Of a stretch of 64,000 nucleotides of DNA, positions 1-64,000 are shown piece after piece. Source of the DNA: a phage. The DNA lies in the NCBI GenBank assembly GCA_027468165.1, contig GCA_027468165.1_3951.1, one strand, 5' to 3'. Numbering within the stretch: the first letter of the stretch is position 1; the number at the start of each line of letters is the position of its first letter. The position numbers and the translations under genes were made by a program. The notes under the pieces were generated by a model. The model worked only from the letters and a program-made list of their open reading frames with translations. It ran no database searches and was not told the DNA's origin.

Positions 1-17
1 AAAAAAAAAAAATTTTG

Positions 18-111
18 TTGACACTGGTTTTTAAATAGATTAAATTACTAATCAACGGGGAGGGGATGACCTTCCCCACTAAGTAAAACCCTTAAACTAG
101 GAGATTCAAAA
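18..111 (+). promoter_or_regulatory. Early promoter plus conserved leader cassette (copy 1): -35 TTGACA 18-23, 17-bp spacer, -10 TAAATT 41-46, 5' UTR hairpin ~57-77, SD GGAG, ATG at 112
   Basis: Sequence motifs read directly; the same ~75-bp cassette recurs upstream of three other ORFs. Confidence 0.55.
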
Positions 112-312
112 ATGGCTATTATTAACGGTTTAAACATTGAAACTACTCACATCAAAGATATCAAAGTAGGGGATATAGTCCTTTTTCACGGCGTAGAAAA
201 AACCGTCACGGCGAAAGACATCAAAGAGGATTCTTTCATGGGTCGGTCTCTCTTCGGTGATTCTTATTGCTTGGGCTATCGTGCAGTTTTAAAAGTTGTA
301 AAAAATAACTAA
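112..312 (+). CDS. Hypothetical early protein (66 aa)
   Basis: ORF track; strong SD (GGAG) 8 nt upstream within leader cassette. Confidence 0.6.
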   Translation: MAIINGLNIETTHIKDIKVGDIVLFHGVEKTVTAKDIKEDSFMGRSLFGDSYCLGYRAVLKVVKNN

Positions 313-402
313 TAAAGTACTTTACAAGGGGCTTATAGTTCGATAAAGTAAGCCCCAGATAAAGAGCTTTACCACTAAATCCTTAAACTAGGAGATTCAA
401 AA

Positions 403-945
403 ATGAAATGCTTTCACGGTACTACTCAAGAAAACTTCACCAACCTGATTAATAACGGTGATAAGCCATCAGGTGCATGGAATTGTTCGGATATGGACGG
501 CAATTTTTACGTGTATCCAGAAAATAAAATCTATGGCGACGATGAGGAAGAGATAATCTCTGAAGGTATCCAGCAAGCTCTGGGCAATGCCGCTATCACC
601 GCAGCTTTCCAGATGAAAACCCAAAACATTGTTATCTTGGAACTTGATATTCCAGAAGATGAATTAAATGATGATTATTCTTGTGATAATATGGCGAACG
701 TGGCAAGTTTTACAGAATATTTTGATTTAAACTGGATTAAAAAGGTTTACACCACTGAATTTAATGCTATGTTTTCACCATTTTGTCTGCCTTCACTGGA
801 TAACCCGAATTTAAACTATATTGACGAGTCTCTGGAACTTCTCGCTAAAAGCGTTCAACAGTCCGACAGTATTCAAGTTTTTTGTGACATCATGGACACA
901 CTGACGGGAAACATCGCAGAAGAGGATTTAAAGAGTTTTTTCTAA
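403..945 (+). CDS. Hypothetical acidic protein (180 aa)
   Basis: ORF track; preceded by the SD half of the leader cassette (CCTTAAACTAGGAGATTCAAAAATG). Confidence 0.6.
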   Translation: MKCFHGTTQENFTNLINNGDKPSGAWNCSDMDGNFYVYPENKIYGDDEEEIISEGIQQALGNAAITAAFQMKTQNIVILELDIPEDELNDDYSCDNMANVASFTEYFDLNWIKKVYTTEFNAMFSPFCLPSLDNPNLNYIDESLELLAKSVQQSDSIQVFCDIMDTLTGNIAEEDLKSFF

Positions 946-977
946 TAACCTATACAATCACCTTATAAACACTATTC

Positions 978-1000
978 AGCCCCTTGCAGGGGCTTTTAAA
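978..1000 (+). terminator. Intrinsic terminator-like hairpin (AGCCCCT-TGC-AGGGGCT followed by TTTTAAA)
   Basis: GC stem plus T-run immediately after ORF 403-945. Confidence 0.55.
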
Positions 1001-1011
1001 GGGCTTTAATC

Positions 1012-1245
1012 ATGCTTACAACCGTTTACCTTATCCTTTCCATCTGTAATGGTCATTCATGTGATTTTAAAGGTCTCGAGGAGTTTACAGGGAGTAAAGA
1101 AAATACTATTCAGGTTTGCCAGATAGCAAGGCAAGACTACCCCGCCAGTGATGATATACAATGTTATTTTAAGACAGAAGACAGCGACGGCGTTTATTTT
1201 GATAGCGTTGATGGTCAATATGAAATTATCATAGAAAAAGACTAG
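1012..1245 (+). CDS. Hypothetical protein (77 aa)
   Basis: ORF track; weak RBS. Confidence 0.4.
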   Translation: MLTTVYLILSICNGHSCDFKGLEEFTGSKENTIQVCQIARQDYPASDDIQCYFKTEDSDGVYFDSVDGQYEIIIEKD

Positions 1246-1334
1246 ACAAGCCTGATAGAAATCTGTAAATTACTAATCAACGGGGAGGGAATGACCTTCC
1301 CCACTAAGTAAAGCCCTAAACTGGAGTTTTCACA
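1243..1334 (+). promoter_or_regulatory. Early promoter plus leader cassette (copy 2): -35 TAGACA, -10 TAAATT 1266-1271, leader hairpin, SD
   Basis: Near-identical to the copies at 18-111, 2002-2093 and 2599-2689. Confidence 0.5.
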
Positions 1335-1481
1335 ATGTCAAATGCAGTTGAAACGGTTTTTAACAATCCGGTATTTTCAGAGATGATTTTCTCGTTTATC
1401 ATGATGTTACTTGTTAAAACCATGAAAAAGGCCGAAAAATTACACTCAAAGAAAAAAGCTATTGCAAACCGTTTTAAGTAA
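1335..1481 (+). CDS. Small hydrophobic protein (48 aa; below ORF-track size cutoff)
   Basis: ATG placed exactly where the leader cassette predicts; manual translation MSNAVETVFNNPVFSEMIFSFIMMLLVKTMKK... to TAA at 1479-1481. Confidence 0.45.
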   Translation: MSNAVETVFNNPVFSEMIFSFIMMLLVKTMKKAEKLHSKKKAIANRFK

Positions 1482-1529
1482 AGATATAGTATCAATCAAG
1501 CCCACTTCCTAAACTGGAGATTCAAAAAA

Positions 1530-1871
1530 ATGGCTTATGTAACCGTAGTAACCGATAAAGCGGATTCATCTTGGTCAACTCAAGTAAGTGATAAGATGAC
1601 ACCTATGCAGTGCCTAAAATACTTTGAGCAATGGAATAAAGGCGAGGATGTAAGCCCCTTCCAAGTAATGCAGATTATCCATACAGACGACGAAGGGATT
1701 AAAACGGTTTTAAATAGTGAGTACTATGCAACCAGATTTGAGACGAGATGTAAAACGATGAAACTATTACGTGAATCCGGTTACCCTCATATTGCCGCGC
1801 TAATCTGGGATGACTTGCTAAAAAATCAGCGTATCAGTTACGTAAAACCTGAAAAAATATTCATCAGCTAA
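1530..1871 (+). CDS. Hypothetical protein (113 aa)
   Basis: ORF track; preceded by SD half of the leader cassette. Confidence 0.55.
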   Translation: MAYVTVVTDKADSSWSTQVSDKMTPMQCLKYFEQWNKGEDVSPFQVMQIIHTDDEGIKTVLNSEYYATRFETRCKTMKLLRESGYPHIAALIWDDLLKNQRISYVKPEKIFIS

Positions 1872-1903
1872 TCAATAACTTACAAAAAACTTTTAAAAAA
1901 GTG

Positions 1904-1932
1904 TTGACAATACCCCTTGACATTGGTAATGT
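1904..1932 (+). promoter_or_regulatory. Putative sigma70-like promoter (A-tract, TTGACA, 17 bp, TAATGT)
   Basis: Motif AAAAAAGTGTTGACA shared with other promoters in the window. Confidence 0.4.
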
Positions 1933-2001
1933 TGTTCGAGGGGGTTTATCTTAAAGGGATTCACTTAAAAGATTTCTTTAAAGATAAGCTTAAAAAATTG
2001 C

Positions 2002-2093
2002 TTGCAATCAGATATCAAAGCAAGTAAATTACTAATCAACGGGAAGGGAATGACCTTCCCCACTAAACAAAGTCCTAAACTGGAGATTCTAAA
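2002..2093 (+). promoter_or_regulatory. Early promoter plus leader cassette (copy 3): -35 TTGCAA, -10 TAAATT 2025-2030, leader hairpin, SD
   Basis: Repeated cassette. Confidence 0.5.
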
Positions 2094-2624
2094 ATGAACA
2101 AATTTCAAGCTATCAACTATATTCGTTCCGTCAATGTCATGTCAAAGCCTGTAAAAGATACGTATGAATTTCGTTGTAATGGTGTACACTTCGCAACAAT
2201 CACCAAATCAGAAAACGGGGCTTATTACGTTCATCGCCGTAATGTTGCAACCGTTGTAGTCTCTCATTTTATGCAAGCTGTCGCGGAACTTCTCCCGATG
2301 TTTTTGGGTCTTTACTTGGATGAGTGTAAAAACGTTCATAATCACGTTAAAAGCCTTTTAAATAGTTATAAAATGGCTTATGAGCGTTCTATCAAGTCCT
2401 TAAACAAGTTTTACAACGCACCTGAAAATACTGTATCAATGGCCTACGATGTAAATGGTGAGGCGGTGAGTCTCTTTGAAGTGGAAAAAATCAAGCTGTA
2501 CAATTTACTCCCTAACGATTACGCTAAAACCATCGGTGAAGGTTTAACGTTCAATATCAAGAACTTAGAAAAAACTTTAAAAGATATTGAAAAAGACATT
2601 GACGAGACAATCAAAAATCTGTAA
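2094..2624 (+). CDS. Hypothetical protein (176 aa)
   Basis: ORF track; leader cassette upstream. Confidence 0.6.
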   Translation: MNKFQAINYIRSVNVMSKPVKDTYEFRCNGVHFATITKSENGAYYVHRRNVATVVVSHFMQAVAELLPMFLGLYLDECKNVHNHVKSLLNSYKMAYERSIKSLNKFYNAPENTVSMAYDVNGEAVSLFEVEKIKLYNLLPNDYAKTIGEGLTFNIKNLEKTLKDIEKDIDETIKNL

Positions 2625-2689
2625 ATTACTAATCAACGGGAGGGATAACCTCCCAACTAAATAAAACCCTTAAACTAGGAGATTCAAAA
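2599..2689 (+). promoter_or_regulatory. Early promoter plus leader cassette (copy 4): -35 TTGACG, -10 TAAATT 2622-2627, hairpin GGGAGG/CCTCCC, SD
   Basis: Repeated cassette; stem shows compensatory changes relative to the other copies. Confidence 0.55.
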
Positions 2690-2938
2690 ATGGCAACTAT
2701 CCGCGCAATTGTAAATTCTTATGGCTGCTACACTCTGGATGTTAAATTTGATATTGGTGGAACTGATGAATGCTTTTCCTTAGTGAAAACAGTTATCAAG
2801 CAAGTTATCCCAGATTATAACCCTACTGATGACTTCTGGAAAGATGCCGTGAAAGAGGCGTTAAACGATGAATACCATTACCATTACTGGGGTGATTTGA
2901 TTGTATCCCTGTACTACGATAAAAAAGGCACTAACTAA
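2690..2938 (+). CDS. Hypothetical protein (82 aa)
   Basis: ORF track; leader cassette upstream. Confidence 0.55.
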   Translation: MATIRAIVNSYGCYTLDVKFDIGGTDECFSLVKTVIKQVIPDYNPTDDFWKDAVKEALNDEYHYHYWGDLIVSLYYDKKGTN

Positions 2939-2976
2939 TCAACGCAGCGGGGCTAAAATAGCCCCAGATACCTTTA

Positions 2977-3027
2977 AAGCCCCTTTATACTGATTCGATA
3001 GAATCTATCTCATAGGGGCTTTTTTAC
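2977..3027 (+). terminator. Terminator-like hairpin (AAGCCCCT ... AGGGGCTT followed by TTTTTT)
   Basis: 8-bp GC-rich stem with a large loop then T6; downstream of the plus-strand early genes. Confidence 0.45.
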
Positions 3028-3097
3028 GTCCTATCAAATCCCTTCCCTTCCCCTTTCCAGAATCTATCCCACTGATTCGATAGAATCTATCTCATAC
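2990..3097. repeat. 25-bp direct repeat CTGATTCGATAGAATCTATCTCATA (2990-3014 and 3073-3097)
   Basis: Exact duplication read directly. Confidence 0.8.
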
Positions 3098-3396
3098 CTT
3101 AAAAGGCAATAACTTTACAGTTTACCCTATAGCCTTTTATTAAATCAACTTAAATATAAGCCCATAACCCGAAAGGGAAGGGCAACCATTTAAACGCCAT
3201 ATAAAGCCCTATAACGGCCTTATTAACATAACTTAAGGGATTGCATTACCTCACCCTTAAAAGCCCTTTATAAAGCTTTCTAGGGGCTTAAAAGAGCCTT
3301 AAAAGAATCTTATAAGGGTGTAAGCTTTATCATCTCGTTAGTATCTAGTGAATAACTAAAAAGGGCTTGTCAGTGTCTTAAAAGTATGTTATAGGG

Positions 3397-3429
3397 GCTT
3401 AAAAGTTGCTTAAAAGTAGCTTAAAAGTT
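3397..3429. repeat. Tandem 11-bp repeat GCTTAAAAGTW x3
   Basis: Three head-to-tail copies read directly. Confidence 0.8.
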
Positions 3430-3642
3430 ACGTAAATGCTAGCCCCCTTAACATTTTCTTAACAATTTCTTAACAAACCCTACATAGTTATGTTTGTTAG
3501 TAACTTGTTAGCCCCTTGTTAAATCTCTGTTAAAACCATGTAAAAGCCTTGTAAGAACCTTTGGCATAGCCTTTAAAGCCCCTGAAAAGCCCTGTAAGGA
3601 GGTGTCTGTATAGTTGGGGTGTAATTACTAGGGAGAGACTAA

Positions 3643-3683
3643 AAAGGGCTTATAAGGAGCTATAAAGGGCTTTTAAAAGGGCT
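3643..3683. repeat. AAAGGGCT x3 at 22- and 11-bp spacing
   Basis: Read directly. Confidence 0.7.
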
Positions 3684-3779
3684 ATTTAAAAGGTCACTAG
3701 GGATTGGTAACAATACCAATTAAGAGGGAAAGGGAACGATAAGACCAGAGATAGTGACCATGTTAATAGCTTGTTAAAA

Positions 3780-4040
3780 AGGTTAAACACTTGTTAGAAA
3801 CTTGTTAATTATCTTAACAAAATAACTCTTTAAAATTAACTTGTTAGCCCTTGTTAGTCATCTGTTAAGCCTCTGTAAAGACTATTCAGCACTTGTTAGG
3901 ATACTGTTACCCTCTTGTTAAAACTGTTAAGAATCTGTTAAGACCTCTGAAGAGATGTTAAAAGGTTGTAAGAACTGTTAAGAGATTGTTAATGATATTT
4001 TAAAATTCTGCAAAGGGGGTGTTAAGGAGCTGTTAAGGGC
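3780..4040. repeat. Cluster of more than 20 YTGTTAR(G) motifs, many at ~10-11 bp phasing
   Basis: e.g. ACTGTTAAGAATCTGTTAAGACC...ACTGTTAAGAGATTGTTAATG; a second looser cluster at ~4190-4460. Confidence 0.7.
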
Positions 4041-4487
4041 TACCAAGCAGATATACATCTTCTACAGATATTTTTGAGTTCCTTTAAAGACCCTAAAAAA
4101 TGACTTGATAGTTCTATTTTATAAAAAATTTAAAATTCTGAATAATTACCTAGACAGTCTTCTAAAAATACAGGCATAAACAGGCTTATAAGATACCTTG
4201 TTAATACCTTGTTAGACCTTGTGAGATAAGGTCTGTAAAGATATTCCTGTTAAGTTTGTTAAAACAGTCTATATAGAGGCTTAGTAATACCTAGTGAACA
4301 CCTATAGAGGTAACATAGCTAACCTAATGGGTTACTGTTAAGTAACACAGGTAACCTAGAGATTAAGAGGTGTATAGGAGCTTCTAAGAGGGTATAGAGT
4401 GATGGTTAAGGTGATTGTATAGGTTGTTAAGAAGGCTTGTTAGAGGGCTATTTAGAAGGACTATACAGAGGGGCTATTAAGACCACT

Positions 4488-4535
4488 AGATAGATACTAA
4501 GATACTATATAGTACTATATAACTATATATAGAGA
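4488..4535. repeat. AT-rich tract with TACTATATA-type repeats
   Basis: TAGATAGATACTAAGATACTATATAGTACTATATAACTATATATAGAGAG. Confidence 0.6.
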
Positions 4536-4665
4536 GTAAGCTTAAGAAGGTTGTTAAGAAGGGTAGATATTTTATTCACATATGATGGTGACCCAGAGGT
4601 TGGGACAACCGATAAAATTTTATAAAAATTGAAAAGCCCCCAATTAAGGAGGCTCTTAAGATATT

Positions 4666-5259
4666 TTAAACCAGTGTTTCCAGAACTGTCTTCAGTGATG
4701 ACTTGGTTGTCTGATAAAAATGAGTAAATCCATTGTTGTTATCAAATACCAGCATCATGATATCATCTCCATTAATTGGGTACACTCGGATATCATAGTG
4801 AAACCCATTAAAGACAGCAGAACCATTACAGAATGCACTAAAGTCATCCACTGAGATGTACTCTTCATGACCTGTGATTTTTATACAGATACCCTTACTC
4901 GGTCTCTTAGGGTTGATATCTTCCATCACAGACATACTCTGTCCACCAAGAGACACCATAGTGACTACTTTACGGTTCTTCTGTCTAAAGTACATCTTAA
5001 CTTTCTGTAAAGTGTCTTCATAGAACGGATAAGACTTCTCTACAAAGATTCCTTCAAGTGGCTCTTTACCGTTTACAATACCTCTGTTATGACGTACTGC
5101 AAAGATAATTTGTTGGAGCCAGTCAAGATTTTCTTCGGAGAGTGCTTCCCGAATATCATTCCAGTCAAGGACTAGGTAGTTGCCTTCAACCTCTTTTAAG
5201 TTATCTTTTTCCATATCTATCACACCATTATCGTAAAACTTGGTAATCTGGTACTGCAA
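4666..5259 (-). CDS. Hypothetical protein (197 aa)
   Basis: ORF track; first gene of a tightly packed minus-strand block. Confidence 0.5.
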   Translation of the reverse strand: MQYQITKFYDNGVIDMEKDNLKEVEGNYLVLDWNDIREALSEENLDWLQQIIFAVRHNRGIVNGKEPLEGIFVEKSYPFYEDTLQKVKMYFRQKNRKVVTMVSLGGQSMSVMEDINPKRPSKGICIKITGHEEYISVDDFSAFCNGSAVFNGFHYDIRVYPINGDDIMMLVFDNNNGFTHFYQTTKSSLKTVLETLV

Positions 5260-5692
5260 ACTTATTGTTGTTGTTCTTAATGAGGTCTTCTTCTGTTACT
5301 AAAAATGTAAGACCACACAAGTGTGTGTATCTGCTATCATACTCAAATATTTTAAGTAAGTATTTACCATCGTGATAAACAAATTCTACTACACCTTTTG
5401 CAACAATCTTTCCAGTCTTGAAATCTTTAAGAGGGTATACATTACCAACTTTAGGAACTGTTTTCATCTCAGGTTCTTTTAGCTTCTCACCAACTTCTAC
5501 ATCACCTAGTAAGTGAGAACTCTCAAACGCTACATATTGCATATAAGCTTCTGAGCATTCCCAGATAAAGCAACTTACAAGAACCTTAGCAGCATGTCTT
5601 GAACAATTCAACTTATCACAAATCTCTTTGTACATTTCATCTTTAGTTGAGTTATCAAGCATTGCTTTTTGAACAACTTCTTTAATTTTCAT
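5228..5692 (-). CDS. Hypothetical protein (154 aa)
   Basis: ORF track. Confidence 0.5.
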   Translation of the reverse strand: MKIKEVVQKAMLDNSTKDEMYKEICDKLNCSRHAAKVLVSCFIWECSEAYMQYVAFESSHLLGDVEVGEKLKEPEMKTVPKVGNVYPLKDFKTGKIVAKGVVEFVYHDGKYLLKIFEYDSRYTHLCGLTFLVTEEDLIKNNNNKFAVPDYQVLR

Positions 5693-5745
5693 CTTGCTAC
5701 CTTCTAAGTTCCTACAAAGGGGCTATCAAGTAACCCCTCAAGTTG

Positions 5746-5970
5746 TTACTCAGACTTTTCAGTTTTCTTATCGGATTTCTTACTAGCCTTCTTCTCAGCT
5801 TTCTGTTCAGGTTCCTTCTCAGAAGTTGCCTTAATAACCATATCAAGAAGCTCTGATAAGTCACTCTTCAGTAGAGTAACGGGCTGCTCATTGTAGAAGT
5901 TTTTGTCAAGATAATCTTTGAACTCTTCAATAGAAGGAAATCCAAAAATTGGTACAGGTGTCTTAATCAT
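5746..5970 (-). CDS. Hypothetical protein with lysine-rich C-terminal tail (74 aa)
   Basis: ORF track; C-terminus EPEQKAEKKASKKSDKKTEKSE. Confidence 0.45.
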   Translation of the reverse strand: MIKTPVPIFGFPSIEEFKDYLDKNFYNEQPVTLLKSDLSELLDMVIKATSEKEPEQKAEKKASKKSDKKTEKSE

Positions 5971-6046
5971 TACTTAGTTTCTCCATAGGCATCTTTCAAG
6001 ATTGCCTTGTTAATCATTTCAGCGATTGCAAAACGAACACATACAG

Positions 6047-6580
6047 CTATAATTGTAGGTTGCATTCTTTACTTACCTCTTCAAGTTTAACCTCAGAGTC
6101 CTTAAGTCGTTTCTTATGAACTCTGAATCTCATTAGTGCGATGATGATACCAACTAAAGGGACAGCATACAAGTACCAAACATCATATACCTTTGCAGTA
6201 ATCTGTGTAATGGTTAAGTCTTGAGCTATGGAACTGATTGCTGATACTGCCAGTAATGTTGCTAGGAAAAATGCCAGTACCATGACAATACTTAGACAAC
6301 CTCTGGCACGGTGTTCATGCTTAATGCACTTATTCTTTTCGTCAACAACCCTGTTGTAGTCATTTGTAAAGTCTCTGTAGAAGGCTTTCAAGTATTCTTG
6401 ACTGTAGCCTTCAAAGCAACCTGTACCGTACCAATAATCACCACCAAAGTGTGCTATGATACCGGTATCTCCATTTGGTTTGGTTACTCTTAAAGAGACG
6501 TGATGACCAGTCTTCTGGTAATCTATCTTATATCTTTCTTCGTAAATCATTTTCCAACCCCTCTCAATCGTTTGTTCCAC
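6047..6580 (-). CDS. Membrane protein, two predicted C-terminal TM helices (177 aa)
   Basis: Hydrophobic segments LSIVMVLAFFLATLLAVSAI and YLYAVPLVGIIIALM. Confidence 0.5.
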   Translation of the reverse strand: MEQTIERGWKMIYEERYKIDYQKTGHHVSLRVTKPNGDTGIIAHFGGDYWYGTGCFEGYSQEYLKAFYRDFTNDYNRVVDEKNKCIKHEHRARGCLSIVMVLAFFLATLLAVSAISSIAQDLTITQITAKVYDVWYLYAVPLVGIIIALMRFRVHKKRLKDSEVKLEEVSKECNLQL

Positions 6581-6780
6581 TCAAGGTCAACAAGTCTTTG
6601 CAGGACTTTCCCTCTAGGTGTTACACCTTTTAAATCTGCATCGTAGCAACGGTAAAAGTCACCTTCAGCATGTTTACCATAGCATTTTCTGATATTCTGA
6701 CTTCTACGGTATTGTTCTAATAGAGACAGTCTGTAGTAATCTTCAACTGTAGTTAGTTTTTTCATTCTTTCACCACGCAT
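6547..6780 (-). CDS. Hypothetical protein (77 aa)
   Basis: ORF track. Confidence 0.4.
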   Translation of the reverse strand: MRGERMKKLTTVEDYYRLSLLEQYRRSQNIRKCYGKHAEGDFYRCYDADLKGVTPRGKVLQRLVDLEWNKRLRGVGK

Positions 6781-6848
6781 CTTCTTAAGAAACTAAAAAG
6801 GGAACTACCTCTCGATAGCTCCCATCATAGTTAACATTGTATATTCGG

Positions 6849-7430
6849 TCAAGAGTATTTTTTAGGCAGTAATGCGCTACGTTTGTTACTCTCTTCACTC
6901 AACAGTGCGATGAAGTCATCACCTTTGCCTTTCCACGGGCTGAATGAAGGGATATGCTCACGGATGGCTTCAATCACCGTCTTAAGTGCTGTATTTTTCA
7001 TCCACCAATCAGAATCTGCTGATGCCACTACGTAGTATCCACCTTCATCAGTCAGAATTGGCTCTGAGATACATGGTGAAATCAGAGTGGTGATGATTGA
7101 GCCATTGTTCATATAGTATGTGCGCTTCATAACCTTTTCAAGAAGCTTGTGAAGGTCACCAAACAGTGTTACAAGCTCTTTATGGTCAATGTCTTTTTCA
7201 AGATTGGCTCGATACTTCAAAAGTGCAGCATCAACTTCTCTGTCATTAAACTTGAAGTACTGGACTTCCTCAACAAGACAAACACTGATGTTGTTAACAT
7301 TCATAGTCAACTTGCAAACTTTTGCAGGAGAATTGATATTTGGTTGAAAAAGTGCAATACACCCTTCAATGTTTCCAAAATGTTGTACTAATGTCACTTG
7401 TGGAGTGATACTCTGTTGCTCTTCGGACAT
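6849..7430 (-). CDS. Hypothetical protein (193 aa)
   Basis: ORF track. Confidence 0.5.
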   Translation of the reverse strand: MSEEQQSITPQVTLVQHFGNIEGCIALFQPNINSPAKVCKLTMNVNNISVCLVEEVQYFKFNDREVDAALLKYRANLEKDIDHKELVTLFGDLHKLLEKVMKRTYYMNNGSIITTLISPCISEPILTDEGGYYVVASADSDWWMKNTALKTVIEAIREHIPSFSPWKGKGDDFIALLSEESNKRSALLPKKYS

Positions 7431-7774
7431 TACAGTTTCCTCATTAAATACTTTTTAAGTTGTGTGTTAGGCTTCTCAAAAACTTCTATAGAAGATATCT
7501 TAACAGATTCACCACGCATACCTGTATGTTTGAATATATAGTACTCTAACATACCTATATACTTTGCTGGTAAGTCATGCTTGACATACACCGTTACAGA
7601 ATCTTCAAATTCAACAACCTTTGTACCATCTTTGTAGTTAAACTCTTTAGGATGGTCGTATTTGTCGATGTCGTACATTAAAAAGAGTCTTTTCCGTTGC
7701 ATATCAAGCTTATTGGTTAAAGACTCTTTGATATCTGAGAAGTTTTTGTACACTGTGACATGGAGCTTACTCAT
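7430..7774 (-). CDS. Hypothetical protein (114 aa)
   Basis: ORF track; start/stop overlap with neighbours. Confidence 0.5.
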   Translation of the reverse strand: MSKLHVTVYKNFSDIKESLTNKLDMQRKRLFLMYDIDKYDHPKEFNYKDGTKVVEFEDSVTVYVKHDLPAKYIGMLEYYIFKHTGMRGESVKISSIEVFEKPNTQLKKYLMRKL

Positions 7775-8060
7775 CGTTAAACTCTCTGACGAAGAAATAG
7801 TTGACTTTGTTATTCCCTACCATAAGGTCAAAGCAGGTGTTCTCAAAAGGTTTGTTGTAGGCATCATATGAGGTGTATGTATCAGCTACTTGTTTAGTGT
7901 TGAGCTTTTTACTTGATGGATTTAAGAGGCCACCATACAGTTTCTTGATAGCCTCTTCTACAACAGACCAGATAATTTCGTCAGTAATTTCTTCGTACAG
8001 GTCAAGTTCACGCTCTAGTGAGAAGTCACAAATTGGGAAAATAACCTGTACTTTACTCAT
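7767..8060 (-). CDS. Hypothetical protein (97 aa)
   Basis: ORF track. Confidence 0.5.
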   Translation of the reverse strand: MSKVQVIFPICDFSLERELDLYEEITDEIIWSVVEEAIKKLYGGLLNPSSKKLNTKQVADTYTSYDAYNKPFENTCFDLMVGNNKVNYFFVREFNDE

Positions 8061-8455
8061 TAACGAATGACCTGTGTTACCTGAATAGCTTCAGTTACTG
8101 ACAAATCACCAACCGTTTCTTCTTTGACGAAGGTGAAGGTCAGTTCAATAGGCTCTTGCTCTTCTTGCTCAACAGGAACACCATTAAGCTCATCAAAGAT
8201 TGATTGAGTTGTCCAGTCTTCTCCACCATCTGGGTAGTGGATTGCGTAAAGTGGAAACTCTAAATTATACCAAGCAAAAACAGGGCAACCATCTGCATCA
8301 TCTCGGCATCTGTGAAGGCATGTGTTTGTACCTTCAAAATGCAAATGGAGATTACCATTCTCCTCAAAGATGAGAGCATCTTGCAGGTCTAGTTCCTCAT
8401 TTTCGCTGTAACGGCTGACATCGACTTTAACGTGAATATGACTGTTATTATTCAT
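8060..8455 (-). CDS. Hypothetical acidic protein (131 aa)
   Basis: ORF track. Confidence 0.5.
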   Translation of the reverse strand: MNNNSHIHVKVDVSRYSENEELDLQDALIFEENGNLHLHFEGTNTCLHRCRDDADGCPVFAWYNLEFPLYAIHYPDGGEDWTTQSIFDELNGVPVEQEEQEPIELTFTFVKEETVGDLSVTEAIQVTQVIR

Positions 8456-8846
8456 AAAAACCTCTCTCTGCTTGTTTTATCTTTTCTTTGAGTGTTTCAC
8501 AACGCTCTATGTGATATTTTGCTTCACACTCGTGAGTTGCTAACTCTCTTTCAAGTAGAGTTTTATAATAACCTGACAATTGCTCTGTTGTCAATGGGTG
8601 TTCAGAAATAATATCTAATCCACTTTCTCCAAGAGGGTTGAACCGACCGTACTCATCTACTTTGTAAATCTCGAACCTGAAAAACCCATTCTTAGCACGG
8701 GTAATAGGTGATAGTTCAGCTAACTCTACAGTGAACTTTGTAGAAACCTCGTCACCCCTTACTACAATCTGACTGCCAATAATCCTCACCATTGAACCAT
8801 CACGAGTGTACTTAAAAGTCCCAAAGTCACTAGCCCAAAGCTTCAT
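8448..8846 (-). CDS. Hypothetical protein (132 aa)
   Basis: ORF track. Confidence 0.5.
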   Translation of the reverse strand: MKLWASDFGTFKYTRDGSMVRIIGSQIVVRGDEVSTKFTVELAELSPITRAKNGFFRFEIYKVDEYGRFNPLGESGLDIISEHPLTTEQLSGYYKTLLERELATHECEAKYHIERCETLKEKIKQAERGFYE

Positions 8847-8859
8847 AATTTTCTCCTTA

Positions 8860-8887
8860 GAAAATAAAAAAGGCTCCCGAAGGAGCC
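8860..8887 (-). terminator. Intrinsic terminator on minus strand (GGCTCC-TTCG-GGAGCC followed by T-run)
   Basis: Perfect 6-bp GC stem; plus-strand A8 tract is a T-run on the minus strand; lies just downstream of the lysozyme gene. Confidence 0.7.
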
Positions 8888-8897
8888 TATGAAGATA

Positions 8898-9362
8898 TTA
8901 CTTTGGGTATACACTGTCAAGATAAATGTCAGCTTCCATTCTGCGTCTGTTTTTCAGGCCGTTTGAAGTGACCTTCTTACCTTTGACCGTAACCTTGTTC
9001 CACCACTGCATAGCTTCTGCACAACCTACCTTGTTACCAGCGTTGTGGCGCTTGATAAATGTAGAATCCTGCATAGCTGTGATACCGATGTTGTATGTTT
9101 CACTTACAAGTGCATCGAACTCGTTCTGAGAGGTTGGAACCTTGATGGCTTTATTCACTGCTGCAACGAACTTCTCAACATCTGCAAGAAGATACTGTTC
9201 AGCTTGTTCAGCGGTAATTTTCATACCCATCTTAACAGGTTTTCCGTCAATACGGATTGTACCATACCCGATTGTTGGGATTCCGGCAGAGTCTTCGTAA
9301 GCCTCTAACTTCAGACCTTCAAAGAACTTAATAGCCTCCAAACCTTTTCTTGAGAGTTGCAT
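8898..9362 (-). CDS. T4-type lysozyme (GH24 endolysin)
   Basis: N-terminal LEAIKFFEGLKLEAYEDSAGIPTIGYGT matches the T4 lysozyme catalytic E/D/T region; SD GGGGAGG upstream. Confidence 0.8.
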   Translation of the reverse strand: MQLSRKGLEAIKFFEGLKLEAYEDSAGIPTIGYGTIRIDGKPVKMGMKITAEQAEQYLLADVEKFVAAVNKAIKVPTSQNEFDALVSETYNIGITAMQDSTFIKRHNAGNKVGCAEAMQWWNKVTVKGKKVTSNGLKNRRRMEADIYLDSVYPK

Positions 9363-10246
9363 TATGCCTCCCCTGCTGGGTTAACTGTAACTGTTGCCGC
9401 ATTAGATGTTACAGAGCCACCTGCACCAGTAACTACACAAGTGTAGCTTCCTGCATCAGCAGCAGTTGCACCTTCTTTGGTATAAGTTGCAGCAGTTGCA
9501 TTGAGGATATCTTCCTCACCTTTCTTCCACTGGTAACCTGTTGCACCAGTTGCCACAACATTCAGTGTTAAGGTCTCACCTTCAGTGATTTCTTGATTGG
9601 CTGGTTGTTGAGTGATAACTGGCAAAGCATTCACGGTTACTGTTGCTGCATCTGAGGTGACACTTGTCCCGCCCTCTCCAGATACAACGCAAGTGTATGA
9701 ACCAGCGTCAGAAGGTGCTACGGATTGTTTTGTGTAAGTTGCAGAAGTGGCACTAGGGATGTCCTCACCATCTTTCTTCCACTGATAACCAGTGGCATTA
9801 GATGCAACAACACTCAGAGTAAGCGTTCCACCTTCATTGACTGTTTGGTTTGTTGGTTGCTGAGTGATTGATGGTGGTGTGATGGCATCTTTCAACTTAG
9901 CATTCAGCATTGAGAACGGCTTAACTCTTGCCAACCATTCACAATACACTGTGTCAACGTCTTTACCATTAATGATTGCATACTGTAAATCCATGAAGAA
10001 ATCAGCAGTTCTCATCTGTGCACCAACACTGTAAAGGAGTTCATCACTAAAAGGAACTTTGTAGTCTGGTTTGTAGTCAAACTTCGCAACCTCTGCAATA
10101 TCAGCTTCAGGCCAATATGAGCTATAGGTGAGTGGTAAAATAGCTTCTTGATATGTTCTAAAATCATATCTCTTACCAGCCTTTACATTTGCAATGAAAC
10201 CCTTTACAAATTCTTTGAAGTCTGGGTAAGTCTTTGCTTTAATCAT
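9362..10246 (-). CDS. Protein with N-terminal domain of unknown function plus two tandem Ig-like domains
   Basis: Two ~85-aa repeats (ITQQPTNQTVNEGGTLTLSVVASNATGYQWKKDGEDI... and ITQQPANQEITEGETLTLNVVATGATGYQWKKGEEDI...); stop overlaps lysozyme start (TAATG). Confidence 0.6.
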   Translation of the reverse strand: MIKAKTYPDFKEFVKGFIANVKAGKRYDFRTYQEAILPLTYSSYWPEADIAEVAKFDYKPDYKVPFSDELLYSVGAQMRTADFFMDLQYAIINGKDVDTVYCEWLARVKPFSMLNAKLKDAITPPSITQQPTNQTVNEGGTLTLSVVASNATGYQWKKDGEDIPSATSATYTKQSVAPSDAGSYTCVVSGEGGTSVTSDAATVTVNALPVITQQPANQEITEGETLTLNVVATGATGYQWKKGEEDILNATAATYTKEGATAADAGSYTCVVTGAGGSVTSNAATVTVNPAGEA

Positions 10247-10614
10247 TTCTTTTTAGCCTCTAAACGTGCGTTTAATCTAAAATAGCCTTTATGTTGTGGA
10301 GACACATCACTAACAACAATACCTTCAACCTTATAACCCTTACCAATTACATACTGGATACCCATAAGAAACGTACCAAGCCCAACAATGTGGAACATTG
10401 GGTATAGTAACTTATCTGAATCTGGGAGCTTAATTTCTGGGTTATAGGTGGGTTGTTCGGCAGTTGGTGTAATATCCTCTTCAGGCCATTTACTCATTCT
10501 CCATGTTAAAGGTGATGCAATAACATCGTTAAGATTGTATCTTTCACCATTCTCCACGGAGTGGATATAGGATTGTAGGAAGCAATAAAAGTCTTTTGCA
10601 CTCTTAGCCTTCAT
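10243..10614 (-). CDS. Paralog of the N-terminal domain of the 9362-10246 product (123 aa)
   Basis: Shared pattern AK..DF...RY...WPE.DI...Y.P..K.P.SD.LLY...QY.I.GK between the two proteins. Confidence 0.55.
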   Translation of the reverse strand: MKAKSAKDFYCFLQSYIHSVENGERYNLNDVIASPLTWRMSKWPEEDITPTAEQPTYNPEIKLPDSDKLLYPMFHIVGLGTFLMGIQYVIGKGYKVEGIVVSDVSPQHKGYFRLNARLEAKKK

Positions 10615-10627
10615 TAAATATCCTTAT

Positions 10628-10658
10628 AAACAGATAAAGGGGCATCAGCCCCTGTTTA
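10628..10658 (-). terminator. Hairpin GGGGC-ATCA-GCCCC with T-rich flank on minus strand
   Basis: Read directly; intergenic between two minus-strand genes. Confidence 0.4.
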
Positions 10659-10661
10659 TAC

Positions 10662-11252
10662 TTAAGCTTTGGTCTTAAGTAGGTTCTTAAGTTTTTTGAG
10701 ATTCATGCTCTCGTCAAACTTAAAACCAAATCCATTGACATAATCAATGAACTCGGATTTCTTACTAAGTGATAGTGCGTAACTCATATCAAAGTTATTA
10801 CTTGTTTCTGCGTCTGGACTAGAGTTCACATCAAATGAAATTTCTGTAGGCTCTTGCTTGCTACTTCTCATATTATCAATCAATAGACAGGTGTAGTTCG
10901 CTGGATAGAAGTTAACACTCCCATCAACATACCCATACTTATTATTGTGAATAAGGCTTGAAAATACCTTAAGAAATGTTTCTGAGTCGTGGCATACAAG
11001 TTTGAATTGGCTGCATTCTCCAAGAGCCACTAAAGAGTAAGGACTTTCACTATCAATGTCATAGTTTGGGTTTGATGTTGTAACCGTCACACGCATCAGG
11101 TTATTGGCAATAGTCTTCTGCTTAAAAGAATTTGGAACATAGTGAAGACCTCTATCACACTGATTAACTAACTCTTTCAATAGGTCATTTGCATATGGTG
11201 AATTAATTGATACAGAGCCATCACTATTATAATTAAAACTTACTGTTAACAT
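10662..11252 (-). CDS. Hypothetical protein (196 aa)
   Basis: ORF track. Confidence 0.5.
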   Translation of the reverse strand: MLTVSFNYNSDGSVSINSPYANDLLKELVNQCDRGLHYVPNSFKQKTIANNLMRVTVTTSNPNYDIDSESPYSLVALGECSQFKLVCHDSETFLKVFSSLIHNNKYGYVDGSVNFYPANYTCLLIDNMRSSKQEPTEISFDVNSSPDAETSNNFDMSYALSLSKKSEFIDYVNGFGFKFDESMNLKKLKNLLKTKA

Positions 11253-11479
11253 TTTTCAGTTCTCCTGCGATTTATGATTTTGCTGCAATAGAGAAACGAA
11301 GTAAACTCACTGGAAGAAACCATTAAGTGTTGTTCACTAGATTGAGCCATTGCCCTGAAATACATTCCAGTCAAAGCATCGTAGTGACTATTCTTTCCAA
11401 TTGAGGTTATATAGCCATGACTCTTTGCAGTTTTATATAAATCTATAATATCTGCGATTTCTAATTGGGAACTACACAT
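11246..11479 (-). CDS. Hypothetical protein (77 aa)
   Basis: ORF track. Confidence 0.4.
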   Translation of the reverse strand: MCSSQLEIADIIDLYKTAKSHGYITSIGKNSHYDALTGMYFRAMAQSSEQHLMVSSSEFTSFLYCSKIINRRRTEKC

Positions 11480-11714
11480 AGATAATCCTCTTGTCTTCTG
11501 TAATTTTGAAAGAACAGGTACAGACCAATTTCAGAGGACGAATAGTAGAGTAACTCTACCCTTTTTGATTCCTTACAGTGATTGGTATTTTTACCTTTCT
11601 TCGGGTTGTTTGATTTTCTCATTAAGTCTCCTTTGTAGAACAAGGCAGACCTACAGCTTTAAGTAAGATGGTACAGTAATCCATACAACAAGTCAAGAAC
11701 TATTGCAAGTTAAA

Positions 11715-11765
11715 AAAGTTGTTGACAAAGGACTTGACAAGGTGTAGGCTTATAAATACTTAGAA
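11715..11765 (+). promoter_or_regulatory. Putative promoter region at the minus-to-plus strand switch (tandem TTGACA boxes, motif ACTTGACAAGGTG)
   Basis: AAAAAAGTTGTTGACAAAGGACTTGACAAGGTGTAGGCTTATAAAT; the -10 element is ambiguous. Confidence 0.35.
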
Positions 11766-11871
11766 GATTACTTAAAAGGTTCCTCTAAAAAGGCTATTTA
11801 AACAGATATCTTTCTGGATATCTATCTTTTATCTTAAAAGCCTTTTAAGAGGTCTTATAAGAGGCATACCA

Positions 11872-12243
11872 ATGAAAAACAGAACAAACAAAGGCCAGTT
11901 TAAAAAAGGCCAGTCTGGAAACCCATCTGGAAGACCAAAAGGCTCTCGTAACAAAAGCTCTCTCGTAAAAGCTCAACTGACCATTGATAATTCTGCTGAG
12001 TTTGCTGCAAAGCTGTTTGAGGCGATTGTTACAAGGGACGCTGCTAAGCTTGCAGAGTTCGGTTTGACGACTGACGATGTAAACCTGAAGTCAATGATGG
12101 AAGCTGGTAAAACTATCATGACCCACTCAGCAGGTGAGATGAAAGCAATTGCAGCAGACACTAAGAAGACTCCTGATAACGGTGGTCAACAACAGACAGA
12201 TAACAAACCAACGTTCTCTGCTGTAGCAACTCTCAAAAAATAA
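11872..12243 (+). CDS. Small basic protein with N-terminal GNPSGRPKG motif (123 aa)
   Basis: ORF track; motif recurs in many uncharacterised phage proteins, function not assigned here. Confidence 0.5.
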   Translation: MKNRTNKGQFKKGQSGNPSGRPKGSRNKSSLVKAQLTIDNSAEFAAKLFEAIVTRDAAKLAEFGLTTDDVNLKSMMEAGKTIMTHSAGEMKAIAADTKKTPDNGGQQQTDNKPTFSAVATLKK

Positions 12244-12250
12244 TTTTAAA

Positions 12251-12285
12251 AGGTGTTGACAGACTCTACAAAGTTGCTCTAAAGT
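12251..12285 (+). promoter_or_regulatory. Putative promoter: A-tract, TTGACA 12256-12261, 18 bp, TAAAGT 12280-12285, with inverted repeat GACAGACT/AGTCTGTC bridging -35 and -10
   Basis: Read directly. Confidence 0.5.
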
Positions 12286-12324
12286 CTGTCACATCAAACA
12301 ACAAATGAGAGAAGAGAGTAAAAT

Positions 12325-13740
12325 ATGAGCGAGTTATTTAAACATGCGCACCTTCATACAGGTCGAACTGAAAATGGTGCTGTAAACCATACTTCATCAA
12401 TGTCTGCTCTGGTAGACTTCTACAAAGCCGCTGGCTCAAGCCGTAGCAATGTAGAAATCTTACCAGACCTGTTCTACAAAGCTTTGCGTGAGGATGTTGA
12501 TGTTGCAGTTCGTATTTTACTGCATATGCGAGATGTACGAGAAGGTATGGGCGAGCGTAAAGCTTTCCGAACTGTTTTACTTCAAGCAATTGAAGATAAG
12601 GTTTTAGAGCCTACACAGGTTCTTCGCATCATGGATAAGATTGCAGAACTTGGTCGTTTTGATGACTTCAAAATCTTCGTAGGTACTCGTTTTGAGACAG
12701 ATTCCTTCAAACATTTAGAAGCAGCATTACTAGACCCTGCAACAGCAGGTTTAGCAGCTAAGTGGTTGCCACGAGTAAAACCACGCCACAAACAGTTTGT
12801 AAAACGTTTCTGTAAGTTTGCAAACTTGAGTGAGAAGGAGTATCGCACACTGTTATCTGCACTGTCTGATACGGTTGAGCAAAAAATCTCTGCTAATGAT
12901 TTTGGTAAGATTGACTACAGCAAGATTCCTTCACTCGCTGCTGCACGTTACCAAAAGCTCTTTAACCGTAAAGATGGGGAACGTTACAAAGCTTATATCG
13001 AGTCACTCTCAAAAGGTGAGGCTAAGATTAACGCTGGTGCTGTTTACCCATACGATGTGATTAAATCTATTAAGTATGGTAATGCAGATGTTGCTAATGA
13101 GCAGTGGAAAGCACTTCCAAACTGGATGGCAGAAGGTGAAAACATCTTGTGTATGACTGATGTCTCAAGCTCAATGTCTTGGGTGAATCTTGGTTCAATC
13201 ACTGCCCTTGATATTGGTGTATCCCTTGCCTTGTATGTAGCAGAACGCAATACAGGTTGCTTTAAAGATGAGTTAATGGTCTATTCAACAAACCCTCATT
13301 TCATTGAACTGAGTGGTGATTTACGAAACCGTCATCGTCAGGTGATGCGACATGTTGAATATGGTTCAACTAACTTACAAGCAGCTTTTGACCGCATTCT
13401 TGAGGTAGGTAAGCGAAACAAATTGACTCAGAAAGATATGCCAAGTAAGCTTATCATCTTCTCTGATATGGAGTTTAATCAGGTTGATGGTGCAAATGGT
13501 CGTACAAACTTTGAAGCAATTCAGAGTAAGTACAAAAAAGCTGGATATGAGATGCCACAACTAGTATTCTGGTACTTAGCAAACCGTAATGGTACTTGCG
13601 AAGTGTCTGTTAAGGATAATGGTGTAGCAATGGTATCAGGGTTCTCTCCAGCCACTTTAAAAGCTCTGCTTGGTGGTGAGAAGTTTGACCCAATCAGCGT
13701 AATGCTCAAAGCAGTAATGATTGACCGTTACATCTGGTAA
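12325..13740 (+). CDS. von Willebrand factor A (vWA) domain protein with MIDAS motif; N-terminal ~270 aa unassigned (possibly TROVE-like)
   Basis: DxSxS motif (CMTDVSSSMS) followed by a vWA-like beta strand (KLIIFSDMEF); strong SD; sits immediately upstream of the tRNA array. Confidence 0.65.
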   Translation: MSELFKHAHLHTGRTENGAVNHTSSMSALVDFYKAAGSSRSNVEILPDLFYKALREDVDVAVRILLHMRDVREGMGERKAFRTVLLQAIEDKVLEPTQVLRIMDKIAELGRFDDFKIFVGTRFETDSFKHLEAALLDPATAGLAAKWLPRVKPRHKQFVKRFCKFANLSEKEYRTLLSALSDTVEQKISANDFGKIDYSKIPSLAAARYQKLFNRKDGERYKAYIESLSKGEAKINAGAVYPYDVIKSIKYGNADVANEQWKALPNWMAEGENILCMTDVSSSMSWVNLGSITALDIGVSLALYVAERNTGCFKDELMVYSTNPHFIELSGDLRNRHRQVMRHVEYGSTNLQAAFDRILEVGKRNKLTQKDMPSKLIIFSDMEFNQVDGANGRTNFEAIQSKYKKAGYEMPQLVFWYLANRNGTCEVSVKDNGVAMVSGFSPATLKALLGGEKFDPISVMLKAVMIDRYIW

Positions 13741-13752
13741 AAAGTTTTAAAA

Positions 13753-13787
13753 AGGGTATTGACAATGTGTTTGATACCCTTTAATAT
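13753..13787 (+). promoter_or_regulatory. Putative promoter: A-tract, TTGACA 13759-13764, 17 bp, TAATAT 13782-13787
   Basis: Near-consensus sigma70 elements; likely drives the tRNA array. Confidence 0.55.
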
Positions 13788-13842
13788 GTTCTACATAGAA
13801 ACGAAATGAGAGCTTTTCTAAGATACTGAAAATATTTTAAAA

Positions 13843-13878
13843 AAGTTCTTGACAACCACTAAAAAATAATGTTAAAGT
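13843..13878 (+). promoter_or_regulatory. Putative promoter: A-tract, TTGACA 13849-13854, 18 bp, TAAAGT 13873-13878, inverted repeat AACCACT/AGTGGTT
   Basis: Read directly. Confidence 0.5.
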
Positions 13879-13904
13879 GGTTACATAGAGTTTGAAAAGT
13901 TTAT

Positions 13905-13981
13905 CTCTGTTTAGCTCAGCTTGGTAGAGCGTTCCGTTTGGGGCGGTAAGGCCGGAGGTTCAAGTCCTCCAACAGAGACCA
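13905..13981 (+). tRNA. tRNA-Pro (anticodon UGG)
   Basis: Manual fold: acceptor CTCTGTT/AACAGAG, D-arm GCTCAGCTTGGTAGAGC, anticodon loop TTTGGGG, T-arm GGAGG-TTCAAGT-CCTCC, CCA encoded. Confidence 0.7.
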
Positions 13982-13988
13982 AATTAAT

Positions 13989-14066
13989 GTTCCAGTAGAC
14001 AAAATGGTATAGTCACCACTCTTTCAAAGTGGATATTTGAGGGTTCAAATCCCTTCTGGAACGCCA
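13989..14066 (+). tRNA. tRNA-Glu (anticodon UUC)
   Basis: Acceptor GTTCCAG/CTGGAAC, anticodon stem-loop CCACT-CTTTCAA-AGTGG, T-loop TTCAAAT, CCA encoded. Confidence 0.75.
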
Positions 14067-14073
14067 GTTTTGA

Positions 14074-14146
14074 CAGAAGACCAATTGCAGCAAACTTAAT
14101 CTTATTCATCTGACACGAAATCGGACAAAGAAGAGATTTGGTCTGG
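14074..14146 (+). repeat. tRNA-spacer element E1 (5' CAGAAGACC ... 3' GGTCTGG)
   Basis: Conserved termini able to pair (AGACC/GGTCT); starts 8 nt after tRNA-Glu and ends 12 nt before the next tRNA. Confidence 0.5.
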
Positions 14147-14157
14147 TCATTAAGAAT

Positions 14158-14234
14158 TGCGGGTATAGAGAAAGGGCGTCTCACATGTCTCATTAGCATG
14201 GTATCGGCAGGTTCGACTCCTGCACCCGCCTCCA
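14158..14234 (+). tRNA. tRNA-Met (anticodon CAU), initiator-like
   Basis: Anticodon stem-loop CATGT-CTCATTA-GCATG, T-arm GCAGG-TTCGACT-CCTGC, acceptor with unpaired 1:72 position; D-arm atypical. Confidence 0.55.
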
Positions 14235-14240
14235 ATTTTG

Positions 14241-14300
14241 CAGAAGACCGTATGCAGCAATAAACTACTTTTTGCGGATAAAAGAAAAAACACGGTCTGG
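14241..14300 (+). repeat. tRNA-spacer element E2 (CAGAAGACC ... GGTCTGG)
   Basis: Same terminal motifs and same placement relative to flanking tRNAs as E1. Confidence 0.5.
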
Positions 14301-14311
14301 CAATGTATTAA

Positions 14312-14385
14312 GGTTAGGAAGCACATAAGGTATGTGCGGTCGCCTGTTAAGCGAATGGCACAGGGTTCGAATCCCTGACTAACCG
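14312..14385 (+). tRNA. tRNA-Asn (anticodon GUU)
   Basis: Acceptor GGTTAGG/ACTAACC, D-stem GCAC/GTGC, anticodon loop CTGTTAA, T-arm CAGGG-TTCGAAT-CCCTG. Confidence 0.65.
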
Positions 14386-14396
14386 CAAATTTAAAT

Positions 14397-14484
14397 GTGT
14401 CGTTATCCCGTAGATGGTAGCGGTGGGGACTGTAAATCCCTTGTCATTGAGACTCGGTAGGTTCGACTCCTACACGGCACACCA
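14397..14484 (+). tRNA. tRNA-Tyr (anticodon GUA), long variable arm
   Basis: Acceptor GTGTCGT/ACGGCAC, anticodon loop CTGTAAA, ~14-nt variable arm, T-arm GTAGG-TTCGACT-CCTAC, CCA encoded. Confidence 0.7.
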
Positions 14485-14545
14485 ATTTTGAGAGGGCTAT
14501 TTAGCCCCTCCCTTAAAGGGTTCTTACGAGTATCCTTTAAAGGAG

Positions 14546-14619
14546 CAGAAGACCAAATACAGCAAGTTACTTAAAATTTCAAGCTAATTTAATTTTGAAA
14601 AATTTAAAACTTGGTCTGG
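14546..14619 (+). repeat. tRNA-spacer element E3 (CAGAAGACC ... GGTCTGG)
   Basis: Same terminal motifs. Confidence 0.5.
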
Positions 14620-14632
14620 CTCAACAAATTTA

Positions 14633-14763
14633 CAGAAGACCGTTTACAGCAAAACTTAAACAATCTATTTCTCGGTAAAGAAAAGGCGAAGGTTCGATTC
14701 CTTCACTCGGCAGATGTCGAGTTGGTGTAATGGTAGCACTTAAGATGATAAACAACGGTCTGG
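14633..14763 (+). repeat. tRNA-spacer element E4 (CAGAAGACC ... GGTCTGG) enclosing a tRNA-like fragment
   Basis: Same terminal motifs; interior contains T-arm and acceptor-like hairpins. Confidence 0.5.
14688..14739 (+). other. tRNA-like fragment in permuted order (T-arm + 3' acceptor strand, then complementary 5' acceptor strand + D-arm); no anticodon arm
   Basis: GAAGG-TTCGATT-CCTTC then ACTCGGC, 4-nt gap, then GTCGAGT + TGGTGTAATGGTAGCAC; the two acceptor strands are complementary. Confidence 0.3.
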
Positions 14764-14866
14764 TAATTATCTTTGCAGTAGCTTATGTGGCTAATTATGT
14801 CGTCCCATGAGTGCCGATGAATTTCCTTAGCATGATTCTAGATTAGCTTAATAGGAAATGACTCTA

Positions 14867-14887
14867 CAGACCCTTTAGCAAGGTCTG
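14867..14887 (+). repeat. Minimal spacer element E5 (CAGACC-CTTTAGCAA-GGTCTG)
   Basis: Shares the AGACC/GGTCT closing stem and GCAA motif with E1-E4. Confidence 0.4.
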
Positions 14888-14914
14888 CGTAGGTTACTGC
14901 AAAGATAATTTAAT

Positions 14915-14990
14915 GGAAGTGTAGCAGAATGGTGATGCGGCAGACTTTTAATCTGACAGGCGACGGGTTCGAATCCCTCCACTTCTACCA
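14915..14990 (+). tRNA. tRNA-Lys (anticodon UUU)
   Basis: Acceptor GGAAGTG/CACTTCT, anticodon loop CTTTTAA, T-loop TTCGAAT, CCA encoded; T-stem weak. Confidence 0.6.
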
Positions 14991-14994
14991 ATAT

Positions 14995-15071
14995 GGTTCA
15001 GTCGCAGATAAGGTAATGCAAGGGTCTCATAAGCCCTATGAATGTGGGTTCGATTCCCATCTGAACCTCCA
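14995..15071 (+). tRNA. tRNA with anticodon CAU (elongator Met or Ile-lysidine)
   Basis: Acceptor GGTTCAG/CTGAACC, anticodon stem-loop AGGGT-CTCATAA-GCCCT, T-loop TTCGATT, CCA encoded. Confidence 0.65.
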
Positions 15072-15072
15072 A

Positions 15073-15148
15073 GCTGGTATAGTTAAGAAGGTTATAACAC
15101 TCCCCTGATAAGGGAACATCGGTGGTTCGATTCCACCTACCAGTACCA
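15073..15148 (+). tRNA. tRNA-Ile (anticodon GAU)
   Basis: Acceptor GCTGGTA/TACCAGT, anticodon loop CTGATAA, T-arm GGTGG-TTCGATT-CCACC, CCA encoded. Confidence 0.7.
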
Positions 15149-15157
15149 ATTTCAATA

Positions 15158-15192
15158 AAGTTGTTGACATTGATATGTGACCACTTTATAGT
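15158..15192 (+). promoter_or_regulatory. Putative internal promoter: A-tract, TTGACA 15164-15169, 17 bp, TATAGT 15187-15192
   Basis: Near-consensus sigma70 elements. Confidence 0.5.
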
Positions 15193-15484
15193 AACTAAAA
15201 TACTTCATAATATGTATAATTCAAACACCAATACATGAGCGTTAGACGTAACACAATGTGGGGAAATTTGTTGTACATATTCTGAATAGTTTTCGTTGCG
15301 TAGCGTCTATTTTGCAAATTTAAAATAAATGCAAACGACAATGTTTTTCTGGCAGTAGCTTGATAGGCTAAACACCAGTGAGGTCTTCCAATCCCTCATC
15401 AAAGAATTTGGCGTACTCGCCCACGGTATGATTAATAAGGTGGGCATCTTTAAGGGTTTTTTAAGAGAGTCTTTAAAGATTAAT

Positions 15485-15561
15485 GCACCCTTAGTTCAAC
15501 TGGACAGAACAAATGACTTCTAATCATTAGGTTACAGGTTCGAATCCTGTAGGGTGTGCCA
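15485..15561 (+). tRNA. tRNA-Arg (anticodon UCU)
   Basis: Acceptor GCACCCT/AGGGTGT, D-stem GTTC/GAAC, anticodon stem-loop AATGA-CTTCTAA-TCATT, T-arm ACAGG-TTCGAAT-CCTGT, CCA encoded. Confidence 0.75.
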
Positions 15562-15576
15562 GTTTAAGAGGTATAT

Positions 15577-15918
15577 ATGAAGAACGGCTCTATAGGAGAA
15601 ATTGCAACTCAACTTGAGTTTATGAAGATGGGATATGAAATCTACTCACCAGCAACTGACAATGCTAGGTATGATTTTATAGCTCACAAAGACGGTAAAC
15701 TTTATAAAGTTGAAGTTAAATCCACCTCAAGGAAAGTTAGAGATGTATGGAAAGTGCAACTAAAGAGAGTTCATTCAAATAGAAGTTCAAACAGAATAGC
15801 TAACTTTGATAACACGTTAGTTGATTTCTTATCAGTTTATATTGAACCTCTTGAAAAGGTTATAATCCTTAAAGCTAAAGACGTTACTTCAAAAACTGAG
15901 TTAAGCTTAAGGGTTTAG
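15577..15918 (+). CDS. Small PD-(D/E)xK nuclease-like protein (113 aa) embedded in the tRNA array
   Basis: Motif D(FIA)...KVEVKS resembling the PD...(D/E)xK catalytic core; strong SD. Confidence 0.5.
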   Translation: MKNGSIGEIATQLEFMKMGYEIYSPATDNARYDFIAHKDGKLYKVEVKSTSRKVRDVWKVQLKRVHSNRSSNRIANFDNTLVDFLSVYIEPLEKVIILKAKDVTSKTELSLRV

Positions 15919-16027
15919 ATTATCTTCTGTAAGGAGGTGGTCTGTATCTCATGTTTCCAGAACATGTAAATAATCTGAGAAGGGGCTTTACAGTGTTGCG
16001 AAAATACGGTAAGCTTCGAATTATAGT

Positions 16028-16110
16028 ATGGGACGATGTTAAGACTCTAAGGCATGAGCAACGGCTTCCAACACCGTTTCAAAGGGGTTCAACTCCTCCG
16101 TCCCATGCCA
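16028..16110 (+). tRNA. Atypical tRNA-like gene, possibly tRNA-Trp (anticodon CCA) with enlarged D-region
   Basis: Perfect acceptor ATGGGAC/GTCCCAT, anticodon stem-loop ACGGC-TTCCAAC-ACCGT, T-loop TTCAACT, CCA encoded; D-region ~7 nt too long. Confidence 0.4.
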
Positions 16111-16122
16111 AGTCTTATTAGG

Positions 16123-16210
16123 GGTAGGTAGCGGCTAATGGTAGCCAAACTGTCTTGAAAACAGTTGCCACTGTAGAGATACGGTGAGGGTTCGACTCCT
16201 TTACTTACCG
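16123..16210 (+). tRNA. tRNA-Ser (anticodon UGA), long variable arm
   Basis: Anticodon stem-loop ACTGT-CTTGAAA-ACAGT, ~20-nt variable arm, T-loop TTCGACT. Confidence 0.6.
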
Positions 16211-16465
16211 CCTAATAAGATTTAAAGCCAAGCTTCATTCGGATGTTGCTTTGGTATCCCTCGTGTATTGTCGTACACAAGTAAAGCACCTAGTAGGTGT
16301 CACGGAGAAGAGATAATATCAAGCTCTCCAAAGGTTCTAGTCACCGGATTAAACAAGACTATGCAAAGGCCTATTTAGGTCTTTTTAGAGGGCTTCTAAG
16401 GTTATTACAGCTTGTTGTGGAACCTTGTTGCTTAGGTTCTTAGAAGTTCTCTAAAAAGATTTAAT

Positions 16466-16543
16466 GGGAGATTGACGGTAATTGGTAAACCTATCTCGCT
16501 TAGAACGAGATGTTTGAGGGTTCGAATCCCTTGTCTCCTACCA
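16466..16543 (+). tRNA. tRNA with anticodon UAG (Leu), short variable region
   Basis: Acceptor GGGAGAT/GTCTCCT, anticodon stem-loop TCTCG-CTTAGAA-CGAGA, 5-nt variable region, T-arm GAGGG-TTCGAAT-CCCTT, A73, CCA encoded. Confidence 0.6.
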
Positions 16544-16550
16544 AATTAAT

Positions 16551-16626
16551 GCAGGTGTAGCAAAATGGTTATGCGGCTGACTCTTAATCAGTAAGACGAT
16601 GGGTTCAATTCCCTCCACCTGTACCA
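16551..16626 (+). tRNA. tRNA-Lys (anticodon CUU)
   Basis: Acceptor GCAGGTG/CACCTGT, anticodon stem-loop GCTGA-CTCTTAA-TCAGT, T-loop TTCAATT, CCA encoded. Confidence 0.65.
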
Positions 16627-16632
16627 GACATT

Positions 16633-16708
16633 GGGGATGTAGTTTACATGGTTAAAACATAAGTTTTGCAAACTTAAGTACAGGGTTCAATTCCCTGCTT
16701 CTCCACCA
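16633..16708 (+). tRNA. tRNA-Ala (anticodon UGC)
   Basis: G3:U70 wobble pair in acceptor stem, D-stem GTTT/AAAC, anticodon stem-loop TAAGT-TTTGCAA-ACTTA, T-arm CAGGG-TTCAATT-CCCTG, CCA encoded. Confidence 0.75.
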
Positions 16709-16714
16709 ATTAGT

Positions 16715-16789
16715 GCATCCATAGTTTAAACGGGAAAATTACAGTCTTCCAAACTGAGGTTGAGGGTTCGATTCCCTCTGGATGCTCCA
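16715..16789 (+). tRNA. tRNA-Gly (anticodon UCC)
   Basis: Acceptor GCATCCA/TGGATGC, anticodon loop CTTCCAA, T-arm GAGGG-TTCGATT-CCCTC, CCA encoded. Confidence 0.7.
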
Positions 16790-16796
16790 AATTAAT

Positions 16797-16873
16797 GCTG
16801 CTTTCGTATAATTGGCTATTACACATCCCTTGTAAGGATGGAAATGCAGGTTCGAGTCCTGTGAGCAGCACCA
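16797..16873 (+). tRNA. tRNA-Thr (anticodon UGU)
   Basis: Acceptor GCTGCTT/GAGCAGC, anticodon stem-loop CATCC-CTTGTAA-GGATG, T-arm GCAGG-TTCGAGT-CCTGT, CCA encoded. Confidence 0.75.
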
Positions 16874-16968
16874 ATTCAGAGGTCAAGTGAAAGACCGCTG
16901 GTGTCAACTGAAGACCGTAACAAATTCCACGGAGTTGAGTTAGCGGCACAACTTCAGACCTCTTTCAT

Positions 16969-17043
16969 ACTCGCTTAGTTTATATGGTAAAACACCACCC
17001 TTACAAGATGAAGAAAAAGGTTCAAGTCCTTTAGTGAGTACCA
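16969..17043 (+). tRNA. tRNA-Val (anticodon UAC)
   Basis: Acceptor ACTCGCT/AGTGAGT, D-stem GTTT/AAAC, anticodon loop CTTACAA, T-arm AAAGG-TTCAAGT-CCTTT, CCA encoded; anticodon stem weak. Confidence 0.6.
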
Positions 17044-17044
17044 T

Positions 17045-17122
17045 GTTCCAGTATCCCAATTGGTAGAGGATGCAAGCTCAAACCTTGTACTAGTGACGGT
17101 TCGAATCCGTCTTGGAACACCA
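17045..17122 (+). tRNA. tRNA with anticodon CAA (Leu), short variable region
   Basis: Acceptor GTTCCAG/TTGGAAC, anticodon stem-loop GCAAG-CTCAAAC-CTTGT, 6-nt variable region, T-arm GACGG-TTCGAAT-CCGTC, A73, CCA encoded. Confidence 0.6.
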
Positions 17123-17236
17123 ACTTTAGGAGAGCACTGTGAGTGATAAGTCAATAGCAAAAAAGTTTAGAGCGTCATACCTAAACAGACGTAAAAACAG
17201 AGATTGTGAAAAACTGTATGGTGTTCTTGTAGGTAA

Positions 17237-17312
17237 GCAGGATTAGTTCAAATGGATAGAGCAACAGTCTACGAAGCTGTTAATAGGGGTTCGAATCCCT
17301 TATCCTGCGCCA
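17237..17312 (+). tRNA. tRNA-Arg (anticodon ACG)
   Basis: Perfect acceptor GCAGGAT/ATCCTGC, anticodon stem-loop ACAGT-CTACGAA-GCTGT, T-loop TTCGAAT, CCA encoded. Confidence 0.75.
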
Positions 17313-17331
17313 ATTTAAAGAGGCTATTTAG

Positions 17332-17889
17332 ATGAGATATTTGAAGTATGCTTCATGGATTTTCTTAGCTTTGTTAGAGCCATTTGCAGCAATCTTAGCA
17401 GTTATCTTAGCACCTTTCGTAGTTCCATTTTACAGTGAGAAGAAAGGACACTTACCTTTCGGCTTCAGATGGATGGAAACATACGACAACCCAATTGATG
17501 GTGATAAAGGTCATGTCGAACGGTGGGCTAAGATTAGAAAGATTGGTAAGCTCGGTGTCTACATGCAGAGAGTTGGATGGCTCTGGAGAAACAAAGCTTA
17601 TAACTTCTCTTACCATGTGTTAGGAAGAGATGTAAAAGATGTTACTAAGTGGAAAGGTAATATCAATGTAAGTTCTAACCCTGAAGATAATCAGACAGGT
17701 TATCTCCTAATGTGGAACAGTAATGCTTGGGGGTTATTCGCTTTTATCCCATCAATTAAAGTCTTTGGTAAACAATTCTACTGGAGAATTTATGTTGGGT
17801 GGAAACTTAAAAGTGTTGTCCCAGAAGAAAGAGCATTCTCAAGGGAAAGAGTTATGTTGGCATTCTTTATTCATCCACTGAGAAAGTAA
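17332..17889 (+). CDS. Membrane protein with hydrophobic N-terminus (185 aa) embedded in the tRNA array
   Basis: ORF track; N-terminal segment WIFLALLEPFAAILAVILAPFVVPF; ATG 20 nt after tRNA-Arg. Confidence 0.5.
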   Translation: MRYLKYASWIFLALLEPFAAILAVILAPFVVPFYSEKKGHLPFGFRWMETYDNPIDGDKGHVERWAKIRKIGKLGVYMQRVGWLWRNKAYNFSYHVLGRDVKDVTKWKGNINVSSNPEDNQTGYLLMWNSNAWGLFAFIPSIKVFGKQFYWRIYVGWKLKSVVPEERAFSRERVMLAFFIHPLRK

Positions 17890-17897
17890 AGATTTAA

Positions 17898-17973
17898 AGG
17901 GGATTAGTTTACAAGGTTAAAACCTCGGTCTTTGAAATCGAAGAAGTTGGTTCAATTCCAACATCCCCCGCCA
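17898..17973 (+). tRNA. tRNA-Gln (anticodon UUG)
   Basis: D-stem GTTT/AAAC, anticodon stem-loop TCGGT-CTTTGAA-ATCGA, T-arm GTTGG-TTCAATT-CCAAC, CCA encoded; position 1:72 unpaired. Confidence 0.65.
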
Positions 17974-17975
17974 AT

Positions 17976-18054
17976 GCTCCATTACTCCAATTGGCAGAGA
18001 GGCCAGACTTAAAATCTGTGTTATGTATCGGTTCGAATCCGATATGGAGTACCA
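17976..18054 (+). tRNA. tRNA with anticodon UAA (Leu), short variable region
   Basis: Acceptor GCTCCAT/ATGGAGT, anticodon loop CTTAAAA, 7-nt variable region, T-arm ATCGG-TTCGAAT-CCGAT, A73, CCA encoded. Confidence 0.6.
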
Positions 18055-18059
18055 AATTT

Positions 18060-18135
18060 AGCGGTATAGCATAACTGGCAATGCAACAGTCTCTGAAGCT
18101 GTCTTATTAAGGTTCAAATCCTTATGCCGCTGCCA
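18060..18135 (+). tRNA. tRNA-Gln (anticodon CUG)
   Basis: Acceptor AGCGGTA/TGCCGCT, D-stem GCAT/ATGC, anticodon stem-loop ACAGT-CTCTGAA-GCTGT, T-arm TAAGG-TTCAAAT-CCTTA, CCA encoded. Confidence 0.7.
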
Positions 18136-18166
18136 CTTCTAAGGGTTCTTACGAGAGTCCTTAAAT

Positions 18167-18242
18167 GTGGCCTTATCATAAATGGTAATGACCCATGCTG
18201 TGAACATGGTCTATACGGGTTCAAATCCCGTAGGTCACCCCA
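18167..18242 (+). tRNA. tRNA-His (anticodon GUG)
   Basis: Acceptor GTGGCCT/AGGTCAC, D-stem TCAT/ATGA, anticodon stem-loop CCATG-CTGTGAA-CATGG, T-arm ACGGG-TTCAAAT-CCCGT, C73, CCA encoded. Confidence 0.75.
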
Positions 18243-18247
18243 ATTTA

Positions 18248-18324
18248 TAGTCCAAGTAGCTTATATGGTTAAAGCGCGTGTCTGAAAAACATGAGAAGAG
18301 GGTTCAAATCCCACTGGACTACCA
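18248..18324 (+). tRNA. tRNA-Phe (anticodon GAA); ends uncertain
   Basis: D-stem GCTT/AAGC, anticodon stem-loop CGTGT-CTGAAAA-ACATG, T-loop TTCAAAT; acceptor pairing admits two registers. Confidence 0.55.
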
Positions 18325-18340
18325 ATTTCAAAGGTGCTTA

Positions 18341-19075
18341 ATGAAAGAGATGACAGAACAAGGTAAGGAGATTTTTAATCTCTTAAAAACTGGTAGAGGG
18401 TTTTCTAATCCCCTTATTACTGGTGCAGCAGTTCTCGGTGGAACCGTAGCTGCCTCTACATCACTTGTAAGCTCTATTAGCTCTGTAACAGACCCTACAA
18501 TAAAGGATAAACTTGTTGCGGCTGGACTTACAACAGTTCTGCTTAACAGCTTTACAACGAGTCTGACAAGCACTACATCAACCACTAAGACACTGACAGA
18601 TTACGGTCAAAAGTCCATTGATGAGTTTTCATCACGTATGCAGGTAGCAAAAGGATATTCCAATGTTATGGGTGCAGCAGGAGAACAAGTCGGTTGTACA
18701 CCATTTAGTGGTATTATGGGTGTTGCTACAGAGTACGGTCAAAAAGCTATTGACACAATTAACAGTACACTAGATGGTGTTAATGATGTATTAAGTGACT
18801 TACAAGATGCTATTGATAAAGGTCTTGATACTGTTTCTGATTTAGCTAATCAGGCTGTTAGTAAGATTAATGAAGGTATTTCGAAGATTACAGCTTATGC
18901 AAATGAAGTTGTGCAGATGATTGAAGAAGAAGCTGCCCTTATTGCAGAGTACCTTAAAACGAATATCAATGGGTTCTTAGCAGGTATCTTACCAGACTGG
19001 TTTGATGATGCTTGTAAAACTGGTGTGATTGACACTATTGCAACACCAGAAATGAAGAGCGCATTACAGAAATAA
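18341..19075 (+). CDS. Hypothetical Ser/Thr-rich protein (245 aa from the ATG at 18341)
   Basis: ORF-track frame trimmed to the first ATG downstream of tRNA-Phe (MKEMTEQ...). Confidence 0.5.
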   Translation: MKEMTEQGKEIFNLLKTGRGFSNPLITGAAVLGGTVAASTSLVSSISSVTDPTIKDKLVAAGLTTVLLNSFTTSLTSTTSTTKTLTDYGQKSIDEFSSRMQVAKGYSNVMGAAGEQVGCTPFSGIMGVATEYGQKAIDTINSTLDGVNDVLSDLQDAIDKGLDTVSDLANQAVSKINEGISKITAYANEVVQMIEEEAALIAEYLKTNINGFLAGILPDWFDDACKTGVIDTIATPEMKSALQK

Positions 19076-19076
19076 T

Positions 19077-19169
19077 GGAAGATTAACCCTAAAAGGTAAG
19101 GGAGCAGTTTGCTAAACTGCCAGTAGCTGAGAAATCGGTGTACCAGTTCAAGTCTGGTATCTTCCTCCA
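19077..19169 (+). tRNA. tRNA-Ser (anticodon GCU), long variable arm
   Basis: Acceptor GGAAGAT/ATCTTCC, anticodon stem-loop GCAGT-TTGCTAA-ACTGC, ~21-nt variable arm, T-arm ACCAG-TTCAAGT-CTGGT, CCA encoded. Confidence 0.6.
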
Positions 19170-19173
19170 ATTT

Positions 19174-19249
19174 GAATCCGTGACAGAAATGGCTATGTGC
19201 CTGTCTGCAAAACAGGTTTATAAGGGTTCGAGTCCCTTCGGATTCTCCA
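19174..19249 (+). tRNA. tRNA-Cys (anticodon GCA)
   Basis: Perfect acceptor GAATCCG/CGGATTC, anticodon stem-loop CCTGT-CTGCAAA-ACAGG, T-arm AAGGG-TTCGAGT-CCCTT, U73, CCA encoded. Confidence 0.7.
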
Positions 19250-19286
19250 AATTATTTTACTCTCTCTCAATTAAAATAATAATAAT

Positions 19287-19346
19287 GCCCTGCTATAAGT
19301 ATTCTTCCTTTCGCTACCGAAGAGTATTTTTAGACAGGGCTTTTTT
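19287..19346 (+). terminator. Terminator-like structure (GCCCTG ... CAGGGC followed by TTTTTT)
   Basis: Closing GC stem plus T6 after the tRNA array. Confidence 0.5.
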
Positions 19347-19411
19347 ACAGAGTTATACTTTATAAGAAGCCTTATACAGTATGTCTCTGACGTACATTGT
19401 GGTTTCTCCTT

Positions 19412-19436
19412 GACGGTCTCTGTACCGTCTTTTTTA
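19412..19436 (+). terminator. Intrinsic terminator (GACGGT-CTCTGT-ACCGTC followed by TTTTTT)
   Basis: Perfect 6-bp stem plus T-run. Confidence 0.7.
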
Positions 19437-19471
19437 AGGGGAAACATAATTAATTATTTGGAGAAAACATA

Positions 19472-19672
19472 ATGAGTGAGAACGTTTATAAAGAACTTTA
19501 TGAAGCCAATAAAAAGCTGGAATTTATGCAGACTACTATTATGGCAATTGCAGACAGATTGTCTGTAGCAACAGGTATTGATATTAAAGAAGCATCTATG
19601 GATGCACTTCTTGATGCTGTTGATGCAAAGTTCGAAGTTAAGAAAGAAGAGACTGCTACAGACTCTGAATAA
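19472..19672 (+). CDS. Hypothetical small protein (66 aa) upstream of terminase
   Basis: ORF track; SD GGAG. Confidence 0.45.
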   Translation: MSENVYKELYEANKKLEFMQTTIMAIADRLSVATGIDIKEASMDALLDAVDAKFEVKKEETATDSE

Positions 19673-19693
19673 TTCTATTTGCGGAGGTGCTTA

Positions 19694-21295
19694 ATGGACT
19701 TAAATGCTGTTAAGCAGAAGCGAGTGGAAGATGTTAGGAAAGTCCTAGCTGGAGAGTTGGGGCTTTCTGATGAAGTAAAAGAAATTATCAAATCATTCGG
19801 TAAAGACCCCTCTAAATTCCTTCCAACTCAAATTCTGACTTTATTAAGATACACACCAGACCAAGTTAGACTTATCTTCAAATTGATGACTGATAAGAAC
19901 TATGTAGCCCCTCAGCCGGGTTCTCAAGAGGTGTTTTTAAATACTAATGCTGACTTGGTTTTATATGGTGGTGCTGCTGGTGCTGGTAAAACTGCTGCAT
20001 TGTTAATGGACTCTTTAAGGTTTATTGAAGACCCTAACTATAATGCTGTATATTTCCGTCGAAATACAACACAGTTACAAGGTGGTTTATGGCCTGCTGC
20101 AAAGAAACTATTTGGTAAGTTTGGTGGGGTTCCTCACGAGCAGAAGATGACTATCACATTCCCTTCTGGGGCAACTATCAAGTTCACCTACCTAGAACTT
20201 GAAAAGCACGCTGAAGGTCATCAGGGTATTGAATACTCGGCTATTTACTTTGACGAAGGTACACACTTCTCTGCTTCACAGATTTCATACCTACAGACTC
20301 GTCTACGTTCTGGGGCTGAAGGTGATTCATACATGAAGATTTCTATGAACCCAGACAGAGACCATTTTATTTATGATTGGGTAGAACCCTTCTTAGATGA
20401 AGAAGGTTACCCAGACCCTGAGAAGTGCGGTCGTATTCGTTGGTATGTTATGAATGATGGTGTGATGGTTTCTGATTGGGAGAGAGACAAGATTCTTGAA
20501 ATGTTCCCTCTTGAGATTCCTCAGACATACACCTTCATCTCTGGTACGATTGATGATAACCCAATTCTTGACTTCTTAGAGCCTAAATATCGTGGTAAGT
20601 TGGAAAACAACACACCTGTAAACGTTGCAAGACTTCGTTTCGGTAACTGGAAGGCTCGTGCAGAAGGTTCAAACTATTGGCAAAGACAATGGTGTGAGAT
20701 TGTTGATTCACTCCCAGAAGATGTATTTGATGTCAGAGCATGGGACTTAGCAGCGACTTTACCATCTGAGATTAACCCTAACCCAGACTGGACAGCGGGT
20801 GTTAAGATGGGTAAATCTAAAAAAGACGGTTGCTATTATATCATTGATGTAGTAAGATTTAGAGATAGACCCTCTGGAGTCGAAACACAAATTAATTTGA
20901 CTGCTGAAAGTGACGGTAAGCGAACTGGTATTTTTATCCCTCAAGACCCAGGCGCTGCTGGTAAATCCTATGCAACATCCCTCATCAGGAAACTTGCCGA
21001 GAAAGGTTATCGCGCAAGAGCTAAACCAACAAATAAAGATAAAGTTACCCGCTTTGCGGGATTTTCTGCTGCTTCTGAAGCTGGACTTGTAAAAGTCTTG
21101 AGAGGTAGTTGGAACGAAGCTTATTTCCAAGAACTTGAAGGTTTTTGTGGTGATGGCAAAACTAAAGATGACCAAGTGGATGCTACCAGTGATGCTTTCA
21201 ACAGTCTTAACGAAGTTAAATTATTCAAGCCACCATCAATGGGTGCTCATACAGACTTAGTGAGAGGAAACCCATATGAGGGGCTTAGACGTTGA
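19694..21295 (+). CDS. Terminase large subunit
   Basis: Walker A (VLYGGAAGAGKT), size, position upstream of portal; start trimmed to ATG 19694. Confidence 0.8.
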   Translation: MDLNAVKQKRVEDVRKVLAGELGLSDEVKEIIKSFGKDPSKFLPTQILTLLRYTPDQVRLIFKLMTDKNYVAPQPGSQEVFLNTNADLVLYGGAAGAGKTAALLMDSLRFIEDPNYNAVYFRRNTTQLQGGLWPAAKKLFGKFGGVPHEQKMTITFPSGATIKFTYLELEKHAEGHQGIEYSAIYFDEGTHFSASQISYLQTRLRSGAEGDSYMKISMNPDRDHFIYDWVEPFLDEEGYPDPEKCGRIRWYVMNDGVMVSDWERDKILEMFPLEIPQTYTFISGTIDDNPILDFLEPKYRGKLENNTPVNVARLRFGNWKARAEGSNYWQRQWCEIVDSLPEDVFDVRAWDLAATLPSEINPNPDWTAGVKMGKSKKDGCYYIIDVVRFRDRPSGVETQINLTAESDGKRTGIFIPQDPGAAGKSYATSLIRKLAEKGYRARAKPTNKDKVTRFAGFSAASEAGLVKVLRGSWNEAYFQELEGFCGDGKTKDDQVDATSDAFNSLNEVKLFKPPSMGAHTDLVRGNPYEGLRR

Positions 21296-21311
21296 TAGCT
21301 AGGTGAGAAGA

Positions 21312-22778
21312 ATGGCAGATATTACAGAAACACAAGAAAGCTTACCACCATTTAGAATTGGTGAAGTAGGTTCTTTGGGTCTGAAGGTTAAGAATGGTAG
21401 AATCTATGAAGAACCTCGTCAGGCACTAAGGTTCCCTGAAAGTATTAAAACTTTCCAATTAATGATGCGTGACCCTGCTGTAGCAGCATCTGTAAATATT
21501 ATTAAGATGTTTGTCAGAAAAGTCAACTGGAGATTCGTACCTCCAAAGGGAAAAGAGCAAGACCCTAAAATGCTTGAAAGAGCAGACTTCTTTAATTCTT
21601 TAATGGATGACATGGAGCATGATTGGGCAGATTTTATTAACTCTGTAATGTCATTCTGCACTTATGGGTTCTGTGTTAACGAAAAGGTTTATAAGAAACG
21701 TCAGGGTAAAAAAGGAAAGTACCAATCGAAATTTGACGATGGTCTAATTGGGTGGGCTAAATTACCAATCAGAAACCAGTCAACGCTTGATAAGTGGTAT
21801 TTTGACGAAGACTTTAGAAAAGTTACTGGTGTCAGACAAAATCTAAGAAATGTTTCACATATTGCTGGAGCAATTAATCTTGGAGAAAGACCACTAACAA
21901 GAAAACTCCCACGAGCTAAATTCATGCTGTTTAAGTATGATGATGAGTATGGTAACCCAGAAGGTCGTTCACCATTACTTAATGCTTATGTACCGTGGAA
22001 GTATAAAGTACAGATTGAAGAGTATGAAGCCGTTGGTGTTTCAAGAGACTTGGTAGGTATGCCAAAGATTGGTTTACCACCAGATTATCTGGATGAAAAT
22101 GCAGAACCTGAAAAGAAAGCTTTCGTACAATACTGCAAAACTGTTGTTAACGATATGATTGCTAACGACAGAGCAGGTTTAATCTGGCCTAGATATATCG
22201 ACCCAGATACTAAAGAGGATATTTTTGAGTTCTCATTAGTTTCTAGACAGGGTGCTAAAGCATATGACACAGGCTCTATCATTGACAGATATTCCAAGCA
22301 GATTATGATGGCATTTATGTCAGATATTCTTGCTATGGGTCAGTCAAAATATGGTTCATTCTCTCTTGCAGATTCTAAGACAAGCCTATTGGCTATGTCA
22401 GTAGATATTCTGCTGAAGCAAATTAAGAACGTAATCAACCGTGACTTAGTTGCACAGACTTATGCTCTTAATATGTGGGATGATGAAGAACATGTGCAAA
22501 TCACATATGATGATATCGAAACTCCAGACCTTGAAGTAATTGGTTCTTACATTCAGAAGACTGTTGCAGTAGGTGCTTTGGAAGTTGACAAAGAGCTATC
22601 TAACAAACTTAGAGAGCATATTGGTCTTCCTCCTGCTGATGAGTCTCAGCCAGTATCTGAAAAGCTTTCTCCAAATAGCCAAAGCCGTTCAGGAGATGGT
22701 TATAAGACCGCTGGAGAAGGTACTGCAAAGACACCTTCAGCGAAAGACCCAAGCACAGCAAATAAGGCAAATAAATAA
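21312..22778 (+). CDS. Portal protein (putative)
   Basis: ~490 aa ORF directly after terminase; start trimmed to ATG 21312. Confidence 0.6.
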   Translation: MADITETQESLPPFRIGEVGSLGLKVKNGRIYEEPRQALRFPESIKTFQLMMRDPAVAASVNIIKMFVRKVNWRFVPPKGKEQDPKMLERADFFNSLMDDMEHDWADFINSVMSFCTYGFCVNEKVYKKRQGKKGKYQSKFDDGLIGWAKLPIRNQSTLDKWYFDEDFRKVTGVRQNLRNVSHIAGAINLGERPLTRKLPRAKFMLFKYDDEYGNPEGRSPLLNAYVPWKYKVQIEEYEAVGVSRDLVGMPKIGLPPDYLDENAEPEKKAFVQYCKTVVNDMIANDRAGLIWPRYIDPDTKEDIFEFSLVSRQGAKAYDTGSIIDRYSKQIMMAFMSDILAMGQSKYGSFSLADSKTSLLAMSVDILLKQIKNVINRDLVAQTYALNMWDDEEHVQITYDDIETPDLEVIGSYIQKTVAVGALEVDKELSNKLREHIGLPPADESQPVSEKLSPNSQSRSGDGYKTAGEGTAKTPSAKDPSTANKANK

Positions 22779-23278
22779 TGGCTGAAGTTATCTCTATTTC
22801 AAATGCTACACGAGTGCATTCGTATAGAGGTGTCCTTATCATCACTGATAAGCTATCTGTAGAGGCTGGCTCAAGGGTCAGCCTTTCAGGTTATGTTAGT
22901 GATGGTGGAGCCTCTGACGTTTTCACTATTTGCAGGTTACTTGATGCACCAATGAGTGGAAAACCGTTTATTTCAGGAAATTGTAGTGAAATTGTTAAAA
23001 TTCCATTTGACAGTTCATGCCTTTTGGGTGTAAAGTTATATAACTGCGAGAATAAACGTATCAATGTTAATAGCATTGAAGCCGCTTTCATTACCCTCGA
23101 CACTGCATTTCAATCTCCAATGACAGTTAATAAAGAAACAAACAGACTTGAATACATTTTTTCACAAAATGATTACAAAGTACTTGTCAAAGGTAAAGTA
23201 TATGATATGATTGTAAATGTGGTAGATGAATCTGGTAACCATTCAACAGTCCTTAAACAAAAAGTAAGGTTTAATTAA
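22778..23278 (+). CDS. Hypothetical head-module protein (166 aa)
   Basis: ORF track; translationally coupled to portal. Confidence 0.5.
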   Translation: MAEVISISNATRVHSYRGVLIITDKLSVEAGSRVSLSGYVSDGGASDVFTICRLLDAPMSGKPFISGNCSEIVKIPFDSSCLLGVKLYNCENKRINVNSIEAAFITLDTAFQSPMTVNKETNRLEYIFSQNDYKVLVKGKVYDMIVNVVDESGNHSTVLKQKVRFN

Positions 23279-23610
23279 TGGGAACATTAACTATTGATGG
23301 TAAGAATAAAATCCTCGCCACGCTAACCCCAACGACTATTATTTTACACAATGTAGACCCAACGGCAGACCCTACAGCAAATAAGGTTACTCAGCCAGTG
23401 GCTATTTATTTTTCTGAACCGGATAATGGCTTAATTGCCTCAGAAGACACAGTTAATATTACTGTCCCAGCTTCTGCAACGGTCTCACACTATAGCTTGT
23501 GGGATGCTAACGATAAATGCGTGGCAACTGGTGCTCTTAGCAAACCTCAATTCTTTGCTGAAGAAGGTATCTATGTTATCTCTTCAGTCTCTGTAGATTT
23601 AAACAAATAG
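23278..23610 (+). CDS. Hypothetical head-module protein (110 aa)
   Basis: ORF track. Confidence 0.5.
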   Translation: MGTLTIDGKNKILATLTPTTIILHNVDPTADPTANKVTQPVAIYFSEPDNGLIASEDTVNITVPASATVSHYSLWDANDKCVATGALSKPQFFAEEGIYVISSVSVDLNK

Positions 23611-23621
23611 GGTGAGTAAAA

Positions 23622-24968
23622 ATGAGTTCGAATATCTTCAGACTTGCTGATAGATTATTCAACCAACCTTTACTAGCCACTGAATCATTAGCTCACTCAG
23701 CAGCAACTTATGTGAATAACAGATTGCTGGGTGATGTCCAAGCAGCAGTAAACTTTGATAAACCTAAAGGTGAAGCAAGAAGTCTTTTAAAAGTAAAAGA
23801 TGACATTGCTATTATTCCTATTATGGGTGGTTTAACTCATCGTATGACATTCATTGATGCAATGTGTACAGGTGGTCTAAGCTCTTATGAAGGTTTACGT
23901 AGAGGCTTTGACGAAGCTTTAGCAGATGAGTCAATTAAGACTATTGTTCTGCATATTGATTCTGGTGGTGGTGAAGCTTCAGGTTGCTTTGAATTAGCAC
24001 GTCACATTATGGCTTCAAGAGGCCAAAAGAAAATTATTGCTTATGTAGATGAGTTCGCTTGTTCCGCTGCATATGCTCTTGCATCTTCTGCTGAAGAAAT
24101 TATTGCATCACCAGATGCAGATGTTGGTTCTATTGGTGTAATCATGGTTCATCAGGAATTAACTAAGGCATTTGAAAAGAATGGCGTAACAATTAACGTC
24201 ATTAAAGCTGGTGAGTTTAAAGGTATGGGTTCACCATTCCAAGCACTTTCAGAAGAAAGCAAAGAAAGACTTCAAAAGAGAATTAATGATACCTACGCAA
24301 CCTTTACAGGTTTTGTAGCTGAATCTCGTAATCTCTCTGAAGAAGCTGTAAAGAATACTGAGGCGAATGTTTATTCTGCTCAGGAAGCTCTTGAACTTGG
24401 TTTAATTAACTCAATCATGTCTCAAGATGATTTCTTAAATTACTTACAAGGTTCTGAAGAGGCTCCTGTAAGTTTAAACGTTAACAATTCAGGTGAAGAA
24501 ATGACTGAACAAGAAAAGCAAGAACTAGAAGCTTTGCGTCTTCAGGTTGCTCAAATGAAAGCTAAAGAACAGGAAGCTGCTTTGTCAGATTTGACTAATA
24601 AGATTTCTGCTTCTGCTGAAGCTTTTGGATTTGATGCAAAAGAAGCTGCAACGACTATTTTAGGTGCTGGTCTTGATAACCCTCTGAGTGTTCTGTTTAT
24701 GAATGCTATGGAAGGTGCTAACCAGAAACTTAATGAAACTATCGCATCCCATGCTTCTGCAATGGAAGAAAAAGAATCAGAGATTACCAAGCTGAAAGAA
24801 ACTGCTGGTGCTGTTCTTGAACATTCCAACGCTATGGAAGAAGTGGGTAATGACGGCGAAGCTGATTTGGTTGAAGAAGAAAAAGAACCAGCTAAGAATG
24901 CTTCCGAAGACACCGCTGAACAACGCAAACTGGCTCTCCAGAATGCTCTAAAATCTCTTATCAAATAA
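23622..24968 (+). CDS. Prohead protease (S49/ClpP-like) fused to coiled-coil scaffold-like C-terminus
   Basis: IIPIMGGL...VLHIDSGGGEASG...AYVDEFACSAAYALA matches the SppA/ClpP-type fold; C-terminal half is E/K/A-rich. Confidence 0.65.
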   Translation: MSSNIFRLADRLFNQPLLATESLAHSAATYVNNRLLGDVQAAVNFDKPKGEARSLLKVKDDIAIIPIMGGLTHRMTFIDAMCTGGLSSYEGLRRGFDEALADESIKTIVLHIDSGGGEASGCFELARHIMASRGQKKIIAYVDEFACSAAYALASSAEEIIASPDADVGSIGVIMVHQELTKAFEKNGVTINVIKAGEFKGMGSPFQALSEESKERLQKRINDTYATFTGFVAESRNLSEEAVKNTEANVYSAQEALELGLINSIMSQDDFLNYLQGSEEAPVSLNVNNSGEEMTEQEKQELEALRLQVAQMKAKEQEAALSDLTNKISASAEAFGFDAKEAATTILGAGLDNPLSVLFMNAMEGANQKLNETIASHASAMEEKESEITKLKETAGAVLEHSNAMEEVGNDGEADLVEEEKEPAKNASEDTAEQRKLALQNALKSLIK

Positions 24969-24979
24969 GGAACACAACA

Positions 24980-25357
24980 ATGGCATATCAAGGTTTTACT
25001 AAGTTAGGTAAAAGAGAACCTCTGAATGATATCATTCTTTGGGAACAGGTTACCCCAACAGGCCACTCTCGTAAAGAGTACACTCCGGTTGCTTCAACAG
25101 AATACCGTGTAGGTGAAGTTCTGAAAGCAGATGGTACTAAGGTTACAGCAGGGCAAGAAGCTCAGGCTGACTCTGTATGTATCGTTAACTTTTATGCAGA
25201 CTCACAACTGTCTTATCACGGTCAGTTGAAAGTGGTAGGTATCTACCGCGATGCAGAACTGAAAGACATGCTTACTCTTGAGTCTGGTGTTAATGCTGAG
25301 AACGTCAAGAAAGCTCTGGCTGCTAAAGGTATTGATTTCTTACCAACTGGCCTGTAA
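24980..25357 (+). CDS. Hypothetical head protein (125 aa; possible decoration protein)
   Basis: Position between protease and capsid genes. Confidence 0.45.
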   Translation: MAYQGFTKLGKREPLNDIILWEQVTPTGHSRKEYTPVASTEYRVGEVLKADGTKVTAGQEAQADSVCIVNFYADSQLSYHGQLKVVGIYRDAELKDMLTLESGVNAENVKKALAAKGIDFLPTGL

Positions 25358-25390
25358 TAACAATAATAAGACATTCTGGAGAATTTTACA

Positions 25391-26503
25391 ATGTTGACTA
25401 ATTCTGAAAAAAGCAGATTTTTCCTTGCTGACCTGACTGGTGAAGTCCAGTCTATCCCAAATACTTATGGGTATATTTCCAACTTAGGTCTGTTCCGTTC
25501 AGCACCAATTACCCAAACTACTTTCCTGATGGACTTAACTGATTGGGATGTTAGCTTGCTTGATGCGGTAGACCGTGATAGCCGTAAAGCAGAGACTAGC
25601 GCACCTGAGCGTGTTCGTCAAATCAGCTTCCCAATGATGTACTTCAAAGAAGTTGAAAGCATCACTCCTGATGAAATTCAGGGTGTACGTCAGCCAGGCA
25701 CTGCAAACGAACTGACTACTGAAGCTGTAGTACGTGCTAAGAAGCTGATGAAGATTCGTACCAAGTTCGATATTACTCGTGAGTTCCTGTTTATGCAAGC
25801 TCTGAAGGGTAAAGTTGTTGATGCTCGTGGTACTCTGTATGCTGACCTGTACAAGCAGTTCGACGTTGAGAAGAAGACTATTCACTTCGACCTTGACAAC
25901 CCTAATGCTGACATCGACGCTTCTATTGAAGAACTGCGTATGCACATGGAAGACGAAGCTAAGACTGGCACTGTAATCAACGGTGAAGAAATTCACGTAG
26001 TTGTTGACCGTGTATTCTTCAGCAAACTGACTAAGCATCCTAAGATTCGTGACGCTTATCTTGCACAGCAGACTCCACTGGCTTGGCAACAGATTACTGG
26101 CTCTCTGAGAACTGGTGGTACTGACGGCGTTCAGGCTCATATGAACACCTTCTACTACGGTGGTGTTAAGTTTGTCCAGTACAATGGTAAGTTCAAAGAC
26201 AAGCGTGGTAAGGTTCACACTCTGGTGAGCATTGATGGTGTTACTCAGGACGGAACTGTAGGTGTAGGTCACGCTTTCCCTAACGTTTCTATGCTGGGTG
26301 AAGCAAACAACATCTTCGAAGTGGCATATGGCCCATGTCCTAAGATGGGTTATGCAAATACACTTGGTCAGGAACTGTACGTATTCGAATACGAAAAAGA
26401 CCGTGACGAAGGTATTGACTTTGAAGCTCACTCTTACATGCTGCCATACTGTACTCGTCCTCAGTTGCTGGTAGACGTTCGTTCTGACGCTAAAGGCGAA
26501 TAA
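25391..26503 (+). CDS. Major capsid protein (putative)
   Basis: 370-aa ORF with strong SD after protease/scaffold; call is positional. Confidence 0.6.
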   Translation: MLTNSEKSRFFLADLTGEVQSIPNTYGYISNLGLFRSAPITQTTFLMDLTDWDVSLLDAVDRDSRKAETSAPERVRQISFPMMYFKEVESITPDEIQGVRQPGTANELTTEAVVRAKKLMKIRTKFDITREFLFMQALKGKVVDARGTLYADLYKQFDVEKKTIHFDLDNPNADIDASIEELRMHMEDEAKTGTVINGEEIHVVVDRVFFSKLTKHPKIRDAYLAQQTPLAWQQITGSLRTGGTDGVQAHMNTFYYGGVKFVQYNGKFKDKRGKVHTLVSIDGVTQDGTVGVGHAFPNVSMLGEANNIFEVAYGPCPKMGYANTLGQELYVFEYEKDRDEGIDFEAHSYMLPYCTRPQLLVDVRSDAKGE

Positions 26504-26524
26504 TATTCTTAAGGAGGGTTATGA

Positions 26525-26974
26525 ATGTGTTATACAGGCGACCCAGCCAATAACCCTCTTGATAGAGTAAGAATCCTCTGCACAGACACCAATAATGATG
26601 AAATTCTTATTGAGCAGTCTGTGCTAGAGTGGTTCTATCTAGAATCTGGAAAGGATGAAAAGAAAGCAGCCATCAAAGCTCTTAAATATTTACTCTTTCA
26701 AGTAGCCAAGATGGGAGATGAGAAGGTTGGTGGTGTTTACTTACGTAACTCTTCCAGATTCAAGTCTCTGAAGGCTGTTTATGACGACCTTGTTAAAAGC
26801 TCTGTTTCAGGACTACCCTATGCAGGTGGTATTAGTCAGTGTGATATTGACATGCGTCGTCATAATCCTTGCTCTGTCAAGAAATACACAGAATATGGTG
26901 ATGCTGCTAGATACGAAGGCAGAGATTACTGCAACCGTGTTAATGGCGTATTTATTATCGAGCGAGATGAATAA
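26525..26974 (+). CDS. Hypothetical head-tail joining protein (149 aa)
   Basis: ORF track; position. Confidence 0.45.
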   Translation: MCYTGDPANNPLDRVRILCTDTNNDEILIEQSVLEWFYLESGKDEKKAAIKALKYLLFQVAKMGDEKVGGVYLRNSSRFKSLKAVYDDLVKSSVSGLPYAGGISQCDIDMRRHNPCSVKKYTEYGDAARYEGRDYCNRVNGVFIIERDE

Positions 26975-27456
26975 TGGTTAAAAGGGTTATTCACCCCGCT
27001 AGAGCAAAATTAGTCGGGGCTATGAAGAACTTGCACACGGCTAATGCTCAAGTTGGGTATTTTCAAGAACAAGGTCAACATAGCTCTGGTTTTTCTTATC
27101 CTGCTTTAATGTACTTACAAGAAGTTATTGGGGTTCCTTCAGCTTCTGGTAAAGTATATCGTAGGTTGTTTGAAATCACTATGATGCTAAACAGACAGAC
27201 CTTGTTAGAGCAGACTAAGAAGAATCTATATAAGCAACTTAGCAGTCTCAACACAGACCCTTCAAACACCTTAGAAGCATTTGCAAAGAATGCTCAGAAG
27301 GCAATTAAAAGAGGTTTTGGTAATTCTGCTATCCTCCCTCCTAACGCACCTTCCACAGTCAAGAAAAAAGGCTTTAACGCACCTCTTGTTGAGACAGGTG
27401 ACTTAAGGGATAACCTTGCTTATAAAATTTCTACTAAGAAGGGTATTAAAAAATGA
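26974..27456 (+). CDS. Hypothetical head-tail joining protein (160 aa)
   Basis: ORF track; coupled starts. Confidence 0.45.
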   Translation: MVKRVIHPARAKLVGAMKNLHTANAQVGYFQEQGQHSSGFSYPALMYLQEVIGVPSASGKVYRRLFEITMMLNRQTLLEQTKKNLYKQLSSLNTDPSNTLEAFAKNAQKAIKRGFGNSAILPPNAPSTVKKKGFNAPLVETGDLRDNLAYKISTKKGIKK

Positions 27457-27854
27457 GACTCTTAAACAGACACAGCTTTATAGTAAAGCGTAAAGTCTCT
27501 GAAGACGGTTATTATAATGATGATGGTGATTGGGTAGCTTCACAAGATATTGTAGAGGTTAACTGTAAAGGTAATATCCAGCCATACATCAAAGGTTCTG
27601 TAAAGAATGGTACACAGATTGCTTTACCGGAAGGTATTAGGCTTACCGATACAAGAATCCTGTATACTACATATAAACTTAGAACTTCAGATGATGTAGA
27701 GTGGAATGAGTCTGATATTGTTATGATTGATGGTCATGAGTATGAAGTATTTATGACTATGGATTGGTCACAGCAATTAGCCCATACGTCCCATTATGAA
27801 TATATCATTATTAGAAGGGATAAAATGAATGCAGTTAGAAACAGCAGAACTTGA
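27453..27854 (+). CDS. Hypothetical protein (133 aa)
   Basis: ORF track. Confidence 0.45.
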   Translation: MRLLNRHSFIVKRKVSEDGYYNDDGDWVASQDIVEVNCKGNIQPYIKGSVKNGTQIALPEGIRLTDTRILYTTYKLRTSDDVEWNESDIVMIDGHEYEVFMTMDWSQQLAHTSHYEYIIIRRDKMNAVRNSRT

Positions 27855-28428
27855 AAAAGGTCTAGTTAGAACCTTAGTGGATGTTATTGGTCACAGACTA
27901 GCTCGTGATAAAAATAATAGACCAAATGTAATTAGAGCTTACCCTTCTGATAACTCAAATGACAAAGGTTTAAAACCTGACCAGCCATTCATTACCGTAT
28001 ATTGTCAAGATGCTGCAACACCTTATGGTTGGGTTCTTGATAAGTTTGTTGAGGATGATGTAGTTTGCTACAGAATTGCTTTTCAGATTCCAGTATTGAT
28101 TACGGTAAATGGTAAAGGTGCTCACAGTATTATGCTTGAGCTTAAACAACGATTAGAGATGAGTTCAGTCAGAGATTTAATTCTTGAAGAGACAGGAGCT
28201 ACAGTTCTAGATACTGGAGCTATCCCAAATGACTATACTTATCTTAATACAGATTTCGAAAATTCTGCACCTCTTGTTGTAACTCTTGTAAAAAATTCAG
28301 TCCTGAAAGATGAACGTGGAGGTATTATTGAACGTGTCATCGTTGATGGTGAATTAGTTTACGAAGAAGGACAAGAGCCACCAGAATATACTATCCATCT
28401 AGATGTAGACTCCAAAGGGGTAAAATAA
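27829..28428 (+). CDS. Hypothetical protein (199 aa)
   Basis: ORF track. Confidence 0.45.
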   Translation: MQLETAELEKGLVRTLVDVIGHRLARDKNNRPNVIRAYPSDNSNDKGLKPDQPFITVYCQDAATPYGWVLDKFVEDDVVCYRIAFQIPVLITVNGKGAHSIMLELKQRLEMSSVRDLILEETGATVLDTGAIPNDYTYLNTDFENSAPLVVTLVKNSVLKDERGGIIERVIVDGELVYEEGQEPPEYTIHLDVDSKGVK

Positions 28429-29781
28429 ATGTGGAATCCAATTGTTAATGTAGATATTACATTGAACACCGCAGGAACTACAAGAGAAGGTTTTGGGCTA
28501 CCACTATTTTTAGCTTCAACAGATAACTTTGAAGAAAGAGTGCGTGGTTACACTTCCTTAACTGAAGTTGCTGAAGATTTCGATGAGAAGTCTGCTGCAT
28601 ATAAGGCTGCTAAACAACTTTGGAGTCAAACTCCTAAAGTAACTCAGCTTTATATTGGTAGACGTGCTATGCAGTACACTGTATCAATTCCTGATGCCGT
28701 TACCGAAAGTACAGACTATTCTTTAACTGTAGCTGCTGGCGGTGGAATTTCTCAACCATATCAGTATACAGCAAAAAGCTCAGACACTGCTGAAGTAGTG
28801 TTGCAACAGTTTAAAACACAGATTGAAGCTGACCCAACAATCAAAGATAAGGTTTCTGTGAACGTAACTGGTAGTGGTTCTTCTACCACAATGGTTATTA
28901 CCAAAGCTGGTGATAATGATTTTGTGAAAGTAACAACTACAGCACAAACAGTGTCAATTGCAAGTACAACTGCTGATACAGCGTCAACTGCTCTGGCAGC
29001 CATTGAAGCTTATTCTACTGACTGGTATTTCATTGCAGCAGAAGACAGAACTCAACAGTTTGTCTTAGCAATGGCTTCTGAGATTCAGGCTCGCAAGAAA
29101 ATCTTCTTCACTGCTAACTCTGATGTAGCAGCACTGCAAGGCACAGAATTAAACAGTGCAAATGATGTTCCAGCACAGCTTGCTAAGAACATGTACACCC
29201 GTACAGTTTGCTTGTGGCATCACACAGCAGCAGAAGACTATCCAGAGATGGCATACATTGCTTATGGTGCTCCATATGATGCAGGTTCAATTGCTTGGGG
29301 TAACGCACAGTTAACTGGCGTAGCTGCTTCTCTACAACCATCTAATCAGAGACCTCTGACAAGTATTCAGAAGTCAGCTTTAGATGCACGTCACTGTAAC
29401 TTTATTGACCTTGATGGTGGTGTTCCAGTGGTTCGTAGAGGGATTACTTCTGGTGGGGAATGGATTGATATCATCCGTGGTGTTGACTGGTTAGAATCAG
29501 ACCTGAAAACTTCTCTGAGAGACTTGCTAATTAACCAGAAGGGTGGTAAGATTACTTATGATGATACTGGTATTACCCGTATTCGTCAAGTCATTGAAAC
29601 CTCTCTACAAAGAGCAGTCAACAGAAACTTCCTGTCATCTTACACAGTTAATGTTCCTAAAGCCTCTCAAGTTGCTTTAGCAGACAAGAAAGCTCGTATC
29701 CTGAAAGATGTTACCTTCGCAGGTATCTTAGCAGGGGCTATCTTGGATGTTGACTTGAAAGGTACAGTGGCTTACGAATAA
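28429..29781 (+). CDS. Tail sheath protein (putative)
   Basis: 450-aa ORF followed by a 148-aa ORF, chaperone pair and tape measure, the conserved contractile-tail gene order. Confidence 0.55.
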   Translation: MWNPIVNVDITLNTAGTTREGFGLPLFLASTDNFEERVRGYTSLTEVAEDFDEKSAAYKAAKQLWSQTPKVTQLYIGRRAMQYTVSIPDAVTESTDYSLTVAAGGGISQPYQYTAKSSDTAEVVLQQFKTQIEADPTIKDKVSVNVTGSGSSTTMVITKAGDNDFVKVTTTAQTVSIASTTADTASTALAAIEAYSTDWYFIAAEDRTQQFVLAMASEIQARKKIFFTANSDVAALQGTELNSANDVPAQLAKNMYTRTVCLWHHTAAEDYPEMAYIAYGAPYDAGSIAWGNAQLTGVAASLQPSNQRPLTSIQKSALDARHCNFIDLDGGVPVVRRGITSGGEWIDIIRGVDWLESDLKTSLRDLLINQKGGKITYDDTGITRIRQVIETSLQRAVNRNFLSSYTVNVPKASQVALADKKARILKDVTFAGILAGAILDVDLKGTVAYE

Positions 29782-29796
29782 TAGAGGTAAATTGGA

Positions 29797-30243
29797 ATGG
29801 CTATGTATCAGCAATATTCCCCTAAAGACGTTGTATGTAGCTGGAACGGCATTGCTATTGAAGGCTTTGCTCCAGATTCATTCTTACGTCTACAGAGAAC
29901 ATCACCACTTATTACACCAGTTGTAGGTGCAGGTGGTCAGGTTGCTCTGACAAGAAATGCAGACAAGACAGGTACTATTGAGATTGAGCTAATGCAGACT
30001 TCTCTCTCTAATCAGATGCTTTCTGCAATTCAAGCTAAACAAGACAATATGGAACTTGAAGAAGATATCTCTTCTAACTTCGTAATCTACGACCCATCAG
30101 GCTCTGTTCTGGCAACTGGTATTAATGCTTGGTTGCAGGAACTACCACAGATTGAACTTGGTCGTGACCAGAACTCTAAGACTTGGATTTTTGGTTGTGA
30201 GAAGCTAGACTACACTTCTACAATTCCAGCGTCAAGTGTTTAA
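29797..30243 (+). CDS. Tail tube protein (putative)
   Basis: Position and size; followed by a strong terminator. Confidence 0.5.
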   Translation: MAMYQQYSPKDVVCSWNGIAIEGFAPDSFLRLQRTSPLITPVVGAGGQVALTRNADKTGTIEIELMQTSLSNQMLSAIQAKQDNMELEEDISSNFVIYDPSGSVLATGINAWLQELPQIELGRDQNSKTWIFGCEKLDYTSTIPASSV

Positions 30244-30255
30244 TAAATCCTATAA

Positions 30256-30288
30256 GGGGGAGACTTTAAAAGGTCTTCCCCTTTTTTG
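30256..30288 (+). terminator. Intrinsic terminator (GGGGGAGAC ... GTCTTCCCC followed by TTTTTT)
   Basis: Long GC stem plus T6 after sheath/tube genes. Confidence 0.8.
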
Positions 30289-30316
30289 TTTCTTTTAAAA
30301 GTATTAAGGAATCACA

Positions 30317-30715
30317 ATGAAAACAGAAGCTAGAGTAATTAATGGTAAGAAAGTAAATATCGTTCTGCTTGGGGCAAGAGATGGTATTAAGATGTCTATG
30401 AAGTTGGGTAAAATTGTTGTTCCGACTTTTGCACAGATGCTATCAAGTCTGACTGATAAAGATAAGAAAGAAGTCCCAATGGTTCCATTTAAAGAACTTG
30501 TTGAGGCTTGTTTTGACAGAATTGAAGAAATTAACCTTGAAGAAATGGCTACCATGTTATTTCAAGGGGCAACTGTTGATGACTTCCCACTTAATATTGA
30601 TACATACTTCCAAGCAAACTATGGTGAATTTATTGATTACTTAGCATTTGCGCTGGAGGCAAACTTCGGAAGTTTTTTCGAAGCAAGCATTTTCAAAAGC
30701 CTAACTTCTCAGTAA
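30317..30715 (+). CDS. Tail assembly chaperone (G-like)
   Basis: Position immediately upstream of tape measure; slippery heptamer near 3' end. Confidence 0.6.
   Translation: MKTEARVINGKKVNIVLLGARDGIKMSMKLGKIVVPTFAQMLSSLTDKDKKEVPMVPFKELVEACFDRIEEINLEEMATMLFQGATVDDFPLNIDTYFQANYGEFIDYLAFALEANFGSFFEASIFKSLTSQ
30673..30679 (+). promoter_or_regulatory. Candidate -1 programmed frameshift site T_TTT_TTC
   Basis: X_XXY_YYZ heptamer in frame of ORF 30317-30715; the -1 frame is open from here through ORF 30718-30957. Confidence 0.5.
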
Positions 30716-30717
30716 AC

Positions 30718-30956
30718 ATGGGTAACACTCTACAGACACCACTAACTGATGCTGCTGTAGAGGCAACCTATGAAGAAGCAGACGAGATGAAATTTGTGCT
30801 TGCTATTTATGGTATGGAAGGGTGTAAAGAAACACTTGACCAACTCTTTGCTATGACATTCTCTGATTTATTATCATTGAGACAATTTCTTGAAATTCAG
30901 AGGTCGTATAAAGAGGAAATTGCTTACAACGAACTTAGAAGAGCAGGAAAAATGTA

Positions 30957-30957
<1 letters not shown>
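30718..30957 (+). CDS. Tail assembly chaperone extension ORF (GT-like; probably expressed by -1 frameshift from 30317)
   Basis: ORF in -1 frame relative to upstream chaperone; abuts tape measure start. Confidence 0.5.
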
Positions 30958-36359
<5,402 letters not shown>

Positions 36360-36360
<1 letters not shown>

Positions 36361-37829
36361 TGGCAGGATTAACTACAACAGGATTACAAACTCTAAGATA
36401 TCAGGAAATTTTTGATAATATCAAATCAAGACTTCTTAGAGATATTTCACCAAACCTTGACGTTTCTGAAGATAGTCAATTAGGCCTCTTCCTAGCTTCA
36501 ATTGCAAGGTCTTTAGCAGATACTCACGAGATTCTATCAGAAGTCTATGATGGTGGAACAATTGACAAGGCCGAAGGCTTTAACCTTGATGATATTACCG
36601 CTTTAAACGCTGTATATAGGTATGTTGCACAGGCAACAAGAGGTCAGGTGGAGTTTACTGGAACAACTGGTGCTACCATTCCTTCAACAACAAGATTAAG
36701 AAGTACTGCCGGAAACATCTTTTATCCAGTTAACAACATTACCCTTACCCCATCATATTGTGTTGAAGCTGTCCTTGAAGTTAACTCTTTACGAACTGAT
36801 GCAGATTATGTTATTATTATTGATAACGTCATTTTCTCATATAAACCAACCTCATCAGATACAATCACCACACTTCTAACAAAATTAGCAGAAGCTATTA
36901 ATGGTGGTATTGTAGCAAAGGCAGAAGTCATTAATGATGGAGCAGCATTAAAAATCTATAAAGATGAGGGTGATATCATTGCAAGAACAAACCCTATGGT
37001 TGTCACTGCAACAACGTTTCTGACCTTTACAAAAATTACAACTATTTCAGATGTAGTAGCTGAAGAGGTTGGTGCTACCCCTGCTTTAGCTGGTACACTT
37101 ATTGAGATTGAGACAACTGTTGATGGTCTTGACAGTATTTATAACAGATATGACTTAACAACTGGTAGAAACGAAGAAACTGACACAGAACTTAGACAGA
37201 GATATTTAGAGTCCTTAGCAGTTACTGGTGTAGGAACTTTGGATGCAATTGTAGCTGCTGTTAAAAGAGTTCAAGGTGTCTCAGATGCTTCAGGTGTTGA
37301 AAATGATACTGAAGAAACAAACTCAGAAGGTCTCCCACCAAAATCTTTTAAGATTGTTGTAGTTGGCGGTCAAAATGATAATGTTGCTCAAGCAATCTGG
37401 GATACAAAACCTGCTGGTATTAGAGCTTATGGCTCAATTTTTGGTACAGCCCATGATTTAGGTGGTTTAGCACACAATATCTATTTTAGCAGACCAACAC
37501 CAAAATACGCATTTGTTAAGGTCTCTTACTCTCTATATGATGAAGAAAGCTTGACAATCCCTGAAGAGGATATCAGAGACAGTATTGTACAAGGTATTAA
37601 TGCCTACGGAAGAACTCTTAAGGTTGGTAATGATGTTATCCCTAACAGAATCTATGGACATATCTATGACGTAATTAAAGGTATTGAGATTAATGAAGTT
37701 AAAGTAGCATTATCAAATAACCAATCAGTTCCACCTAGTGACGGACAATATACTACAGCAAGAATTACTGTTGACGGTGACCAATATACTGTTTGGGAAA
37801 GCAGCCAGTATACCATCACTAAGGAGTAA
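36360..37829 (+). CDS. Baseplate wedge protein (gpJ-like, 489 aa)
   Basis: Position and size. Confidence 0.5.
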
Positions 37830-37831
37830 TA

Positions 37832-38686
37832 ATGTTTGAAAAGATTGATAGTGTTTATTACAAAACACTTGATGAACGAACTGTAACACAGTTTAAAGAT
37901 AAGTTTATCTACACAAGCATCTTGAAAGCAGTCACTGATGAGTTACAAACGCTAGAGGATGTTTGCTGGCAGATGCACACAGAGAGAAATATCAGGACGT
38001 CAGTAGGCCAACAACTTGATAATATTGGCTCACTGATTAAAGTTCCTAGACCTTTAGGTGCTGATGATGAAACATATAGAGCTATGCTTTATATCCAAAT
38101 CTTCCTAAGACGCTCTGACACTACTCCTACATTCTTGCAAAAAGCAATTATGACACTGTATGGTGCAACTTTCTCTCAGATTTTTGAGCATATTACTCCT
38201 AAGACTGGTGGTATCGTTATCCGTATTAACACCAGAAAAAACGTTCTTGATGCTGCATATACGCTATCAAAGATTTCTGCAACAACCACTGGTTCTGCTG
38301 TTATCTTAAGAGATGTTACTTTAAAGGGGACTGCTTGGACACCTGTAGAGGTTGCTGATTCAGCACTTGCCATTGTTGATGATAAAGAGAACTGGTTTGT
38401 AACTGATGCTAACAGAGGTCTGGTAACAAATAACACTGGTGGCTCTCTGGAGTCTAACCTAGTAGGGAGTCTTGCAGATGCTGGTGTTATTGATGGTTAC
38501 TTTAAGGTTGACAGAACAGCAAACTCACAGAGTGATGATTACATGACTGTAGATAGGTCTAATAAAAGTGGATATTTCATCATTGGTAAAGAAGCTGTTG
38601 CAGGTGGTGCATACGGAATCATGGCTGAGGTTGCACAAATTGTCAAAGGCAGAAAAGATAAATCACAACAAGAAGGAAATTCTTAA
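37832..38686 (+). CDS. Baseplate/tail-fibre attachment protein (284 aa)
   Basis: Position. Confidence 0.45.
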
Positions 38687-38988
38687 TGGCAGTTTTAAAT
38701 TGGTCTACAAATGAAGTGGATACCGATGGTAATCAGTTAAAAGTTTTACCACCACCGGAAATTCAAGAGACAGGTCTTTTAAAGGGTGAGCCTATGGGTA
38801 GGCAGTGGTTCAACTATATTATCAACTACCTGCTGAATAAAGTAAACGGCACTGTTGGTGAAGTTCGCTCATATGCAACTGAGCAACCAGATTTAGTGGC
38901 TAATGGCTGGAATCTGATTAAGTCTGAGACAGGGACTGCATCAACAAGTACAAGAAACCTTTACACATATGAATATGTAGGAGCTTAA
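38686..38988 (+). CDS. Hypothetical tail protein (100 aa)
   Basis: ORF track. Confidence 0.45.
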
Positions 38989-38990
38989 TA

Positions 38991-40166
38991 ATGGCAGTAG
39001 GTGAAATTCAAATTAGTGCCTTGCCACAAGCGGCCTTACCAATTGATTTGAGTGATATCTTCCATCTTAAGCAAGGTGTTGAGGATAAAAGATGTACGCT
39101 TGAACAATTGTTAGCACCTCACGCATCTTTGAGGAATAACCCTCATGGTGTAACTAAATCACAAGTTGGTCTTGATAATGTTATTAACTCTCTACAATTA
39201 GTTGCAGCTAATAACTTGTCAGACATTGTGAATGTTGCTGAGGCAAGAGCGAATCTGCAAATTATGTCTTCAGATGAAGTGAACAGTTTAATTAAGAGAC
39301 ATATCGACGACAAAAGCAACCCACACAATACAACTAAAGCACAGGTTGGGTTAAGTAATGTTCAGAACTGGACAACATCAAACCTGTACAATGAAGATGC
39401 TGATAAGTATGCTACCGCGAGAGCAGTGAATAATTTATACAAAGCTATCCAAGCATCATATCCAGTAGGGACTATTCATCTATCTGTTAACTCTACTAAT
39501 CCATCTACTTACTTGCTTTGTGGGGGTACTTGGGAGTTAGTATCTAAAGGTAAGGCACTAGTTGGTTATGATACAGATTCTAGACCTGTTGGTTCAACGT
39601 TTGGTTCTCAGACTGTAGCATTAACAAATAATAATTTACCGGCGCACACCCACTCTATCTATTTAACAGGTGGTGGCCATACACACTCTGCAAGTGTATC
39701 TATCTCCAGTTTTGATTATGGTTCAAGAAGTACATCAACTTTCGATTATGGTACGAAGGCAACCGATGGTGCTGGTGCTCACACTCACACTTTTAGTGGC
39801 ACGACAAGTAATGCTGGTAACCACAACCATAGAGTACCACTGAGAGGTAATGATAGGAGTGGGTGGAATGCTATTACCGCGTCTGCTGATGCTGGGGTTG
39901 GTAACGCTTCGTATACTGATTTAGCAGGTGCTCACACCCATAGCTTCTCAGGCACAACTGCATCATCTGGTGCTCATAGCCATACTGTTGCAATTGGTGC
40001 TCATAGCCACACTGTTAGTATCGGTTCACACAGTCATACTGGCACTGTTACTGTTTCTAGCTCAGAGCATACGCACTCAGGCACATCTGGCTCTGTTGGT
40101 GGTGGTCAGGCTTTCAGTGTTGAGCAGCCATCTTTTGTAGTATATGTATGGCAGAGAACAGCTTAG
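38991..40166 (+). CDS. Tail fibre protein with His-rich (HxH) C-terminal module
   Basis: Repeated GAHTHS/HSHTV motifs; C-terminus ...AFSVEQPSFVVYVWQRTA paralogous to the end of the next gene. Confidence 0.65.
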   Translation: MAVGEIQISALPQAALPIDLSDIFHLKQGVEDKRCTLEQLLAPHASLRNNPHGVTKSQVGLDNVINSLQLVAANNLSDIVNVAEARANLQIMSSDEVNSLIKRHIDDKSNPHNTTKAQVGLSNVQNWTTSNLYNEDADKYATARAVNNLYKAIQASYPVGTIHLSVNSTNPSTYLLCGGTWELVSKGKALVGYDTDSRPVGSTFGSQTVALTNNNLPAHTHSIYLTGGGHTHSASVSISSFDYGSRSTSTFDYGTKATDGAGAHTHTFSGTTSNAGNHNHRVPLRGNDRSGWNAITASADAGVGNASYTDLAGAHTHSFSGTTASSGAHSHTVAIGAHSHTVSIGSHSHTGTVTVSSSEHTHSGTSGSVGGGQAFSVEQPSFVVYVWQRTA

Positions 40167-40176
40167 TTTCTTTACA

Positions 40177-40199
40177 GGGGCTTTATAGCCCCTTTTAAG
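40177..40199 (+). terminator. Intrinsic terminator (GGGGCT-TTATA-GCCCC followed by TTTTAAG)
   Basis: Read directly. Confidence 0.7.
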
Positions 40200-40212
40200 A
40201 GGAAAATTTATA

Positions 40213-42744
40213 ATGGCAGATTACAAATTGAGTCAATTAAACTCAATCGACACAATCCGTTCAGATGACCTTCTTCATGTCAGAGTTAAAAAGAGACCTG
40301 AAATGCTGGGTGATGAAGACCGTCGAATGACCTATCAAGACTTTTTAGCATCTTTTAAGCTTGAAAGATTTGTTCAGATTGCTGGTAGTAATATGACAGG
40401 TGACTTAGGGATTGTTAAGTTACTTTATGGTGGTAAGGCAGTCTTTGACCCAACAGGCTCTTCTGAGATTACTATTGGGGATGTTTTAAAGACTTTTAAA
40501 ATCAACGCAAGCGGCCTTAAACTAACTATTGCAGATGCTTCAAGGTCGGCAACTGTTTATCATACTCTGAATAAGCCAAGTCCTAATGAACTTGGGATGA
40601 GAACTAATGAAGAGAATGATGCAAGATATGCAAGGCTTGCTATTACAAACACATTCTCTGGAACTCAGAACATTCAAGGTGATGCTAACTTACTTCGCCT
40701 TAGAAACCAAAATGCAAACAAAGCACAATATATTGAAGGTGTAAACCTAGATGGTTCGGCTAGATGGTGGGTTGGTATTGGTAGTAATGGCTCTGACGAA
40801 GTAAAGCTGTACAATAACAAATACAACACAGCAGTGATTGTTGCAAACAATATCTCTGTGAGTAGGTCTTTAGCAATCACTGGTCAAGTTCAACCATCAG
40901 ATTTCTCTAACTTAGATGCTAGATACTTTACTCAGACAGTTGCTAATCAGAGATTTGCACAGTTAGCTGCTAATAACAATTTCACTGGTACTAACACTTT
41001 TAGCAGAAATCTAACTATCATTAGTGACAGTGCTGCTTTAAGGTTGAAAAATGCAACATCTAGTTCCCTATTTATTCAGGGAGTTAACTCTCAGAATGCC
41101 AACAGATGGTATGTAGGGAACGGTGATAACACCGCCTCTGTGTTACTACACAACTATGTATACAATTCAAATATTAGGCTCGATAATGGATATATCTCAG
41201 TCAACCAGAATTTCAGAATCACTGGTCAAGTTCAACCTTCTGATTGGACTAACATCGACTCTAGATACATTCCGGTAGGAACTTTGAGTAATCTTGCTAA
41301 ACTAAGTGATGCAAACACTTTCAGGTCTTCACAAGTAATTCTCAAAGATGAACTATCGTTACAGCTAAGAAACACTGTTCAGGATAAGCCACTATACCTT
41401 GCTGGTTATAACGCTGATAATGTGAGAAGGTGGTTCATCGGGAATGGGGAGCCAGCAGACCCAACTAAACTCATTATTTACAATGATAGGACTGGTACTG
41501 CTATTTTCATGCAAGATGACTTCTTGCTGAACAAAACAGTCAGAATTGCTGGTCAAGTACAACCTTCTGATTGGACTAACATTGATGGTCGATACTATAA
41601 CAAGTCATCAGCAGATAATAGGTATCTAAGAGTAAGAAGCACTGGATTTAACACCAGCGGTGTGGATAAATGGGCTAAGATTGCAACTGTCACCATGCCA
41701 CAAACAACATCAACAGCAGTAATCGAGTTGTTTGGTGGGGCTGGGTTCAACTTTGGTGCATATGACCAAGCCTGTAAAACAGAAATTGTTCTTAGAACAG
41801 GTAATAACAACCCAAAAGGATTAAATGTTGTTGCATGGAAAAACTCACCAAATGGTGTTGTGACGGAAATTGGGTATGTTAACACATCTGGCGATAATTA
41901 TGACATCTATTGCAAAGCTACTCGTTATCAAAATGCTACGACAGCTAGGGTTCAGTCATCAGATAATGCAACAGTACAACTGTTTGCAACCCCAGAGACA
42001 TACGATAATGCTCCAGATGACTATGTTGCTGGGACAATTGCTTATTATTATACTAGTCTCTTGAAACCAACCCCTTCAGATATTGGTGCATACACTAAAG
42101 GAGAAACTGACCAGAAGATTGCACAGGCAATTAGTGACTCTACAGACCTGAATAAAATCTACCCAGTTGGTATTGTAACGTGGTTTAACAGTAATGTTGA
42201 CCCTAACACAGCGTTGCCTGGGTTAACTTGGACGTATCTGAACAATGGTGTTGGTAGAACTATCAGAATCGCAGCAGCAAATGGTTCAGATGTTGCTACA
42301 ACTGGTGGTTCAGATTCTGTAACGTTATCTGTTGGTAACTTACCTTCACACACGCATAGTTTCTCTGCTACCACGTCGTCGTTTGATTACGGCACTAAAA
42401 CCACGAATAACACCGGGGCGCATACGCACAGTGTGAGCGGTACAGCCGCAAGTGCCGGAAACCATACTCATAGTGTCAAAGGCGCATCAGCAGAAAGACG
42501 GTACACATCAAGTGGGTCAACAAATGAGGTAGTGGCTGCGGTCAATATGAATACAAGTGCTGCAGGAGCGCACACTCATAGTGTCAGCGGCACAGCTGCA
42601 TCTGCAGGTGCTCACGCACATACTGTCGGTATTGGTGCTCACACCCATACAGTTAGTGGTAACACTGGTGGTACAGGTTCTGGTTCAGCATTTAGTGTTA
42701 CTAACCAGTTCTACAAGTTGATGGCTTGGGTAAGAACTGCTTAA
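40213..42744 (+). CDS. Long tail fibre protein (843 aa) with three internal repeats and His-rich C-terminal module
   Basis: Repeats ITGQVQPSD(F/W)(S/T)N(L/I)D(A/S/G)RY; C-terminal HxH module shared with 38991-40166. Confidence 0.7.
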   Translation: MADYKLSQLNSIDTIRSDDLLHVRVKKRPEMLGDEDRRMTYQDFLASFKLERFVQIAGSNMTGDLGIVKLLYGGKAVFDPTGSSEITIGDVLKTFKINASGLKLTIADASRSATVYHTLNKPSPNELGMRTNEENDARYARLAITNTFSGTQNIQGDANLLRLRNQNANKAQYIEGVNLDGSARWWVGIGSNGSDEVKLYNNKYNTAVIVANNISVSRSLAITGQVQPSDFSNLDARYFTQTVANQRFAQLAANNNFTGTNTFSRNLTIISDSAALRLKNATSSSLFIQGVNSQNANRWYVGNGDNTASVLLHNYVYNSNIRLDNGYISVNQNFRITGQVQPSDWTNIDSRYIPVGTLSNLAKLSDANTFRSSQVILKDELSLQLRNTVQDKPLYLAGYNADNVRRWFIGNGEPADPTKLIIYNDRTGTAIFMQDDFLLNKTVRIAGQVQPSDWTNIDGRYYNKSSADNRYLRVRSTGFNTSGVDKWAKIATVTMPQTTSTAVIELFGGAGFNFGAYDQACKTEIVLRTGNNNPKGLNVVAWKNSPNGVVTEIGYVNTSGDNYDIYCKATRYQNATTARVQSSDNATVQLFATPETYDNAPDDYVAGTIAYYYTSLLKPTPSDIGAYTKGETDQKIAQAISDSTDLNKIYPVGIVTWFNSNVDPNTALPGLTWTYLNNGVGRTIRIAAANGSDVATTGGSDSVTLSVGNLPSHTHSFSATTSSFDYGTKTTNNTGAHTHSVSGTAASAGNHTHSVKGASAERRYTSSGSTNEVVAAVNMNTSAAGAHTHSVSGTAASAGAHAHTVGIGAHTHTVSGNTGGTGSGSAFSVTNQFYKLMAWVRTA

Positions 42745-42822
42745 TCCCTTATTGACTGATTGTTAAGATGGTGTTAATATTCTTTAGGGTATTCTCACCA
42801 TCTTGGCTGATGAGGTGATTAA

Positions 42823-43020
42823 ATGCCTACAATCCTAGCAATTCTTCTAAAAAATCTAGGTAGCTTCTTCTGGAAACTTATTTTATCCCTTCTAAGTGAA
42901 TACATGATTGAGAAAGTGTTCTTTAGGCTTGCAAGATACCTTGCGAGTAAAACAGACACACCTATTGATGATGAGTTCGTAGATAACTTAGAAAAAGCTT
43001 TTAAGGGGGAGAATAAATGA
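42823..43020 (+). CDS. Small membrane protein, holin-like (65 aa)
   Basis: N-terminal hydrophobic helix, charged C-terminus; call is tentative. Confidence 0.4.
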   Translation: MPTILAILLKNLGSFFWKLILSLLSEYMIEKVFFRLARYLASKTDTPIDDEFVDNLEKAFKGENK

Positions 43021-43388
43021 AGTGGCTAGAGGAAGCTTTTAAAAATAATATTGGTGCAATTGTAGTTGGTATTTTTAGTGTTATCGGAATGTATACCACG
43101 ATGCAAGTTTCAAGTGGTAAACAAGAAGTGTCTGTCTCAACAAAGTTACAACAGTTGGATAATTACACAAGTAGTAACTATTCAGCTATTCGTGATTTAC
43201 AGTCTGACATGAGACTTATTCAGTTAGGGATGGAGAACCAGAAAGTTCAGTTAGAGAATGTTAAGGGTGAGAACGCAAAACTTACCAAAACTCTTGATAA
43301 ATTCTCTGACAGTGTGAATAATCTGGCCCAATCAGTATCAGCCCTCCAAGCTATTACTGAGAAGAACACAAAGAATACTGAAAAGTAA
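43017..43388 (+). CDS. Membrane-anchored coiled-coil protein (123 aa; spanin-like or lysis accessory)
   Basis: N-terminal TM (IGAIVVGIFSVIGMY) then heptad-like region. Confidence 0.4.
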   Translation: MKWLEEAFKNNIGAIVVGIFSVIGMYTTMQVSSGKQEVSVSTKLQQLDNYTSSNYSAIRDLQSDMRLIQLGMENQKVQLENVKGENAKLTKTLDKFSDSVNNLAQSVSALQAITEKNTKNTEK

Positions 43389-43393
43389 AGTTT

Positions 43394-43425
43394 AAGGCTC
43401 CTTTTTACGGGAGCCTTTTTTGTTT
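43394..43425. terminator. Bidirectional intrinsic terminator (AAGGCTCC-TTTTTAC-GGGAGCCTT plus T-run)
   Basis: Between convergent genes ending at 43388 (+) and 43425 (-). Confidence 0.8.
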
Positions 43426-44324
43426 TATTTACCTACTGACAAAGGTGCTTCAATCTTCCCTGCATGTTGGTAATTGTTAATACCACCAATAAAGTCACTT
43501 GCAGTGAGATGTTTCAGGTCACTTAAAGTATTAAGTGGAAGACCAATCTCAAAAGTTGGTGCATGGAACTCTTCATTGTTCATCAGTTCATAAACCTGCT
43601 TCATATGATTCTGATAAATCTGAGTATCTCCAAAGACACCTATCAAATATCGTGGAGTGTATCCAGTCATCTTACAAAGAACTTCCAGAATAAAACCGTA
43701 AGATGCAATATTAAACGGAAGTCCTAAAAAGGTATCTACTGAACGCTGATACCATTGTAAGTCAACTTCACCCTCGTTAGTAATATAAATCTGAAACAGA
43801 ACATGACAAGGTGCTAGAGCCATTGAGTTTGCTGCAATATCTGCTGCATTCCAAGCATTAACAAGCATGTAACGGTCTGTGATATCACCCTTCATCTTTG
43901 TTACTAAGGTCTCTAACTGGTCTACAACACAACCGTTATGACCTTCAAAGTTTCTCCACTGAACTCCATAGATTCTTCCACCTGCATCTTCTAACCAATC
44001 TTGTTCAGAAGAATAATTAGAGCTTAACCAGCGTTTAAAATCATCTGACCAGATTGTCCAACGTTCTCCGTCATTTTCACCCCAAGTGCGATAACGGAGT
44101 TCGCCAAGCTTATTCTCACCATTCAGGAACCATAAAGCTTCCCCAATAACTTGCCGTGTAAACACCTGTTTAGATGTTAAGAGCGGGAAACCAGTTCGCA
44201 TATCAAAACGAAACTGAGGTGGAGCAAATGCAGAGATAACATCTCCAGTTCGTGTAGTACGCAGTTCACCGACGGATAAAACATGGTTCAGGATATTTTT
44301 ATAACTTGAATCTGCTTGTGACAT
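43425..44324 (-). CDS. thyA: Thymidylate synthase
   Basis: Full-length ThyA hallmarks including the catalytic Cys region (ALAPCHVLFQ) and GDTQIYQNH. Confidence 0.9.
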   Translation of the reverse strand: MSQADSSYKNILNHVLSVGELRTTRTGDVISAFAPPQFRFDMRTGFPLLTSKQVFTRQVIGEALWFLNGENKLGELRYRTWGENDGERWTIWSDDFKRWLSSNYSSEQDWLEDAGGRIYGVQWRNFEGHNGCVVDQLETLVTKMKGDITDRYMLVNAWNAADIAANSMALAPCHVLFQIYITNEGEVDLQWYQRSVDTFLGLPFNIASYGFILEVLCKMTGYTPRYLIGVFGDTQIYQNHMKQVYELMNNEEFHAPTFEIGLPLNTLSDLKHLTASDFIGGINNYQHAGKIEAPLSVGK

Positions 44325-44325
44325 A

Positions 44326-44871
44326 TCAAAAGTGTCCTTTTACTTGTGGAACATAAATTTCAAAAGTTGCTTTACCATCCTCTGATGGTTTTGACTGTAC
44401 CTTTGTAAATACACGACCATCATACAACTTCTCGAAGAAGTTTTCAAAAGGTAAATGTACAGTGACCTCTTCAGTAACTTTATGGAAAACTGTATGGAAC
44501 ACTACATCAGCATACGGTAAAGCATTGACAAGGACACCTGCACCACCAATTACAAAGACATCTTCATCAATAGAGCTATCAAGATACTTCAAAAATGCTC
44601 CAAATGACTCTTTACTGGCTTTTGCATACATTACGTCATCTTTGCCAAAGTCTATACCTAAGTATGGTACAGAGTTTGTTAATATGAGGTTTGCACGTTC
44701 TGGTAAAGGTTTACTACCCAGAGTCTTGAAAGTCTCATTACCCATCACTACTAAGTTGTTTTTAGTGAGTCTCTTAAACTCTTGCATATCCTGTTTATGT
44801 CGAGGCCACGGCATACCAGTTGGAGTACCAAACTCACCATTTTCGCCACTTGCAAAGATTAATTTAATCAT
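44326..44871 (-). CDS. folA: Dihydrofolate reductase
   Basis: DHFR hallmarks (MPW..., LVVMGNETFKTLG...R.N.ILT, VIGGAGV); translationally coupled to thyA. Confidence 0.8.
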   Translation of the reverse strand: MIKLIFASGENGEFGTPTGMPWPRHKQDMQEFKRLTKNNLVVMGNETFKTLGSKPLPERANLILTNSVPYLGIDFGKDDVMYAKASKESFGAFLKYLDSSIDEDVFVIGGAGVLVNALPYADVVFHTVFHKVTEEVTVHLPFENFFEKLYDGRVFTKVQSKPSEDGKATFEIYVPQVKGHF

Positions 44872-45128
44872 TTTGTAAATCCTTTCTTAATGAACCAGTT
44901 GATAACATTCTTCACAGCTTTATTACTATGGTAGATTAAGTGTGGTGTAGGCTGGTATAAACCATAAGCCCAGAAAGCAATGATTTCATTACATCCTGTA
45001 CACCTTGTACTCTCTTCGGCAATATGACCGTGGACTATTTCACTTACCTCACCTTGTAAGTCTGTACACCCACAATGTGGGCATCGGATAGGTGTTCCAT
45101 CAGACTCATAGCAGTGTTCAATTTTCAT
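44868..45128 (-). CDS. Small zinc-ribbon protein (86 aa)
   Basis: CPHCGC ... CTGCNE cysteine pairs. Confidence 0.5.
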   Translation of the reverse strand: MKIEHCYESDGTPIRCPHCGCTDLQGEVSEIVHGHIAEESTRCTGCNEIIAFWAYGLYQPTPHLIYHSNKAVKNVINWFIKKGFTK

Positions 45129-45644
45129 TTATTTAACCTCAAAAACTGGCTCAAGAACCAATATAAAGTCTACACAGTCATCTTCTTCATCCAGAATACC
45201 ATCAAAGTTCTTAGGAACGAAGTCGAAGAGGCTCATAACAAAACAGTCAGAAGTAACCCTAATAGTGCCTCCCATATTCTCTACAGTCAACACTGTACGG
45301 CTTTCTTTTACCTCTCGAAGAAGATTGCTCACAAAGTCATCTAAGAAGTACTTCATCAGTGACTTAAAACCTTTAGGGTAATCTGTACCAGAGTATGTTT
45401 CAATCTGAGGTACAAGCTTAACATTTATACTAGTCTTTGTTAAGAACGTATTAGAGAACATGCTATCAGGTAACTTGCAAACAGTCTTTCCAGTACCTTC
45501 ATGTTCAATCTCAACAAAACCAGCTTCATCGCCACATGTAACTATTTTAAAAGATGCTTCATTCTCATACTGTGAAGCCATAAACTTTTTAAGCATCTCT
45601 TTAAGGAAATCTGCATGGGCATCTTGTAAGAAGATATCAATCAT
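45129..45644 (-). CDS. Hypothetical protein (171 aa)
   Basis: ORF track. Confidence 0.5.
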   Translation of the reverse strand: MIDIFLQDAHADFLKEMLKKFMASQYENEASFKIVTCGDEAGFVEIEHEGTGKTVCKLPDSMFSNTFLTKTSINVKLVPQIETYSGTDYPKGFKSLMKYFLDDFVSNLLREVKESRTVLTVENMGGTIRVTSDCFVMSLFDFVPKNFDGILDEEDDCVDFILVLEPVFEVK

Positions 45645-45657
45645 AGTTAATCACCTA

Positions 45658-46017
45658 TTATGGGAACAGACACTTAATGTCATCGTTTTTGAAAACGAAG
45701 CTTGTGTAATTGTGACCATCAACGTCCAGCCAAACAGCCTGAACATCTACACCATCAAGGTTGTGGTAAAGCTCTTTGATGAAGTGGTCTTTCACAATCT
45801 GACTGCTAGTTGTTTCCAGCTTAATGTTTGAGATTGCTGAACCTACAGCCATATAACCCATGACACGTTTCTTCTCAGTATGATTAATCTTACCATCTTT
45901 GTAAGTCATAATGAGATTGGAAAGAATCTTTGCACCGTAATGCTTCTCAAGGTGAGTAGGTACACCATAAAAACCTAGTGCGAAGTTTTCAGAGTGGATA
46001 ATGTTTTCACGTTTCAT
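45658..46017 (-). CDS. Hypothetical protein (119 aa)
   Basis: ORF track. Confidence 0.5.
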   Translation of the reverse strand: MKRENIIHSENFALGFYGVPTHLEKHYGAKILSNLIMTYKDGKINHTEKKRVMGYMAVGSAISNIKLETTSSQIVKDHFIKELYHNLDGVDVQAVWLDVDGHNYTSFVFKNDDIKCLFP

Positions 46018-46018
46018 A

Positions 46019-46348
46019 TTAATCTGCCAACCTTAAATTGAAGTTAACACCAAATTTTTCACATACTCCCAACATAAACTCAAGGGAGACATTGCCAGTG
46101 AGATTGATTATGTTGGATACACGAGCCTGAGAGATACCACAAATTTTAGCAACTTGCTCTTGAGAAAGACCTCTGGATTTAATCTCTCTCTTAAAACGAT
46201 GTGCAACGAAATCTCTCATTTCGTCTACATCCATTGGACAAATATAACTCCCCATTTCAGCCTCTCTGTCAGCCTCCCAATCATCTTGTGGAGCATAAGG
46301 GTCAAAAACCTCATTCATCTTTCTTCTTCCGTTTGCGTGAAGTGTCAA
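46019..46348 (-). CDS. Helix-turn-helix (XRE-like) DNA-binding protein
   Basis: LSQEQVAKICGISQARVSNI matches the classic HTH pattern. Confidence 0.6.
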   Translation of the reverse strand: MTLHANGRRKMNEVFDPYAPQDDWEADREAEMGSYICPMDVDEMRDFVAHRFKREIKSRGLSQEQVAKICGISQARVSNIINLTGNVSLEFMLGVCEKFGVNFNLRLAD

Positions 46349-46523
46349 TCAATGAATCTATGTTTGTAGCTCTAACCTTTTCACGTTCATCGTTAAGATA
46401 ATCGTCAAGAGCCTTTTCAATCTGTGAATCATCTTGACAGATAACTGTAAAGACTGTAAAGCCGTCTGTATCATCAATTATCTTACCATAACCGCTTCTG
46501 GGATGTAACTTTTTAAGAGCCAT
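46311..46523 (-). CDS. Hypothetical protein (70 aa)
   Basis: ORF track; overlaps neighbour by 38 nt, start uncertain. Confidence 0.4.
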   Translation of the reverse strand: MALKKLHPRSGYGKIIDDTDGFTVFTVICQDDSQIEKALDDYLNDEREKVRATNIDSLIDTSRKRKKKDE

Positions 46524-46524
46524 A

Positions 46525-46908
46525 TCAAATACCTGTGCAGCTTCTGTTTTCTAAGAAATACTCAACACCATACATAGCTTTTTGCATCAAATCTTCTTTA
46601 AACTGGATACGATGATTAAGCATAGCCTGTACATCAATATCATCATGGTGCTTCTCTTTAATATTTGCAGATTGCAGGAAATACTCTGCAAGAACACGAT
46701 ACTGATAGTCAGTTACCTTATCAGTCATCTCTGTTAAAGACTCTTCAGAGATTGGTTTAAGTAACTCACCATTAGCCAGAGCAACACCTTTAACAATCTG
46801 GCAAGTGTCTTCTGGAACACCTGATAAGTCCACATTTGGGAGTTCTGTTGCATTGACTGGTAAATTCATTGCCATAACCATTGCAGCAGCTAATAAAATC
46901 TTTTTCAT
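46525..46908 (-). CDS. Secreted/periplasmic protein with cleavable signal peptide (127 aa)
   Basis: N-terminus MKKILLAAAMVMAMNLPVNA then TELP. Confidence 0.55.
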   Translation of the reverse strand: MKKILLAAAMVMAMNLPVNATELPNVDLSGVPEDTCQIVKGVALANGELLKPISEESLTEMTDKVTDYQYRVLAEYFLQSANIKEKHHDDIDVQAMLNHRIQFKEDLMQKAMYGVEYFLENRSCTGI

Positions 46909-47173
46909 AATGACCTCAAAGTTATATTAAATTTTGTATTACATCGAGTATAAAAATAAGCTATAACACCTGACTTGTCAACAGATTTTATAGCTTATTT
47001 GGCAGATTTTTATAAGGCTACTACCATCCTTCCATACCAAACCCTACCTTACCAAACCATACAATACTGAACCTCACTTAAAACCCTCTTAGAAGACTCT
47101 TAAGTGATGCTGGTGAGTACCCGTTGGTTTATGCTGCTCAGTATACTCACCAAATTTTCTATGTCAACAACTT

Positions 47174-48277
47174 TTATTCATAATCTCGTATAACGAGACC
47201 AACAGGGAACTGTAAAGAACCCTTACGAGTCATCTTCTGGAACTGAACCGTTAAAGGCTTCCCGATAAACTCTTCAGGATGTTCAGCAAGATACTGTTTT
47301 TTCTCATGAGTAGTCTTCCATGAGACATCTACAAAGACGTTAGGGAGAGTCTCTACAACAAACTTGCCATGACCACGCTTATCAGTCTTTACACCAGTTA
47401 CTTTAAACTCTTCAGTGTGCATCTTCTTGTGCTTAATCAAGAAGTATGAACGGTGACAACACTCATAGAAGGAGTATTCAGAAATTGAACGGTACATTGC
47501 ACCTTCAAACTTAGCTTCAACCCATTTATCATGAGCTTCATCAAACTCTTCCCAAGAATTTACACGACGAGATTTAACAGGAACAACTTTACAGCCATCT
47601 CTAAAGTCATTCAATGGTGAAGTCTCAATAATATCTCTACGCTCAGGCCACGTCTTAGTGCTGTCACAGATATCATACCAGTAAAACTTGAGCAGGTGTC
47701 TGTCAGGATTGTCTTCATTTTTAATCATAGAGACAATATCTTCTAAGTCCCACCCATGAGCATAAATCTCTCCATCAAATTCATCAACATCTTTGTGGAG
47801 CCTTAGCATTGCCATAATGTCAGGTATTAGTTCAGTAGGGATTTTGTAAACAGTATTCTCACGAGAGTATGCTGTAAATACACTGCCAATACTCAAGTGC
47901 CTTGAAATCCTACAACGTACACCATCCAGTTTTGGTTGAGCATCAGCAGGGAATTTCAAATACTTTGCATGACTAACCTTTGCAGCATCATGAGCAAGCT
48001 GAACACCTACCTTTTCAGTATTCTGTGCAGACTCTTTTGTGTAAGCATAACCTTTGCGGTCAACTTGCTTTTTATACTTAGCAGAAACTTCAAAGAGAGC
48101 TTGCTGTTCAGCGTTACGCTCATTCTTTTTACCGATGTTTTTAGGTTCTGCTGTATACTCTTCAAACATCATCTTGCCATTTTCTTTACCGTAGGTTGTA
48201 ATAACTTTGTCACCTACAGCAACGCATGACCAGACATTGAAAGAGCCATCTTTATTTTGTTTGTACAGAATTGTCAT
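47174..48277 (-). CDS. ATP-dependent DNA ligase (T7-type, putative)
   Basis: Nucleotidyltransferase motif I KxDGxR (PKLDGVRC), motif III-like FDGEIY; start trimmed to ATG with SD GAGG at 48275-48277. Confidence 0.7.
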   Translation of the reverse strand: MTILYKQNKDGSFNVWSCVAVGDKVITTYGKENGKMMFEEYTAEPKNIGKKNERNAEQQALFEVSAKYKKQVDRKGYAYTKESAQNTEKVGVQLAHDAAKVSHAKYLKFPADAQPKLDGVRCRISRHLSIGSVFTAYSRENTVYKIPTELIPDIMAMLRLHKDVDEFDGEIYAHGWDLEDIVSMIKNEDNPDRHLLKFYWYDICDSTKTWPERRDIIETSPLNDFRDGCKVVPVKSRRVNSWEEFDEAHDKWVEAKFEGAMYRSISEYSFYECCHRSYFLIKHKKMHTEEFKVTGVKTDKRGHGKFVVETLPNVFVDVSWKTTHEKKQYLAEHPEEFIGKPLTVQFQKMTRKGSLQFPVGLVIRDYE

Positions 48278-48470
48278 TTTTAACCTCTGAGTGATACCAA
48301 GTGTAACAAGCATTACATGCGTAAAGCTCTAAGTCATTTTTATCTGGTTTATGGAAACAGTTTGACCCACAACGACACCGGAATAGCTTACCATCAACAC
48401 GAAGAATGAATGTTTCAAGCTCACCATCTTCTGTAAGAACTGCGTTCTTAAATTTATCTTCTACAGTCAT
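48252..48470 (-). CDS. Small Cys-rich (zinc-binding) protein (72 aa)
   Basis: CRCGSNC ... CNAC. Confidence 0.45.
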   Translation of the reverse strand: MTVEDKFKNAVLTEDGELETFILRVDGKLFRCRCGSNCFHKPDKNDLELYACNACYTWYHSEVKNDNSVQTK

Positions 48471-48521
48471 TTTCTCTTACCACCAATTTCTACGTCAATA
48501 ACTTGAACATCACCAGCAACA

Positions 48522-48782
48522 TCACTCAATAACCGTAGTATGTGATTGACCGTTTTTACCATAGCTGTAAGATGTTGTTGTTTGAGAGTTTGGACATCTG
48601 ACAACAACAATGTCTCTGCTTATGGTATCACCATGTAACTTATAGACTTTGCAATCTTGCATCTCTGGTGGGAGGCTGTAAGAAGCATTTTTATCTTCAT
48701 AAGAAGGGTTGCAGCCAGATAGAAAAATAACACCAAGTGCAATTACTGCTTTCCACATAATACCTCCCCTATTACTGTTCAC
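48522..48782 (-). CDS. Small lipoprotein (lipobox LSGC)
   Basis: N-terminus ...MWKAVIALGVIFLSGC: basic n-region, hydrophobic core, lipobox cysteine. Confidence 0.55.
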   Translation of the reverse strand: MNSNRGGIMWKAVIALGVIFLSGCNPSYEDKNASYSLPPEMQDCKVYKLHGDTISRDIVVVRCPNSQTTTSYSYGKNGQSHTTVIE

Positions 48783-48944
48783 GATGTTCTACTTCTCTGT
48801 ACGTTCGTCGATAGATTATAATAAGCTGTGCTAACTCGTTGCTTTTCACATCTGAACGTAGCAGTTGCCAATCAAAACCTTTACCGACTCTTCCATACAA
48901 ACTAAATAATTTTACTTTGTGTTTCATTTTGGTGTCCCTAATAC

Positions 48945-49172
48945 TCAGAGGCCAATACTAATACGTTCACCCTTAAGGACTCCTGTACGGTCTCTTGCAA
49001 TCTTACCGTCAACAATAAGAATGTGCGCAGACTTTAAAGATTCACTATTAAAACCTTTTACGAACTTACTAGGCATCACCACAATAAGCATCTCTTGAAT
49101 CAACTCTGGAGTATAGCAGTTGTTGTGAAGTTGCTGAATAACGTCTGCAAGTGTCATTTTTGATGTCTCCAA
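48945..49172 (-). CDS. Hypothetical protein (75 aa)
   Basis: ORF track. Confidence 0.4.
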   Translation of the reverse strand: METSKMTLADVIQQLHNNCYTPELIQEMLIVVMPSKFVKGFNSESLKSAHILIVDGKIARDRTGVLKGERISIGL

Positions 49173-49363
49173 TACTCAATGTCAATAAGTTCTTGTGCAA
49201 TGCTTTTCAGATTACCTTTCAAGAAAACCTTCTCAGAACCTGAAAGAGATGAATTATCAATTAGCCTGTTCATCCTCTCAAACAACTTCTGCTTACGATT
49301 CTTGATAGTCTCCTTTGAAGCACCTTTCATCATTGCTGCATGGGTTCTTCCACGGTGGCTCAT
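49154..49363 (-). CDS. Hypothetical protein (69 aa)
   Basis: ORF track. Confidence 0.4.
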   Translation of the reverse strand: MSHRGRTHAAMMKGASKETIKNRKQKLFERMNRLIDNSSLSGSEKVFLKGNLKSIAQELIDIEYWRHQK

Positions 49364-49424
49364 AAGCCCTCCTATATAAGATATTGTATAAGGTACTCTT
49401 CCATGAGCACCTTGTCAATACTAA

Positions 49425-49979
49425 TCAGTGTACTTCAAGCCAATTTTTACCAACTTTACCAGTACCAGTTACAAGCGTTTCCTCCTTAAGCCCTAAATTT
49501 CTTGACGCTTGACCATACATCCAGTCAATTACTGCTTTAACATCCTGCGTCATGTCTTCTGGGCACTCCCAACTATTCTCATCGTGATATGCTAAAAGCA
49601 ATCTAGCGCCAATAGCTGGTTTTCGACCATTCAACTTTGTAAGACCCTCTTCACAAGTTCTTCTACAAGCAAGGTTGATGGCTTCATTCTGAACCTGACT
49701 TTCAGAACCCATAAGCAAATAATTCAATAACTTATGTGGAGATTTACACCACAACCAAGCTCCAGCAACCTTTACAAACCCTCCTTTAGAGATTGCGGCA
49801 GTCTTACCAAATACCTCTTCAAGAGCCTTCTTAGTAGCTTTGAAGTCTGCTTCTAAATTATCCAGCAGCTTCTTAATTTTAGGGAGACGTACAAAGTATG
49901 TTTGCTTAGTTAAAGCACCCTCCTCAGTTGTAGATGCTTTAATCGTCTTAGCAAATTTCTCATCGCCAGCCCCGAACAA
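49425..49979 (-). CDS. DNA polymerase (family A), C-terminal segment / exon 2 (motif B second half and motif C)
   Basis: Begins FGAGDEKFAK (second half of the T7 gene 5 / Klenow O-helix motif) and contains LLAYHDE (motif C); no ATG or SD at its 5' end. Confidence 0.7.
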   Translation of the reverse strand: MFGAGDEKFAKTIKASTTEEGALTKQTYFVRLPKIKKLLDNLEADFKATKKALEEVFGKTAAISKGGFVKVAGAWLWCKSPHKLLNYLLMGSESQVQNEAINLACRRTCEEGLTKLNGRKPAIGARLLLAYHDENSWECPEDMTQDVKAVIDWMYGQASRNLGLKEETLVTGTGKVGKNWLEVH

Positions 49980-50778
49980 TACATCTGGTCAATACACTCG
50001 CAAGGTGTACCAGTTCTCTTATGAACTTCTCCGCATTTCTACGGAGTGTCGGACTATATCACGTAGCAGTGATGCTACCGTTGCACTTGGGAATGGTCAT
50101 TAGCTTACCACCCTACTCTACTCAGTTCATACGTTAAGTATGCCTTTCGATAGTCTCTGAACGTTTCTCTGTTAGGAATCTCTATAGTTATGTTATTTAC
50201 TTAGGTAGTCAATTGCTCTTTGCATATTATCAACGCTATCTGCAAGCAACCCCAAAGCTCTGTTGCAATTGTGGCATAACATACCTCTTACCTTTCCGGT
50301 TTTATGGTCATGGTCAACAACAAGTTTAGCCTTGTGTCGTGAACCATTCATGATAAAACCTTCACCGCCACAAATTTGACATTTGTAATCACAGTCACGG
50401 AGTAGAGCTTCAACCTCTTCTCTTTCCAATCCATATGTTCTTAGGTAGTAATTCTTAACTCTACCTTTCTCACCGCAATGTGACGAACAATAAACTTGCC
50501 TTGCTGTTCTCGGCATGAACACCTTCTCACAACTAGGACATTTCTTAGTAAGAACCCTGTGTTCTGCCCTTCTGTCAAACTTTAATACACAACTTCTGCA
50601 CCGTTTCTGATTGTATTGGTATGGTTTAAACTCCGTACCACACTCAGTGCATAATCTCTCTTCGTAACCTGCCATTGTCTCTCTCCTTGTTTTAGGAGTC
50701 CTAACAGAGACTTCGCTGCTGATTACCATATCTTTACAGACTTAGGCTTCCAGCAATTCACAACGTTTTACATGCGCC
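49980..50778 (-). mobile_element. Intervening sequence (~0.8 kb) splitting the DNA polymerase inside motif B; carries an HNH endonuclease ORF (candidate group I intron)
   Basis: Polymerase motifs A and first half of B lie upstream, second half of B and motif C downstream; boundaries approximate. Confidence 0.55.
50193..50729 (-). CDS. HNH homing endonuclease
   Basis: HNH core DHDHKTGKVRGMLCHNCNRALG plus two N-terminal Cys4 zinc-finger-like clusters. Confidence 0.8.
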   Translation of the reverse strand: MVISSEVSVRTPKTRRETMAGYEERLCTECGTEFKPYQYNQKRCRSCVLKFDRRAEHRVLTKKCPSCEKVFMPRTARQVYCSSHCGEKGRVKNYYLRTYGLEREEVEALLRDCDYKCQICGGEGFIMNGSRHKAKLVVDHDHKTGKVRGMLCHNCNRALGLLADSVDNMQRAIDYLSK

Positions 50779-52955
50779 ACTGACGCATAAATGCCATTTT
50801 TGGCTTTCTTACGACCTTTACTAATTTCTTGAAGAAGACTTGCATCCTGTGTAGCTCGACATGTCAAGATGTCTTCCTCTTTATTAAGACTGAAGTAGAT
50901 ACTATTTAAAGTATGTGCATCAGTTCCTGAGTACACCACGTACAAGTCATTTTCCGAATCATAATGCAAATACTTGTCAATCTCTGGGTTTAGATACTGG
51001 TCAAAATGTTTGCAATAATATCTACCATCCTCTTGTTTGACAAACTCAACCTCTTCTTTACCCTCTGTCACTGCTTTGGTGAACTCTTTATCACCCATAA
51101 AGTTACACAGCAGTACAAGTTGCGCGCTATTCATATCTGCTGAAACAATATTAGTTCCTTCTTCACAAGTCCAAACTTCCCTCATAGGTGCTCCATAGAC
51201 AGCAGCACCAGACGGTACGTTTACAATACCATATTGTGTCATACGTCCAGTTGAAGTACCAAATACCATTGCACCAGCACTAAGGCGACCATCTGGACGA
51301 ATCTGGTTCAACCAACCTTTTTCATCATCCTTTGAGTTCTCAATAGTTCTGCGTCGGTGCATCAAAGTATAGTACTTAGCAATCTTCTGTCCAAGCTCAC
51401 CTTCAATCGTATCATAAGATGATTCAGTAAGTTTTGGTGAAGTCCTAATCAGACAAGGTTCAAGCAAATCTGTGTACTTCTTCACAGACCAGTTATGCTC
51501 AATGTACTGGACACCTTCGTGTTCAACATAGCTCAAACCACACCGTTCCACCATCTCATCCCACTTAGGATGCTTTGTAATCATCTTTTTGTTGTCTTTG
51601 AAGCGACAAACCTTAACAGGACGACCATCAGAGTCTTTCTTATAGTTCCAGTCATCTGGAATCCAACCAACTGATTTCAAGTAGTCTTTAACAACTGCTA
51701 CCTGAGTCATACGAGAAACTTCGAACTCAATTGGTGTATATGGTGCATCAATCAAACCTGTGTAGCGACTTGACTCAAGTTCAAAGTGGTTAACAACATG
51801 GCTGTTATAGTACTTCACAGTTTTAACTGTTTTTACTGGCTTCCAGTCTTTGCACTTCTTACCAATCTTTGCATTCAACTCATTGCAAATTGCACGAGCA
51901 TCCTTCATTGCTACAAAACCTTCCTTGTACTCTTCACCAGTTACGGAGTTGGTTGGTGTATAGCAATTCCGCTTTTCAATGTTAAAAATCTTTGTAGTTG
52001 GCTTACCAAATGGCTTGATTTCATATGTCTGCATCTCACCGTTACGTACCTGCTGACGATACTTTGTCTTAGGGTACTTGGTAATTCTCTTCAGTCCATC
52101 TGCATGGCCGAATGCTTCAACATACTCATTCCAAGCTTTTGCAAACTCTTCTCCAGTGACTTTGCCTTTGGTCTTAATAGTTGGAGGAAGATGTGGTTCA
52201 ACTTCTGAAGCAAGCTCATTAGTCAACTTGTCAAGTTCCTTTACATGGAACTCCATAAGCTCTTTATCAGCTTTCCAACCATTGATAGCTTGTTGACTCA
52301 TCCAGAAAGATGTTTCTTTAGCTCGCATGTAGGTTTCATAGGTGTCTACGCCACACTTCTTCAGCTTGAGATATTCATTATCCAGTGCACGTTTAGTTTT
52401 GGCGTTAATACGGATATCTTCTACAACACGAGTGAAGATTTCTGCATTCCACACACCCCAATGTTCAATCTCTGGTTTACGTACACCAACACGAGCACCC
52501 CATGCTGCCAAGCCATGAGCACCTTTATAGCCCTTTGGAGTTGGTCTATCCATCCACTGAACACGAGACTGGATAAGAGAATCCTGAAAGAAATTACTCC
52601 ACGGCTTACACTTTGGATTATCAAAGTTCCACAAATCAGGTGCAATGTGATTGAAAACCCACCAGTCATACCCTAAACCATTATGGATGCAAAGTCGTTT
52701 TGCCTTTAACGCAAACTCAATACCTTCACGCAAACCACCCTTAATGTACTTGGTATACTTGTGACCGAGGATAGGCTCATCTGTAAAGACCCATACAGGT
52801 GGCTCTTCATCGTCAGATTTATAGTCTGCGAAAGCCATTACGTGCACTTTAGTGAACTCAAGGAGTAAACCATCAGTTTCTGTATCACCAACTAAATGTA
52901 AGTTTTTAAAATCTACGTTTTCCATTTTTACTCCCTCTAAAATCATTAACCACAT
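50742..52955 (-). CDS. DNA polymerase (family A), N-terminal segment / exon 1 (exonuclease domain, motif A, first half of motif B)
   Basis: Motif A IVSADMNSAQL (Klenow LIVSADYSQIELR), then RKKAKNGIYASV (T7 RDNAKTFIYGFL); the frame runs on 11 codons to a stop. Confidence 0.85.
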   Translation of the reverse strand: MWLMILEGVKMENVDFKNLHLVGDTETDGLLLEFTKVHVMAFADYKSDDEEPPVWVFTDEPILGHKYTKYIKGGLREGIEFALKAKRLCIHNGLGYDWWVFNHIAPDLWNFDNPKCKPWSNFFQDSLIQSRVQWMDRPTPKGYKGAHGLAAWGARVGVRKPEIEHWGVWNAEIFTRVVEDIRINAKTKRALDNEYLKLKKCGVDTYETYMRAKETSFWMSQQAINGWKADKELMEFHVKELDKLTNELASEVEPHLPPTIKTKGKVTGEEFAKAWNEYVEAFGHADGLKRITKYPKTKYRQQVRNGEMQTYEIKPFGKPTTKIFNIEKRNCYTPTNSVTGEEYKEGFVAMKDARAICNELNAKIGKKCKDWKPVKTVKTVKYYNSHVVNHFELESSRYTGLIDAPYTPIEFEVSRMTQVAVVKDYLKSVGWIPDDWNYKKDSDGRPVKVCRFKDNKKMITKHPKWDEMVERCGLSYVEHEGVQYIEHNWSVKKYTDLLEPCLIRTSPKLTESSYDTIEGELGQKIAKYYTLMHRRRTIENSKDDEKGWLNQIRPDGRLSAGAMVFGTSTGRMTQYGIVNVPSGAAVYGAPMREVWTCEEGTNIVSADMNSAQLVLLCNFMGDKEFTKAVTEGKEEVEFVKQEDGRYYCKHFDQYLNPEIDKYLHYDSENDLYVVYSGTDAHTLNSIYFSLNKEEDILTCRATQDASLLQEISKGRKKAKNGIYASVAHVKRCELLEA

Positions 52956-52974
52956 ACATTACTGCAAAAAATTA

Positions 52975-53020
52975 TAAAAAGCAAGTTGACAATGTACTTG
53001 ACAAGGTGTTAATCTTTGCG
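52975..53020 (+). promoter_or_regulatory. Putative promoter region at the minus-to-plus strand switch (tandem TTGACA boxes, motif ACTTGACAAGGTG)
   Basis: AAAAAGCAAGTTGACAATGTACTTGACAAGGTGTTAATC; same arrangement as 11715-11765. Confidence 0.35.
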
Positions 53021-53182
53021 AAGTGGGTTTTTACTTAAAAGGTTACTTAACAGTTTAACTATACAGATACTTTAAAACTCTTAAAAGATTATTTAATAGC
53101 TTTTAAAAAGCTTTAAAGTATAACGTATAGAATACGTTAAGATAAAAGATTAAAACTTAATAGTTACTTAAAAGAGGCTTAC

Positions 53183-53605
53183 ATGCAGAAAATGTTTGTT
53201 CACCCAGACATAGCTGACTTTGTTAGAGCTTTGCAGAAGTTGGAAGAACTTGACATTGCTGCTCAACGGGAATATGCTCACCATCACAGGAGAATGGTTG
53301 ATATACAACATGAAATAGAGTTGTCTGAAAACTATGAAGATGACTTAAAATGCTCTGTATTTGAGCATATGAAAGATGTTGCTACAGCGAGACGTAAAGC
53401 TAAAGACACAGTTGCTTTACTAGATTCTCTTAAAAAGAAGTTGCAAAGTGGTACAGACCTGTGTAATCTAGCGTCACTGATTAATGATGTTGAAACTTCT
53501 TGGGATAGGCATTACTATCCACGTTCTGAAAAGACACTTGACTTTTCTTCATCCGAAAACTTAAAATGCTCTAGAAAGAAACTTAACCAACTGAGAGAGA
53601 AATAA
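53183..53605 (+). CDS. Hypothetical protein (140 aa)
   Basis: ORF track. Confidence 0.5.
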   Translation: MQKMFVHPDIADFVRALQKLEELDIAAQREYAHHHRRMVDIQHEIELSENYEDDLKCSVFEHMKDVATARRKAKDTVALLDSLKKKLQSGTDLCNLASLINDVETSWDRHYYPRSEKTLDFSSSENLKCSRKKLNQLREK

Positions 53606-53606
53606 T

Positions 53607-54419
53607 ATGAACACTACTGTAGACCAGATGCTTAAAGAAAAAGGTGTTGACGAAGCATTCTTAATCAATGCCGTAGAAAGCATGGCTATGATTCTTCGTG
53701 GAAACAACTACACAGAACAGTTTATGCCTGCAAGCTATAACTTGCCTAAAGACAAGTCTGATAACGGTGCTTTTGCAGAACAGGTTAACATGATGCTGTG
53801 CGACAAGAAACTTGCTTTAGCATCCATCGTTGTAGGTGTTGATGCTCTTGCAGAGTTCATCTTTTATGAGATGCAGAAAAATGACTATATTGCCATGACC
53901 TCTGAAGAAAAAGACTCGCTACTACTCTTAGATAATAATGAGCTAGTTGACCTGTTAATTTCGTCAACGAGTGCTGTTATGGCTGCTCTTGAGAAGCGCA
54001 TGGAAGAGAAGCTGTCACGATATGAAAAACTTGATTGGGGTGTAGAAGAGTTAAACCCACGAATCAAAGAGATTATCCAGCAAACCAAAGATTCTTTGGA
54101 AGAAGCTGTGAAAGATGATTCCGTAGCTGATGTAGAACCACTACAGGTGAAGGTCGCTCTGATGATTCCAGCTATTTCTACAATGATGAATATCGTTGCA
54201 CTAATCCAACTTTCACAGATGTTGGGTGTAACCATTGAGTTCGTTGAGGAGATGACTGGTGGTGTCAGTATGCAAGCAATCAATGATGTTTTGGTAAACA
54301 TTGGTGCTTCAATCATTGAAGAGAAGCTGCGTATTAACTTTGGTGATGATTTTGTGAAGCAAGTATCAGCTATGGCTGAAAAAGAGTATTCACAGATTAA
54401 TACCGACCAACTGCACTAA
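53607..54419 (+). CDS. Hypothetical acidic protein (270 aa)
   Basis: ORF track. Confidence 0.5.
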   Translation: MNTTVDQMLKEKGVDEAFLINAVESMAMILRGNNYTEQFMPASYNLPKDKSDNGAFAEQVNMMLCDKKLALASIVVGVDALAEFIFYEMQKNDYIAMTSEEKDSLLLLDNNELVDLLISSTSAVMAALEKRMEEKLSRYEKLDWGVEELNPRIKEIIQQTKDSLEEAVKDDSVADVEPLQVKVALMIPAISTMMNIVALIQLSQMLGVTIEFVEEMTGGVSMQAINDVLVNIGASIIEEKLRINFGDDFVKQVSAMAEKEYSQINTDQLH

Positions 54420-54436
54420 GTCTTTATAAACCCTAC

Positions 54437-54462
54437 AAGCCTCCTTAGTTGGGGGCTTTTTT
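54437..54462 (+). terminator. Intrinsic terminator (AAGCCTCC ... GGGGGCTT followed by TTTTTT)
   Basis: Read directly. Confidence 0.6.
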
Positions 54463-54481
54463 AGTAATGAAGGGAGGTAGA

Positions 54482-55225
54482 ATGAGTAGTATTATTGCAT
54501 TTACTGGAAAGGCACGTTCTGGAAAAGACACCTCATGCTCTATTGTCAAGAATATCTTAGAAGATGAGTATGGCTACAATGTTGCAGTAATGGCCTATGC
54601 AGACAATCTTAAGCTATCTGCGTCAAAGATATTTGACCTGACTTGGAATGACCTTTACGGAGAAACTAAAGAGACTCCACAGGTTTTTGATTTATCATAC
54701 CCTGAACTTATGAGTAAAGTTACGGAAGCTATGGAGTTCACCTTCAGAGATGAACGTTACCATATGGACTTTAAGCTTATGTCTGAGTTAACCGGACGAT
54801 TAATCATGGAACTTAAGAGGGTTGCTAAACCAACTCTATTGACACGTCTGGGTTTTAGCAAGAAGTATAAATTCTCATCAAGACAAATTCAACAGATTTG
54901 GGGTACTGAAGTTATCCGTAAAGTTATGGGTGACAAGTTCTGGGCTAAAGACCTTGAAAAAAGAATGGTAAACTTCTTTGATGTTTGCTCACTTAGGAAT
55001 CAAGAAGGTGTTGTTTTAATCAGTGACTTAAGGTTTGACTCTGAAGCTGAGTGGTTGAGCAGATTTGCACACCAAACTATTGAAGTAAAAAGAGACAATG
55101 TGGACAAGGTTTCATCACATGTTTCAGAAAATGGAATTTCTACTAAATATGCGCGTGACATTATCCATAATAATGGTACTCTTGAAGACCTTGAAAACAA
55201 GCTAAGAGCTATCCTGAAAATTTAA
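54482..55225 (+). CDS. Deoxynucleoside monophosphate kinase (T4 gp1-like)
   Basis: P-loop GKARSGKDT matches T4 dNMP kinase (GVKRSGKDT); start trimmed to ATG with SD AAGGGAGG. Confidence 0.65.
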   Translation: MSSIIAFTGKARSGKDTSCSIVKNILEDEYGYNVAVMAYADNLKLSASKIFDLTWNDLYGETKETPQVFDLSYPELMSKVTEAMEFTFRDERYHMDFKLMSELTGRLIMELKRVAKPTLLTRLGFSKKYKFSSRQIQQIWGTEVIRKVMGDKFWAKDLEKRMVNFFDVCSLRNQEGVVLISDLRFDSEAEWLSRFAHQTIEVKRDNVDKVSSHVSENGISTKYARDIIHNNGTLEDLENKLRAILKI

Positions 55226-55233
55226 AAGAGAGA

Positions 55234-55434
55234 ATGAAGATGAGAGTAAAAGATAATTTCAAAGTTATTGACCATCGTTTAGTGGAACTCTCATCTCTTT
55301 CCAATGAGGTAATGATTGAACGTCTTAAGAGAGTTGAATCACGAAGGAAAGAGATTGCAGATGAAATTCATGAACTGGACAAGATTGAAAATGGATTGAA
55401 GGCAGAACTACAACGAAGAGGTGCTAATGTCTAA
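55234..55434 (+). CDS. Small coiled-coil protein (66 aa)
   Basis: ORF track. Confidence 0.4.
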   Translation: MKMRVKDNFKVIDHRLVELSSLSNEVMIERLKRVESRRKEIADEIHELDKIENGLKAELQRRGANV

Positions 55435-57412
55435 AGGTCGTAAATTGAAAGAGGCTGGTCAGTTTATTGGTCATTGTGCATGTCCACGTTGTGGTTCATC
55501 AGATGCTGGTTCAATCTACCATCATGACGATGATTCTTATTCGATGACTTGCTTTAGCTGTAACAAAGGTTTCCCAGAGTGGGATTTTGATAAAGGACAA
55601 ATCGTGAGCACTTATTCTACTGGTTCAGATAATAAAAACCGTACTTTCCGTGGAATGGATTTAGACGATGTAAAAGAAAACCTAGAAGCAATGGACTTGA
55701 AAGATAGGAAGATTCCTGCAAAAGTCCTTGAACGTTTAGGTATCAAGGTTGACATTGATAGTGACGGTGAAATTGATGCACATTTCTATCCGACTTACAA
55801 ACGTAATGAAGATGGCAAGCTAGAACATGTTGGTTATCGTGTTCGTCACCGTTACCCAGAAGACCATCCAAAAGAACACCTACGTGGTAAGTTAAAAGAC
55901 TTTTCAGGTGGTGTTGGAGATATTAAAGGCGAACTGGCAATGTTTGGTTCATGGATTGCTCCAGAAGGTGGTAACCGTTTATTCATCTGGGAAGGTGAGA
56001 TGGAATGTGCGACAGCTATCTACATGACTTCTTTGGCAATTAAAGATAAGTCTCGTCGTAAGAATTACTGTCACGTATCTGTTCCATCAGGTGCAAACAT
56101 TAAGTCTATCAAAGACAACTATCAGTACATCACATCATTTGATGAGATTTACTTGTGCTTTGATAACGATGAAGCAGGTGCTAAAGCCACTAAAGAGGCT
56201 GCTGGTATCCTCCCTATTGAGAAGGTTCGTTTATTCCAGTATCCAGAAGGTGTAAAAGACCTTAACGAATGGTGGACAAAGTTCTATAAAGAGAAAGATA
56301 CAGTTCTGGAAGGATTTAAGCAGCGTATCTACAACGCACCTCGTTACTGCCCTGCTGGTATCAAGAACTTCGCAGATGGTTTTGAGGCAATGAAGAATCG
56401 TGGTCAGATTCCATTGATTCCTTTCCCAGAGTCTTTCGGAGATTTGAACAGGCTGACTTATGGTGGTTATGGTTTAGGTGAGATTACAACTATTGCAGCA
56501 CCATCTTCAGTAGGTAAGTCAGCTTACACTCGTGAGATGATTTATTCAGCTTGGAAAGAAACTGATTATAATATCGGTGTAATTCCTGTAGAAGATACCT
56601 ATGAAGAGTTGATGGAGATGCTCTGTGCAATTCACCTGAGCAAACAGATTTCTGAGATTCCTTATGACGAACGTGATTGGGATGAATTAAGGGGGGCACA
56701 CGCAGAGCTTTCTAAAGGTCGTCGAATCCATATCGTTGACCATCAAGGGGCAATTGACCAAGATAACCTGCTAGAGTTTGTTGACTATCTTGTTAATAGT
56801 TTAGACTGTAAGATTATCATCCTTGACCCTATTACGTTGGCTCTGTCACGTTCAGATACGGATGAAGAGGAAGTTTTGTCTGAGCTATTGCGTCGTTGTA
56901 AACGCTACCAGTATGCGCAGGTAAACGTGTGTCACGTTCGTAAGAGTGCAGGTGGTCAGAAAGCCAACTCTGAAGGTGGAGATATCTCTGAAGAGGATAT
57001 TAAGGGTTCTGGTGCATACTTCCAGATTTCCATGAACAACATTCTGTTAATGCGTAACAAGGTTGACCCAGACCCTGTTAAGAAAAACTTGACAAAAATC
57101 AAGTTAACTAAGTGCCGTCGTCATGGTAAGTCAACAGGTATTGCTGGACACACTTGGTACAATCCAGACACAGGACGTCTTATCAAAGCTTCTGGATGTG
57201 GTGTTGATATTGATGGTGCAGCAGAAAATATTCGGCAACAGTTTGGTATTGGTGAAGCCGAAGACCATTACGATGACTCTTTGCCACATTATGAGGATGA
57301 AGTGTTTGACCGTGAGACTGGTGAAGTCTATACTGAAGAGCAGCGTCAAAGCTCAACGATTCCACCTGTATTAAGTGAGGATGCAGATGACTGCCCATTC
57401 GAAACTGAGTGA
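55421..57412 (+). CDS. Primase-helicase (T7 gp4-like)
   Basis: N-terminal Cys4 zinc ribbon (CPRCGSSD...CFSCN), central TOPRIM-like region, C-terminal Walker A (AAPSSVGKSAYT). Confidence 0.85.
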   Translation: MLMSKGRKLKEAGQFIGHCACPRCGSSDAGSIYHHDDDSYSMTCFSCNKGFPEWDFDKGQIVSTYSTGSDNKNRTFRGMDLDDVKENLEAMDLKDRKIPAKVLERLGIKVDIDSDGEIDAHFYPTYKRNEDGKLEHVGYRVRHRYPEDHPKEHLRGKLKDFSGGVGDIKGELAMFGSWIAPEGGNRLFIWEGEMECATAIYMTSLAIKDKSRRKNYCHVSVPSGANIKSIKDNYQYITSFDEIYLCFDNDEAGAKATKEAAGILPIEKVRLFQYPEGVKDLNEWWTKFYKEKDTVLEGFKQRIYNAPRYCPAGIKNFADGFEAMKNRGQIPLIPFPESFGDLNRLTYGGYGLGEITTIAAPSSVGKSAYTREMIYSAWKETDYNIGVIPVEDTYEELMEMLCAIHLSKQISEIPYDERDWDELRGAHAELSKGRRIHIVDHQGAIDQDNLLEFVDYLVNSLDCKIIILDPITLALSRSDTDEEEVLSELLRRCKRYQYAQVNVCHVRKSAGGQKANSEGGDISEEDIKGSGAYFQISMNNILLMRNKVDPDPVKKNLTKIKLTKCRRHGKSTGIAGHTWYNPDTGRLIKASGCGVDIDGAAENIRQQFGIGEAEDHYDDSLPHYEDEVFDRETGEVYTEEQRQSSTIPPVLSEDADDCPFETE

Positions 57413-57482
57413 TAGTTATAAAAGAGAGGGGTTCACACCCTTCTTTGAAGAAAAAAGTTTAAATAAATTTCAGGAAGAGTGT

Positions 57483-57511
57483 TTGACAAAGATTGATAGG
57501 TTCTATAGAAT
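57483..57511 (+). promoter_or_regulatory. Putative promoter (TTGACA 57483-57488, 17 bp, TAGAAT 57506-57511)
   Basis: Near-consensus sigma70 elements upstream of the small ORF at 57665. Confidence 0.5.
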
Positions 57512-57664
57512 GCTCCACATGAAATGCAATGGGGGAGTTGAGATAAAACAAGATTTCCACCAGAGCATGATTACGGTCATCATTGCGCTACCTCAGCATA
57601 ATATTAGTTGGCTGTTTATAATTAAAGAAAATGTGTTTGAATATCAAGTATATCGGAGAATATC

Positions 57665-57814
57665 ATGAAACACTCTAAAGCATTTGAAAAAGTTTTTGGG
57701 GATTCCTTAAAAGCCACTGCTGGCAAACCAGCAAAATACTATGAAGAGAAGCGTGTAAGAACTGGAAAAACTGCACGTAAAGCAGCTTCTAAAGATAAGC
57801 ACAATTTCCAGTAA
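57665..57814 (+). CDS. Small basic protein (49 aa; below ORF-track size cutoff)
   Basis: SD GGAGAA 5 nt upstream of ATG; manual translation MKHSKAFEKVFGDSLKATAGKPAKYYEEKRVRTGKTARKAASKDKHNFQ. Confidence 0.4.
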   Translation: MKHSKAFEKVFGDSLKATAGKPAKYYEEKRVRTGKTARKAASKDKHNFQ

Positions 57815-57821
57815 TTAATGT

Positions 57822-57850
57822 TTGACAATAGAGTATCAACAAATTAGAAT
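57822..57850 (+). promoter_or_regulatory. Putative promoter (TTGACA 57822-57827, 17 bp, TAGAAT 57845-57850)
   Basis: Near-consensus sigma70 elements upstream of the SSB gene. Confidence 0.55.
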
Positions 57851-57886
57851 TGGTACTCTTCATAAATTGAGATAGAGGTTTAAATA

Positions 57887-58744
57887 ATGTCTAAAGTTGT
57901 TAAAATGAAAGCTCCGGTAGAGAAGTACAATGGTACTGAACGTCAAACTCTGCGTTACCTGCTGAAAGATGTTTGGTTTTATTACCTGAACACTTCACCA
58001 CGTCCGGCAAAAGGTAAATCCATTGATAAGAAATTCCCAGGAAAAGATTGTAACTACAGTGTTTCAATTCTGGCAGAGGATGGTAACAAGCTGTTTAAAG
58101 AGTTTACTAAGTCTAAGAAAAACCCAGAAGGTTGGGATAAAGTTACTACTGAAGCAGTTGATGCAGATGACTTCGAAGAGAAGTTTGGTTGCAAACCACC
58201 ATTTGAAGCAGACACTTACCATATCTTGAAAGTAAGTCGTGCAGCAGCTTATAAAGATGGTGCTGTGTGGACAGCTAAACAGTCATTCCCTGTAATGCTG
58301 ATTGAAGAAGTAAATGGTAAGCGTGTAGCTGTTAAACAGCCGATGAAGAAAATCAAAGCTCAAGCATCTGACAAACATGAAGATGACAAGAACTATGATG
58401 TAATTCATCCAGATATTGCAGTCGGTAACGGTTCTTTTGGTAGTGTGATTCTTTCTACTCACTTCTACACTTTTGAGAACAATGTTCTGACAAAACCTAT
58501 TCAGGAACAGTTTATCATTGATACCCTTGTACCTTACACTGGTGGTAACGGTGCTAACGGTGAACCTGAACTGGATGAAGACGAACTGGCTATGCTTGGT
58601 CTTGATGGTGTTGAAGATAACGGTGAAATCACTGAAGAAGACGCAAAAGACCACAAACCTTCGAATGATTCTGATGATGGTGACGATGAAGACTTGCCAG
58701 ACCCAGATGACGAAGAAGATGAAGACTTCGATACAGAAGACTAA
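57887..58744 (+). CDS. Single-stranded DNA-binding protein (T7 gp2.5-like) with acidic C-terminal tail
   Basis: Position between helicase and exonuclease; C-terminus DGDDEDLPDPDDEEDEDFDTED. Confidence 0.55.
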   Translation: MSKVVKMKAPVEKYNGTERQTLRYLLKDVWFYYLNTSPRPAKGKSIDKKFPGKDCNYSVSILAEDGNKLFKEFTKSKKNPEGWDKVTTEAVDADDFEEKFGCKPPFEADTYHILKVSRAAAYKDGAVWTAKQSFPVMLIEEVNGKRVAVKQPMKKIKAQASDKHEDDKNYDVIHPDIAVGNGSFGSVILSTHFYTFENNVLTKPIQEQFIIDTLVPYTGGNGANGEPELDEDELAMLGLDGVEDNGEITEEDAKDHKPSNDSDDGDDEDLPDPDDEEDEDFDTED

Positions 58745-58762
58745 TCTCTAAAAGTTACTTTA

Positions 58763-58790
58763 AAGCCCTGTACTTGGTATGGGGCTTTTT
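58763..58790 (+). terminator. Intrinsic terminator (AAAGCCC ... GGGGCTTT followed by TT)
   Basis: Read directly. Confidence 0.55.
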
Positions 58791-58806
58791 CATATGGAGA
58801 GTCACA

Positions 58807-59847
58807 ATGGAGAAGTATACGCTAACAAAACTTCCCGATTCAGTTACACATGTCTTTATTGACTCTGACAGTATTGCCTATAAAGGTGCTTGTGTAGTTG
58901 AGAAAGCAAAATATAAATATGTCAATAAACTCACAGCAGAAGAATCTGAACCATTTGATAATGCAAAAGATGCTGCAAGATGGTTAGCAGACCAGAGAAT
59001 CTTTGTAGAAGAGCTTGGCCTAACATTTGATGAAGATGAATGGGAAAGACAGACTTGGAAAGAAGCTAAGAGTGAAAAAGAAGCTATCATGGCTACTCAG
59101 CAGGTTCTTCAGGAATGGCTTAAGGTTGTTGGTAAAGAAAGAACTTGGGTAGGTTATTTAACAGAGAAGGGTGTGCATAAACATAAAGACGTTAAAGGTC
59201 TTGAGCACCAATATCAAGGTAACCGTAAAGATGCTGTCACACCAACACACTTAGTTGCTTGTCGTGAATATCTTTTATCCAGACCAGAGTTCAAACTCTT
59301 AAAGGGTGGATTCGAAGCTGATTCCATCGTAATTGCTAAAGCTGAAAAGATGGGTAAGAAAGCTGCTCTTATGAGTATTGACAAAGACCTTCGACAAGCT
59401 GAAGGAACCTATTGTATTGATATGACTTATGAAAAATCACCACTAATTTTTATCGCTGATAATAACGTTGGTGATATCTGGGATTGTCCTATCAAATCAA
59501 AACCAAAAGCTGCAAAAACAGTTGGTGTAGGTTTTAAATTTTTGTGTTATCAGGCTGTTGCTGGTGATAATGCAGATAACTACTTCGGTCTTAAAGGTGC
59601 TGGAAAAGTAGCTGTGATGAATGCTTTAGATGGTAAAGAGACCTATAAAGAGTGTCTTGACGCTATCTATGAACTCTATGCTAAAAAAGAGTCTTATACC
59701 TATGTATCATGGGATGGACAGACTGTTACAAAAACACCATTAGAGTTAATGGAGCAGCATTTCTGGGTAGCATATCAAGAGAGAAATCCAAAAGATAATT
59801 TCTCTTTTAAGAAATATAATTGGGAGCCGTGTATGAATGAAGATTAA
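58807..59847 (+). CDS. 5'-3' exonuclease (T7 gp6 / FEN-like)
   Basis: Pattern HVFIDSDSIAY...YQGNRK...MSIDKDL...AVAGDNADNYFG parallels T7 gp6; start trimmed to ATG with SD GGAGAG. Confidence 0.65.
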   Translation: MEKYTLTKLPDSVTHVFIDSDSIAYKGACVVEKAKYKYVNKLTAEESEPFDNAKDAARWLADQRIFVEELGLTFDEDEWERQTWKEAKSEKEAIMATQQVLQEWLKVVGKERTWVGYLTEKGVHKHKDVKGLEHQYQGNRKDAVTPTHLVACREYLLSRPEFKLLKGGFEADSIVIAKAEKMGKKAALMSIDKDLRQAEGTYCIDMTYEKSPLIFIADNNVGDIWDCPIKSKPKAAKTVGVGFKFLCYQAVAGDNADNYFGLKGAGKVAVMNALDGKETYKECLDAIYELYAKKESYTYVSWDGQTVTKTPLELMEQHFWVAYQERNPKDNFSFKKYNWEPCMNED

Positions 59848-60334
59848 AGGATTTGGCAATTGTCCTACCTATGGTCATTGGGTATCTTTATGTGGGGAAG
59901 TTGACCCCACTAAACATTTTGGTTTTGTCTACCTAGTGTACTGCAAAAAGACTGGACAGTATTATTTGGGTAAAAAACAGCTTAATAGTGTGACCAAAAG
60001 AAAAGTTGCTGGCAAGACTCGGAAGAAGGTAGTCACTAAGGAGAGTGATTGGATGACTTATGAGACTTCTTCTGAGTATATTAAGAAAGATATCGAGAGC
60101 TTTGGAAAAGAATTTTTTGACTTTTACATTATCCAAACCTACTACACGAAAGGTGGCCTAGTTTATGGTGAAGCAAACCTCCAACATAAATTCGATGTAA
60201 TGACAAAAAGGATTGACTCTAAGCTCAGACTCTTCTACAATGCCAATATTGCAGCAATTAAGTTTATTACTAAAGAAACTTATGAAGATGCTGAAAAAAG
60301 AATCCATAAGATAATGAAAGCAAACTGTGCTTGA
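59837..60334 (+). CDS. GIY-YIG domain protein (possible free-standing homing endonuclease)
   Basis: GFVYLVYCKKTGQYYLGKK aligns with the I-TevI GIY...YIG core. Confidence 0.5.
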   Translation: MKIKGFGNCPTYGHWVSLCGEVDPTKHFGFVYLVYCKKTGQYYLGKKQLNSVTKRKVAGKTRKKVVTKESDWMTYETSSEYIKKDIESFGKEFFDFYIIQTYYTKGGLVYGEANLQHKFDVMTKRIDSKLRLFYNANIAAIKFITKETYEDAEKRIHKIMKANCA

Positions 60335-60340
60335 TAACTA

Positions 60341-60586
60341 TTGAGAGAGAATAAAATGTTTAACAAAAGTAAAGCTGTGAGTCATGTAGCAAAGGTTGAC
60401 AGCAAGATTGAAGAACTTGAGCGCATTCTTGCAAATGCCAGAGAGTCAATAATTAAAGAAGTTGAAGCTGTTGAATCTCAAATGCAGCACCTAATGCTTA
60501 AACGTCAAGAGTTACGTGAGCATCTGGAATATATTGAAACACGAGAGCTAAAAGTTAACAGATTTTTAAGGAGTCCGAATGTTTAA
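60341..60586 (+). CDS. Hypothetical coiled-coil protein (81 aa)
   Basis: ORF track. Confidence 0.45.
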   Translation: MRENKMFNKSKAVSHVAKVDSKIEELERILANARESIIKEVEAVESQMQHLMLKRQELREHLEYIETRELKVNRFLRSPNV

Positions 60587-61334
60587 CTCAAGAGAATCAG
60601 TAAAAAACTGGAATCTTCGTTGCGGAAACACCCAAAAGCAACCTTACAGTGATGAGTATTGGGAATCTTTGAAATCCCAGTCTCTGTGTATGCTTGAAGA
60701 AGCAAAAGAGCTTGTAAAAGCAATTGAAGAGAAAGACCCCATTGAGACACTGGATGCTCAGGCAGATTTGCAATATGTTCTTGACGGTTTGATTTACCTG
60801 TCACAACATGACCATAACGGTGCTATGAAAGCTGTTTGCCATAATAATGACCTGAAGTATACAGACGACTATGAAGAAGCTTTAAAGCGTCTTGCAGATG
60901 TTGAGAAGCGTACTGGTCAAGAGTGTATCATTAGAATGTCAGTGGTTGATGGTAAAGAGTGGTATGCGATTGTCCGTGCAGCCGATGGGAAGATTATGAA
61001 GCAATCAAATCTCCCTAAAGTACAGCTTGGTGAATACATTGTAGAGCTTGAAAGCCAAGAACTTTTTGTGGTAGTATCTGAGACATGCGTTATCTGCAAA
61101 GGTATTGTAGGTAGCTTAAAGGATTTGGGTGTAGATGGTTTTGTAGAAGTTAATCCAATTACCTCTAAAGCAGATAAAGATTTCTGTAAAGAGAATGGAC
61201 TATGGATTGCAGATATTGTCTACTACGATGGTGAGCAGTTCCATGTAACCTCATACCCGAAACTGAACTATGATGCTAATAACCTGAAGTGCTGGTTAAA
61301 AGGGGTTGGTTATAATGGATTCACAGAACATTAA
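60579..61334 (+). CDS. Protein with MazG-like NTP-pyrophosphohydrolase-like N-terminus and CxxC-containing C-terminus
   Basis: N-terminus EEAKELVKAIEEKD...LDAQADLQYVLDGLIYL (EExxE...D pattern); C-terminal ETCVICKG; both assignments tentative. Confidence 0.4.
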   Translation: MFNSRESVKNWNLRCGNTQKQPYSDEYWESLKSQSLCMLEEAKELVKAIEEKDPIETLDAQADLQYVLDGLIYLSQHDHNGAMKAVCHNNDLKYTDDYEEALKRLADVEKRTGQECIIRMSVVDGKEWYAIVRAADGKIMKQSNLPKVQLGEYIVELESQELFVVVSETCVICKGIVGSLKDLGVDGFVEVNPITSKADKDFCKENGLWIADIVYYDGEQFHVTSYPKLNYDANNLKCWLKGVGYNGFTEH

Positions 61335-61638
61335 TAAAGAAGGTGTGGCTCAGAAGAGCCACTTCTCAAACTACAATATCTCTATGACGGTGTTTATGTA
61401 TGACCCGTTACTTGAGAAGTATGGTGAGACTCCAGATACACTTCTGGATAATGAACAAGTTTTAAAAGCAGTTCTGTACAAATACGGGATTGATATTGAG
61501 AAAGAGTATTCTTTTGAAATCTGTCAACACAGGAATACTTTTGGCAAAGTTGTAATGGCTCCACTCTTCATGGGTGTAGAAAGAACTGACTATGGTTGGT
61601 TATATCTAAAAAGAAACTTGGAGAAATACCGTGTCTAA
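61306..61638 (+). CDS. Hypothetical protein (110 aa)
   Basis: ORF track. Confidence 0.45.
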   Translation: MVIMDSQNINKEGVAQKSHFSNYNISMTVFMYDPLLEKYGETPDTLLDNEQVLKAVLYKYGIDIEKEYSFEICQHRNTFGKVVMAPLFMGVERTDYGWLYLKRNLEKYRV

Positions 61639-61966
61639 AGCAAAAAAGCTATCTTATGATGACATTATCTCAGGTGCTAAATTAGGTGTTGATAGTATCG
61701 GACAAGATGTTAAGCACGAGGACACAGTTATGTACTGTGACGACCGAAGAGGTAGAAGTGCAATCTTGTTTGGAAGAATTGTTTGCAAAATGCGAGGCAA
61801 TTACGTTGTTGCAGACATGGATGTGAATGTCACACAAAAACTTGAAACAATTATGGATGCTAGTGCACCGTCATGGTTCCTGAATTGTATGCACACTTCT
61901 TCAGTCACAAAAGTAAGTGATAAGTTTTACGATATGTGGCAGAATGAGCAAATTTTCAAGATTTAA
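61631..61966 (+). CDS. Hypothetical protein (111 aa)
   Basis: ORF track. Confidence 0.45.
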   Translation: MSKAKKLSYDDIISGAKLGVDSIGQDVKHEDTVMYCDDRRGRSAILFGRIVCKMRGNYVVADMDVNVTQKLETIMDASAPSWFLNCMHTSSVTKVSDKFYDMWQNEQIFKI

Positions 61967-61972
61967 ACTAGG

Positions 61973-61994
61973 GAGCCTCTTCGGAGGCTCTTTT
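61973..61994 (+). terminator. Intrinsic terminator (GAGCCTC-TTCG-GAGGCTC followed by TTTT)
   Basis: Perfect 7-bp stem plus T-run. Confidence 0.75.
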
Positions 61995-62012
61995 CATCTG
62001 TAGGATTTAAAA

Positions 62013-64000
62013 ATGATTAAGACAATTAAAAAATCAAACGGTACAGTAGTAAACTTTGACCCAGAAAGACTGAATAAGTGGGCATCATGGGCAGATAAGC
62101 GTGGTATTATCTGGTCAGAAGTCACTATGGAAGCCATGAAACGTGTCTATGAAGGTTGCACTACAAAAGAGATGCACCAAGCCATGATTGATGTTTGTGT
62201 TGATAAACAAACTCAAGAGTACTCAGATATGGCTGGACGGCTACTTCTGGGGATTATCTACAAAGAAGCCTTTGGAGGCTTTACTAAGGTTCCTACGCTG
62301 ATTACCTTCGTTAAAAATATGGAGAGAGCAGGACTTTGGGAGAAGATGGACTATTCTCAGGAAGAGCTTGAATATCTGCAAGGGTACATTGTGCACTCAA
62401 AAGATATCTCTTACGGTTATGCAGTCCTGAAACAGTTCAGAGACAAGTATGGTATCCGTGATATTAAAACGGGAAGACTTTTTGAGTCACCACAATTTAT
62501 GTTTATGGGTATGGCTATGAAAGCCTTCGAGAAGCAACCAAAGCACCGTAGACTGCAAGATGTTATCAAGCTGTACACTTACCTATCTGACCTGAAGATT
62601 AATGCTCCTACGCCTTATCTGAATGGTTTAAGAGCTACTAAATCAGGTTATGCGTCATGCTGTTTGATTAAGGCAAACGATACTGCTGAGTCACTTGGTA
62701 TTGCTGCAAAGGTTGCTTATGATATGACTACGAAGCAAGCTGGTATTGGTATGCTGATGGAGACTCGTACTATTGGTGATGGTATCCGTCAAAATACTAT
62801 CGAACACATGGGTAAACTACCTTATTACAAGCTTGTACGTTCATCTGTAGAGGCAAACAAACAAAAGAGCCGTGGTGGTTCAGCTAACAACTTCTACACC
62901 GCTCTAGACCCGCAGATTGAAGATTTACTGCGTTTGAAGCACCCTACAACGGTTCCTTCGAAACGTATTAACGAGATGGACTACTCATTTGGTACAAATG
63001 ATTATTTCTGGCAGTGTGTTCAATATGATACAGACTGGTTGCTATTCTCTTACAAGGATGCACCAAAGCTCTATGACATGTTCTACACAGCATCTGCTGA
63101 TGAGTTTGCTATGGCAGTTGGTCACGCAGTACATTCAGGTGTTAAGCACAGACGGGTGAAGGCTCGTGAAATTGCTAAACTGTTTATCCAGCAGCGTTAT
63201 GCAACAGGCCGTGTGTACCCATTCTTCACGAATAATGCAAACACACATACACCATTTAAAGAGCCTTTGAAGATGTCAAATCTTTGTATGGAAATTGTGT
63301 TGCCAGTGTACGGCTTTGAGAAAGAGACAGACCTTTACAGAGATGATGCTGTGAAAGAGGATGGTGAGGTAGCTCTTTGCTTCCTAGCTAGTTTGGTTGC
63401 AGGGAGAATTTCAGAAGATGAATACGCTGACGTTGCTTATTATGCTCTTGCAATGGTTGACTCCGTTATCGACCTTATGGATTATCCGTATCCGTCGATG
63501 CGCAACCATGTTCAGAAGCGTCGTTCTGTTGGGATTGGCCTTACAAATGTGGCTCATTACCTTGCGAAAAACTACGTGAACTACTCTTCAAGAGCAGGTA
63601 AGACAAAGCTTCATGAGCTTGCTGAAATGCACTCTTACTATTTACACGAAGCTTCTTTAAGACTTGCTAAAGAACGTGGTGTACCTGAGTATATGCAGTT
63701 CACTAAGTATCCTGAAGGTTGGGTTCCTCCGAAAACAGCTAACAGGAAGATTGATGAGAAGCATGATGCAAAACTTCGTTATGATTGGGATGACTTAGCA
63801 CAACGTATTAAAGAAAATGGTGGAATCCGTAACTCTGTATTAGAAGCTTACATGCCTAATGAGAGTTCTTCACTGGCAACTAATACGACAAATGGCCTGT
63901 ATCCAATTCGTGACTTTATTTTAACTAAAAAGTCTGCAACTGGTAACGTACTGTTTATTGTTCCAGACTACGAAGAGTTGAAGTATGTCTATGAAATTGC
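62013..64000 (+). CDS. nrdA: Ribonucleotide reductase class I large subunit, 5' partial (runs off window end)
   Basis: ATP-cone-like N-terminus (MIKTIKKSNGTVVNFDPERLNKW) and active-site motif SNLCMEIVLP; no stop before 64000. Confidence 0.75.
   Translation, partial: MIKTIKKSNGTVVNFDPERLNKWASWADKRGIIWSEVTMEAMKRVYEGCTTKEMHQAMIDVCVDKQTQEYSDMAGRLLLGIIYKEAFGGFTKVPTLITFVKNMERAGLWEKMDYSQEELEYLQGYIVHSKDISYGYAVLKQFRDKYGIRDIKTGRLFESPQFMFMGMAMKAFEKQPKHRRLQDVIKLYTYLSDLKINAPTPYLNGLRATKSGYASCCLIKANDTAESLGIAAKVAYDMTTKQAGIGMLMETRTIGDGIRQNTIEHMGKLPYYKLVRSSVEANKQKSRGGSANNFYTALDPQIEDLLRLKHPTTVPSKRINEMDYSFGTNDYFWQCVQYDTDWLLFSYKDAPKLYDMFYTASADEFAMAVGHAVHSGVKHRRVKAREIAKLFIQQRYATGRVYPFFTNNANTHTPFKEPLKMSNLCMEIVLPVYGFEKETDLYRDDAVKEDGEVALCFLASLVAGRISEDEYADVAYYALAMVDSVIDLMDYPYPSMRNHVQKRRSVGIGLTNVAHYLAKNYVNYSSRAGKTKLHELAEMHSYYLHEASLRLAKERGVPEYMQFTKYPEGWVPPKTANRKIDEKHDAKLRYDWDDLAQRIKENGGIRNSVLEAYMPNESSSLATNTTNGLYPIRDFILTKKSATGNVLFIVPDYEELKYVYEI

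Follow-up and report, generated by a model that had tools for sequence, protein, structure and literature searches.

Repeated PeSL-like cassettes ahead of the small early genes of a Felixounavirus: candidate promoters with an RNA hairpin and a shared translation start

What is nearly the same module of ~95 bases doing in front of one small phage gene after another, and why does it carry a hairpin? The question is raised by the first bases of the window, the 64,000-nucleotide stretch of phage DNA analysed here, whose start falls in the hyperplastic array of early "ORFan" genes of a Felix O1-like myovirus (Ounavirinae). The window is from a Felixounavirus and matches 258 phage records, the best being SP116 at 93.6%. 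Such modules (~70-95 bp) lie 5′ of each of the small early genes of the array. Within the window the cassettes are restricted to positions 1-2700, and the full-length arrays sampled have 8 to 18 of them, confined downstream of the phosphatase/macro-domain gene. Using blastn, we located the cassette at 1385 places in 251 phage records, all Felix O1 relatives with Escherichia, Salmonella, Shigella or Citrobacter as hosts, except for one record named as a Staphylococcus phage; outside the Felix O1 relatives, blastn detected no similarity to the cassette. For comparison we used 13 genomes from three genera, which gave 65 copies of the type designated A, plus a single Kolesnikvirus genome. A search of window positions 1-5000 with Rfam covariance models returned no match at E-values up to 1. 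In the searchable literature we found no description of these cassettes for the Felix O1-type phage group, and no measured transcription start, promoter activity or RNA half-life for any Ounavirinae cassette.

The T4-like myoviruses RB49/phi1, T4/PST and KVP40/nt-1 carry promoter-early stem-loops, or PeSLs (Arbiol et al. 2010, PMC2839356; Comeau et al. 2014, PMC4122927). We propose, with a probability of about 0.7, that the modules described here are PeSL-like composite regulatory cassettes, each joining a sigma-70 early promoter, an RNA stem-loop and a consensus translation start, and that they also act as recombination linkers.

Cassettes and genes at the start of the window

A preliminary description of this DNA reported four near-identical cassettes ahead of the ATGs at 112, 1335, 2094 and 2690, and all four are present. 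Each has the same type-A layout, in which a -35 hexamer and TAAATT, 17 bp apart, are followed by a G-run/C-run hairpin, a Shine-Dalgarno sequence and the ATG.

18..114, + strand: type-A cassette 1; -35 TTGACA 18-23, 17-bp spacer, -10 TAAATT 41-46, hairpin 57-77, AGGAG 99-103, ATG 112
about A54/A55, + strand: predicted transcription start of cassette 1
57..77, + strand: hairpin 1, GGGGAGGG-GATGA-CCTTCCCC; 8 bp, one G·U pair included
1243..1337, + strand: type-A cassette 2; -35 TAGACA 1243-1248, -10 TAAATT 1266-1271, hairpin 1282-1302, ATG 1335
2002..2096, + strand: type-A cassette 3; -35 TTGCAA 2002-2007, -10 TAAATT 2025-2030, hairpin 2041-2061, ATG 2094
2599..2692, + strand: type-A cassette 4; -35 TTGACG 2599-2604, -10 TAAATT 2622-2627, short hairpin 2638-2654 (GGGAGG-GATAA-CCTCCC), ATG 2690

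The genes of the array are as follows.

112..312, + strand: 66-aa early ORF, family 18
403..945, + strand: 180-aa early ORF, family 10
1012..1245, + strand: 77-aa ORF with no cassette ahead; its stop codon, TAG 1243-1245, forms the first half of the cassette 2 -35 hexamer
1335..1481, + strand: 48-aa ORF, family 20
1530..1871, + strand: 113-aa early ORF, family 13, homologue of Felix O1 ORF21
2094..2624, + strand: 176-aa early ORF, family 15, homologue of Felix O1 ORF22
2690..2938, + strand: 82-aa ORF, family 17, homologue of Felix O1 ORF23 and the final gene of the array

The 19-mer TAAATTACTAATCAACGGG occurs exactly four times in the 64 kb, on the + strand only, against 0.03 expected, and the 25-mer CCTTAAACTAGGAGATTCAAAAATG occurs three times against 0 expected, with a variant, CCTAAACTGGAG, carried by cassette copies 2 and 3. 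Each of the four hairpins is the minimum-free-energy fold of its -10-to-tail segment (-12.7 to -16.8 kcal/mol, z -2.5 to -3.5). The stem of cassette 3 has 7 bp in a register shifted by one, and the GGGAGG/CCTCCC stem of copy 4 has lost one residue pair, affecting both arms. The loop, given earlier as four nucleotides (ATGA), is in fact 5-6 nt long (GATGA, AATGA or GATAA). A stop codon inside the -10 had been claimed for three copies and holds strictly for copy 4, where the last codons of the 176-aa ORF contain the -35 and spacer and its TAA (2622-2624) forms the first half of the -10. At copy 2 the upstream stop instead starts the -35 hexamer, at copy 3 the sole ORF ending in the -10 is a doubtful 36-aa one with a TTG start (1917-2027), and the gene upstream of copy 1 lies outside the window. 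Stop codons at or just before the promoter (TAG 1243-1245 and TAA 2622-2624), together with a Shine-Dalgarno sequence 8 nt from the ATG, are features that the cassettes have in common with PeSLs.

The translation-initiation half is widely shared. AGGAG or GGAG lies 8 nt 5′ of the ATG in six of six window cassettes, and, bearing out the invariant Shine-Dalgarno sequence of the preliminary description, this half is common to essentially all small early genes of the array in the three genera sampled in depth. Its consensus, CCT(T)AAACT(A)GGAG-N8-ATG, is near-invariant across these genera, and the single Kolesnikvirus genome has a related form.

Promoter geometry and hairpin covariation among relatives

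In the 13 genomes, 64 of 65 type-A copies keep a 17-bp distance between hexamers that themselves vary. The -35 hexamer is TTGCAA, TTGACA, TTGACG, TTGACT, TAGACA, TTGATT or TTGACC; the spacers are unrelated in sequence and partly coding; and the -10 is TAAATT (32 copies), TAAAGT (18), TAGTAT (7), TAATAT (7) or TAAGTT (1), that is, TAnnnT without exception, with positions 3-5 free to vary. A geometry held despite hexamer and spacer change is the pattern expected for selection on a sigma-70 promoter, and it bears out the promoter reading made from the window. The 22 nt 5′ of the -35 are 78% A+T against a background of 62%, so that the sequence has both the sigma-70-like -35/N17/-10 and the A/T-rich upstream tract of a PeSL-type promoter. 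We infer from this geometry that type-A cassettes are host sigma-70 promoters, presumably active, although TAAATT agrees with the -10 consensus at only four of six positions and there is no extended -10.

The invariant 19-mer and the GGG after it could instead be a promoter peculiar to the phage and served by a dedicated or modified RNA polymerase, following T7-like logic rather than sigma-70. A conserved block of ~19 bp ending in GGG(G)AGGG superficially resembles the promoters of single-subunit RNA polymerases. We regard this as very improbable, since cross-genus conservation is limited to TAnnnT and (A/T)TCAAC, with the remainder of the 19-mer block varying, a TTGnnn hexamer stands exactly 17 bp upstream in 64/65 copies, and neither an RNA polymerase nor a recognised specificity factor is encoded by Felix O1 (PMC3185647).

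The type-A hairpins fall into 37 distinct sequences, all folding from the same first G, among 65 copies that are homologous and exchange sequence, so that copy counts are not independent observations. In a covariance-model alignment, itself fitted to the structure, 96.9% of cells are paired. Covariation, which had been proposed from the window copies, is present: all 37 sequences pair, and the covariation score is 0.111 versus 0.060 in shuffles (0 of 500 reached the score) and 0.024-0.049 with the partners slid. The pair 22-54 is AU in 42 cases, CG in 5 and GC in 2. An invariant G-run and C-run make up most of the stem, and two-sided changes occur in just 2 of 8 pairs. The Mooglevirus and Suspvirus copies have GAAA or GAGA tetraloops. 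At one stem position the commonest pair is G·U (39 sequences), a dominance that makes the structure compatible with the sense strand only. Covariation and dominant G·U pairs together point to an RNA structure of the sense strand.

This asymmetry bears on an existing annotation. In the GenBank record of KhF2, each type-A hairpin is annotated as a minus-strand "Rho-independent terminator", and the hairpins might be read as terminators of minus-strand transcription. That reading is scarcely credible: no minus-strand genes converge on the array, the G·U of the plus strand would become an A·C mismatch in a minus-strand stem, and the minus-strand tail, GTTGATTAGT, is not a T-run.

In 60 of the 65 copies the hairpin starts exactly 10 nt past the -10, a distance that would place it in the 5′ UTR. 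The proposed order of a type-A cassette is an A/T-rich tract, a sigma-70 promoter (TTGnnn, 17 bp, TAAATT), a start region (A/T)TCAAC, the hairpin, an A-rich linker and the translation start. The predicted start of host RNA polymerase is the A that lies 8 nt past the -10, which would leave 2-3 nt of the cassette's own mRNA ahead of the hairpin. This predicted geometry fits that of a 5′-terminal stabiliser such as the stem-loop of the ompA 5′ UTR, which Emory, Bouvet and Belasco reportedly found in 1992 to stabilise the mRNA. Common to both are a stable hairpin a few unpaired nucleotides from the (here predicted) 5′ end and independence of sequence, with 37 variants tolerated here; the ompA-type stabilisers differ in that the sister cassettes here manage without a 5′ hairpin and the start here is a predicted one. 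We hypothesize that the 5′ hairpin would most likely shield the message against 5′-end-dependent decay, and that in RNA read through from upstream cassettes it would form an intercistronic barrier or insulator. The type-A hairpin is, in short, probably a stabiliser or an insulator.

Cassette types B and C and the fate of upstream RNA

The genes at 403 and 1530 were thought to carry only the Shine-Dalgarno half. Each proved to have its own promoter variant, of types designated B and C.

313..405, + strand: type-B cassette; -35 TTTACA 321-326, N17, -10 TAAAGT 344-349, Shine-Dalgarno sequence, then ATG 403
313-371, + strand: type-B long bipartite hairpin; outer helix 313-318/366-371, middle 320-324/360-364, inner 328-336/348-356
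1462..1532, + strand: type-C cassette; -35 TTGCAA 1462-1467, N17, -10 TATAGT 1485-1490, no hairpin, ATG 1530

In type B, TTTACA-N17-TAnnnT is embedded in a conserved bipartite hairpin of ~58 nt, whose structure is conserved in four genera. A 17-bp spacer separates the type-B hexamers in 59 of 65 copies, all 35 hairpin variants fold, and the loop contains an invariant TA. The type-C segment ATCAATCAAGCCCACTTCC looks like a Suspvirus-type A copy minus its 5′ arm; promoter and Shine-Dalgarno sequence are likewise kept, and the hairpin lost, at HP1 L007 12665, as at window 1530. Hairpin position relative to the promoter thus varies by type: the type-A hairpin follows the -10, that of type B spans both spacer and -10, and the Kolesnikvirus one encloses the -10. 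Because the type-B and Kolesnikvirus hairpins lie 5′ of the predicted start, a 5′-UTR role is not the sole possibility, and these upstream hairpins together with the hairpin-less copies imply that a 5′-terminal position is not required for cassette function.

One alternative that takes its cue from type B is that the stem-loops are processing and stability punctuation of a polycistronic early RNA, with cleavage by RNase III in the ~20-bp type-B helix, or by RNase E in the A/U-rich flanks, leaving a protective 3′ hairpin on the upstream message. The type-B hairpin forms a three-helix fold of ~58 nt with z = -5.3, and RNAalifold independently predicts the same structure, in which two pairs show GC-to-UA compensation and U·G wobbles are dominant. 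The early region of phage T7 has intercistronic RNase III sites, and REP-type 3′ hairpins are stabilisers; like these, the cassettes place conserved hairpins free of T-runs between the genes of a polycistronic early region, and type B, a ~20-bp helix interrupted by internal loops, may resemble the T7 early sites. The intercistronic site and absent T-run also fit. Unlike those systems, the cassettes carry promoters, and with only 4-8 bp the type-A stems are not long enough for RNase III. The promoter-like hexamers within type B, including the invariant TA of the loop, are left unexplained by an RNA role alone, and we judge this alternative unlikely overall.

A stronger contender, though still one that we think will probably not prevail, is that the stem-loops act chiefly on upstream transcription, as attenuators, terminators or insulators, and that the 5′-end position of the type-A hairpin is incidental. 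Every cassette type with a hairpin has it just past the upstream stop codon, at a position that varies relative to the promoter. Such a role was proposed, and in part tested, for PeSL stem-loops, which form similar position subclasses, and one of them cut downstream lacZ expression as strongly as rrnB T1 (PMC2839356). Arguing the other way, no T-run follows the hairpin in any type-A or type-B copy, of which there are 65 each (the 8 nt past the stem contain 1-2 T in 61/65 type-A copies and 1 in 65/65 type-B copies), and a consensus terminator scan flagged no cassette hairpin. Lacking a T-run, the cassette hairpins do not have the form of intrinsic (rho-independent) terminators. Furthermore, the type-A hairpin keeps its 10-nt distance from the -10 even when its sequence is replaced, and the same array does contain T-run hairpins at two sites.

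978..998, + strand: terminator-like hairpin, AGCCCCU..AGGGGCU then UUUU
2976..3025, + strand: terminator-like hairpin, AAAGCCCCU...AGGGGCUUU then UUU, at the position of Felix O1 terminator t23

Unlike the cassette hairpins, the first of these looks like a canonical intrinsic terminator, and the second marks the end of the + strand early array.

Probable gene exchange at cassette borders and likeness to PeSLs

Gene content is mosaic at the cassette borders. In a gene-order table of the 13 genomes, families 1, 4, 5, 9, 11, 12, 14, 16, 18, 19, 20 and 21 are present or absent between cassettes, and family 13 varies in its cassette type (5 genomes have C, 5 have A and 2 have B). Family 20 is present in the window, SP116, SFPB and SUSP2, and was not found behind a cassette in any of the remaining nine, among them fjerdesal, KhF2, VpaE1, Mushroom and Felix O1, a patchy distribution that indicates a cassette-flanked indel. 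"Empty" cassette-cassette junctions are found at L001 8009-8170 and L003 7435-7521. Paralogous cassettes are 88.4% identical versus 90.3% for orthologous ones, the nearest neighbour of a cassette is frequently not its orthologue, and cassettes do not track the downstream gene. Close relatives thus differ by insertions, deletions and replacements, as expected of modular shuffling. The cassettes appear to let relatives swap small early genes: the near-identity of the ~70-95-bp modules would make them homologous crossover points, at which genes may be gained, lost and re-promoted.

Could recombination be the whole story? The repeats might be recombination scars, linkers or selfish mobile modules kept similar by gene conversion, with the hairpin a DNA-level signal of no role in expression, for instance one recognised in single-stranded form like an integron attC site. 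Concerted evolution, empty junctions and cassette-flanked indels are all seen, and strand asymmetry is also a property of integron attC sites. In addition, the PeSL authors speculated on a protein targeting the GGGG...CCCC motif (PMC2839356). Yet gene conversion alone would not hold TTGnnn exactly 17 bp upstream within unrelated, partly coding sequence, nor TAnnnT while positions 3-5 vary; the GNRA loops would go unexplained; and in a cruciform the G·T pairs become A·C mismatches on the opposite strand. We consider this account improbable.

The integron comparison, which the PeSL authors also drew (PMC2839356), is useful up to a point. In the array, as among attC sites and gene cassettes, single promoter-dependent ORFs lie between short imperfect palindromes and come and go as units. 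The differences are that no integrase-like recombinase is linked to the array, that each cassette here has its own promoter, and that exchange here would be explained by homologous recombination between near-identical modules.

The closest likeness remains that to PeSLs, whose promoter activity, terminator activity and mini-circles were shown experimentally (PMC2839356). Shared with them are the A/T-rich tract, the sigma-70-type -35/N17/-10, the stable G(n)-loop-C(n) stem-loop with G·T pairs at a position that varies relative to the promoter, dividing it into subclasses, the 3′ Shine-Dalgarno sequence and ATG, and the clustering of many copies before ORFans in a hyperplastic region where indels at cassettes distinguish relatives. 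The RB49-type consensus, TTGACA-N17-TATAAT, G(n)...C(n), is similar to type A, and type B matches the T4/PST promoter consensus TTTACW-N17-TAYWAT (PMC4122927). The cassettes differ in their weaker -10 (TAAATT or TAAAGT), in a type-A hairpin fixed 10 nt past the -10 and so predicted to be transcribed at the 5′ end, in the much longer three-helix structure of type B, and in a translation-initiation half that is near-invariant across genera. They also belong to another virus subfamily, the Ounavirinae, and are known here from sequence. PeSLs occur in T4-like phages, and this genome is a Felixounavirus; with blastn matches found only in Felix O1 relatives, membership is by architecture and not by descent.

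We further entertain, as a speculation with rather long odds, that a dedicated factor of host or phage recognises the stem-loops as specific cis-acting RNA elements. Type B would then be a processing site, the type-A hairpin a 5′-end shield, and the near-invariant 25-nt translation start an operator common to the whole ORFan array, through which a RegA- or RegB-like mechanism would shut the genes off together. If so, the early array would be an RNA-punctuation regulon combined with an integron-like exchange platform for small host-takeover genes.

No function is assigned to any of the seven genes listed for the window, and the genes behind the cassettes all fall in PHROGs of unknown function and had no Pfam match. 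Their description as early is upheld in part: by RT-PCR, Felix O1 ORFs 16, 20, 21 and 22 peak at 5 min, which covers the homologues of the genes at 1530 and 2094 (ORFs 21 and 22), but ORF19 and ORF23, the latter the homologue of the gene at 2690, peak at 25 min in endpoint RT-PCR (PMC3185647). Both of these later-peaking Felix O1 genes have type-A cassettes ahead of them.

Putative promoter cassettes of the early gene array

The window comes from a Felix O1-like myovirus and matches 258 phage records, of which Salmonella phage SP116 is the closest (93.6%). Judging from annotated relatives, it starts mid-way in a + strand array of small hypothetical genes that sits downstream of rIIA/rIIB, polynucleotide kinase, spanins and a phosphatase/macro-domain gene. 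The array ends in a ~1.7-kb non-coding region, its intergenic gaps are ~85-90 bp throughout, and all seven of its genes in the window lack an assigned function. The preliminary description had reported a repeated expression cassette before four genes, and the sequence of window 1-3600 confirms the four at exactly the positions it gave. These are type-A cassettes, in which a promoter is followed by a G-run/C-run hairpin, an SD and an ATG. Genes 403 and 1530 had been described as carrying only the SD half, the conserved translation-start segment of the cassette, but both have predicted promoters of their own. One is type B, with the promoter inside a long hairpin, and the other is type C, with a promoter and no hairpin.

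Predicted promoter cassettes in the window
18-112, + strand: type-A copy 1; -35 18-23, -10 41-46, hairpin 57-77, ATG 112 (coordinates verified)
321-349, + strand: type-B cassette of gene 403; TTTACA 321-326, N17, TAAAGT 344-349 (from the sequence)
1243-1335, + strand: type-A copy 2; -35 1243-1248, -10 1266-1271, hairpin 1282-1302, ATG 1335 (coordinates verified)
1462-1490, + strand: type-C cassette of gene 1530; TTGCAA 1462-1467, N17, TATAGT 1485-1490, no hairpin (from the sequence)
2002-2094, + strand: type-A copy 3; -35 2002-2007, -10 2025-2030, hairpin 2041-2061, ATG 2094 (coordinates verified)
2599-2690, + strand: type-A copy 4; -35 2599-2604, -10 2622-2627, hairpin 2638-2654, ATG 2690 (coordinates verified)

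Within the 64 kb of the window, the 19-mer TAAATTACTAATCAACGGG is present four times where chance would give 0.03, always on the + strand and inside the first 2.7 kb; a 25-mer from the SD block occurs three times in the window against 0 expected. A blastn search with the cassette alone found 1385 places in 251 records. With one exception, named as a Staphylococcus phage, these come from phages that infect Escherichia, Salmonella, Shigella or Citrobacter, and the loci retrieved are from Felixounavirus, Mooglevirus and Suspvirus. The best cassette match is GU169904, "Staphylococcus phage SA1"; because this record holds Felix O1-like sequence with 8 cassette copies, its host attribution looks doubtful.

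For the window and 12 relatives, we took the 115 nt upstream of each SD-half match, which yielded 65 parsed type-A copies. In 64 of the 65 the spacer measures 17 bp; the one that differs is an "empty" recombinant cassette whose -35 is gone. At -35 the hexamers are TTGCAA (20), TTGACA (14), TTGACG (11), TTGACT (8), TAGACA (6), TTGATT (4) and TTGACC (1), and the -10 hexamers, TAnnnT in every copy, are TAAATT (32), TAAAGT (18), TAGTAT (7), TAATAT (7) and TAAGTT (1). Spacer sequences show no relatedness between array positions, and some, such as that of copy 4, are C-terminal codons of the preceding gene. The A+T content of the 22 nt 5′ of the -35 is 78%, the background being 62% (0.618). Geometry and key bases that stay fixed amid variable sequence are expected if a host sigma-70 promoter is under selection, but not from simple repeat inheritance, suggesting that the type-A cassette is such a promoter. 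A consensus scan flagged three of the four window copies as sigma-70-like with a 17-bp spacer, and the copy 3 promoter, with 8 of 12 consensus positions, fell slightly below threshold. An upstream stop codon inside the -10 had been claimed for three copies; this holds for copy 4 only, where the upstream gene is real, and the TAG of copy 2 is instead the first half of its -35.

Felix O1 has no RNA polymerase of its own and no known specificity factors, and its temporal control is stated to be unknown (PMC3185647). We rejected a T7-like phage-specific promoter because Felix O1 lacks an RNA polymerase (PMC3185647) and TTGnnn lies 17 bp upstream in 64 of 65 copies. The Felix O1 genome paper lists both repeat families only as unexplained "direct repeats" and not among its promoters, and in its endpoint RT-PCR the peak came at 5 min for ORFs 16, 20, 21 and 22 but at 25 min for ORFs 19 and 23 (PMC3185647). 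In the literature searched on Ounavirinae we found no start-site mapping, RNA-seq or earlier description of the cassettes: the wV8 paper nowhere mentions promoters, terminators, repeats or intergenic regions, and the promoter counts in the AYO145A and UAB_Phi87 papers are program-predicted only.

Structure, position and possible role of the stem-loops

Each type-A hairpin of the window is the minimum-free-energy structure (z-scores -2.5 to -3.5), with a loop of 5-6 nt rather than the 4 nt (ATGA) first described. The 65 copies comprise 37 distinct hairpin sequences, all folding from the same first G with a stem of 4-8 bp; variants include GGGGAGGG/CCTTCCCC, GGGAGG/CCTCCC, GGGGC/GCCCC, GGGC/GCCC, GGGA/TCCC and GGGGAAG/CTTCCCC. 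The compensatory change reported in copy 4 is real, consists of a G·U pair lost from both arms, and recurs in relatives. A covariance model was trained on ten window-like type-A copies; cmsearch at an E-value of ≤1 drew in type-B and type-C copies, and the covariation count used ≤6e-5, which recovered 69 copies, all on the + strand. Standard pairs fill 96.9% of paired-position cells in this alignment. Covariation scoring over aligned copies, proposed in the preliminary description, gave 0.111, against 0.060 for shuffled alignments (0 of 500 reached 0.111) and 0.024-0.049 for slid partners, in an alignment that is model-fitted and of copies related to one another. Double changes occur at two pairs (pair 22-54 is AU 42, CG 5, GC 2, GU 2, UG 1); the other six of eight never change on both sides, the outer three or four being a nearly invariant G-run/C-run. 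The essentials of the earlier interpretation are supported, with loop length, stop codons and the status of 403 and 1530 corrected.

At one pair position G·U is commonest (39 sequences); read from the opposite strand, this pair would become an A·C mismatch. GAAA or GAGA tetraloops cap Mooglevirus and Suspvirus copies, and all type-A copies are oriented with the genes. The G·U pair, tetraloops and orientation point to a sense-strand RNA element rather than a DNA element, and the A·C mismatch, along with a minus-strand tail that is no T-run and the lack of minus-strand genes converging on the array, led us to reject a minus-strand terminator. In KhF2 (L005, KT184314; e.g. 12040-12060) every type-A hairpin is annotated as a minus-strand rho-independent terminator, probably a prediction artefact. 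An Rfam covariance scan of window 1-5000 gave no match. An outer helix UUACU/AGUAA, predicted in copies 1 and 2, was dropped, as it is missing in copies 3 and 4 and gains no support from linker variants such as GTCAATCAAC. One fjerdesal cassette (L002 5636-5715) has a 13-G run and a garbled 3′ arm (GGGGGGGGGGGGGAAATGCCGGACCCC), likely a homopolymer sequencing/assembly error or slippage.

In the type-B cassette of gene 403, the hairpin GGGGCTTA...TAAGCCCC (328-356) covers the spacer and -10, with AGATAAAGAGCTTTACC and the SD next. Across 65 type-B copies (loci L001-L013), TTTACA is invariant and the spacer measures 17 bp, or in 6 copies 18 bp (59 with 17 bp); there are ten TAnnnT hexamers, with TA in the hairpin loop, and 35 hairpin variants. 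Window 313-405 folds into a ~58-nt three-helix hairpin (313-371, z = -5.3), and RNAalifold predicts the same structure for 42 distinct copies from four genera, with two pairs showing GC-to-UA compensation (31 vs 7; 38 vs 4) and U·G wobbles dominant. This hairpin has no Rfam match and is a possible processing site of the RNase III type. The type-C tail ATCAATCAAGCCCACTTCC resembles a Suspvirus type-A tail from which the 5′ arm has been deleted. Erwinia phage Panisse (Kolesnikvirus) has a homologous array with type-B cassettes carrying GGTG...CACC, a compensated change; its other cassettes have a hairpin around the -10 (TTGACA-N18-TAAAAT, -10 in the loop) and an unstructured leader.

The type-A hairpin starts precisely 10 nt past the -10 in 60 of 65 copies, after a conserved (A/T)TCAAC, so that initiation at the usual 7-8 nt would give a transcript beginning 5′-(C)AAC-hairpin. 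A stem with no more than ~3 unpaired nt before it shields E. coli mRNAs from 5′-end-dependent decay. A terminator role is opposed by three observations: the 8 nt after the stem hold only 1-2 T in 61/65 type-A and 65/65 type-B tails, a terminator scan flagged no type-A or type-B hairpin, and the same array has separate T-run hairpins (window 978-998 and 2976-3025). An exclusive 5′-UTR role is also argued against, by the type-B hairpins, which precede the start site predicted for their own cassette, by the Kolesnikvirus hairpin positions, and by hairpin-less copies such as Citrobacter phage HP1 L007 12665, where the hairpin is lost and promoter and SD retained. Given that hairpin position differs by cassette type, the common denominator is a stem-loop placed after the stop codon of the preceding gene and before the SD of the next. 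We read it as a putative RNA-level stability or insulation element, and the type-A stem-loop would also cap its cassette's own transcript. Translation-start accessibility was rejected as a role, since the predicted unpaired probability from SD to AUG (0.43-0.66 across all cassette types) does not separate predicted transcripts with and without a hairpin.

Two forms of the SD half exist, CTAAACT-GGAG (105 copies) and CTTAAACTAGGAG (31 copies). They are set apart by two indels whose linkage is perfect, with no mixed form among the 136. In the window, 90-103, 381-394 and 2668-2681 differ in form from 1314-1325, 1507-1518 and 2073-2084. The TT/A form is confined to Felixounavirus and has one more U-A pair in a small CC..GG helix touching the SD.

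Gene shuffling and likeness to T4-like PeSLs

Clustering the proteins encoded downstream of each cassette into families revealed a conserved backbone of gene order, with families present or absent between cassettes. Cassette type swaps on the same gene; the family 13 gene, for instance, is preceded by a type-C cassette in 5 genomes, by type A in 5 and by type B in 2. The 48-aa gene of the window (1335-1481) is a cassette-flanked indel: it is absent from fjerdesal, KhF2, VpaE1 and Mushroom, where the same type-A cassette directly precedes the 113-aa gene. In tandem cassettes (SP116 L001 8009-8170, Michonne L003 7435-7521) an ATG is fused to the next module, and such "empty" cassettes resemble traces left by unequal crossover or by the excision of a gene. 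Identity within Felixounavirus is 88.4% between paralogous cassettes and 90.3% between orthologous ones, and a cassette's nearest neighbour is often a non-orthologous copy.

Promoter-early stem-loops (PeSLs) of T4-like phages comprise an A/T-rich tract that holds a stop codon, a sigma-70-like -35/N17/-10, a stem-loop, and SD plus ATG; the stem-loop is G(n)-loop-C(n) with G·T pairs, in one of several positions (PMC2839356, PMC4122927). They cluster before ORFans in hyperplastic regions, with indels at the elements, and promoter activity, terminator activity and mini-circles have been demonstrated (PMC2839356, PMC4122927). The Felix O1-type cassettes, whose regulatory functions we infer, share this anatomy and behaviour as far as these are known from sequence alone, and the type-B promoter fits the T4/PST PeSL consensus TTTACW-N17-TAYWAT (PMC4122927). 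However, they belong to another subfamily (Ounavirinae), with no detectable sequence homology, and differ in their weaker -10, the fixed place of the type-A hairpin after the predicted start site, the long three-helix structure of type B and a near-invariant translation start.

PeSL "modular shuffling" would thus reach beyond T4-like phages, which suggests a general solution for virulent myoviruses relying on the host polymerase. Typing, biocontrol and therapy directed at Salmonella and E. coli make wide use of Felix O1-type phages. Reading the array as 8-18 repeated sigma-70 promoter/stem-loop/SD cassettes per genome provides a concrete, testable early-transcription map, would explain the strong isolate-to-isolate variation of the small early genes, which likely have host-takeover or anti-defence functions, and offers compact natural expression modules for engineering these phages.

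Array borders and other features of the window

A conserved 77-aa ORF (1012-1245, PHROG 4640) directly follows the terminator-like hairpin 978-998 and is the sole array gene without a cassette; its SD is poor. Before cassette 3 lies an unusually long, structured spacer of ~130 nt (1872-2000) with TTGACA-N17-TAATGT and a CCCCT...GGGGG hairpin (z = -3.8), at whose equivalent SP116 is annotated with a 34-aa ORF. Beyond the window, several TGTGCAGGTA-like boxes (SP116 L001 4720-4910) occur in the ~500-nt non-coding region that leads from the phosphatase gene's terminator to the array's first cassette.

The ~1.7-kb non-coding region (2940-4660) separates the + strand early array from - strand genes and holds many short repeats with a phase of 10-11 bp (TGTTAAGAAC, GCTTAAAAGTT and others). 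It may contain genome ends, a packaging site or an origin, because the Citrobacter phage HP1 record has a 570-bp terminal repeat annotated at the equivalent place. An exact 26-bp direct repeat, ACTGATTCGATAGAATCTATCTCATA, occurs at 2989-3014 and 3071-3096; its first copy is in the loop of hairpin 2976-3025, at the position of Felix O1 terminator t23, whose loop is short. Finally, two overlapping TTGACA hexamers (TTGTTGACAAAGGACTTGACAAGGTGTAGGCT; window ~11750-11800), conserved in Felixounavirus, Mooglevirus and Suspvirus, lie at a divergent junction before a DUF2828/"RNA-binding protein" gene and represent a promoter class different from the cassettes.

What the first reader, a model, noticed from the sequence alone, without database searches (positions are those of the whole stretch)
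2940..4660. Gene-free 1.7 kb block of helically phased short repeats between convergent early gene sets
Neither strand has an ORF of 60 aa or more across 1.7 kb in an otherwise tightly packed genome. The block contains at least three short-motif families repeated at roughly 10-11 bp spacing, i.e. on one face of the helix: GCTTAAAAGTW x3 in tandem (3397-3429), AAAGGGCT x3 (3643-3683), and more than 20 YTGTTAR(G) copies (3780-4040, looser set 4190-4460). It also has a 25-bp direct repeat (2990-3014, 3073-3097), GC hairpins and an AT-rich TACTATATA tract (4488-4535). Iteron array plus AT-rich tract is the classic layout of a replication origin or protein-nucleated DNA-handling site. An alternative, by analogy to the repeat-rich non-coding region separating pre-early from early genes in phage T5, is a DNA-entry pause or terminus/packaging control region. 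CTTAAAAG-like motifs also recur at both divergent strand-switch regions (11770-11870, 53020-53180), suggesting a shared binding factor.
Basis: partly seen in the sequence, partly recalled or inferred. Interest (0 to 1): 0.75.

Follow-up and report, generated by a model that had tools for sequence, protein, structure and literature searches.

The report
Phage chromosome ends with phased repeats
The gene-free, repeat-filled 1.7 kb block is where this Felix O1-like phage's linear chromosome begins and ends: it holds the ~600 bp terminal repeat and the conserved cutting signals used when DNA is packaged. It is most likely not a replication origin; what the 11-bp phased repeats do is still unknown.

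Summary
No ORF of 60 aa or more lies in 2940-4660. Motif enrichments reach z=10-19, and an 11-bp periodicity reaches z=23, unmatched by any other part of the window.

The window is a Felixounavirus. At least six related GenBank records open exactly at the homologue of 3442, and at least four end at the homologue of 4044. Four carry the same 579-694 bp at both ends. This places the direct terminal repeat (DTR) at 3442-4044. A 608-bp DTR was shown experimentally for UAB_Phi87.

An exact motif, CCCTTAACA-N4-CTTAACA, occurs only twice in 64 kb. The two copies are inverted and sit just inside each DTR edge. TGTTAAGGGCTACC^AAGCAGATATACA is invariant across three genera. A distant Kolesnikvirus has the same layout, and only the two termini align with the window.

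The block is as conserved as its neighbouring genes. DTR length varies in steps of about 11 nt.

The best reading is a concatemer-junction and packaging region, comparable to the T7 terminal repeat arrays and the T5 non-coding terminal-repeat boundary region. The phased repeats are probably protein-binding tracks. Origin hallmarks are weak. The DTR is already known for this genus; the detailed anatomy appears undescribed.

The parts
2949..2965 (+). Conserved GC hairpin (GGGGCTA-AAA-TAGCCCC) just after the last plus-strand gene; first terminator-like stem
   Evidence: Fold (2940-3035, z=-5.05); conservation 0.93
2976..3025 (+). Intrinsic terminator of the rightward transcription unit (stem AAAGCCCCU/AGGGGCUUU followed by a U-run). 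In this genome its loop carries a palindromic insert
   Evidence: In most relatives the loop is 4-8 nt: ACAGCCCCT..AGGGGCTTTTTTACG
2989..3014 (.). Copy 1 of a 26-bp palindromic element (core TGATTCGATAGAATCTATCTC). It is variable between genomes and not a core part of the block
   Evidence: (D16)
3071..3096 (.). Copy 2 of the same palindromic element
3098..3427 (+). Left-flank arrays: 8 CTTAAAAG copies, all in one orientation and all left of the left terminus (3098, 3256, 3287, 3298, 3377, 3398, 3409, 3420), with 11-bp runs at 3287-3316 and 3397-3429
3252..3320 (.). Long imperfect palindrome (arms 3252-3277 and 3295-3320)
   Evidence: I9; consensus fold z=-5.3 on a 20-genome alignment
3425..3441 (.). 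Conserved sequence just outside the left terminus (AAGTTACGTAAATGCTA^); inferred part of the left cut signal
   Evidence: Conservation 1.0 in 10 genomes; near-invariant in 20 sequences from three genera; aligns with the Kolesnikvirus terminus
3442..4044 (.). Direct terminal repeat (DTR) of the virion chromosome, 603 bp, present once in this collapsed or permuted sequence. Left end at 3442, right end at 4044
   Evidence: D4, CRP22, NBSal004 and GE_vB_7A carry 579-694 bp identically at both record ends, mapping to 3442-4044. Further records open at 3442 or end at 4044. 581-bp DTR by PhageTerm in Pr103Blw. 608-bp DTR by Bal31 and run-off sequencing in UAB_Phi87, against a motif-to-motif distance of 614 bp there
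3445..3464 (+). Boundary motif CCCTTAACA-N4-CTTAACA, 3 nt inside the left terminus
   Evidence: Exact motif occurs only twice in 64 kb, in inverted orientation (0.07 matches expected by chance even with up to 2 mismatches allowed). Invariant in Felixounavirus and Suspvirus
4020..4039 (-). The same boundary motif in inverted orientation, 5 nt inside the right terminus
3447..3476 (+). Three CTTAACA units at 11-bp spacing at the left DTR edge (opposite orientation to the TGTTAA arrays). Copy number is 2-5 in relatives
3493..3561 (+). Array of six YTGTTAR/YTGTAAR units at 11-bp spacing
   Evidence: (D1)
3570..3693 (.). AAAGCCC then AAAGGGCT arrays (orientation switches); period 10-13
   Evidence: (I8)
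3757..4040 (+). Main TGTTAA(G) array of the DTR, about 14 copies pointing towards the right terminus
4045..4057 (.). AAGCAGATATACA, a 13-mer immediately outside the right terminus; inferred right cut or recognition signal
   Evidence: Unique in the window. TGTTAAGGGCTACC^AAGCAGATATACA is invariant in 20 sequences from three genera. The same 13-mer abuts the terminus in Kolesnikvirus SPARTY
4058..4631 (.). Highly conserved right flank: looser TGTTAA/CTNNNNAG arrays (4185-4560), AT-rich tracts (4100-4150 at 82% AT, 4488-4535 at 79% AT), and a single DnaA-box-like TTATTCACA at 4572-4580
   Evidence: Mean identity 0.905, with long stretches at 0.95-1.0
4632..4657 (-). Intrinsic terminator of the leftward transcription unit
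   Evidence: z=-3.84; annotated as a terminator in wV8

Best explanation
The block is the chromosome-end (concatemer-junction) region of a Felix O1-like myophage.

Shown: the virion DNA of close relatives starts at the homologue of 3442 and ends at the homologue of 4044. So 3442-4044 is the ~600-bp direct terminal repeat. It sits in a gene-free spacer between the terminators of two converging transcription units, so no transcript crosses the ends.

Inferred: during packaging the terminase cuts or nicks the replicated concatemer at two fixed sites. These are TA^GCCCCC on one strand and, on the other strand, CTT^GGTAGCCC (read in plus-strand orientation as GGGCTACC^AAG). Each site lies 3-5 nt from an inward-facing CCCTTAACA-N4-CTTAACA motif. 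The right site also abuts the invariant AAGCAGATATACA. The repeat is then duplicated by strand-displacement synthesis, as proposed for T7-type phages.

More weakly inferred: the 11-bp phased arrays inside and beside the repeat (CTTAAAAG on the left, CTTAACA/TGTTAAG inside and on the right) are binding tracks that place a multimeric protein on one face of the helix. This protein could be a terminase recognition subunit or another end-binding factor. It would assemble the cutting and packaging complex and keep the two cut sites in helical register.
For: Location of the ends:
- Identical 579-694 bp at both ends of four independent records map to 3442-4044.
- At least six records open exactly at 3442 and at least four end at 4042-4044.
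- Published DTRs in this genus: 581 bp by PhageTerm, 608 bp by Bal31 plus run-off sequencing, and DTR and linear ends for D4, E9, I14.1 and H12.
- The motif-to-motif distance in UAB_Phi87 is 614 bp against the measured 608 bp.

Cut signals:
- The exact 16-base boundary motif occurs only twice in 64 kb, inverted, at both DTR edges.
- A 27-nt invariant block spans the right terminus in three genera.

Constraint on the block:
- It is as conserved as the flanking genes: 0.79, 0.86 and 0.905 against 0.86 and 0.92.
- Between genera the DNA stays 77-82% identical, while the neighbouring protein drops to 46-52%.
- Motif positions are conserved at 0.86-0.95 and spacers at 0.74-0.80.

Distant relative: Kolesnikvirus SPARTY has only ~50% global identity, but the same design. 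It has a 1454-bp gene-free junction between convergent genes, a 439-bp DTR in the middle, an 11-12 bp periodicity, and a TTAACA to TGTTAA orientation switch. Only the two termini align with the window.

DTR length: it varies from 567 to 694 bp in steps of about 11.2 nt.

Precedents: T7 shows comparable arrays, with CCTAAAG 11 times at 13-bp spacing in and beside its 160-bp DTR. T5 has a 1662-bp conserved, repeat-rich non-coding region spanning its terminal-repeat boundary.
Against: - The ends of this particular genome were not measured. The placement rests on homology (86-90% identity in the DTR, boundary motifs identical).
- One paper reports pac-type headful packaging for a Felixounavirus, SEP1.
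- No small terminase or other binding protein could be identified (Whichard 2010).
- The role of such arrays is not established even in T7.
- Predicted intrinsic curvature of the block is not above the rest of the window.
- The 11-nt length ladder is what repeat slippage alone would produce.
- The cut positions relative to the boundary motif differ by 2 nt between the two ends.
- Similar CTTAAAAG clusters in promoter leaders suggest the arrays might serve transcription or nucleoid organisation rather than packaging.
Confidence: 0.6

Rival explanations
1. Replication origin: the phased repeats are iterons for an initiator and the AT-rich tracts are the unwinding element. The terminal repeat merely coincides with the origin, as with the secondary T7 origins near phiOL and phiOR.
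For: Tandem phased repeats plus AT-rich tracts at 4100-4150 (82% AT) and 4488-4535 (79% AT). One conserved DnaA-box-like site at 4572-4580. The cumulative GC-skew curve changes slope near 3300-3450. T7 carries promoter-type secondary origins beside its terminal repeat (annotation; their origin role is from my own knowledge).
Against: The cores are 8 bp at 11-bp spacing and fall into at least three families, not 17-22 bp iterons. DnaA boxes are not enriched (6 in the window against 3.9 expected, one in the block). No recognisable initiator lies beside the block. The replication genes lie about 50 kb away. The skew change coincides with reversal of gene and motif orientation. The best-conserved elements sit exactly at the physical termini.
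Confidence: 0.12
2. DNA-entry control: like the T5 injection stop signal, the repeat-rich ends bind a host or virion protein that pauses or paces genome ejection, or protects the entering end from exonucleases.
For: The block lies at both ends of the injected DNA. T5 has a comparably sized (1662 bp), conserved, repeat-rich non-coding region at its terminal-repeat boundary that holds the injection stop signal. The CTTAACA arrays read inward from both ends.
Against: The DTR is 0.6 kb and gene-free, so no pre-early genes could be expressed from a first-step fragment. Both flanking transcription units point towards the ends. The paired DnaA boxes that mark the T5 region are absent. No two-step transfer is reported for this group in the papers read.
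Confidence: 0.1
3. Regulatory or architectural binding arrays: one factor (a phage protein or host nucleoid protein) binds CTNNNNAG-type units both here and in the leaders of the two early promoter regions. It would insulate or terminate the converging transcription units, or silence early promoters, independently of packaging.
For: CTTAAAAG clusters at 11771-11842 and 53034-53167, downstream of a shared tandem-TTGACA promoter module and a shared TTACTTAAAAGGTT 14-mer. These two regions rank at or near the top outside the block for motif density: 6 motifs per 120-nt window at 11751-11870, and 5 at 53001-53120, tied with three other windows. 11-bp triplets occur in other intergenic spots.
Against: Enrichment outside the block is modest. 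Many outside copies are parts of terminator hairpins or Shine-Dalgarno contexts. Sigma-70-like promoters are not enriched in the block (9 against 7.5 expected). This reading does not explain why the most conserved elements coincide with the termini.
Confidence: 0.13
4. Largely neutral, slippage-prone spacer around short essential cut sites. The arrays would be by-products of replication slippage with no function of their own.
For: Copy number of 11-nt units varies freely between genomes. Small hairpin inserts come and go.
Against: Overall conservation equals that of coding DNA and exceeds that of the neighbouring gene between genera. Motif cores are more conserved than spacers. The same organisation persists in a genus with ~50% identity.
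Confidence: 0.05

Closest known systems
Felixounavirus direct terminal repeats (UAB_Phi87, 608 bp by Bal31 and run-off sequencing; Pr103Blw, 581 bp by PhageTerm)
   Same: Same genus, same sequence. The window's 3442-4044 is the homologue of the repeat carried at both ends of D4, CRP22, NBSal004 and GE_vB_7A.
   Different: The published reports give only a length. None of the passages retrieved by my term searches of those papers describes the gene-free block, the boundary motifs, the flanking invariant 13-mer or the phased arrays.
Phage T7 terminal region (160-bp DTR with arrays of CCTAAAG; called SRL/SRR by Dunn and Studier 1983, from memory)
   Same: A short exact DTR in non-coding DNA, with a short A/T-rich motif repeated at fixed spacing inside and beside it: 11 copies in the first 340 bp, autocorrelation peak at lag 13. 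The motif resembles CTTAAAAG/CTTTAAAG.
   Different: Spacing is 13 bp against 11 bp. T7 has one motif family, this block several. The DTR is 160 bp against 603 bp. T7's left end carries inward-reading early promoters, whereas here both neighbouring units read towards the ends. T7 is an unrelated podovirus with a known small terminase. The function of the T7 arrays is itself unresolved.
Phage T5 non-coding region holding the injection stop signal
   Same: [quoted passage not shown] It is conserved among relatives more than the adjacent genes and spans the inner end of the terminal repeat.
   Different: The T5 repeat is 10 kb and encodes pre-early genes. Its hallmark is eight paired DnaA boxes in large inverted repeats; here there is one DnaA box. 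Two-step transfer is not known for Felix O1-like phages.
Terminase recognition sites with phased repeats (lambda cosB R-sites with IHF; SPP1 pacL/pacR bound by the small terminase; from established knowledge)
   Same: Short repeats about one helical turn apart, next to a terminase cleavage site.
   Different: Those systems give cohesive ends or headful packaging and use an identified small terminase. No small terminase is recognisable here, and two cut sites 603 bp apart are used.
Iteron-type replication origins (lambda ori, plasmid oriV)
   Same: Tandem helically phased repeats next to AT-rich DNA.
   Different: Unit size and diversity differ, no initiator gene is adjacent, DnaA boxes do not cluster, and physical genome ends lie inside the block.

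Membership tests
Short exact direct-terminal-repeat (T7-type) chromosome ends | The same sequence is present at both ends of the virion DNA | tested here: met
   Met in relatives. D4 (581 bp), CRP22 (579 bp) and NBSal004 (694 bp) are 100% identical at both record ends; GE_vB_7A (581-583 bp) is 99.5% identical. All map to window 3442-4044. The window itself holds one collapsed copy.
Short exact direct-terminal-repeat (T7-type) chromosome ends | Fixed, non-permuted ends shown on virion DNA | not testable with these tools
   No reads for this genome. Shown for UAB_Phi87 by Bal31 and run-off sequencing and by PhageTerm for several relatives. One conflicting headful claim exists for SEP1.
Short exact direct-terminal-repeat (T7-type) chromosome ends | Conserved sequence at the cut sites | tested here: met
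   ACGTAAATGCTA^GCCCCC and GGGCTACC^AAGCAGATATACA are invariant or nearly so in 20 sequences from three genera. The termini are the only clearly alignable parts against Kolesnikvirus.
Short exact direct-terminal-repeat (T7-type) chromosome ends | Large terminase of a DTR-type clade | not tested
   TerL is present at 19679-21295. I did not build a phylogeny. Bardina 2016 states that TerL phylogeny agrees with the packaging type.
T7-like terminal short-repeat arrays | Short motif repeated at fixed spacing inside and beside the DTR | tested here: met
   Window: lag-11 autocorrelation z=23. T7: CCTAAAG 11 times, lag-13 peak.
T7-like terminal short-repeat arrays | Same motif and spacing as T7 | tested here: not met
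   11 bp against 13 bp. CTTAAAAG, TGTTAAG and AAAGGGCT against CCTAAAG.
Iteron-type replication origin | Tandem iterons of about 17-22 bp of one family | tested here: not met
   8-bp cores at 10-12 bp spacing in at least three families and two orientations.
Iteron-type replication origin | Adjacent AT-rich unwinding region | tested here: met
   4100-4150 is 82% AT and 4488-4535 is 79% AT, against 61% for the window.
Iteron-type replication origin | Cluster of DnaA boxes and/or an adjacent initiator gene | tested here: not met
   One TTATNCACA in the block; 6 in the window against 3.9 expected. The flanking proteins match only families of unknown function.
Iteron-type replication origin | Origin activity in vivo | not testable with these tools
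   Needs marker-frequency or plasmid replication assays.
T5 injection-stop-signal region | Large conserved non-coding repeat-rich region at a terminal-repeat boundary | tested here: met
   T5 description; anatomy here.
T5 injection-stop-signal region | Paired DnaA boxes within large inverted repeats | tested here: not met
   A single box.
T5 injection-stop-signal region | Long terminal repeat encoding pre-early genes; two-step DNA transfer | tested here: not met
   The DTR is 603 bp with no ORF above 34 aa. Two-step transfer itself is not testable here.
Small-terminase-bound pac/cos site | Recognisable small terminase gene | tested here: not met
   PHROGs scan of ORFs next to TerL gives only unknown-function families. 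The Felix O1 paper also found none.
Small-terminase-bound pac/cos site | Helically phased repeats next to the cleavage site | tested here: met
   CTTAACA 3 times at 3447-3476 and TGTTAAG copies up to 4037, each abutting a terminus.

The most novel reading that the evidence does not exclude
The inward-facing CTTAACA/TGTTAAG arrays are conserved across the whole subfamily Ounavirinae and change only in whole 11-nt units. They could be the loading track of an unidentified end-recognition protein, a functional substitute for the missing small terminase. This protein would polymerise from both boundary motifs and set the two cuts 603 bp apart in fixed helical register. The same or a related factor might also occupy the CTTAAAAG leaders of the early promoters, linking packaging to early-gene shut-off.
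Probability: 0.22. Interest if true: 0.6.

Novelty: new member of a known kind. Interest (0 to 1): 0.4.

Why it matters
The finding turns an unannotated 1.6-1.7 kb 'hole' into something concrete. More than 250 Felix O1-like phage genomes carry this block, and many of these phages are used for typing, biocontrol and therapy. The block holds the physical chromosome ends, the ~600-bp terminal repeat and candidate cutting signals.

Practical uses:
- It tells annotators where to open these genomes.
- It explains assembly artefacts, both collapsed repeats and records that start inside the block.
- It shows which cis-elements must be kept when these phages are engineered or rebooted.

Scientific use: how myophages without a recognisable small terminase find and duplicate a short terminal repeat is unknown. 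The conserved motifs and phased arrays give precise, mutable targets for that question. They may also shed light on the long-unexplained repeat arrays at the ends of T7 and T5.

Tried and rejected
- Coding potential: no ORF above 34 aa and none convincing.
- Known RNA families: no Rfam match at E<=1. All tRNAs lie elsewhere.
- Structured RNA: consensus folding found only one notable dyad (3193-3303, z=-5.3) and nothing in the highly conserved right flank (z between -0.1 and -3.6).
- Sigma-70 promoters: 9 found against 7.5 expected, so not enriched.
- DnaA boxes: not enriched.
- Intrinsic DNA curvature (wedge model, parameters recalled from memory): block mean 11.2 degrees against 10.7 for the rest of the window. 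There are only mild local peaks beside both termini, so curvature alone does not explain the phasing.
- Binding protein or small terminase: PHROGs gave only unknown-function families for the flanking genes and the genes next to TerL.
- Source genome: no record in the phage collection exceeds ~89% identity over the first 9 kb, so there is no record with measured ends for this exact phage.
- Literature search for T7 pacB returned mostly PacBio noise.
It is a variable palindromic insert, absent from most relatives.
Full report
WHAT THE WINDOW IS

The block 2940-4660 matches 257 phage records at 78-93% identity. Almost all are Felixounavirus, the Felix O1-like myophages of Escherichia, Salmonella, Shigella and Citrobacter, and most carry no annotation under the match. 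No record exceeds about 89% identity over the first 9 kb, so the source is a distinct member of the genus.

In Felix O1 itself the homologous gap lies between ORF23 and ORF24. These are the converging ends of the transcription units 97-131/1-23 and 40-24 described by Whichard et al. 2010. That paper inferred only 'short terminal repeats' from the size difference between the gel estimate and the sequence.

CHECK OF THE OBSERVATION

- No ORF of 60 aa or more overlaps the block. The longest are 34 and 32 aa.
- GCTTAAAAGTW occurs three times in tandem at 3397-3429. AAAGGGCT occurs four times. YTGTTAR occurs 25 times forward and 3 times reversed. The exact 26-bp direct repeat and the TACTATATA tract are also found.
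- The only overstatement is 'more than 20 copies in 3780-4040'. There are 12 strict and 16 loose copies there; the figure of more than 20 holds for the whole block.
- Against 500 dinucleotide-preserving shuffles the motif counts give z=10-19.
- A 4-mer autocorrelation peaks at lag 11 (z=23), with harmonics at 21-22, 31-33 and 42-43. The block's value of 66.8 per 1000 compares with a maximum of 16.4 in 69 other tiles of the window.
- Many units fit a general form, CT-N4-AG with an A/T-rich centre: 60 copies, or 35 per kb against 9 per kb elsewhere.
- The CTTAAAAG clusters at 11771-11842 and 53034-53167 are real.

WHAT IS REALLY THERE: THE CHROMOSOME ENDS

Several related GenBank records begin or end inside the block.

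- CRP22 and NBSal004 carry 579 and 694 identical bases at both record ends. Both copies map to window 3442-4044.
- D4 (581 bp) and GE_vB_7A (581-583 bp) do the same.
- A search with 3442-4044 alone shows D4, I14.1, E9, H12 and CRP22 opening at exactly query base 1. GE_vB_7A, NJ12 and pEP20 end at query base 601-603.
- The D4, E9, I14.1 and H12 paper states that PhageTerm found direct terminal repeats and linear genomes.
- Pr103Blw has a 581-bp DTR by PhageTerm.
- UAB_Phi87 has a 608-bp DTR shown by Bal31 digestion and run-off sequencing.
- Measuring from the left-terminus motif to the right-terminus motif in UAB_Phi87 gives 614 bp, within 1% of that experimental value.

I therefore place the direct terminal repeat at 3442-4044 (603 bp). 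The left end reads TA^GCCCCCTTAACA and the right end reads GTTAAGGGCTACC^AAGCAG. This rests on homology, because the ends of this genome itself were not measured. One paper claims headful packaging for the Felixounavirus SEP1.

ANATOMY

From left to right the block contains the following.

- Two terminator hairpins close the rightward unit, at 2949-2965 and 2976-3025.
- In this genome the loop of the second terminator holds a 26-bp palindromic insert, and a second copy lies at 3071-3096. Most relatives lack these inserts, or carry them elsewhere or inverted.
- A left flank carries eight CTTAAAAG copies, all in one orientation and all outside the DTR.
- The DTR opens with three CTTAACA units. 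It then switches to TGTTAA(G)-type units that run to the right edge and beyond.
- A right flank, 4045-4631, is very strongly conserved.
- The terminator of the leftward unit lies at 4632-4657.

The exact 16-base motif CCCTTAACA-N4-CTTAACA occurs only twice in the 64 kb, at 3445-3464 (+) and 4020-4039 (-). This puts it 3 and 5 nt inside the two termini, in inverted orientation. Read 5' to 3' inward from either end, the DNA therefore presents the same motif.

CONSERVATION

In a 10-genome alignment, identity to the window is 0.79 for the left flank, 0.86 for the DTR and 0.905 for the right flank. The two flanking genes score 0.86 and 0.92. Conservation peaks at 3425-3470, 3785-3845, 4025-4300 and 4355-4660.

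In 20 sequences covering Felixounavirus, Suspvirus and Mooglevirus, TGTTAAGGGCTACC^AAGCAGATATACA is invariant. The left-terminus sequence is nearly invariant.

Between genera the block stays 77-82% identical, while the adjacent 197-aa protein falls to 46-52% amino-acid identity.

Within the arrays, motif positions are conserved at 0.86-0.95 and spacers at 0.74-0.80.

Copy number changes in whole 11-nt units. DTR length across 27 distinct sequences forms a ladder from 567 to 694 bp with a best period of 11.2-11.3 nt. The Rayleigh R is 0.72-0.78, against a 99th percentile of 0.62 for random lengths. Slippage alone could produce this ladder, but it does preserve the helical register of the two cut sites.

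A DISTANT RELATIVE

Hafnia phage SPARTY is a Kolesnikvirus with a 439-bp DTR by PhageTerm, and the repeat is present exactly at both record ends. It shares only about 50% global identity with the block, yet has the same design:

- a 1454-bp gene-free junction between converging genes, with the DTR in the middle;
- an 11-12 bp periodicity;
- TTAACA at one DTR edge switching to TGTTAA towards the other edge and beyond.

The only clearly alignable segments between SPARTY and the window are the two termini: window 3950-4057 (E=6e-11) and 3423-3475 (E=1e-6). These include the 13-mer AAGCAGATATACA immediately outside the repeat.

MECHANISM

Shown: the ends and the repeat lie here, and the end-proximal sequences are under strong constraint across a subfamily.

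Inferred: these are the terminase cut signals. The symmetric boundary motifs fit the T7-type scheme, which I take from established knowledge. In that scheme one nick is made at the 5' edge of the repeat on each strand, and strand-displacement synthesis gives both daughter ends a copy.

More weakly inferred: the phased arrays are binding tracks for a multimeric protein that assembles this complex. Predicted intrinsic curvature is not elevated, which favours protein binding over bent DNA. No small terminase or other candidate protein was recognisable.

RIVALS

- Replication origin. This is weak. There are no iteron-sized units, DnaA boxes are not enriched, no initiator gene is adjacent, and the best-conserved elements sit at the termini.
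- T5-like entry pause. The structural resemblance is good: T5 has a 1662-bp conserved, repeat-rich non-coding region spanning its terminal-repeat boundary. However, the 0.6-kb repeat here encodes nothing, and the paired DnaA boxes of T5 are absent.
- A regulatory or architectural factor shared with the early promoter leaders. This remains possible.
- Purely neutral spacer DNA. This is unlikely given the conservation.

These readings do not exclude one another, and none conflicts with the terminal repeat.

COMPARISON AND NOVELTY

The closest known cases are the published Felixounavirus DTRs, which are the same object, and the T7 terminal region. Direct inspection of T7 shows a 160-bp DTR with CCTAAAG repeated 11 times at 13-bp spacing in and beside it.

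The DTR is already known for this genus. The gene-free block, the inverted boundary motifs, the invariant flanking 13-mer, the 11-nt length ladder and the subfamily-wide architecture were not described in any passage my term searches of these papers returned. I therefore rate the finding as a new member of a known kind, of moderate interest.

Noticed in passing
window 2989-3014 and 3071-3096; also L001 4051-4071, L003 1446-1466, L022 3143-3163(-), L023 5081-5101(-), L034 1144-1164(-), L037 313-333: A 21-26 nt palindromic element (TGATTCGRTAGAATCTAYCTC) sits at different places and in different orientations within the terminal block of different genomes. In the window one copy lies inside a terminator loop. 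It behaves like a tiny mobile hairpin insert. Other variable hairpin inserts lie at 3700-3721 and 4311-4341.
   Followed up: partly
window ~11712-11785 and ~52985-53048: Both divergent strand-switch regions share a promoter module: tandem -35 boxes (GTTGACAAnGnACTTGACAAGGTGT) followed by an identical 14-mer, TTACTTAAAAGGTT, in the leader. Each leader has three CTTAAAAG copies. One regulator may control both rightward operons.
   Followed up: partly
window 19472-19672 and 19679-21295: A 66-aa ORF of unknown function lies in the same reading frame as the large terminase ORF, separated from it by a single stop codon. The PHROG terminase profile aligns only from its position 82. This could mean a mis-set start, read-through, or a split N-terminal part. 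It may be relevant to the 'missing' small terminase.
   Followed up: no
window 3252-3320: A long imperfect palindrome (arms 3252-3277 and 3295-3320) in the left flank. It is the only segment of the block with a strongly non-random consensus fold (z=-5.3 on a 20-genome alignment). Its function is unknown.
   Followed up: partly
DTR homologues in 27 distinct related sequences (loci L001-L051): DTR length forms a ladder (567-570, 579-582, 591, 601-603, 612-614, 623, 633, 638, 658, 694 bp) with a period of about 11.2 nt. NBSal004 carries a 49-bp tandem expansion inside its DTR.
   Followed up: yes
literature: PMC13431587 (phage SEP1, MW311372.1): A 2026 paper reports pac-type headful packaging with heterogeneous termini for a Felixounavirus whose block is 88.5% identical to the window. 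This conflicts with the DTR evidence from other members and may be a PhageTerm artefact.
   Followed up: no
window 13905-19249: A cluster of 25 tRNA genes on the plus strand, upstream of the terminase gene.
   Followed up: no
L058 (T7 1-700): Between phiOL and promoter A1, T7 also contains CTTAAAG and CTTAAAAG 11 bp apart (ACTTAAAGAGACTTAAAAG). Its terminal CCTAAAG arrays resemble the CTTAAAAG/CTTTAAAG units here. A host factor shared by coliphages is conceivable but untested.
   Followed up: no

Follow-up and report, generated by a model that had tools for sequence, protein, structure and literature searches.

The capsid hexamers of two phages are known to carry a decoration protein that has been solved by cryo-EM, namely Hex-Dec of Bas63 (PDB 9NCF chain S; PMC12609058) and gp20 of Sf14 (PDB 9C2D/9C3A chain S; PMC11821841), both of which were modelled on the hexamers. 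The capsid-binding domain (CapBD) of this protein is built of two similar lobes (PMC12609058), and in Sf14 residues R79 and R107 of gp20 are salt-bridged to D221 of the major capsid protein (PMC11821841). The distance of more than 10 kb between the Hex-Dec gene and the structural module has already been remarked upon in the papers on Bas63 and Felix O1 (PMC12609058, PMC3185647). In Felix O1, gp36 is present in CsCl-purified virions (PMC3185647), and ORFs 36 and 37 peak at 60 min, together with structural genes, in a time course based on end-point RT-PCR, which is noisy (PMC3185647). The same time course scored the major capsid protein (ORF58) as "early" and placed the peak of ORF35, the lysin, at 25 min, even though this gene is coupled to ORF36 (PMC3185647).

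Organization of the locus

The window (the whole 64,000-nucleotide stretch of phage DNA that was analysed) belongs to a Felixounavirus genome, and the two adjacent open reading frames that a preliminary description had picked out upstream of the endolysin were recovered on its minus strand (Table 1). The larger product has the same architecture as Bas63 Hex-Dec and Sf14 gp20, a CapBD followed by I-set Ig repeats, and in all three phages the gene lies beside the endolysin and is preceded by the small gene. The number of Ig repeats differs, with two in the window, four in Bas63, and three in Sf14. The gene order of small paralog, Hex-Dec, and endolysin is common to about 230 Ounavirinae genomes. 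The major capsid protein gene is located about 15 kb from the Hex-Dec gene, on the opposite strand.

Table 1. Features of the cassette, its flanks, and the major capsid protein gene in the window
Feature	Position	Strand	Evidence or remark
Small paralog	10243..10614	-	123 aa; stand-alone, CapBD-like, without Ig domain
Hex-Dec, predicted 294-aa Hoc-like hexamer decoration protein	9362..10246	-	Matches to 9NCF_S and 9C2D_S; phrog_3995 over full length
CapBD of Hex-Dec, residues 1-122	9881..10246	-	Domain common to small paralog
Ig-like domain 1, residues 123-207	9626..9880	-	I-set/Ig_3 (Pfam)
Ig-like domain 2, residues 208-294	9365..9625	-	I-set/Ig_3 (Pfam)
G78 of small protein, at Hex-Dec R79 position	10381-10383	-	Alignment
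Q107 of small protein, at Hex-Dec R107 position	10294-10296	-	Alignment
Endolysin, T4-type phage lysozyme, 154 aa	8898..9362	-	PF00959, E 7e-41
GC-rich hairpin GGGGC-UGAU-GCCCC, interrupted U tract	10638..10653	-	-15 kcal/mol
Canonical intrinsic terminator GGCUCC-UUCG-GGAGCC, then U6AU4	8871..8888	-	Directly 3' of endolysin
Major capsid protein gene, predicted binding partner of Hex-Dec	25391..26503	+	PF03864, E 1e-77
D221 of major capsid protein	26051-26053	+	

The stop codon of the small gene overlaps the start of Hex-Dec in an ATGA (10243-10246), and the Hex-Dec stop overlaps the endolysin start in a TAATG (9360-9364). The co-expression with the lysozyme proposed in the preliminary description is upheld in the form of translational coupling. 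Start/stop overlaps are the rule across the whole gene block and are of little informative value. The small and the large ORF each have a Shine-Dalgarno sequence of their own, that of the small ORF being a good one. A programmed frameshift joining the two ORFs was considered and dropped, because the ATGA reflects ordinary coupling and because of these separate Shine-Dalgarno sequences.

The cassette is flanked by two hairpins. The upstream hairpin lies 24 nt from the small gene and equals the Felix O1 terminator "t38," while the terminator that follows the endolysin equals Felix O1 "t35" and is annotated in phage Mordin too. In the Mordin annotation, the equivalent of the upstream hairpin is likewise labelled a terminator. 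Since similar hairpins are also found inside late operons, the two hairpins do not prove that the cassette is a separate transcription unit. A sigma-70 scan upstream of the cassette gave nothing convincing, the total number of matches equalling the shuffled expectation. Comparison by eye of late-gene upstream regions revealed recurring hairpin-plus-RBS units only and no common late-promoter motif, and a search of Rfam over positions 8000 to 12500 found no RNA family.

Assignment of the large gene and its capsid-binding domain

Residues 1 to 290 of the 294-aa protein align to residues 1 to 290 of 9NCF_S (E, 1e-244), and the match to 9C2D_S is also strong (E, 6e-166). The CapBD is about 97% identical to that of Bas63 Hex-Dec and about 88% identical to that of Sf14 gp20, and the orthologue in Felix O1 is ORF36. 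Both anchoring arginines, R79 (10010-10012) and R107 (9926-9928), are kept, as is their partner D221 in the major capsid protein of the window. The dN/dS ratio is 0.045 for the CapBD and 0.09 for the lysin. Judging from its near-identity to the solved structures, the 294-aa protein is almost certainly Hex-Dec, a monomer with its CapBD in hexamer centres and its Ig domains directed outwards. As cryo-EM showed for the orthologues, the N-terminal ~120 aa would form a central plug in each of the 60 pentamer-proximal hexamers of a T=9 capsid. Residues R79 and R107 would anchor it to D221 in subunits of the major capsid protein, and the two Ig-like domains would point outwards in the manner of T4 Hoc.

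The Pfam families Ig_3, Ig_2, and I-set each match this protein twice, at residues ~124 to 205 and ~209 to 288, which confirms the two Ig-like domains of the preliminary description. Between the repeats, identity is 71% at both the protein and the DNA level. Close relatives contain one, three, or four repeats, and related proteins measure 377 aa in LTH02 and 460 aa in Bas63, with many forms of 210 aa. In databases, the large gene is annotated as "phage tail protein" or "major tail protein," a label that was rejected: the protein contains no tail structural domain, its matches to tail-family PHROGs (phrog_158, 853, 3575, and 9239) are confined to the Ig region, and the structures place it on the capsid. 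The label seems to go back to the Felix O1 annotation and to have its origin in Ig similarity. As applied to the large gene and its small neighbour, the widespread "tail protein" annotation is wrong, and the large gene is to be read as encoding capsid decoration.

A CapBD profile searched against 1.8 billion representative proteins retrieved no more than 12 clusters. All 12 consist of short proteins (118 to 377 aa) matched at the N terminus, and CapBD motifs of Ounavirinae were present in each of the nine cluster proteins retrieved. The partners of the domain are I-set Ig (one to four copies), Big_2, Big-like, or low-complexity display modules, or none. The CapBD thus emerges as a narrow, modular capsid anchor, a property useful for phage display and for engineering therapeutic phages of the Felix O1 type.

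The preliminary description had regarded an Ig-like protein of the virion surface as unexpected in what it took for an early, lysis-adjacent block. That part did not stand: the large protein is the capsid-surface Hex-Dec by the above assignment, the domain shared by the two genes is a virion component (CapBD), and the Felix O1 orthologues, ORFs 36 and 37, peak late, an outcome that the preliminary description itself had named as contrary to its reading. The interpretation given there is partly supported and mostly wrong. Most of the finding is already explained, since the large gene encodes a known Hoc-like capsid decoration protein, and the puzzle of the Ig protein dissolves because the Ig-bearing gene is already understood.

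The small CapBD-only paralog

In a BLASTP comparison with the 294-aa protein, the 123-aa protein was 36% identical over 121 residues, with 55% positives (E, 3e-16). The score with composition correction switched off was 60.5 bits, compared with 10.6 ± 5.9 bits (maximum, 25.4) for 200 shuffles, which agrees with the duplication earlier suggested for the two N-terminal regions. The small protein falls into phrog_4463, annotated as of unknown function, and it matches the CapBD only, over residues 3 to 119 (9NCF_S, E 1e-12; 9C2D_S, E 1e-10). Pfam found nothing in it, and the chain stops after the CapBD at 123 aa, with no Ig domain. Its orthologues are Felix O1 ORF37, Sf14 gp021, bas63_0125, and VpaE1 gp40. 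In an AF2 model (pLDDT, 77; pTM, 0.77), the fold matched 9C2D_S and 9NCF_S with TM scores of 0.76 to 0.79 and no other fold in the PDB, a result to be read with the fact that the alignment used for the model included CapBD sequences. This model, made via a more diverse alignment, replaced an earlier one from a shallow alignment of 22 sequences (pLDDT, 54), for which the fold search was suggestive only. Neither the Bas63 nor the Sf14 paper mentions the small paralog, and it is in neither model (PMC12609058, PMC11821841). The small gene is apparently an undescribed, Ig-less, CapBD-only paralog, and it is the new part of our finding.

Compared with Hex-Dec of Bas63 and Sf14, the small paralog is without the Ig module and contains Gly in place of R79 and Gln in place of R107. 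The Gly at the R79 position is invariant in the small-paralog clade (position 78/79), and position 107 is mostly Gln or His, with Arg in a few members (P0045 and P0099). Seven polar residues (D8, R25, T37, S41, E45, D47, and N115) are invariant in both paralog clades, a hint from the alignment that some interaction surface may be retained in the small protein. The conserved patch differs (PMFHIVGLG versus SVGAQMRTA), and the loss of R79 together with the different patch could equally mean that the small protein has a wholly different partner. The small gene is under purifying selection (dN/dS, 0.13, with dS of ~1), evolves about three times faster than the CapBD, and has invariant motifs in the alignment that are specific to its clade.

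About 233 of 253 genomes have the small frame, of 122 to 124 aa, intact, as does a lineage that is only 45% identical. At least four lineages keep the tandem pair, namely Felixounavirus, Mooglevirus, Suspvirus, and an uncultured 87-kb phage, and wherever the small gene occurs, it directly precedes Hex-Dec. Within one genome, the small protein and Hex-Dec are only 30 to 37% identical. A clade of 19 phages, to which Tf, REP5-12, and SP116 belong, contains one common relic pseudogene of the small gene next to an intact and highly conserved Hex-Dec, and the small gene is therefore dispensable. In one further form of change, found in a single phage (SP3_SHan-2021), the small gene is fused to Hex-Dec, giving a chimera in which residues 1 to 48 come from the small protein and the body from Hex-Dec. 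These natural deletion and chimera variants already exist for testing the role of the small paralog. The locus of the divergent small paralog P0099 was found by exact look-up, and scans of IMG/VR and JGI metagenomes yielded no further loci for it.

The orthologue of the small paralog is absent from the list of 17 Felix O1 virion proteins, which reaches down to proteins of 9.7 kDa (PMC3185647), and, by inference, from the list of 22 virion proteins of VpaE1. The Felix O1 and VpaE1 virion proteomes detected the 12-copy portal and a 9.7-kDa protein and not the small paralog, although this negative evidence comes from older or targeted proteomics. Bas63 and Sf14 both encode the small paralog, yet their capsid models do not contain it. 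For the hexamers outside the 60 of 80 occupied by Hex-Dec, "no density" is reported, in icosahedrally averaged maps that would blur a monomer on a true 3-fold axis. Taken together, the small protein is real and selected, dispensable, and late, and it is probably not a stable part of the mature virion.

Possible roles of the small protein and comparison with known systems

The small protein stems from an old duplication of the capsid-binding domain; it retains the fold but has lost both the R79 anchor and the module for Ig display. It may still recognise the centres of capsid hexamers, weakly or transiently, with procapsid hexamers or the 20 facet-centre hexamers free of Hex-Dec as candidate targets. 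Rather than being a decoration itself, it would then serve as a placeholder without Ig domains or modulate the sites and timing of Hex-Dec binding, a role that we infer tentatively from the comparisons above. It is unlikely that the small paralog is instead a third, unseen decoration, an Ig-less plug for the 20 facet-centre (true 3-fold) hexamers. There, the D221 residues point away from the would-be R79/R107 sites, and the arrangement would amount to subfunctionalisation, with two paralogs serving two hexamer conformations. Its CapBD fold, its late production together with Hex-Dec, and purifying selection on its gene would suit such a plug, but it was not found in the virion proteomes of Felix O1 or VpaE1 and its gene is dispensable in the 19-phage clade. 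In a wider form, the small paralog would be the ligand of a hexamer state closed to Hex-Dec (facet-centre or procapsid), acting as a third decoration or a maturation factor; we regard this as doubtful too, while noting that such a factor would be missed if it were sub-stoichiometric, labile in purification, or blurred by icosahedral averaging. If true, the two paralogous plugs would each read a different conformation of the same capsid protein. A role as chaperone or partner to Hex-Dec, in which the small protein forms a heterodimer with the CapBD for solubility or for blocking premature binding until heads expand, has a similarly low probability. The two similar lobes of the CapBD make lobe-lobe pairing conceivable, and the ATGA coupling directly upstream of Hex-Dec in every lineage with the small gene, as well as the natural chimera, would fit a partnership. 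Against it, start/stop overlaps are common throughout the gene block, and Kolesnikvirus has a CapBD-Big_2 decoration gene and no small paralog. An obligate chaperone is contradicted by the 19 Felixounaviruses that lost the small gene and kept a highly conserved Hex-Dec.

Two further explanations are very improbable. The small ORF might be a duplicate in decay, without a function of its own, as its loss or degradation in 19 genomes, its merging into Hex-Dec in one, and its roughly threefold faster evolution relative to the CapBD could suggest. Decay is at odds with the dN/dS of 0.13 at a dS of ~1, with a frame intact in most genomes and in the 45%-identical lineage, with clade-specific invariant motifs and a good Shine-Dalgarno sequence, and with transcription in Felix O1. 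The other holds that the pair belongs to an early, lysis-associated block in which the Ig protein is not a virion protein and is tied to the endolysin or to lysis timing, the paralogs being lysis accessories. The genes are indeed translationally coupled to the endolysin, the CapBD-display gene adjoins the lysin even in Kolesnikvirus, and the cassette is surrounded by small genes of unknown function and lies on the strand opposite to that of the structural module. For the large gene, this explanation is already contradicted: two cryo-EM structures place its product on the capsid, and the Felix O1 virion proteome contains it. Furthermore, Felix O1 ORFs 36 and 37 peak late, the endolysin is a late function anyway, and neither paralog has a membrane segment, a signal sequence, or similarity to holins or spanins. 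The Ig-less paralog poses a small, well-defined question: Hex-Dec sits on only 60 of 80 hexamers, while a second, anchor-less copy of its binding domain is kept.

Among known systems outside this group, T4 Hoc is alike in being a monomeric, non-essential hexamer-centre decoration with a string of Ig-like domains. To our knowledge, T4 Hoc has no Ig-less paralog. Hoc binds in several orientations per hexamer, whereas Hex-Dec occupies 60 of 80 hexamers in one orientation, and the CapBD encoded in the window has no detectable sequence similarity to Hoc. PHROG families of "Hoc-like head decoration" match residues 119 to 292 of Hex-Dec only, the Ig part, and the capsid-binding domain of T4 Hoc is C-terminal, smaller, and topologically distinct from the CapBD (PMC12609058). 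Hex-Dec thus works like Hoc and is not a member of the Hoc family. In T5 pb10 (PDB 5LXK and 8ZVI), the Ig domain matches Ig-like domain 1 of the window protein (E, 5e-12 and 7e-12), a match limited to the Ig domain, the capsid-binding domains having no detectable similarity. In Kolesnikvirus (the group of Erwinia phages phiEa21-4 and M7), the display module is Big_2 and not I-set Ig, and the genomes are without a small CapBD-only paralog. The CapBD itself is homologous, with 37% identity (for example, in Fifi318 gp116), and the CapBD-Big_2 gene is located directly upstream of the lysin, as in the window.

The cassette and its capsid decoration protein

Megablast matched the region from 8800 to 11300 to 250 phage records, nearly all from Felixounavirus or other Ounavirinae, with Escherichia phage vB_EcoM_D4 closest at 96.5% identity. 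The three genes of the cassette overlap by stop and start codons, ATGA between the small gene and the large gene and, as the preliminary description had stated, TAATG between the large gene and the lysin gene. Their Felix O1 counterparts, ORF37 (small), ORF36 ("tail protein"), and ORF35 (endolysin), have identical lengths. The tandem paralogy was borne out, with 36% identity across 121 residues by BLASTP (E, 3e-16) and, when composition correction was omitted, 60.5 bits versus 10.6 ± 5.9 for 200 shuffles. The two proposed Ig-like domains were likewise recovered (Pfam Ig_3/Ig_2/I-set, twice, residues ~124 to 288); these repeats are 71% identical to each other in both protein and DNA.

Coordinates of the cassette, associated hairpins, and variants in related phages
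Feature	Position	Strand	Remark
Small ORF, 123 aa	10243-10614	minus	
Large ORF (Hex-Dec), 294 aa	9362-10246	minus	
Lysozyme (lysin)	8898-9362	minus	PF00959
Upstream hairpin, weaker	10653-10638	minus	t38 in Felix O1
Canonical terminator after lysin	8888-8871	minus	t35 in Felix O1
Hairpin-RBS-ATG units	10638-10653, 8871-8888, about 5700-5730	minus	
Hairpin-RBS-ATG units	directly upstream of 30317 and 40213	plus	
CapBD-Big_2 gene, Erwinia phage Fifi318 (L007, PQ051114.1)	2501-3115		Kolesnikvirus example
Relic small gene, Shigella phage Tf (L005, OR980947.1)	1806-1997		shared by 18 further records
Chimeric gene, 292 aa, Salmonella phage SP3_SHan-2021 (L004, MW296865.1)	2001-2879		

The shared N-terminal domain proved to be the capsid-binding domain (CapBD) of a capsid decoration protein (matches to 9NCF_S and 9C2D_S). 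Among PDB sequences, the large protein matched chain S of the capsids of Escherichia phage Bas63 (9NCF; E, 1e-244) and Shigella phage Sf14 (9C2D, gp20; E, 6e-166). The Bas63 counterpart is named Hex-Dec; the Ig-like repeats following its CapBD are unresolved in the map and number one to four within the genus, and its gene lies >10 kb outside the structural module (PMC12609058). In Sf14, gp20 was detected in particles by mass spectrometry, the CapBD comprises its first 118 residues, and R79 and R107 are salt-bridged to D221 in three of the six capsid protein subunits (PMC11821841). Felix O1 gp36 (31.6 kDa, 44% coverage) is among the CsCl-purified virion proteins, and the distance of its gene from the morphogenesis genes has already been remarked on (PMC3185647). 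R79 and R107 are present in the Hex-Dec of the window, as is D221 in its capsid protein (25391-26503). Because of its near-identity to the solved structures, rather than work on this isolate, Hex-Dec almost certainly acts here as published for its orthologues: CapBD would plug the centers of the 60 pentamer-proximal hexamers via R79/R107-D221, with the Ig domains pointing outwards from the capsid. The large gene is one already known.

Tail-family PHROG matches to the large protein are confined to the Ig region, and the database label "tail protein" appears to derive from Ig-domain similarity. Hex-Dec orthologues are widely labeled "tail protein" or "major tail protein" in public annotations, once "s-layer homolog protein," and once, for a Kolesnikvirus-type homologue, "kappa-carrageenase"; the UniRef name of the 123-aa paralog is also "Tail protein." Such labels conflict with the capsid location seen by cryo-EM. 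One record named "Staphylococcus phage" (SA1 per the VpaE1 annotation notes) clusters among the Felixounavirus matches, which suggests that its host was misattributed or the record contaminated.

CapBD serves as a modular anchor. Only 12 CapBD clusters came out of a profile search covering 1.8 billion representative proteins, and the nine cluster proteins retrieved are short, with CapBD N-terminal and various display modules. In Kolesnikvirus phages, which have no small paralog, a CapBD-Big_2 protein adjoins the lysin. In metagenomic relatives (P0101 to P0105), the attached module is a Big-like domain, a single I-set domain, or a Lys/Ser-rich low-complexity tail alone (P0105). The number of Ig repeats is two in the window (9365-9880), four in Bas63 (L014, 1628-3010), and one in many relatives, and phage LTH02 (L002, 2061-3194) joins a CapBD 99% identical to that of the window to a 377-aa protein consistent with three. 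Repeat number shifts across very short evolutionary distances, and its changes fit unequal recombination between ~71% identical repeats.

Expression timing and intergenic hairpins

In Felix O1, ORFs 36 and 37 were maximal at 60 min with structural genes 51, 53, 63, 64, 72, 73, 76, and 77, and the maximum for ORF35 and ORF38 came at 25 min (PMC3185647). This end-point RT-PCR, coarse because it scored the major capsid protein gene as early, is the sole direct timing evidence and contradicts the earlier placement of both paralogs in an early block. The observations of the preliminary description stand and its interpretation does so in part; the premise of an unexpected early Ig protein is refuted by the published structures, proteomics, and timing data.

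Both hairpins flanking the cassette are also annotated in phage Mordin, and similar hairpin-plus-RBS units occur within late operons. The recurring intergenic unit consists of a GC-rich hairpin, a U-rich stretch, an AAGGAG/AAGAGG ribosome-binding site, and ATG; found in both the minus-strand block and the late tail operon, such units may mark partial terminators or mRNA stability/processing sites rather than operon ends. Since such hairpins also lie inside late operons and no promoter was found for the cassette, we do not claim it as an independent transcription unit. On the plus strand, a cluster of 25 tRNA genes (13905-19249) immediately follows the genes of a DUF5681 protein (11872-12243) and a 471-aa DUF2828/DUF7788 protein (12325-13740; "RNA-binding protein" in relatives).

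The Ig-less paralog

Against the solved chains, the small protein matched the CapBD part only (9NCF_S, E 1e-12; 9C2D_S, E 1e-10). When modeled by AF2 with a diverse alignment as input (pLDDT, 77; pTM, 0.77), it superposes over its full length on 9C2D_S and 9NCF_S (TM, 0.76 to 0.79), and no other PDB fold resembled it (next match, E 0.4). In an alignment of both clades, Hex-Dec proteins retain GAQMRTADF, including R79. Among the small proteins FHIVGLGTF is invariant; where R79 would fall they have Gly, and at the R107 position mostly Gln or His (Arg in two sequences).

The tandem pair, always with the lysin next, occurs in four lineages: Felixounavirus, Mooglevirus (Sf14, Mordin, and ESh22), Suspvirus (PC79-13), and an uncultured 87-kb phage whose small protein is 45% identical to that of the window. 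A neighbor-joining tree recovers the small proteins and the Hex-Dec CapBDs each as a monophyletic group. Paralogs within a genome are 30 to 37% identical; the duplication is therefore old and has escaped homogenization by gene conversion.

A decaying duplicate is very improbable. Among the 253 Ounavirinae records that contained a CapBD match, ~233 have the small gene intact. Across ten phages, its pairwise Nei-Gojobori dN/dS was 0.13, compared with 0.045 in CapBD, 0.13 to 0.17 in Ig1, and 0.09 in the lysin, so its product is under selection, though less tightly constrained than CapBD. One relic is nonetheless common to 19 phages (including Tf, REP5-12, SP116, mio, and Z31), Felixounaviruses from E. 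coli, Salmonella, and Shigella, with the ATG start codon destroyed and ~180 to 200 nt deleted internally. These phages keep the hairpin, the Hex-Dec RBS, an intact lysin, and an intact, highly conserved Hex-Dec; therefore, the small gene is dispensable and no obligate partner of Hex-Dec, and a partner or chaperone role is unlikely. In SP3_SHan-2021, a single chimera stands in for both genes, joining small-paralog residues 1 to 48 to Hex-Dec from residue 51 at the shared WPExDI motif (about 10 to 17 nt of microhomology); it could be a genuine recombination, an assembly artifact being less likely.

An equally unlikely reading makes the small protein a hidden third decoration on the 20 facet-center hexamers, where neither cryo-EM study found density (PMC12609058, PMC11821841). 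It is absent from the 17 virion proteins identified in Felix O1, which extend down to 9.7 kDa and include a 12-copy portal candidate (PMC3185647), and VpaE1 added only gp54, gp58, and gp68 to that set, its small paralog being gp40; this evidence against a place in the virion is negative and indirect. A role in lysis, for all the adjacency to the lysin, is highly doubtful. We somewhat favor a dispensable, selected, late protein of CapBD fold that probably does not stay in the virion. The mechanism tentatively preferred would be weak or transient recognition of hexamer centers by an Ig-less placeholder or modulator.

The relic clade offers ready-made natural knockouts of the small gene. The Bas63 paper never uses the word "paralog," that on Sf14 does not discuss gp21, and the small gene enters the discussion of neither (PMC12609058, PMC11821841). 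Both structure phages encode it (bas63_0125 and Sf14 gp021), and this Ig-less CapBD paralog is what stays new in the locus, a modest, testable question beside a decoration protein whose capsid structures are solved.
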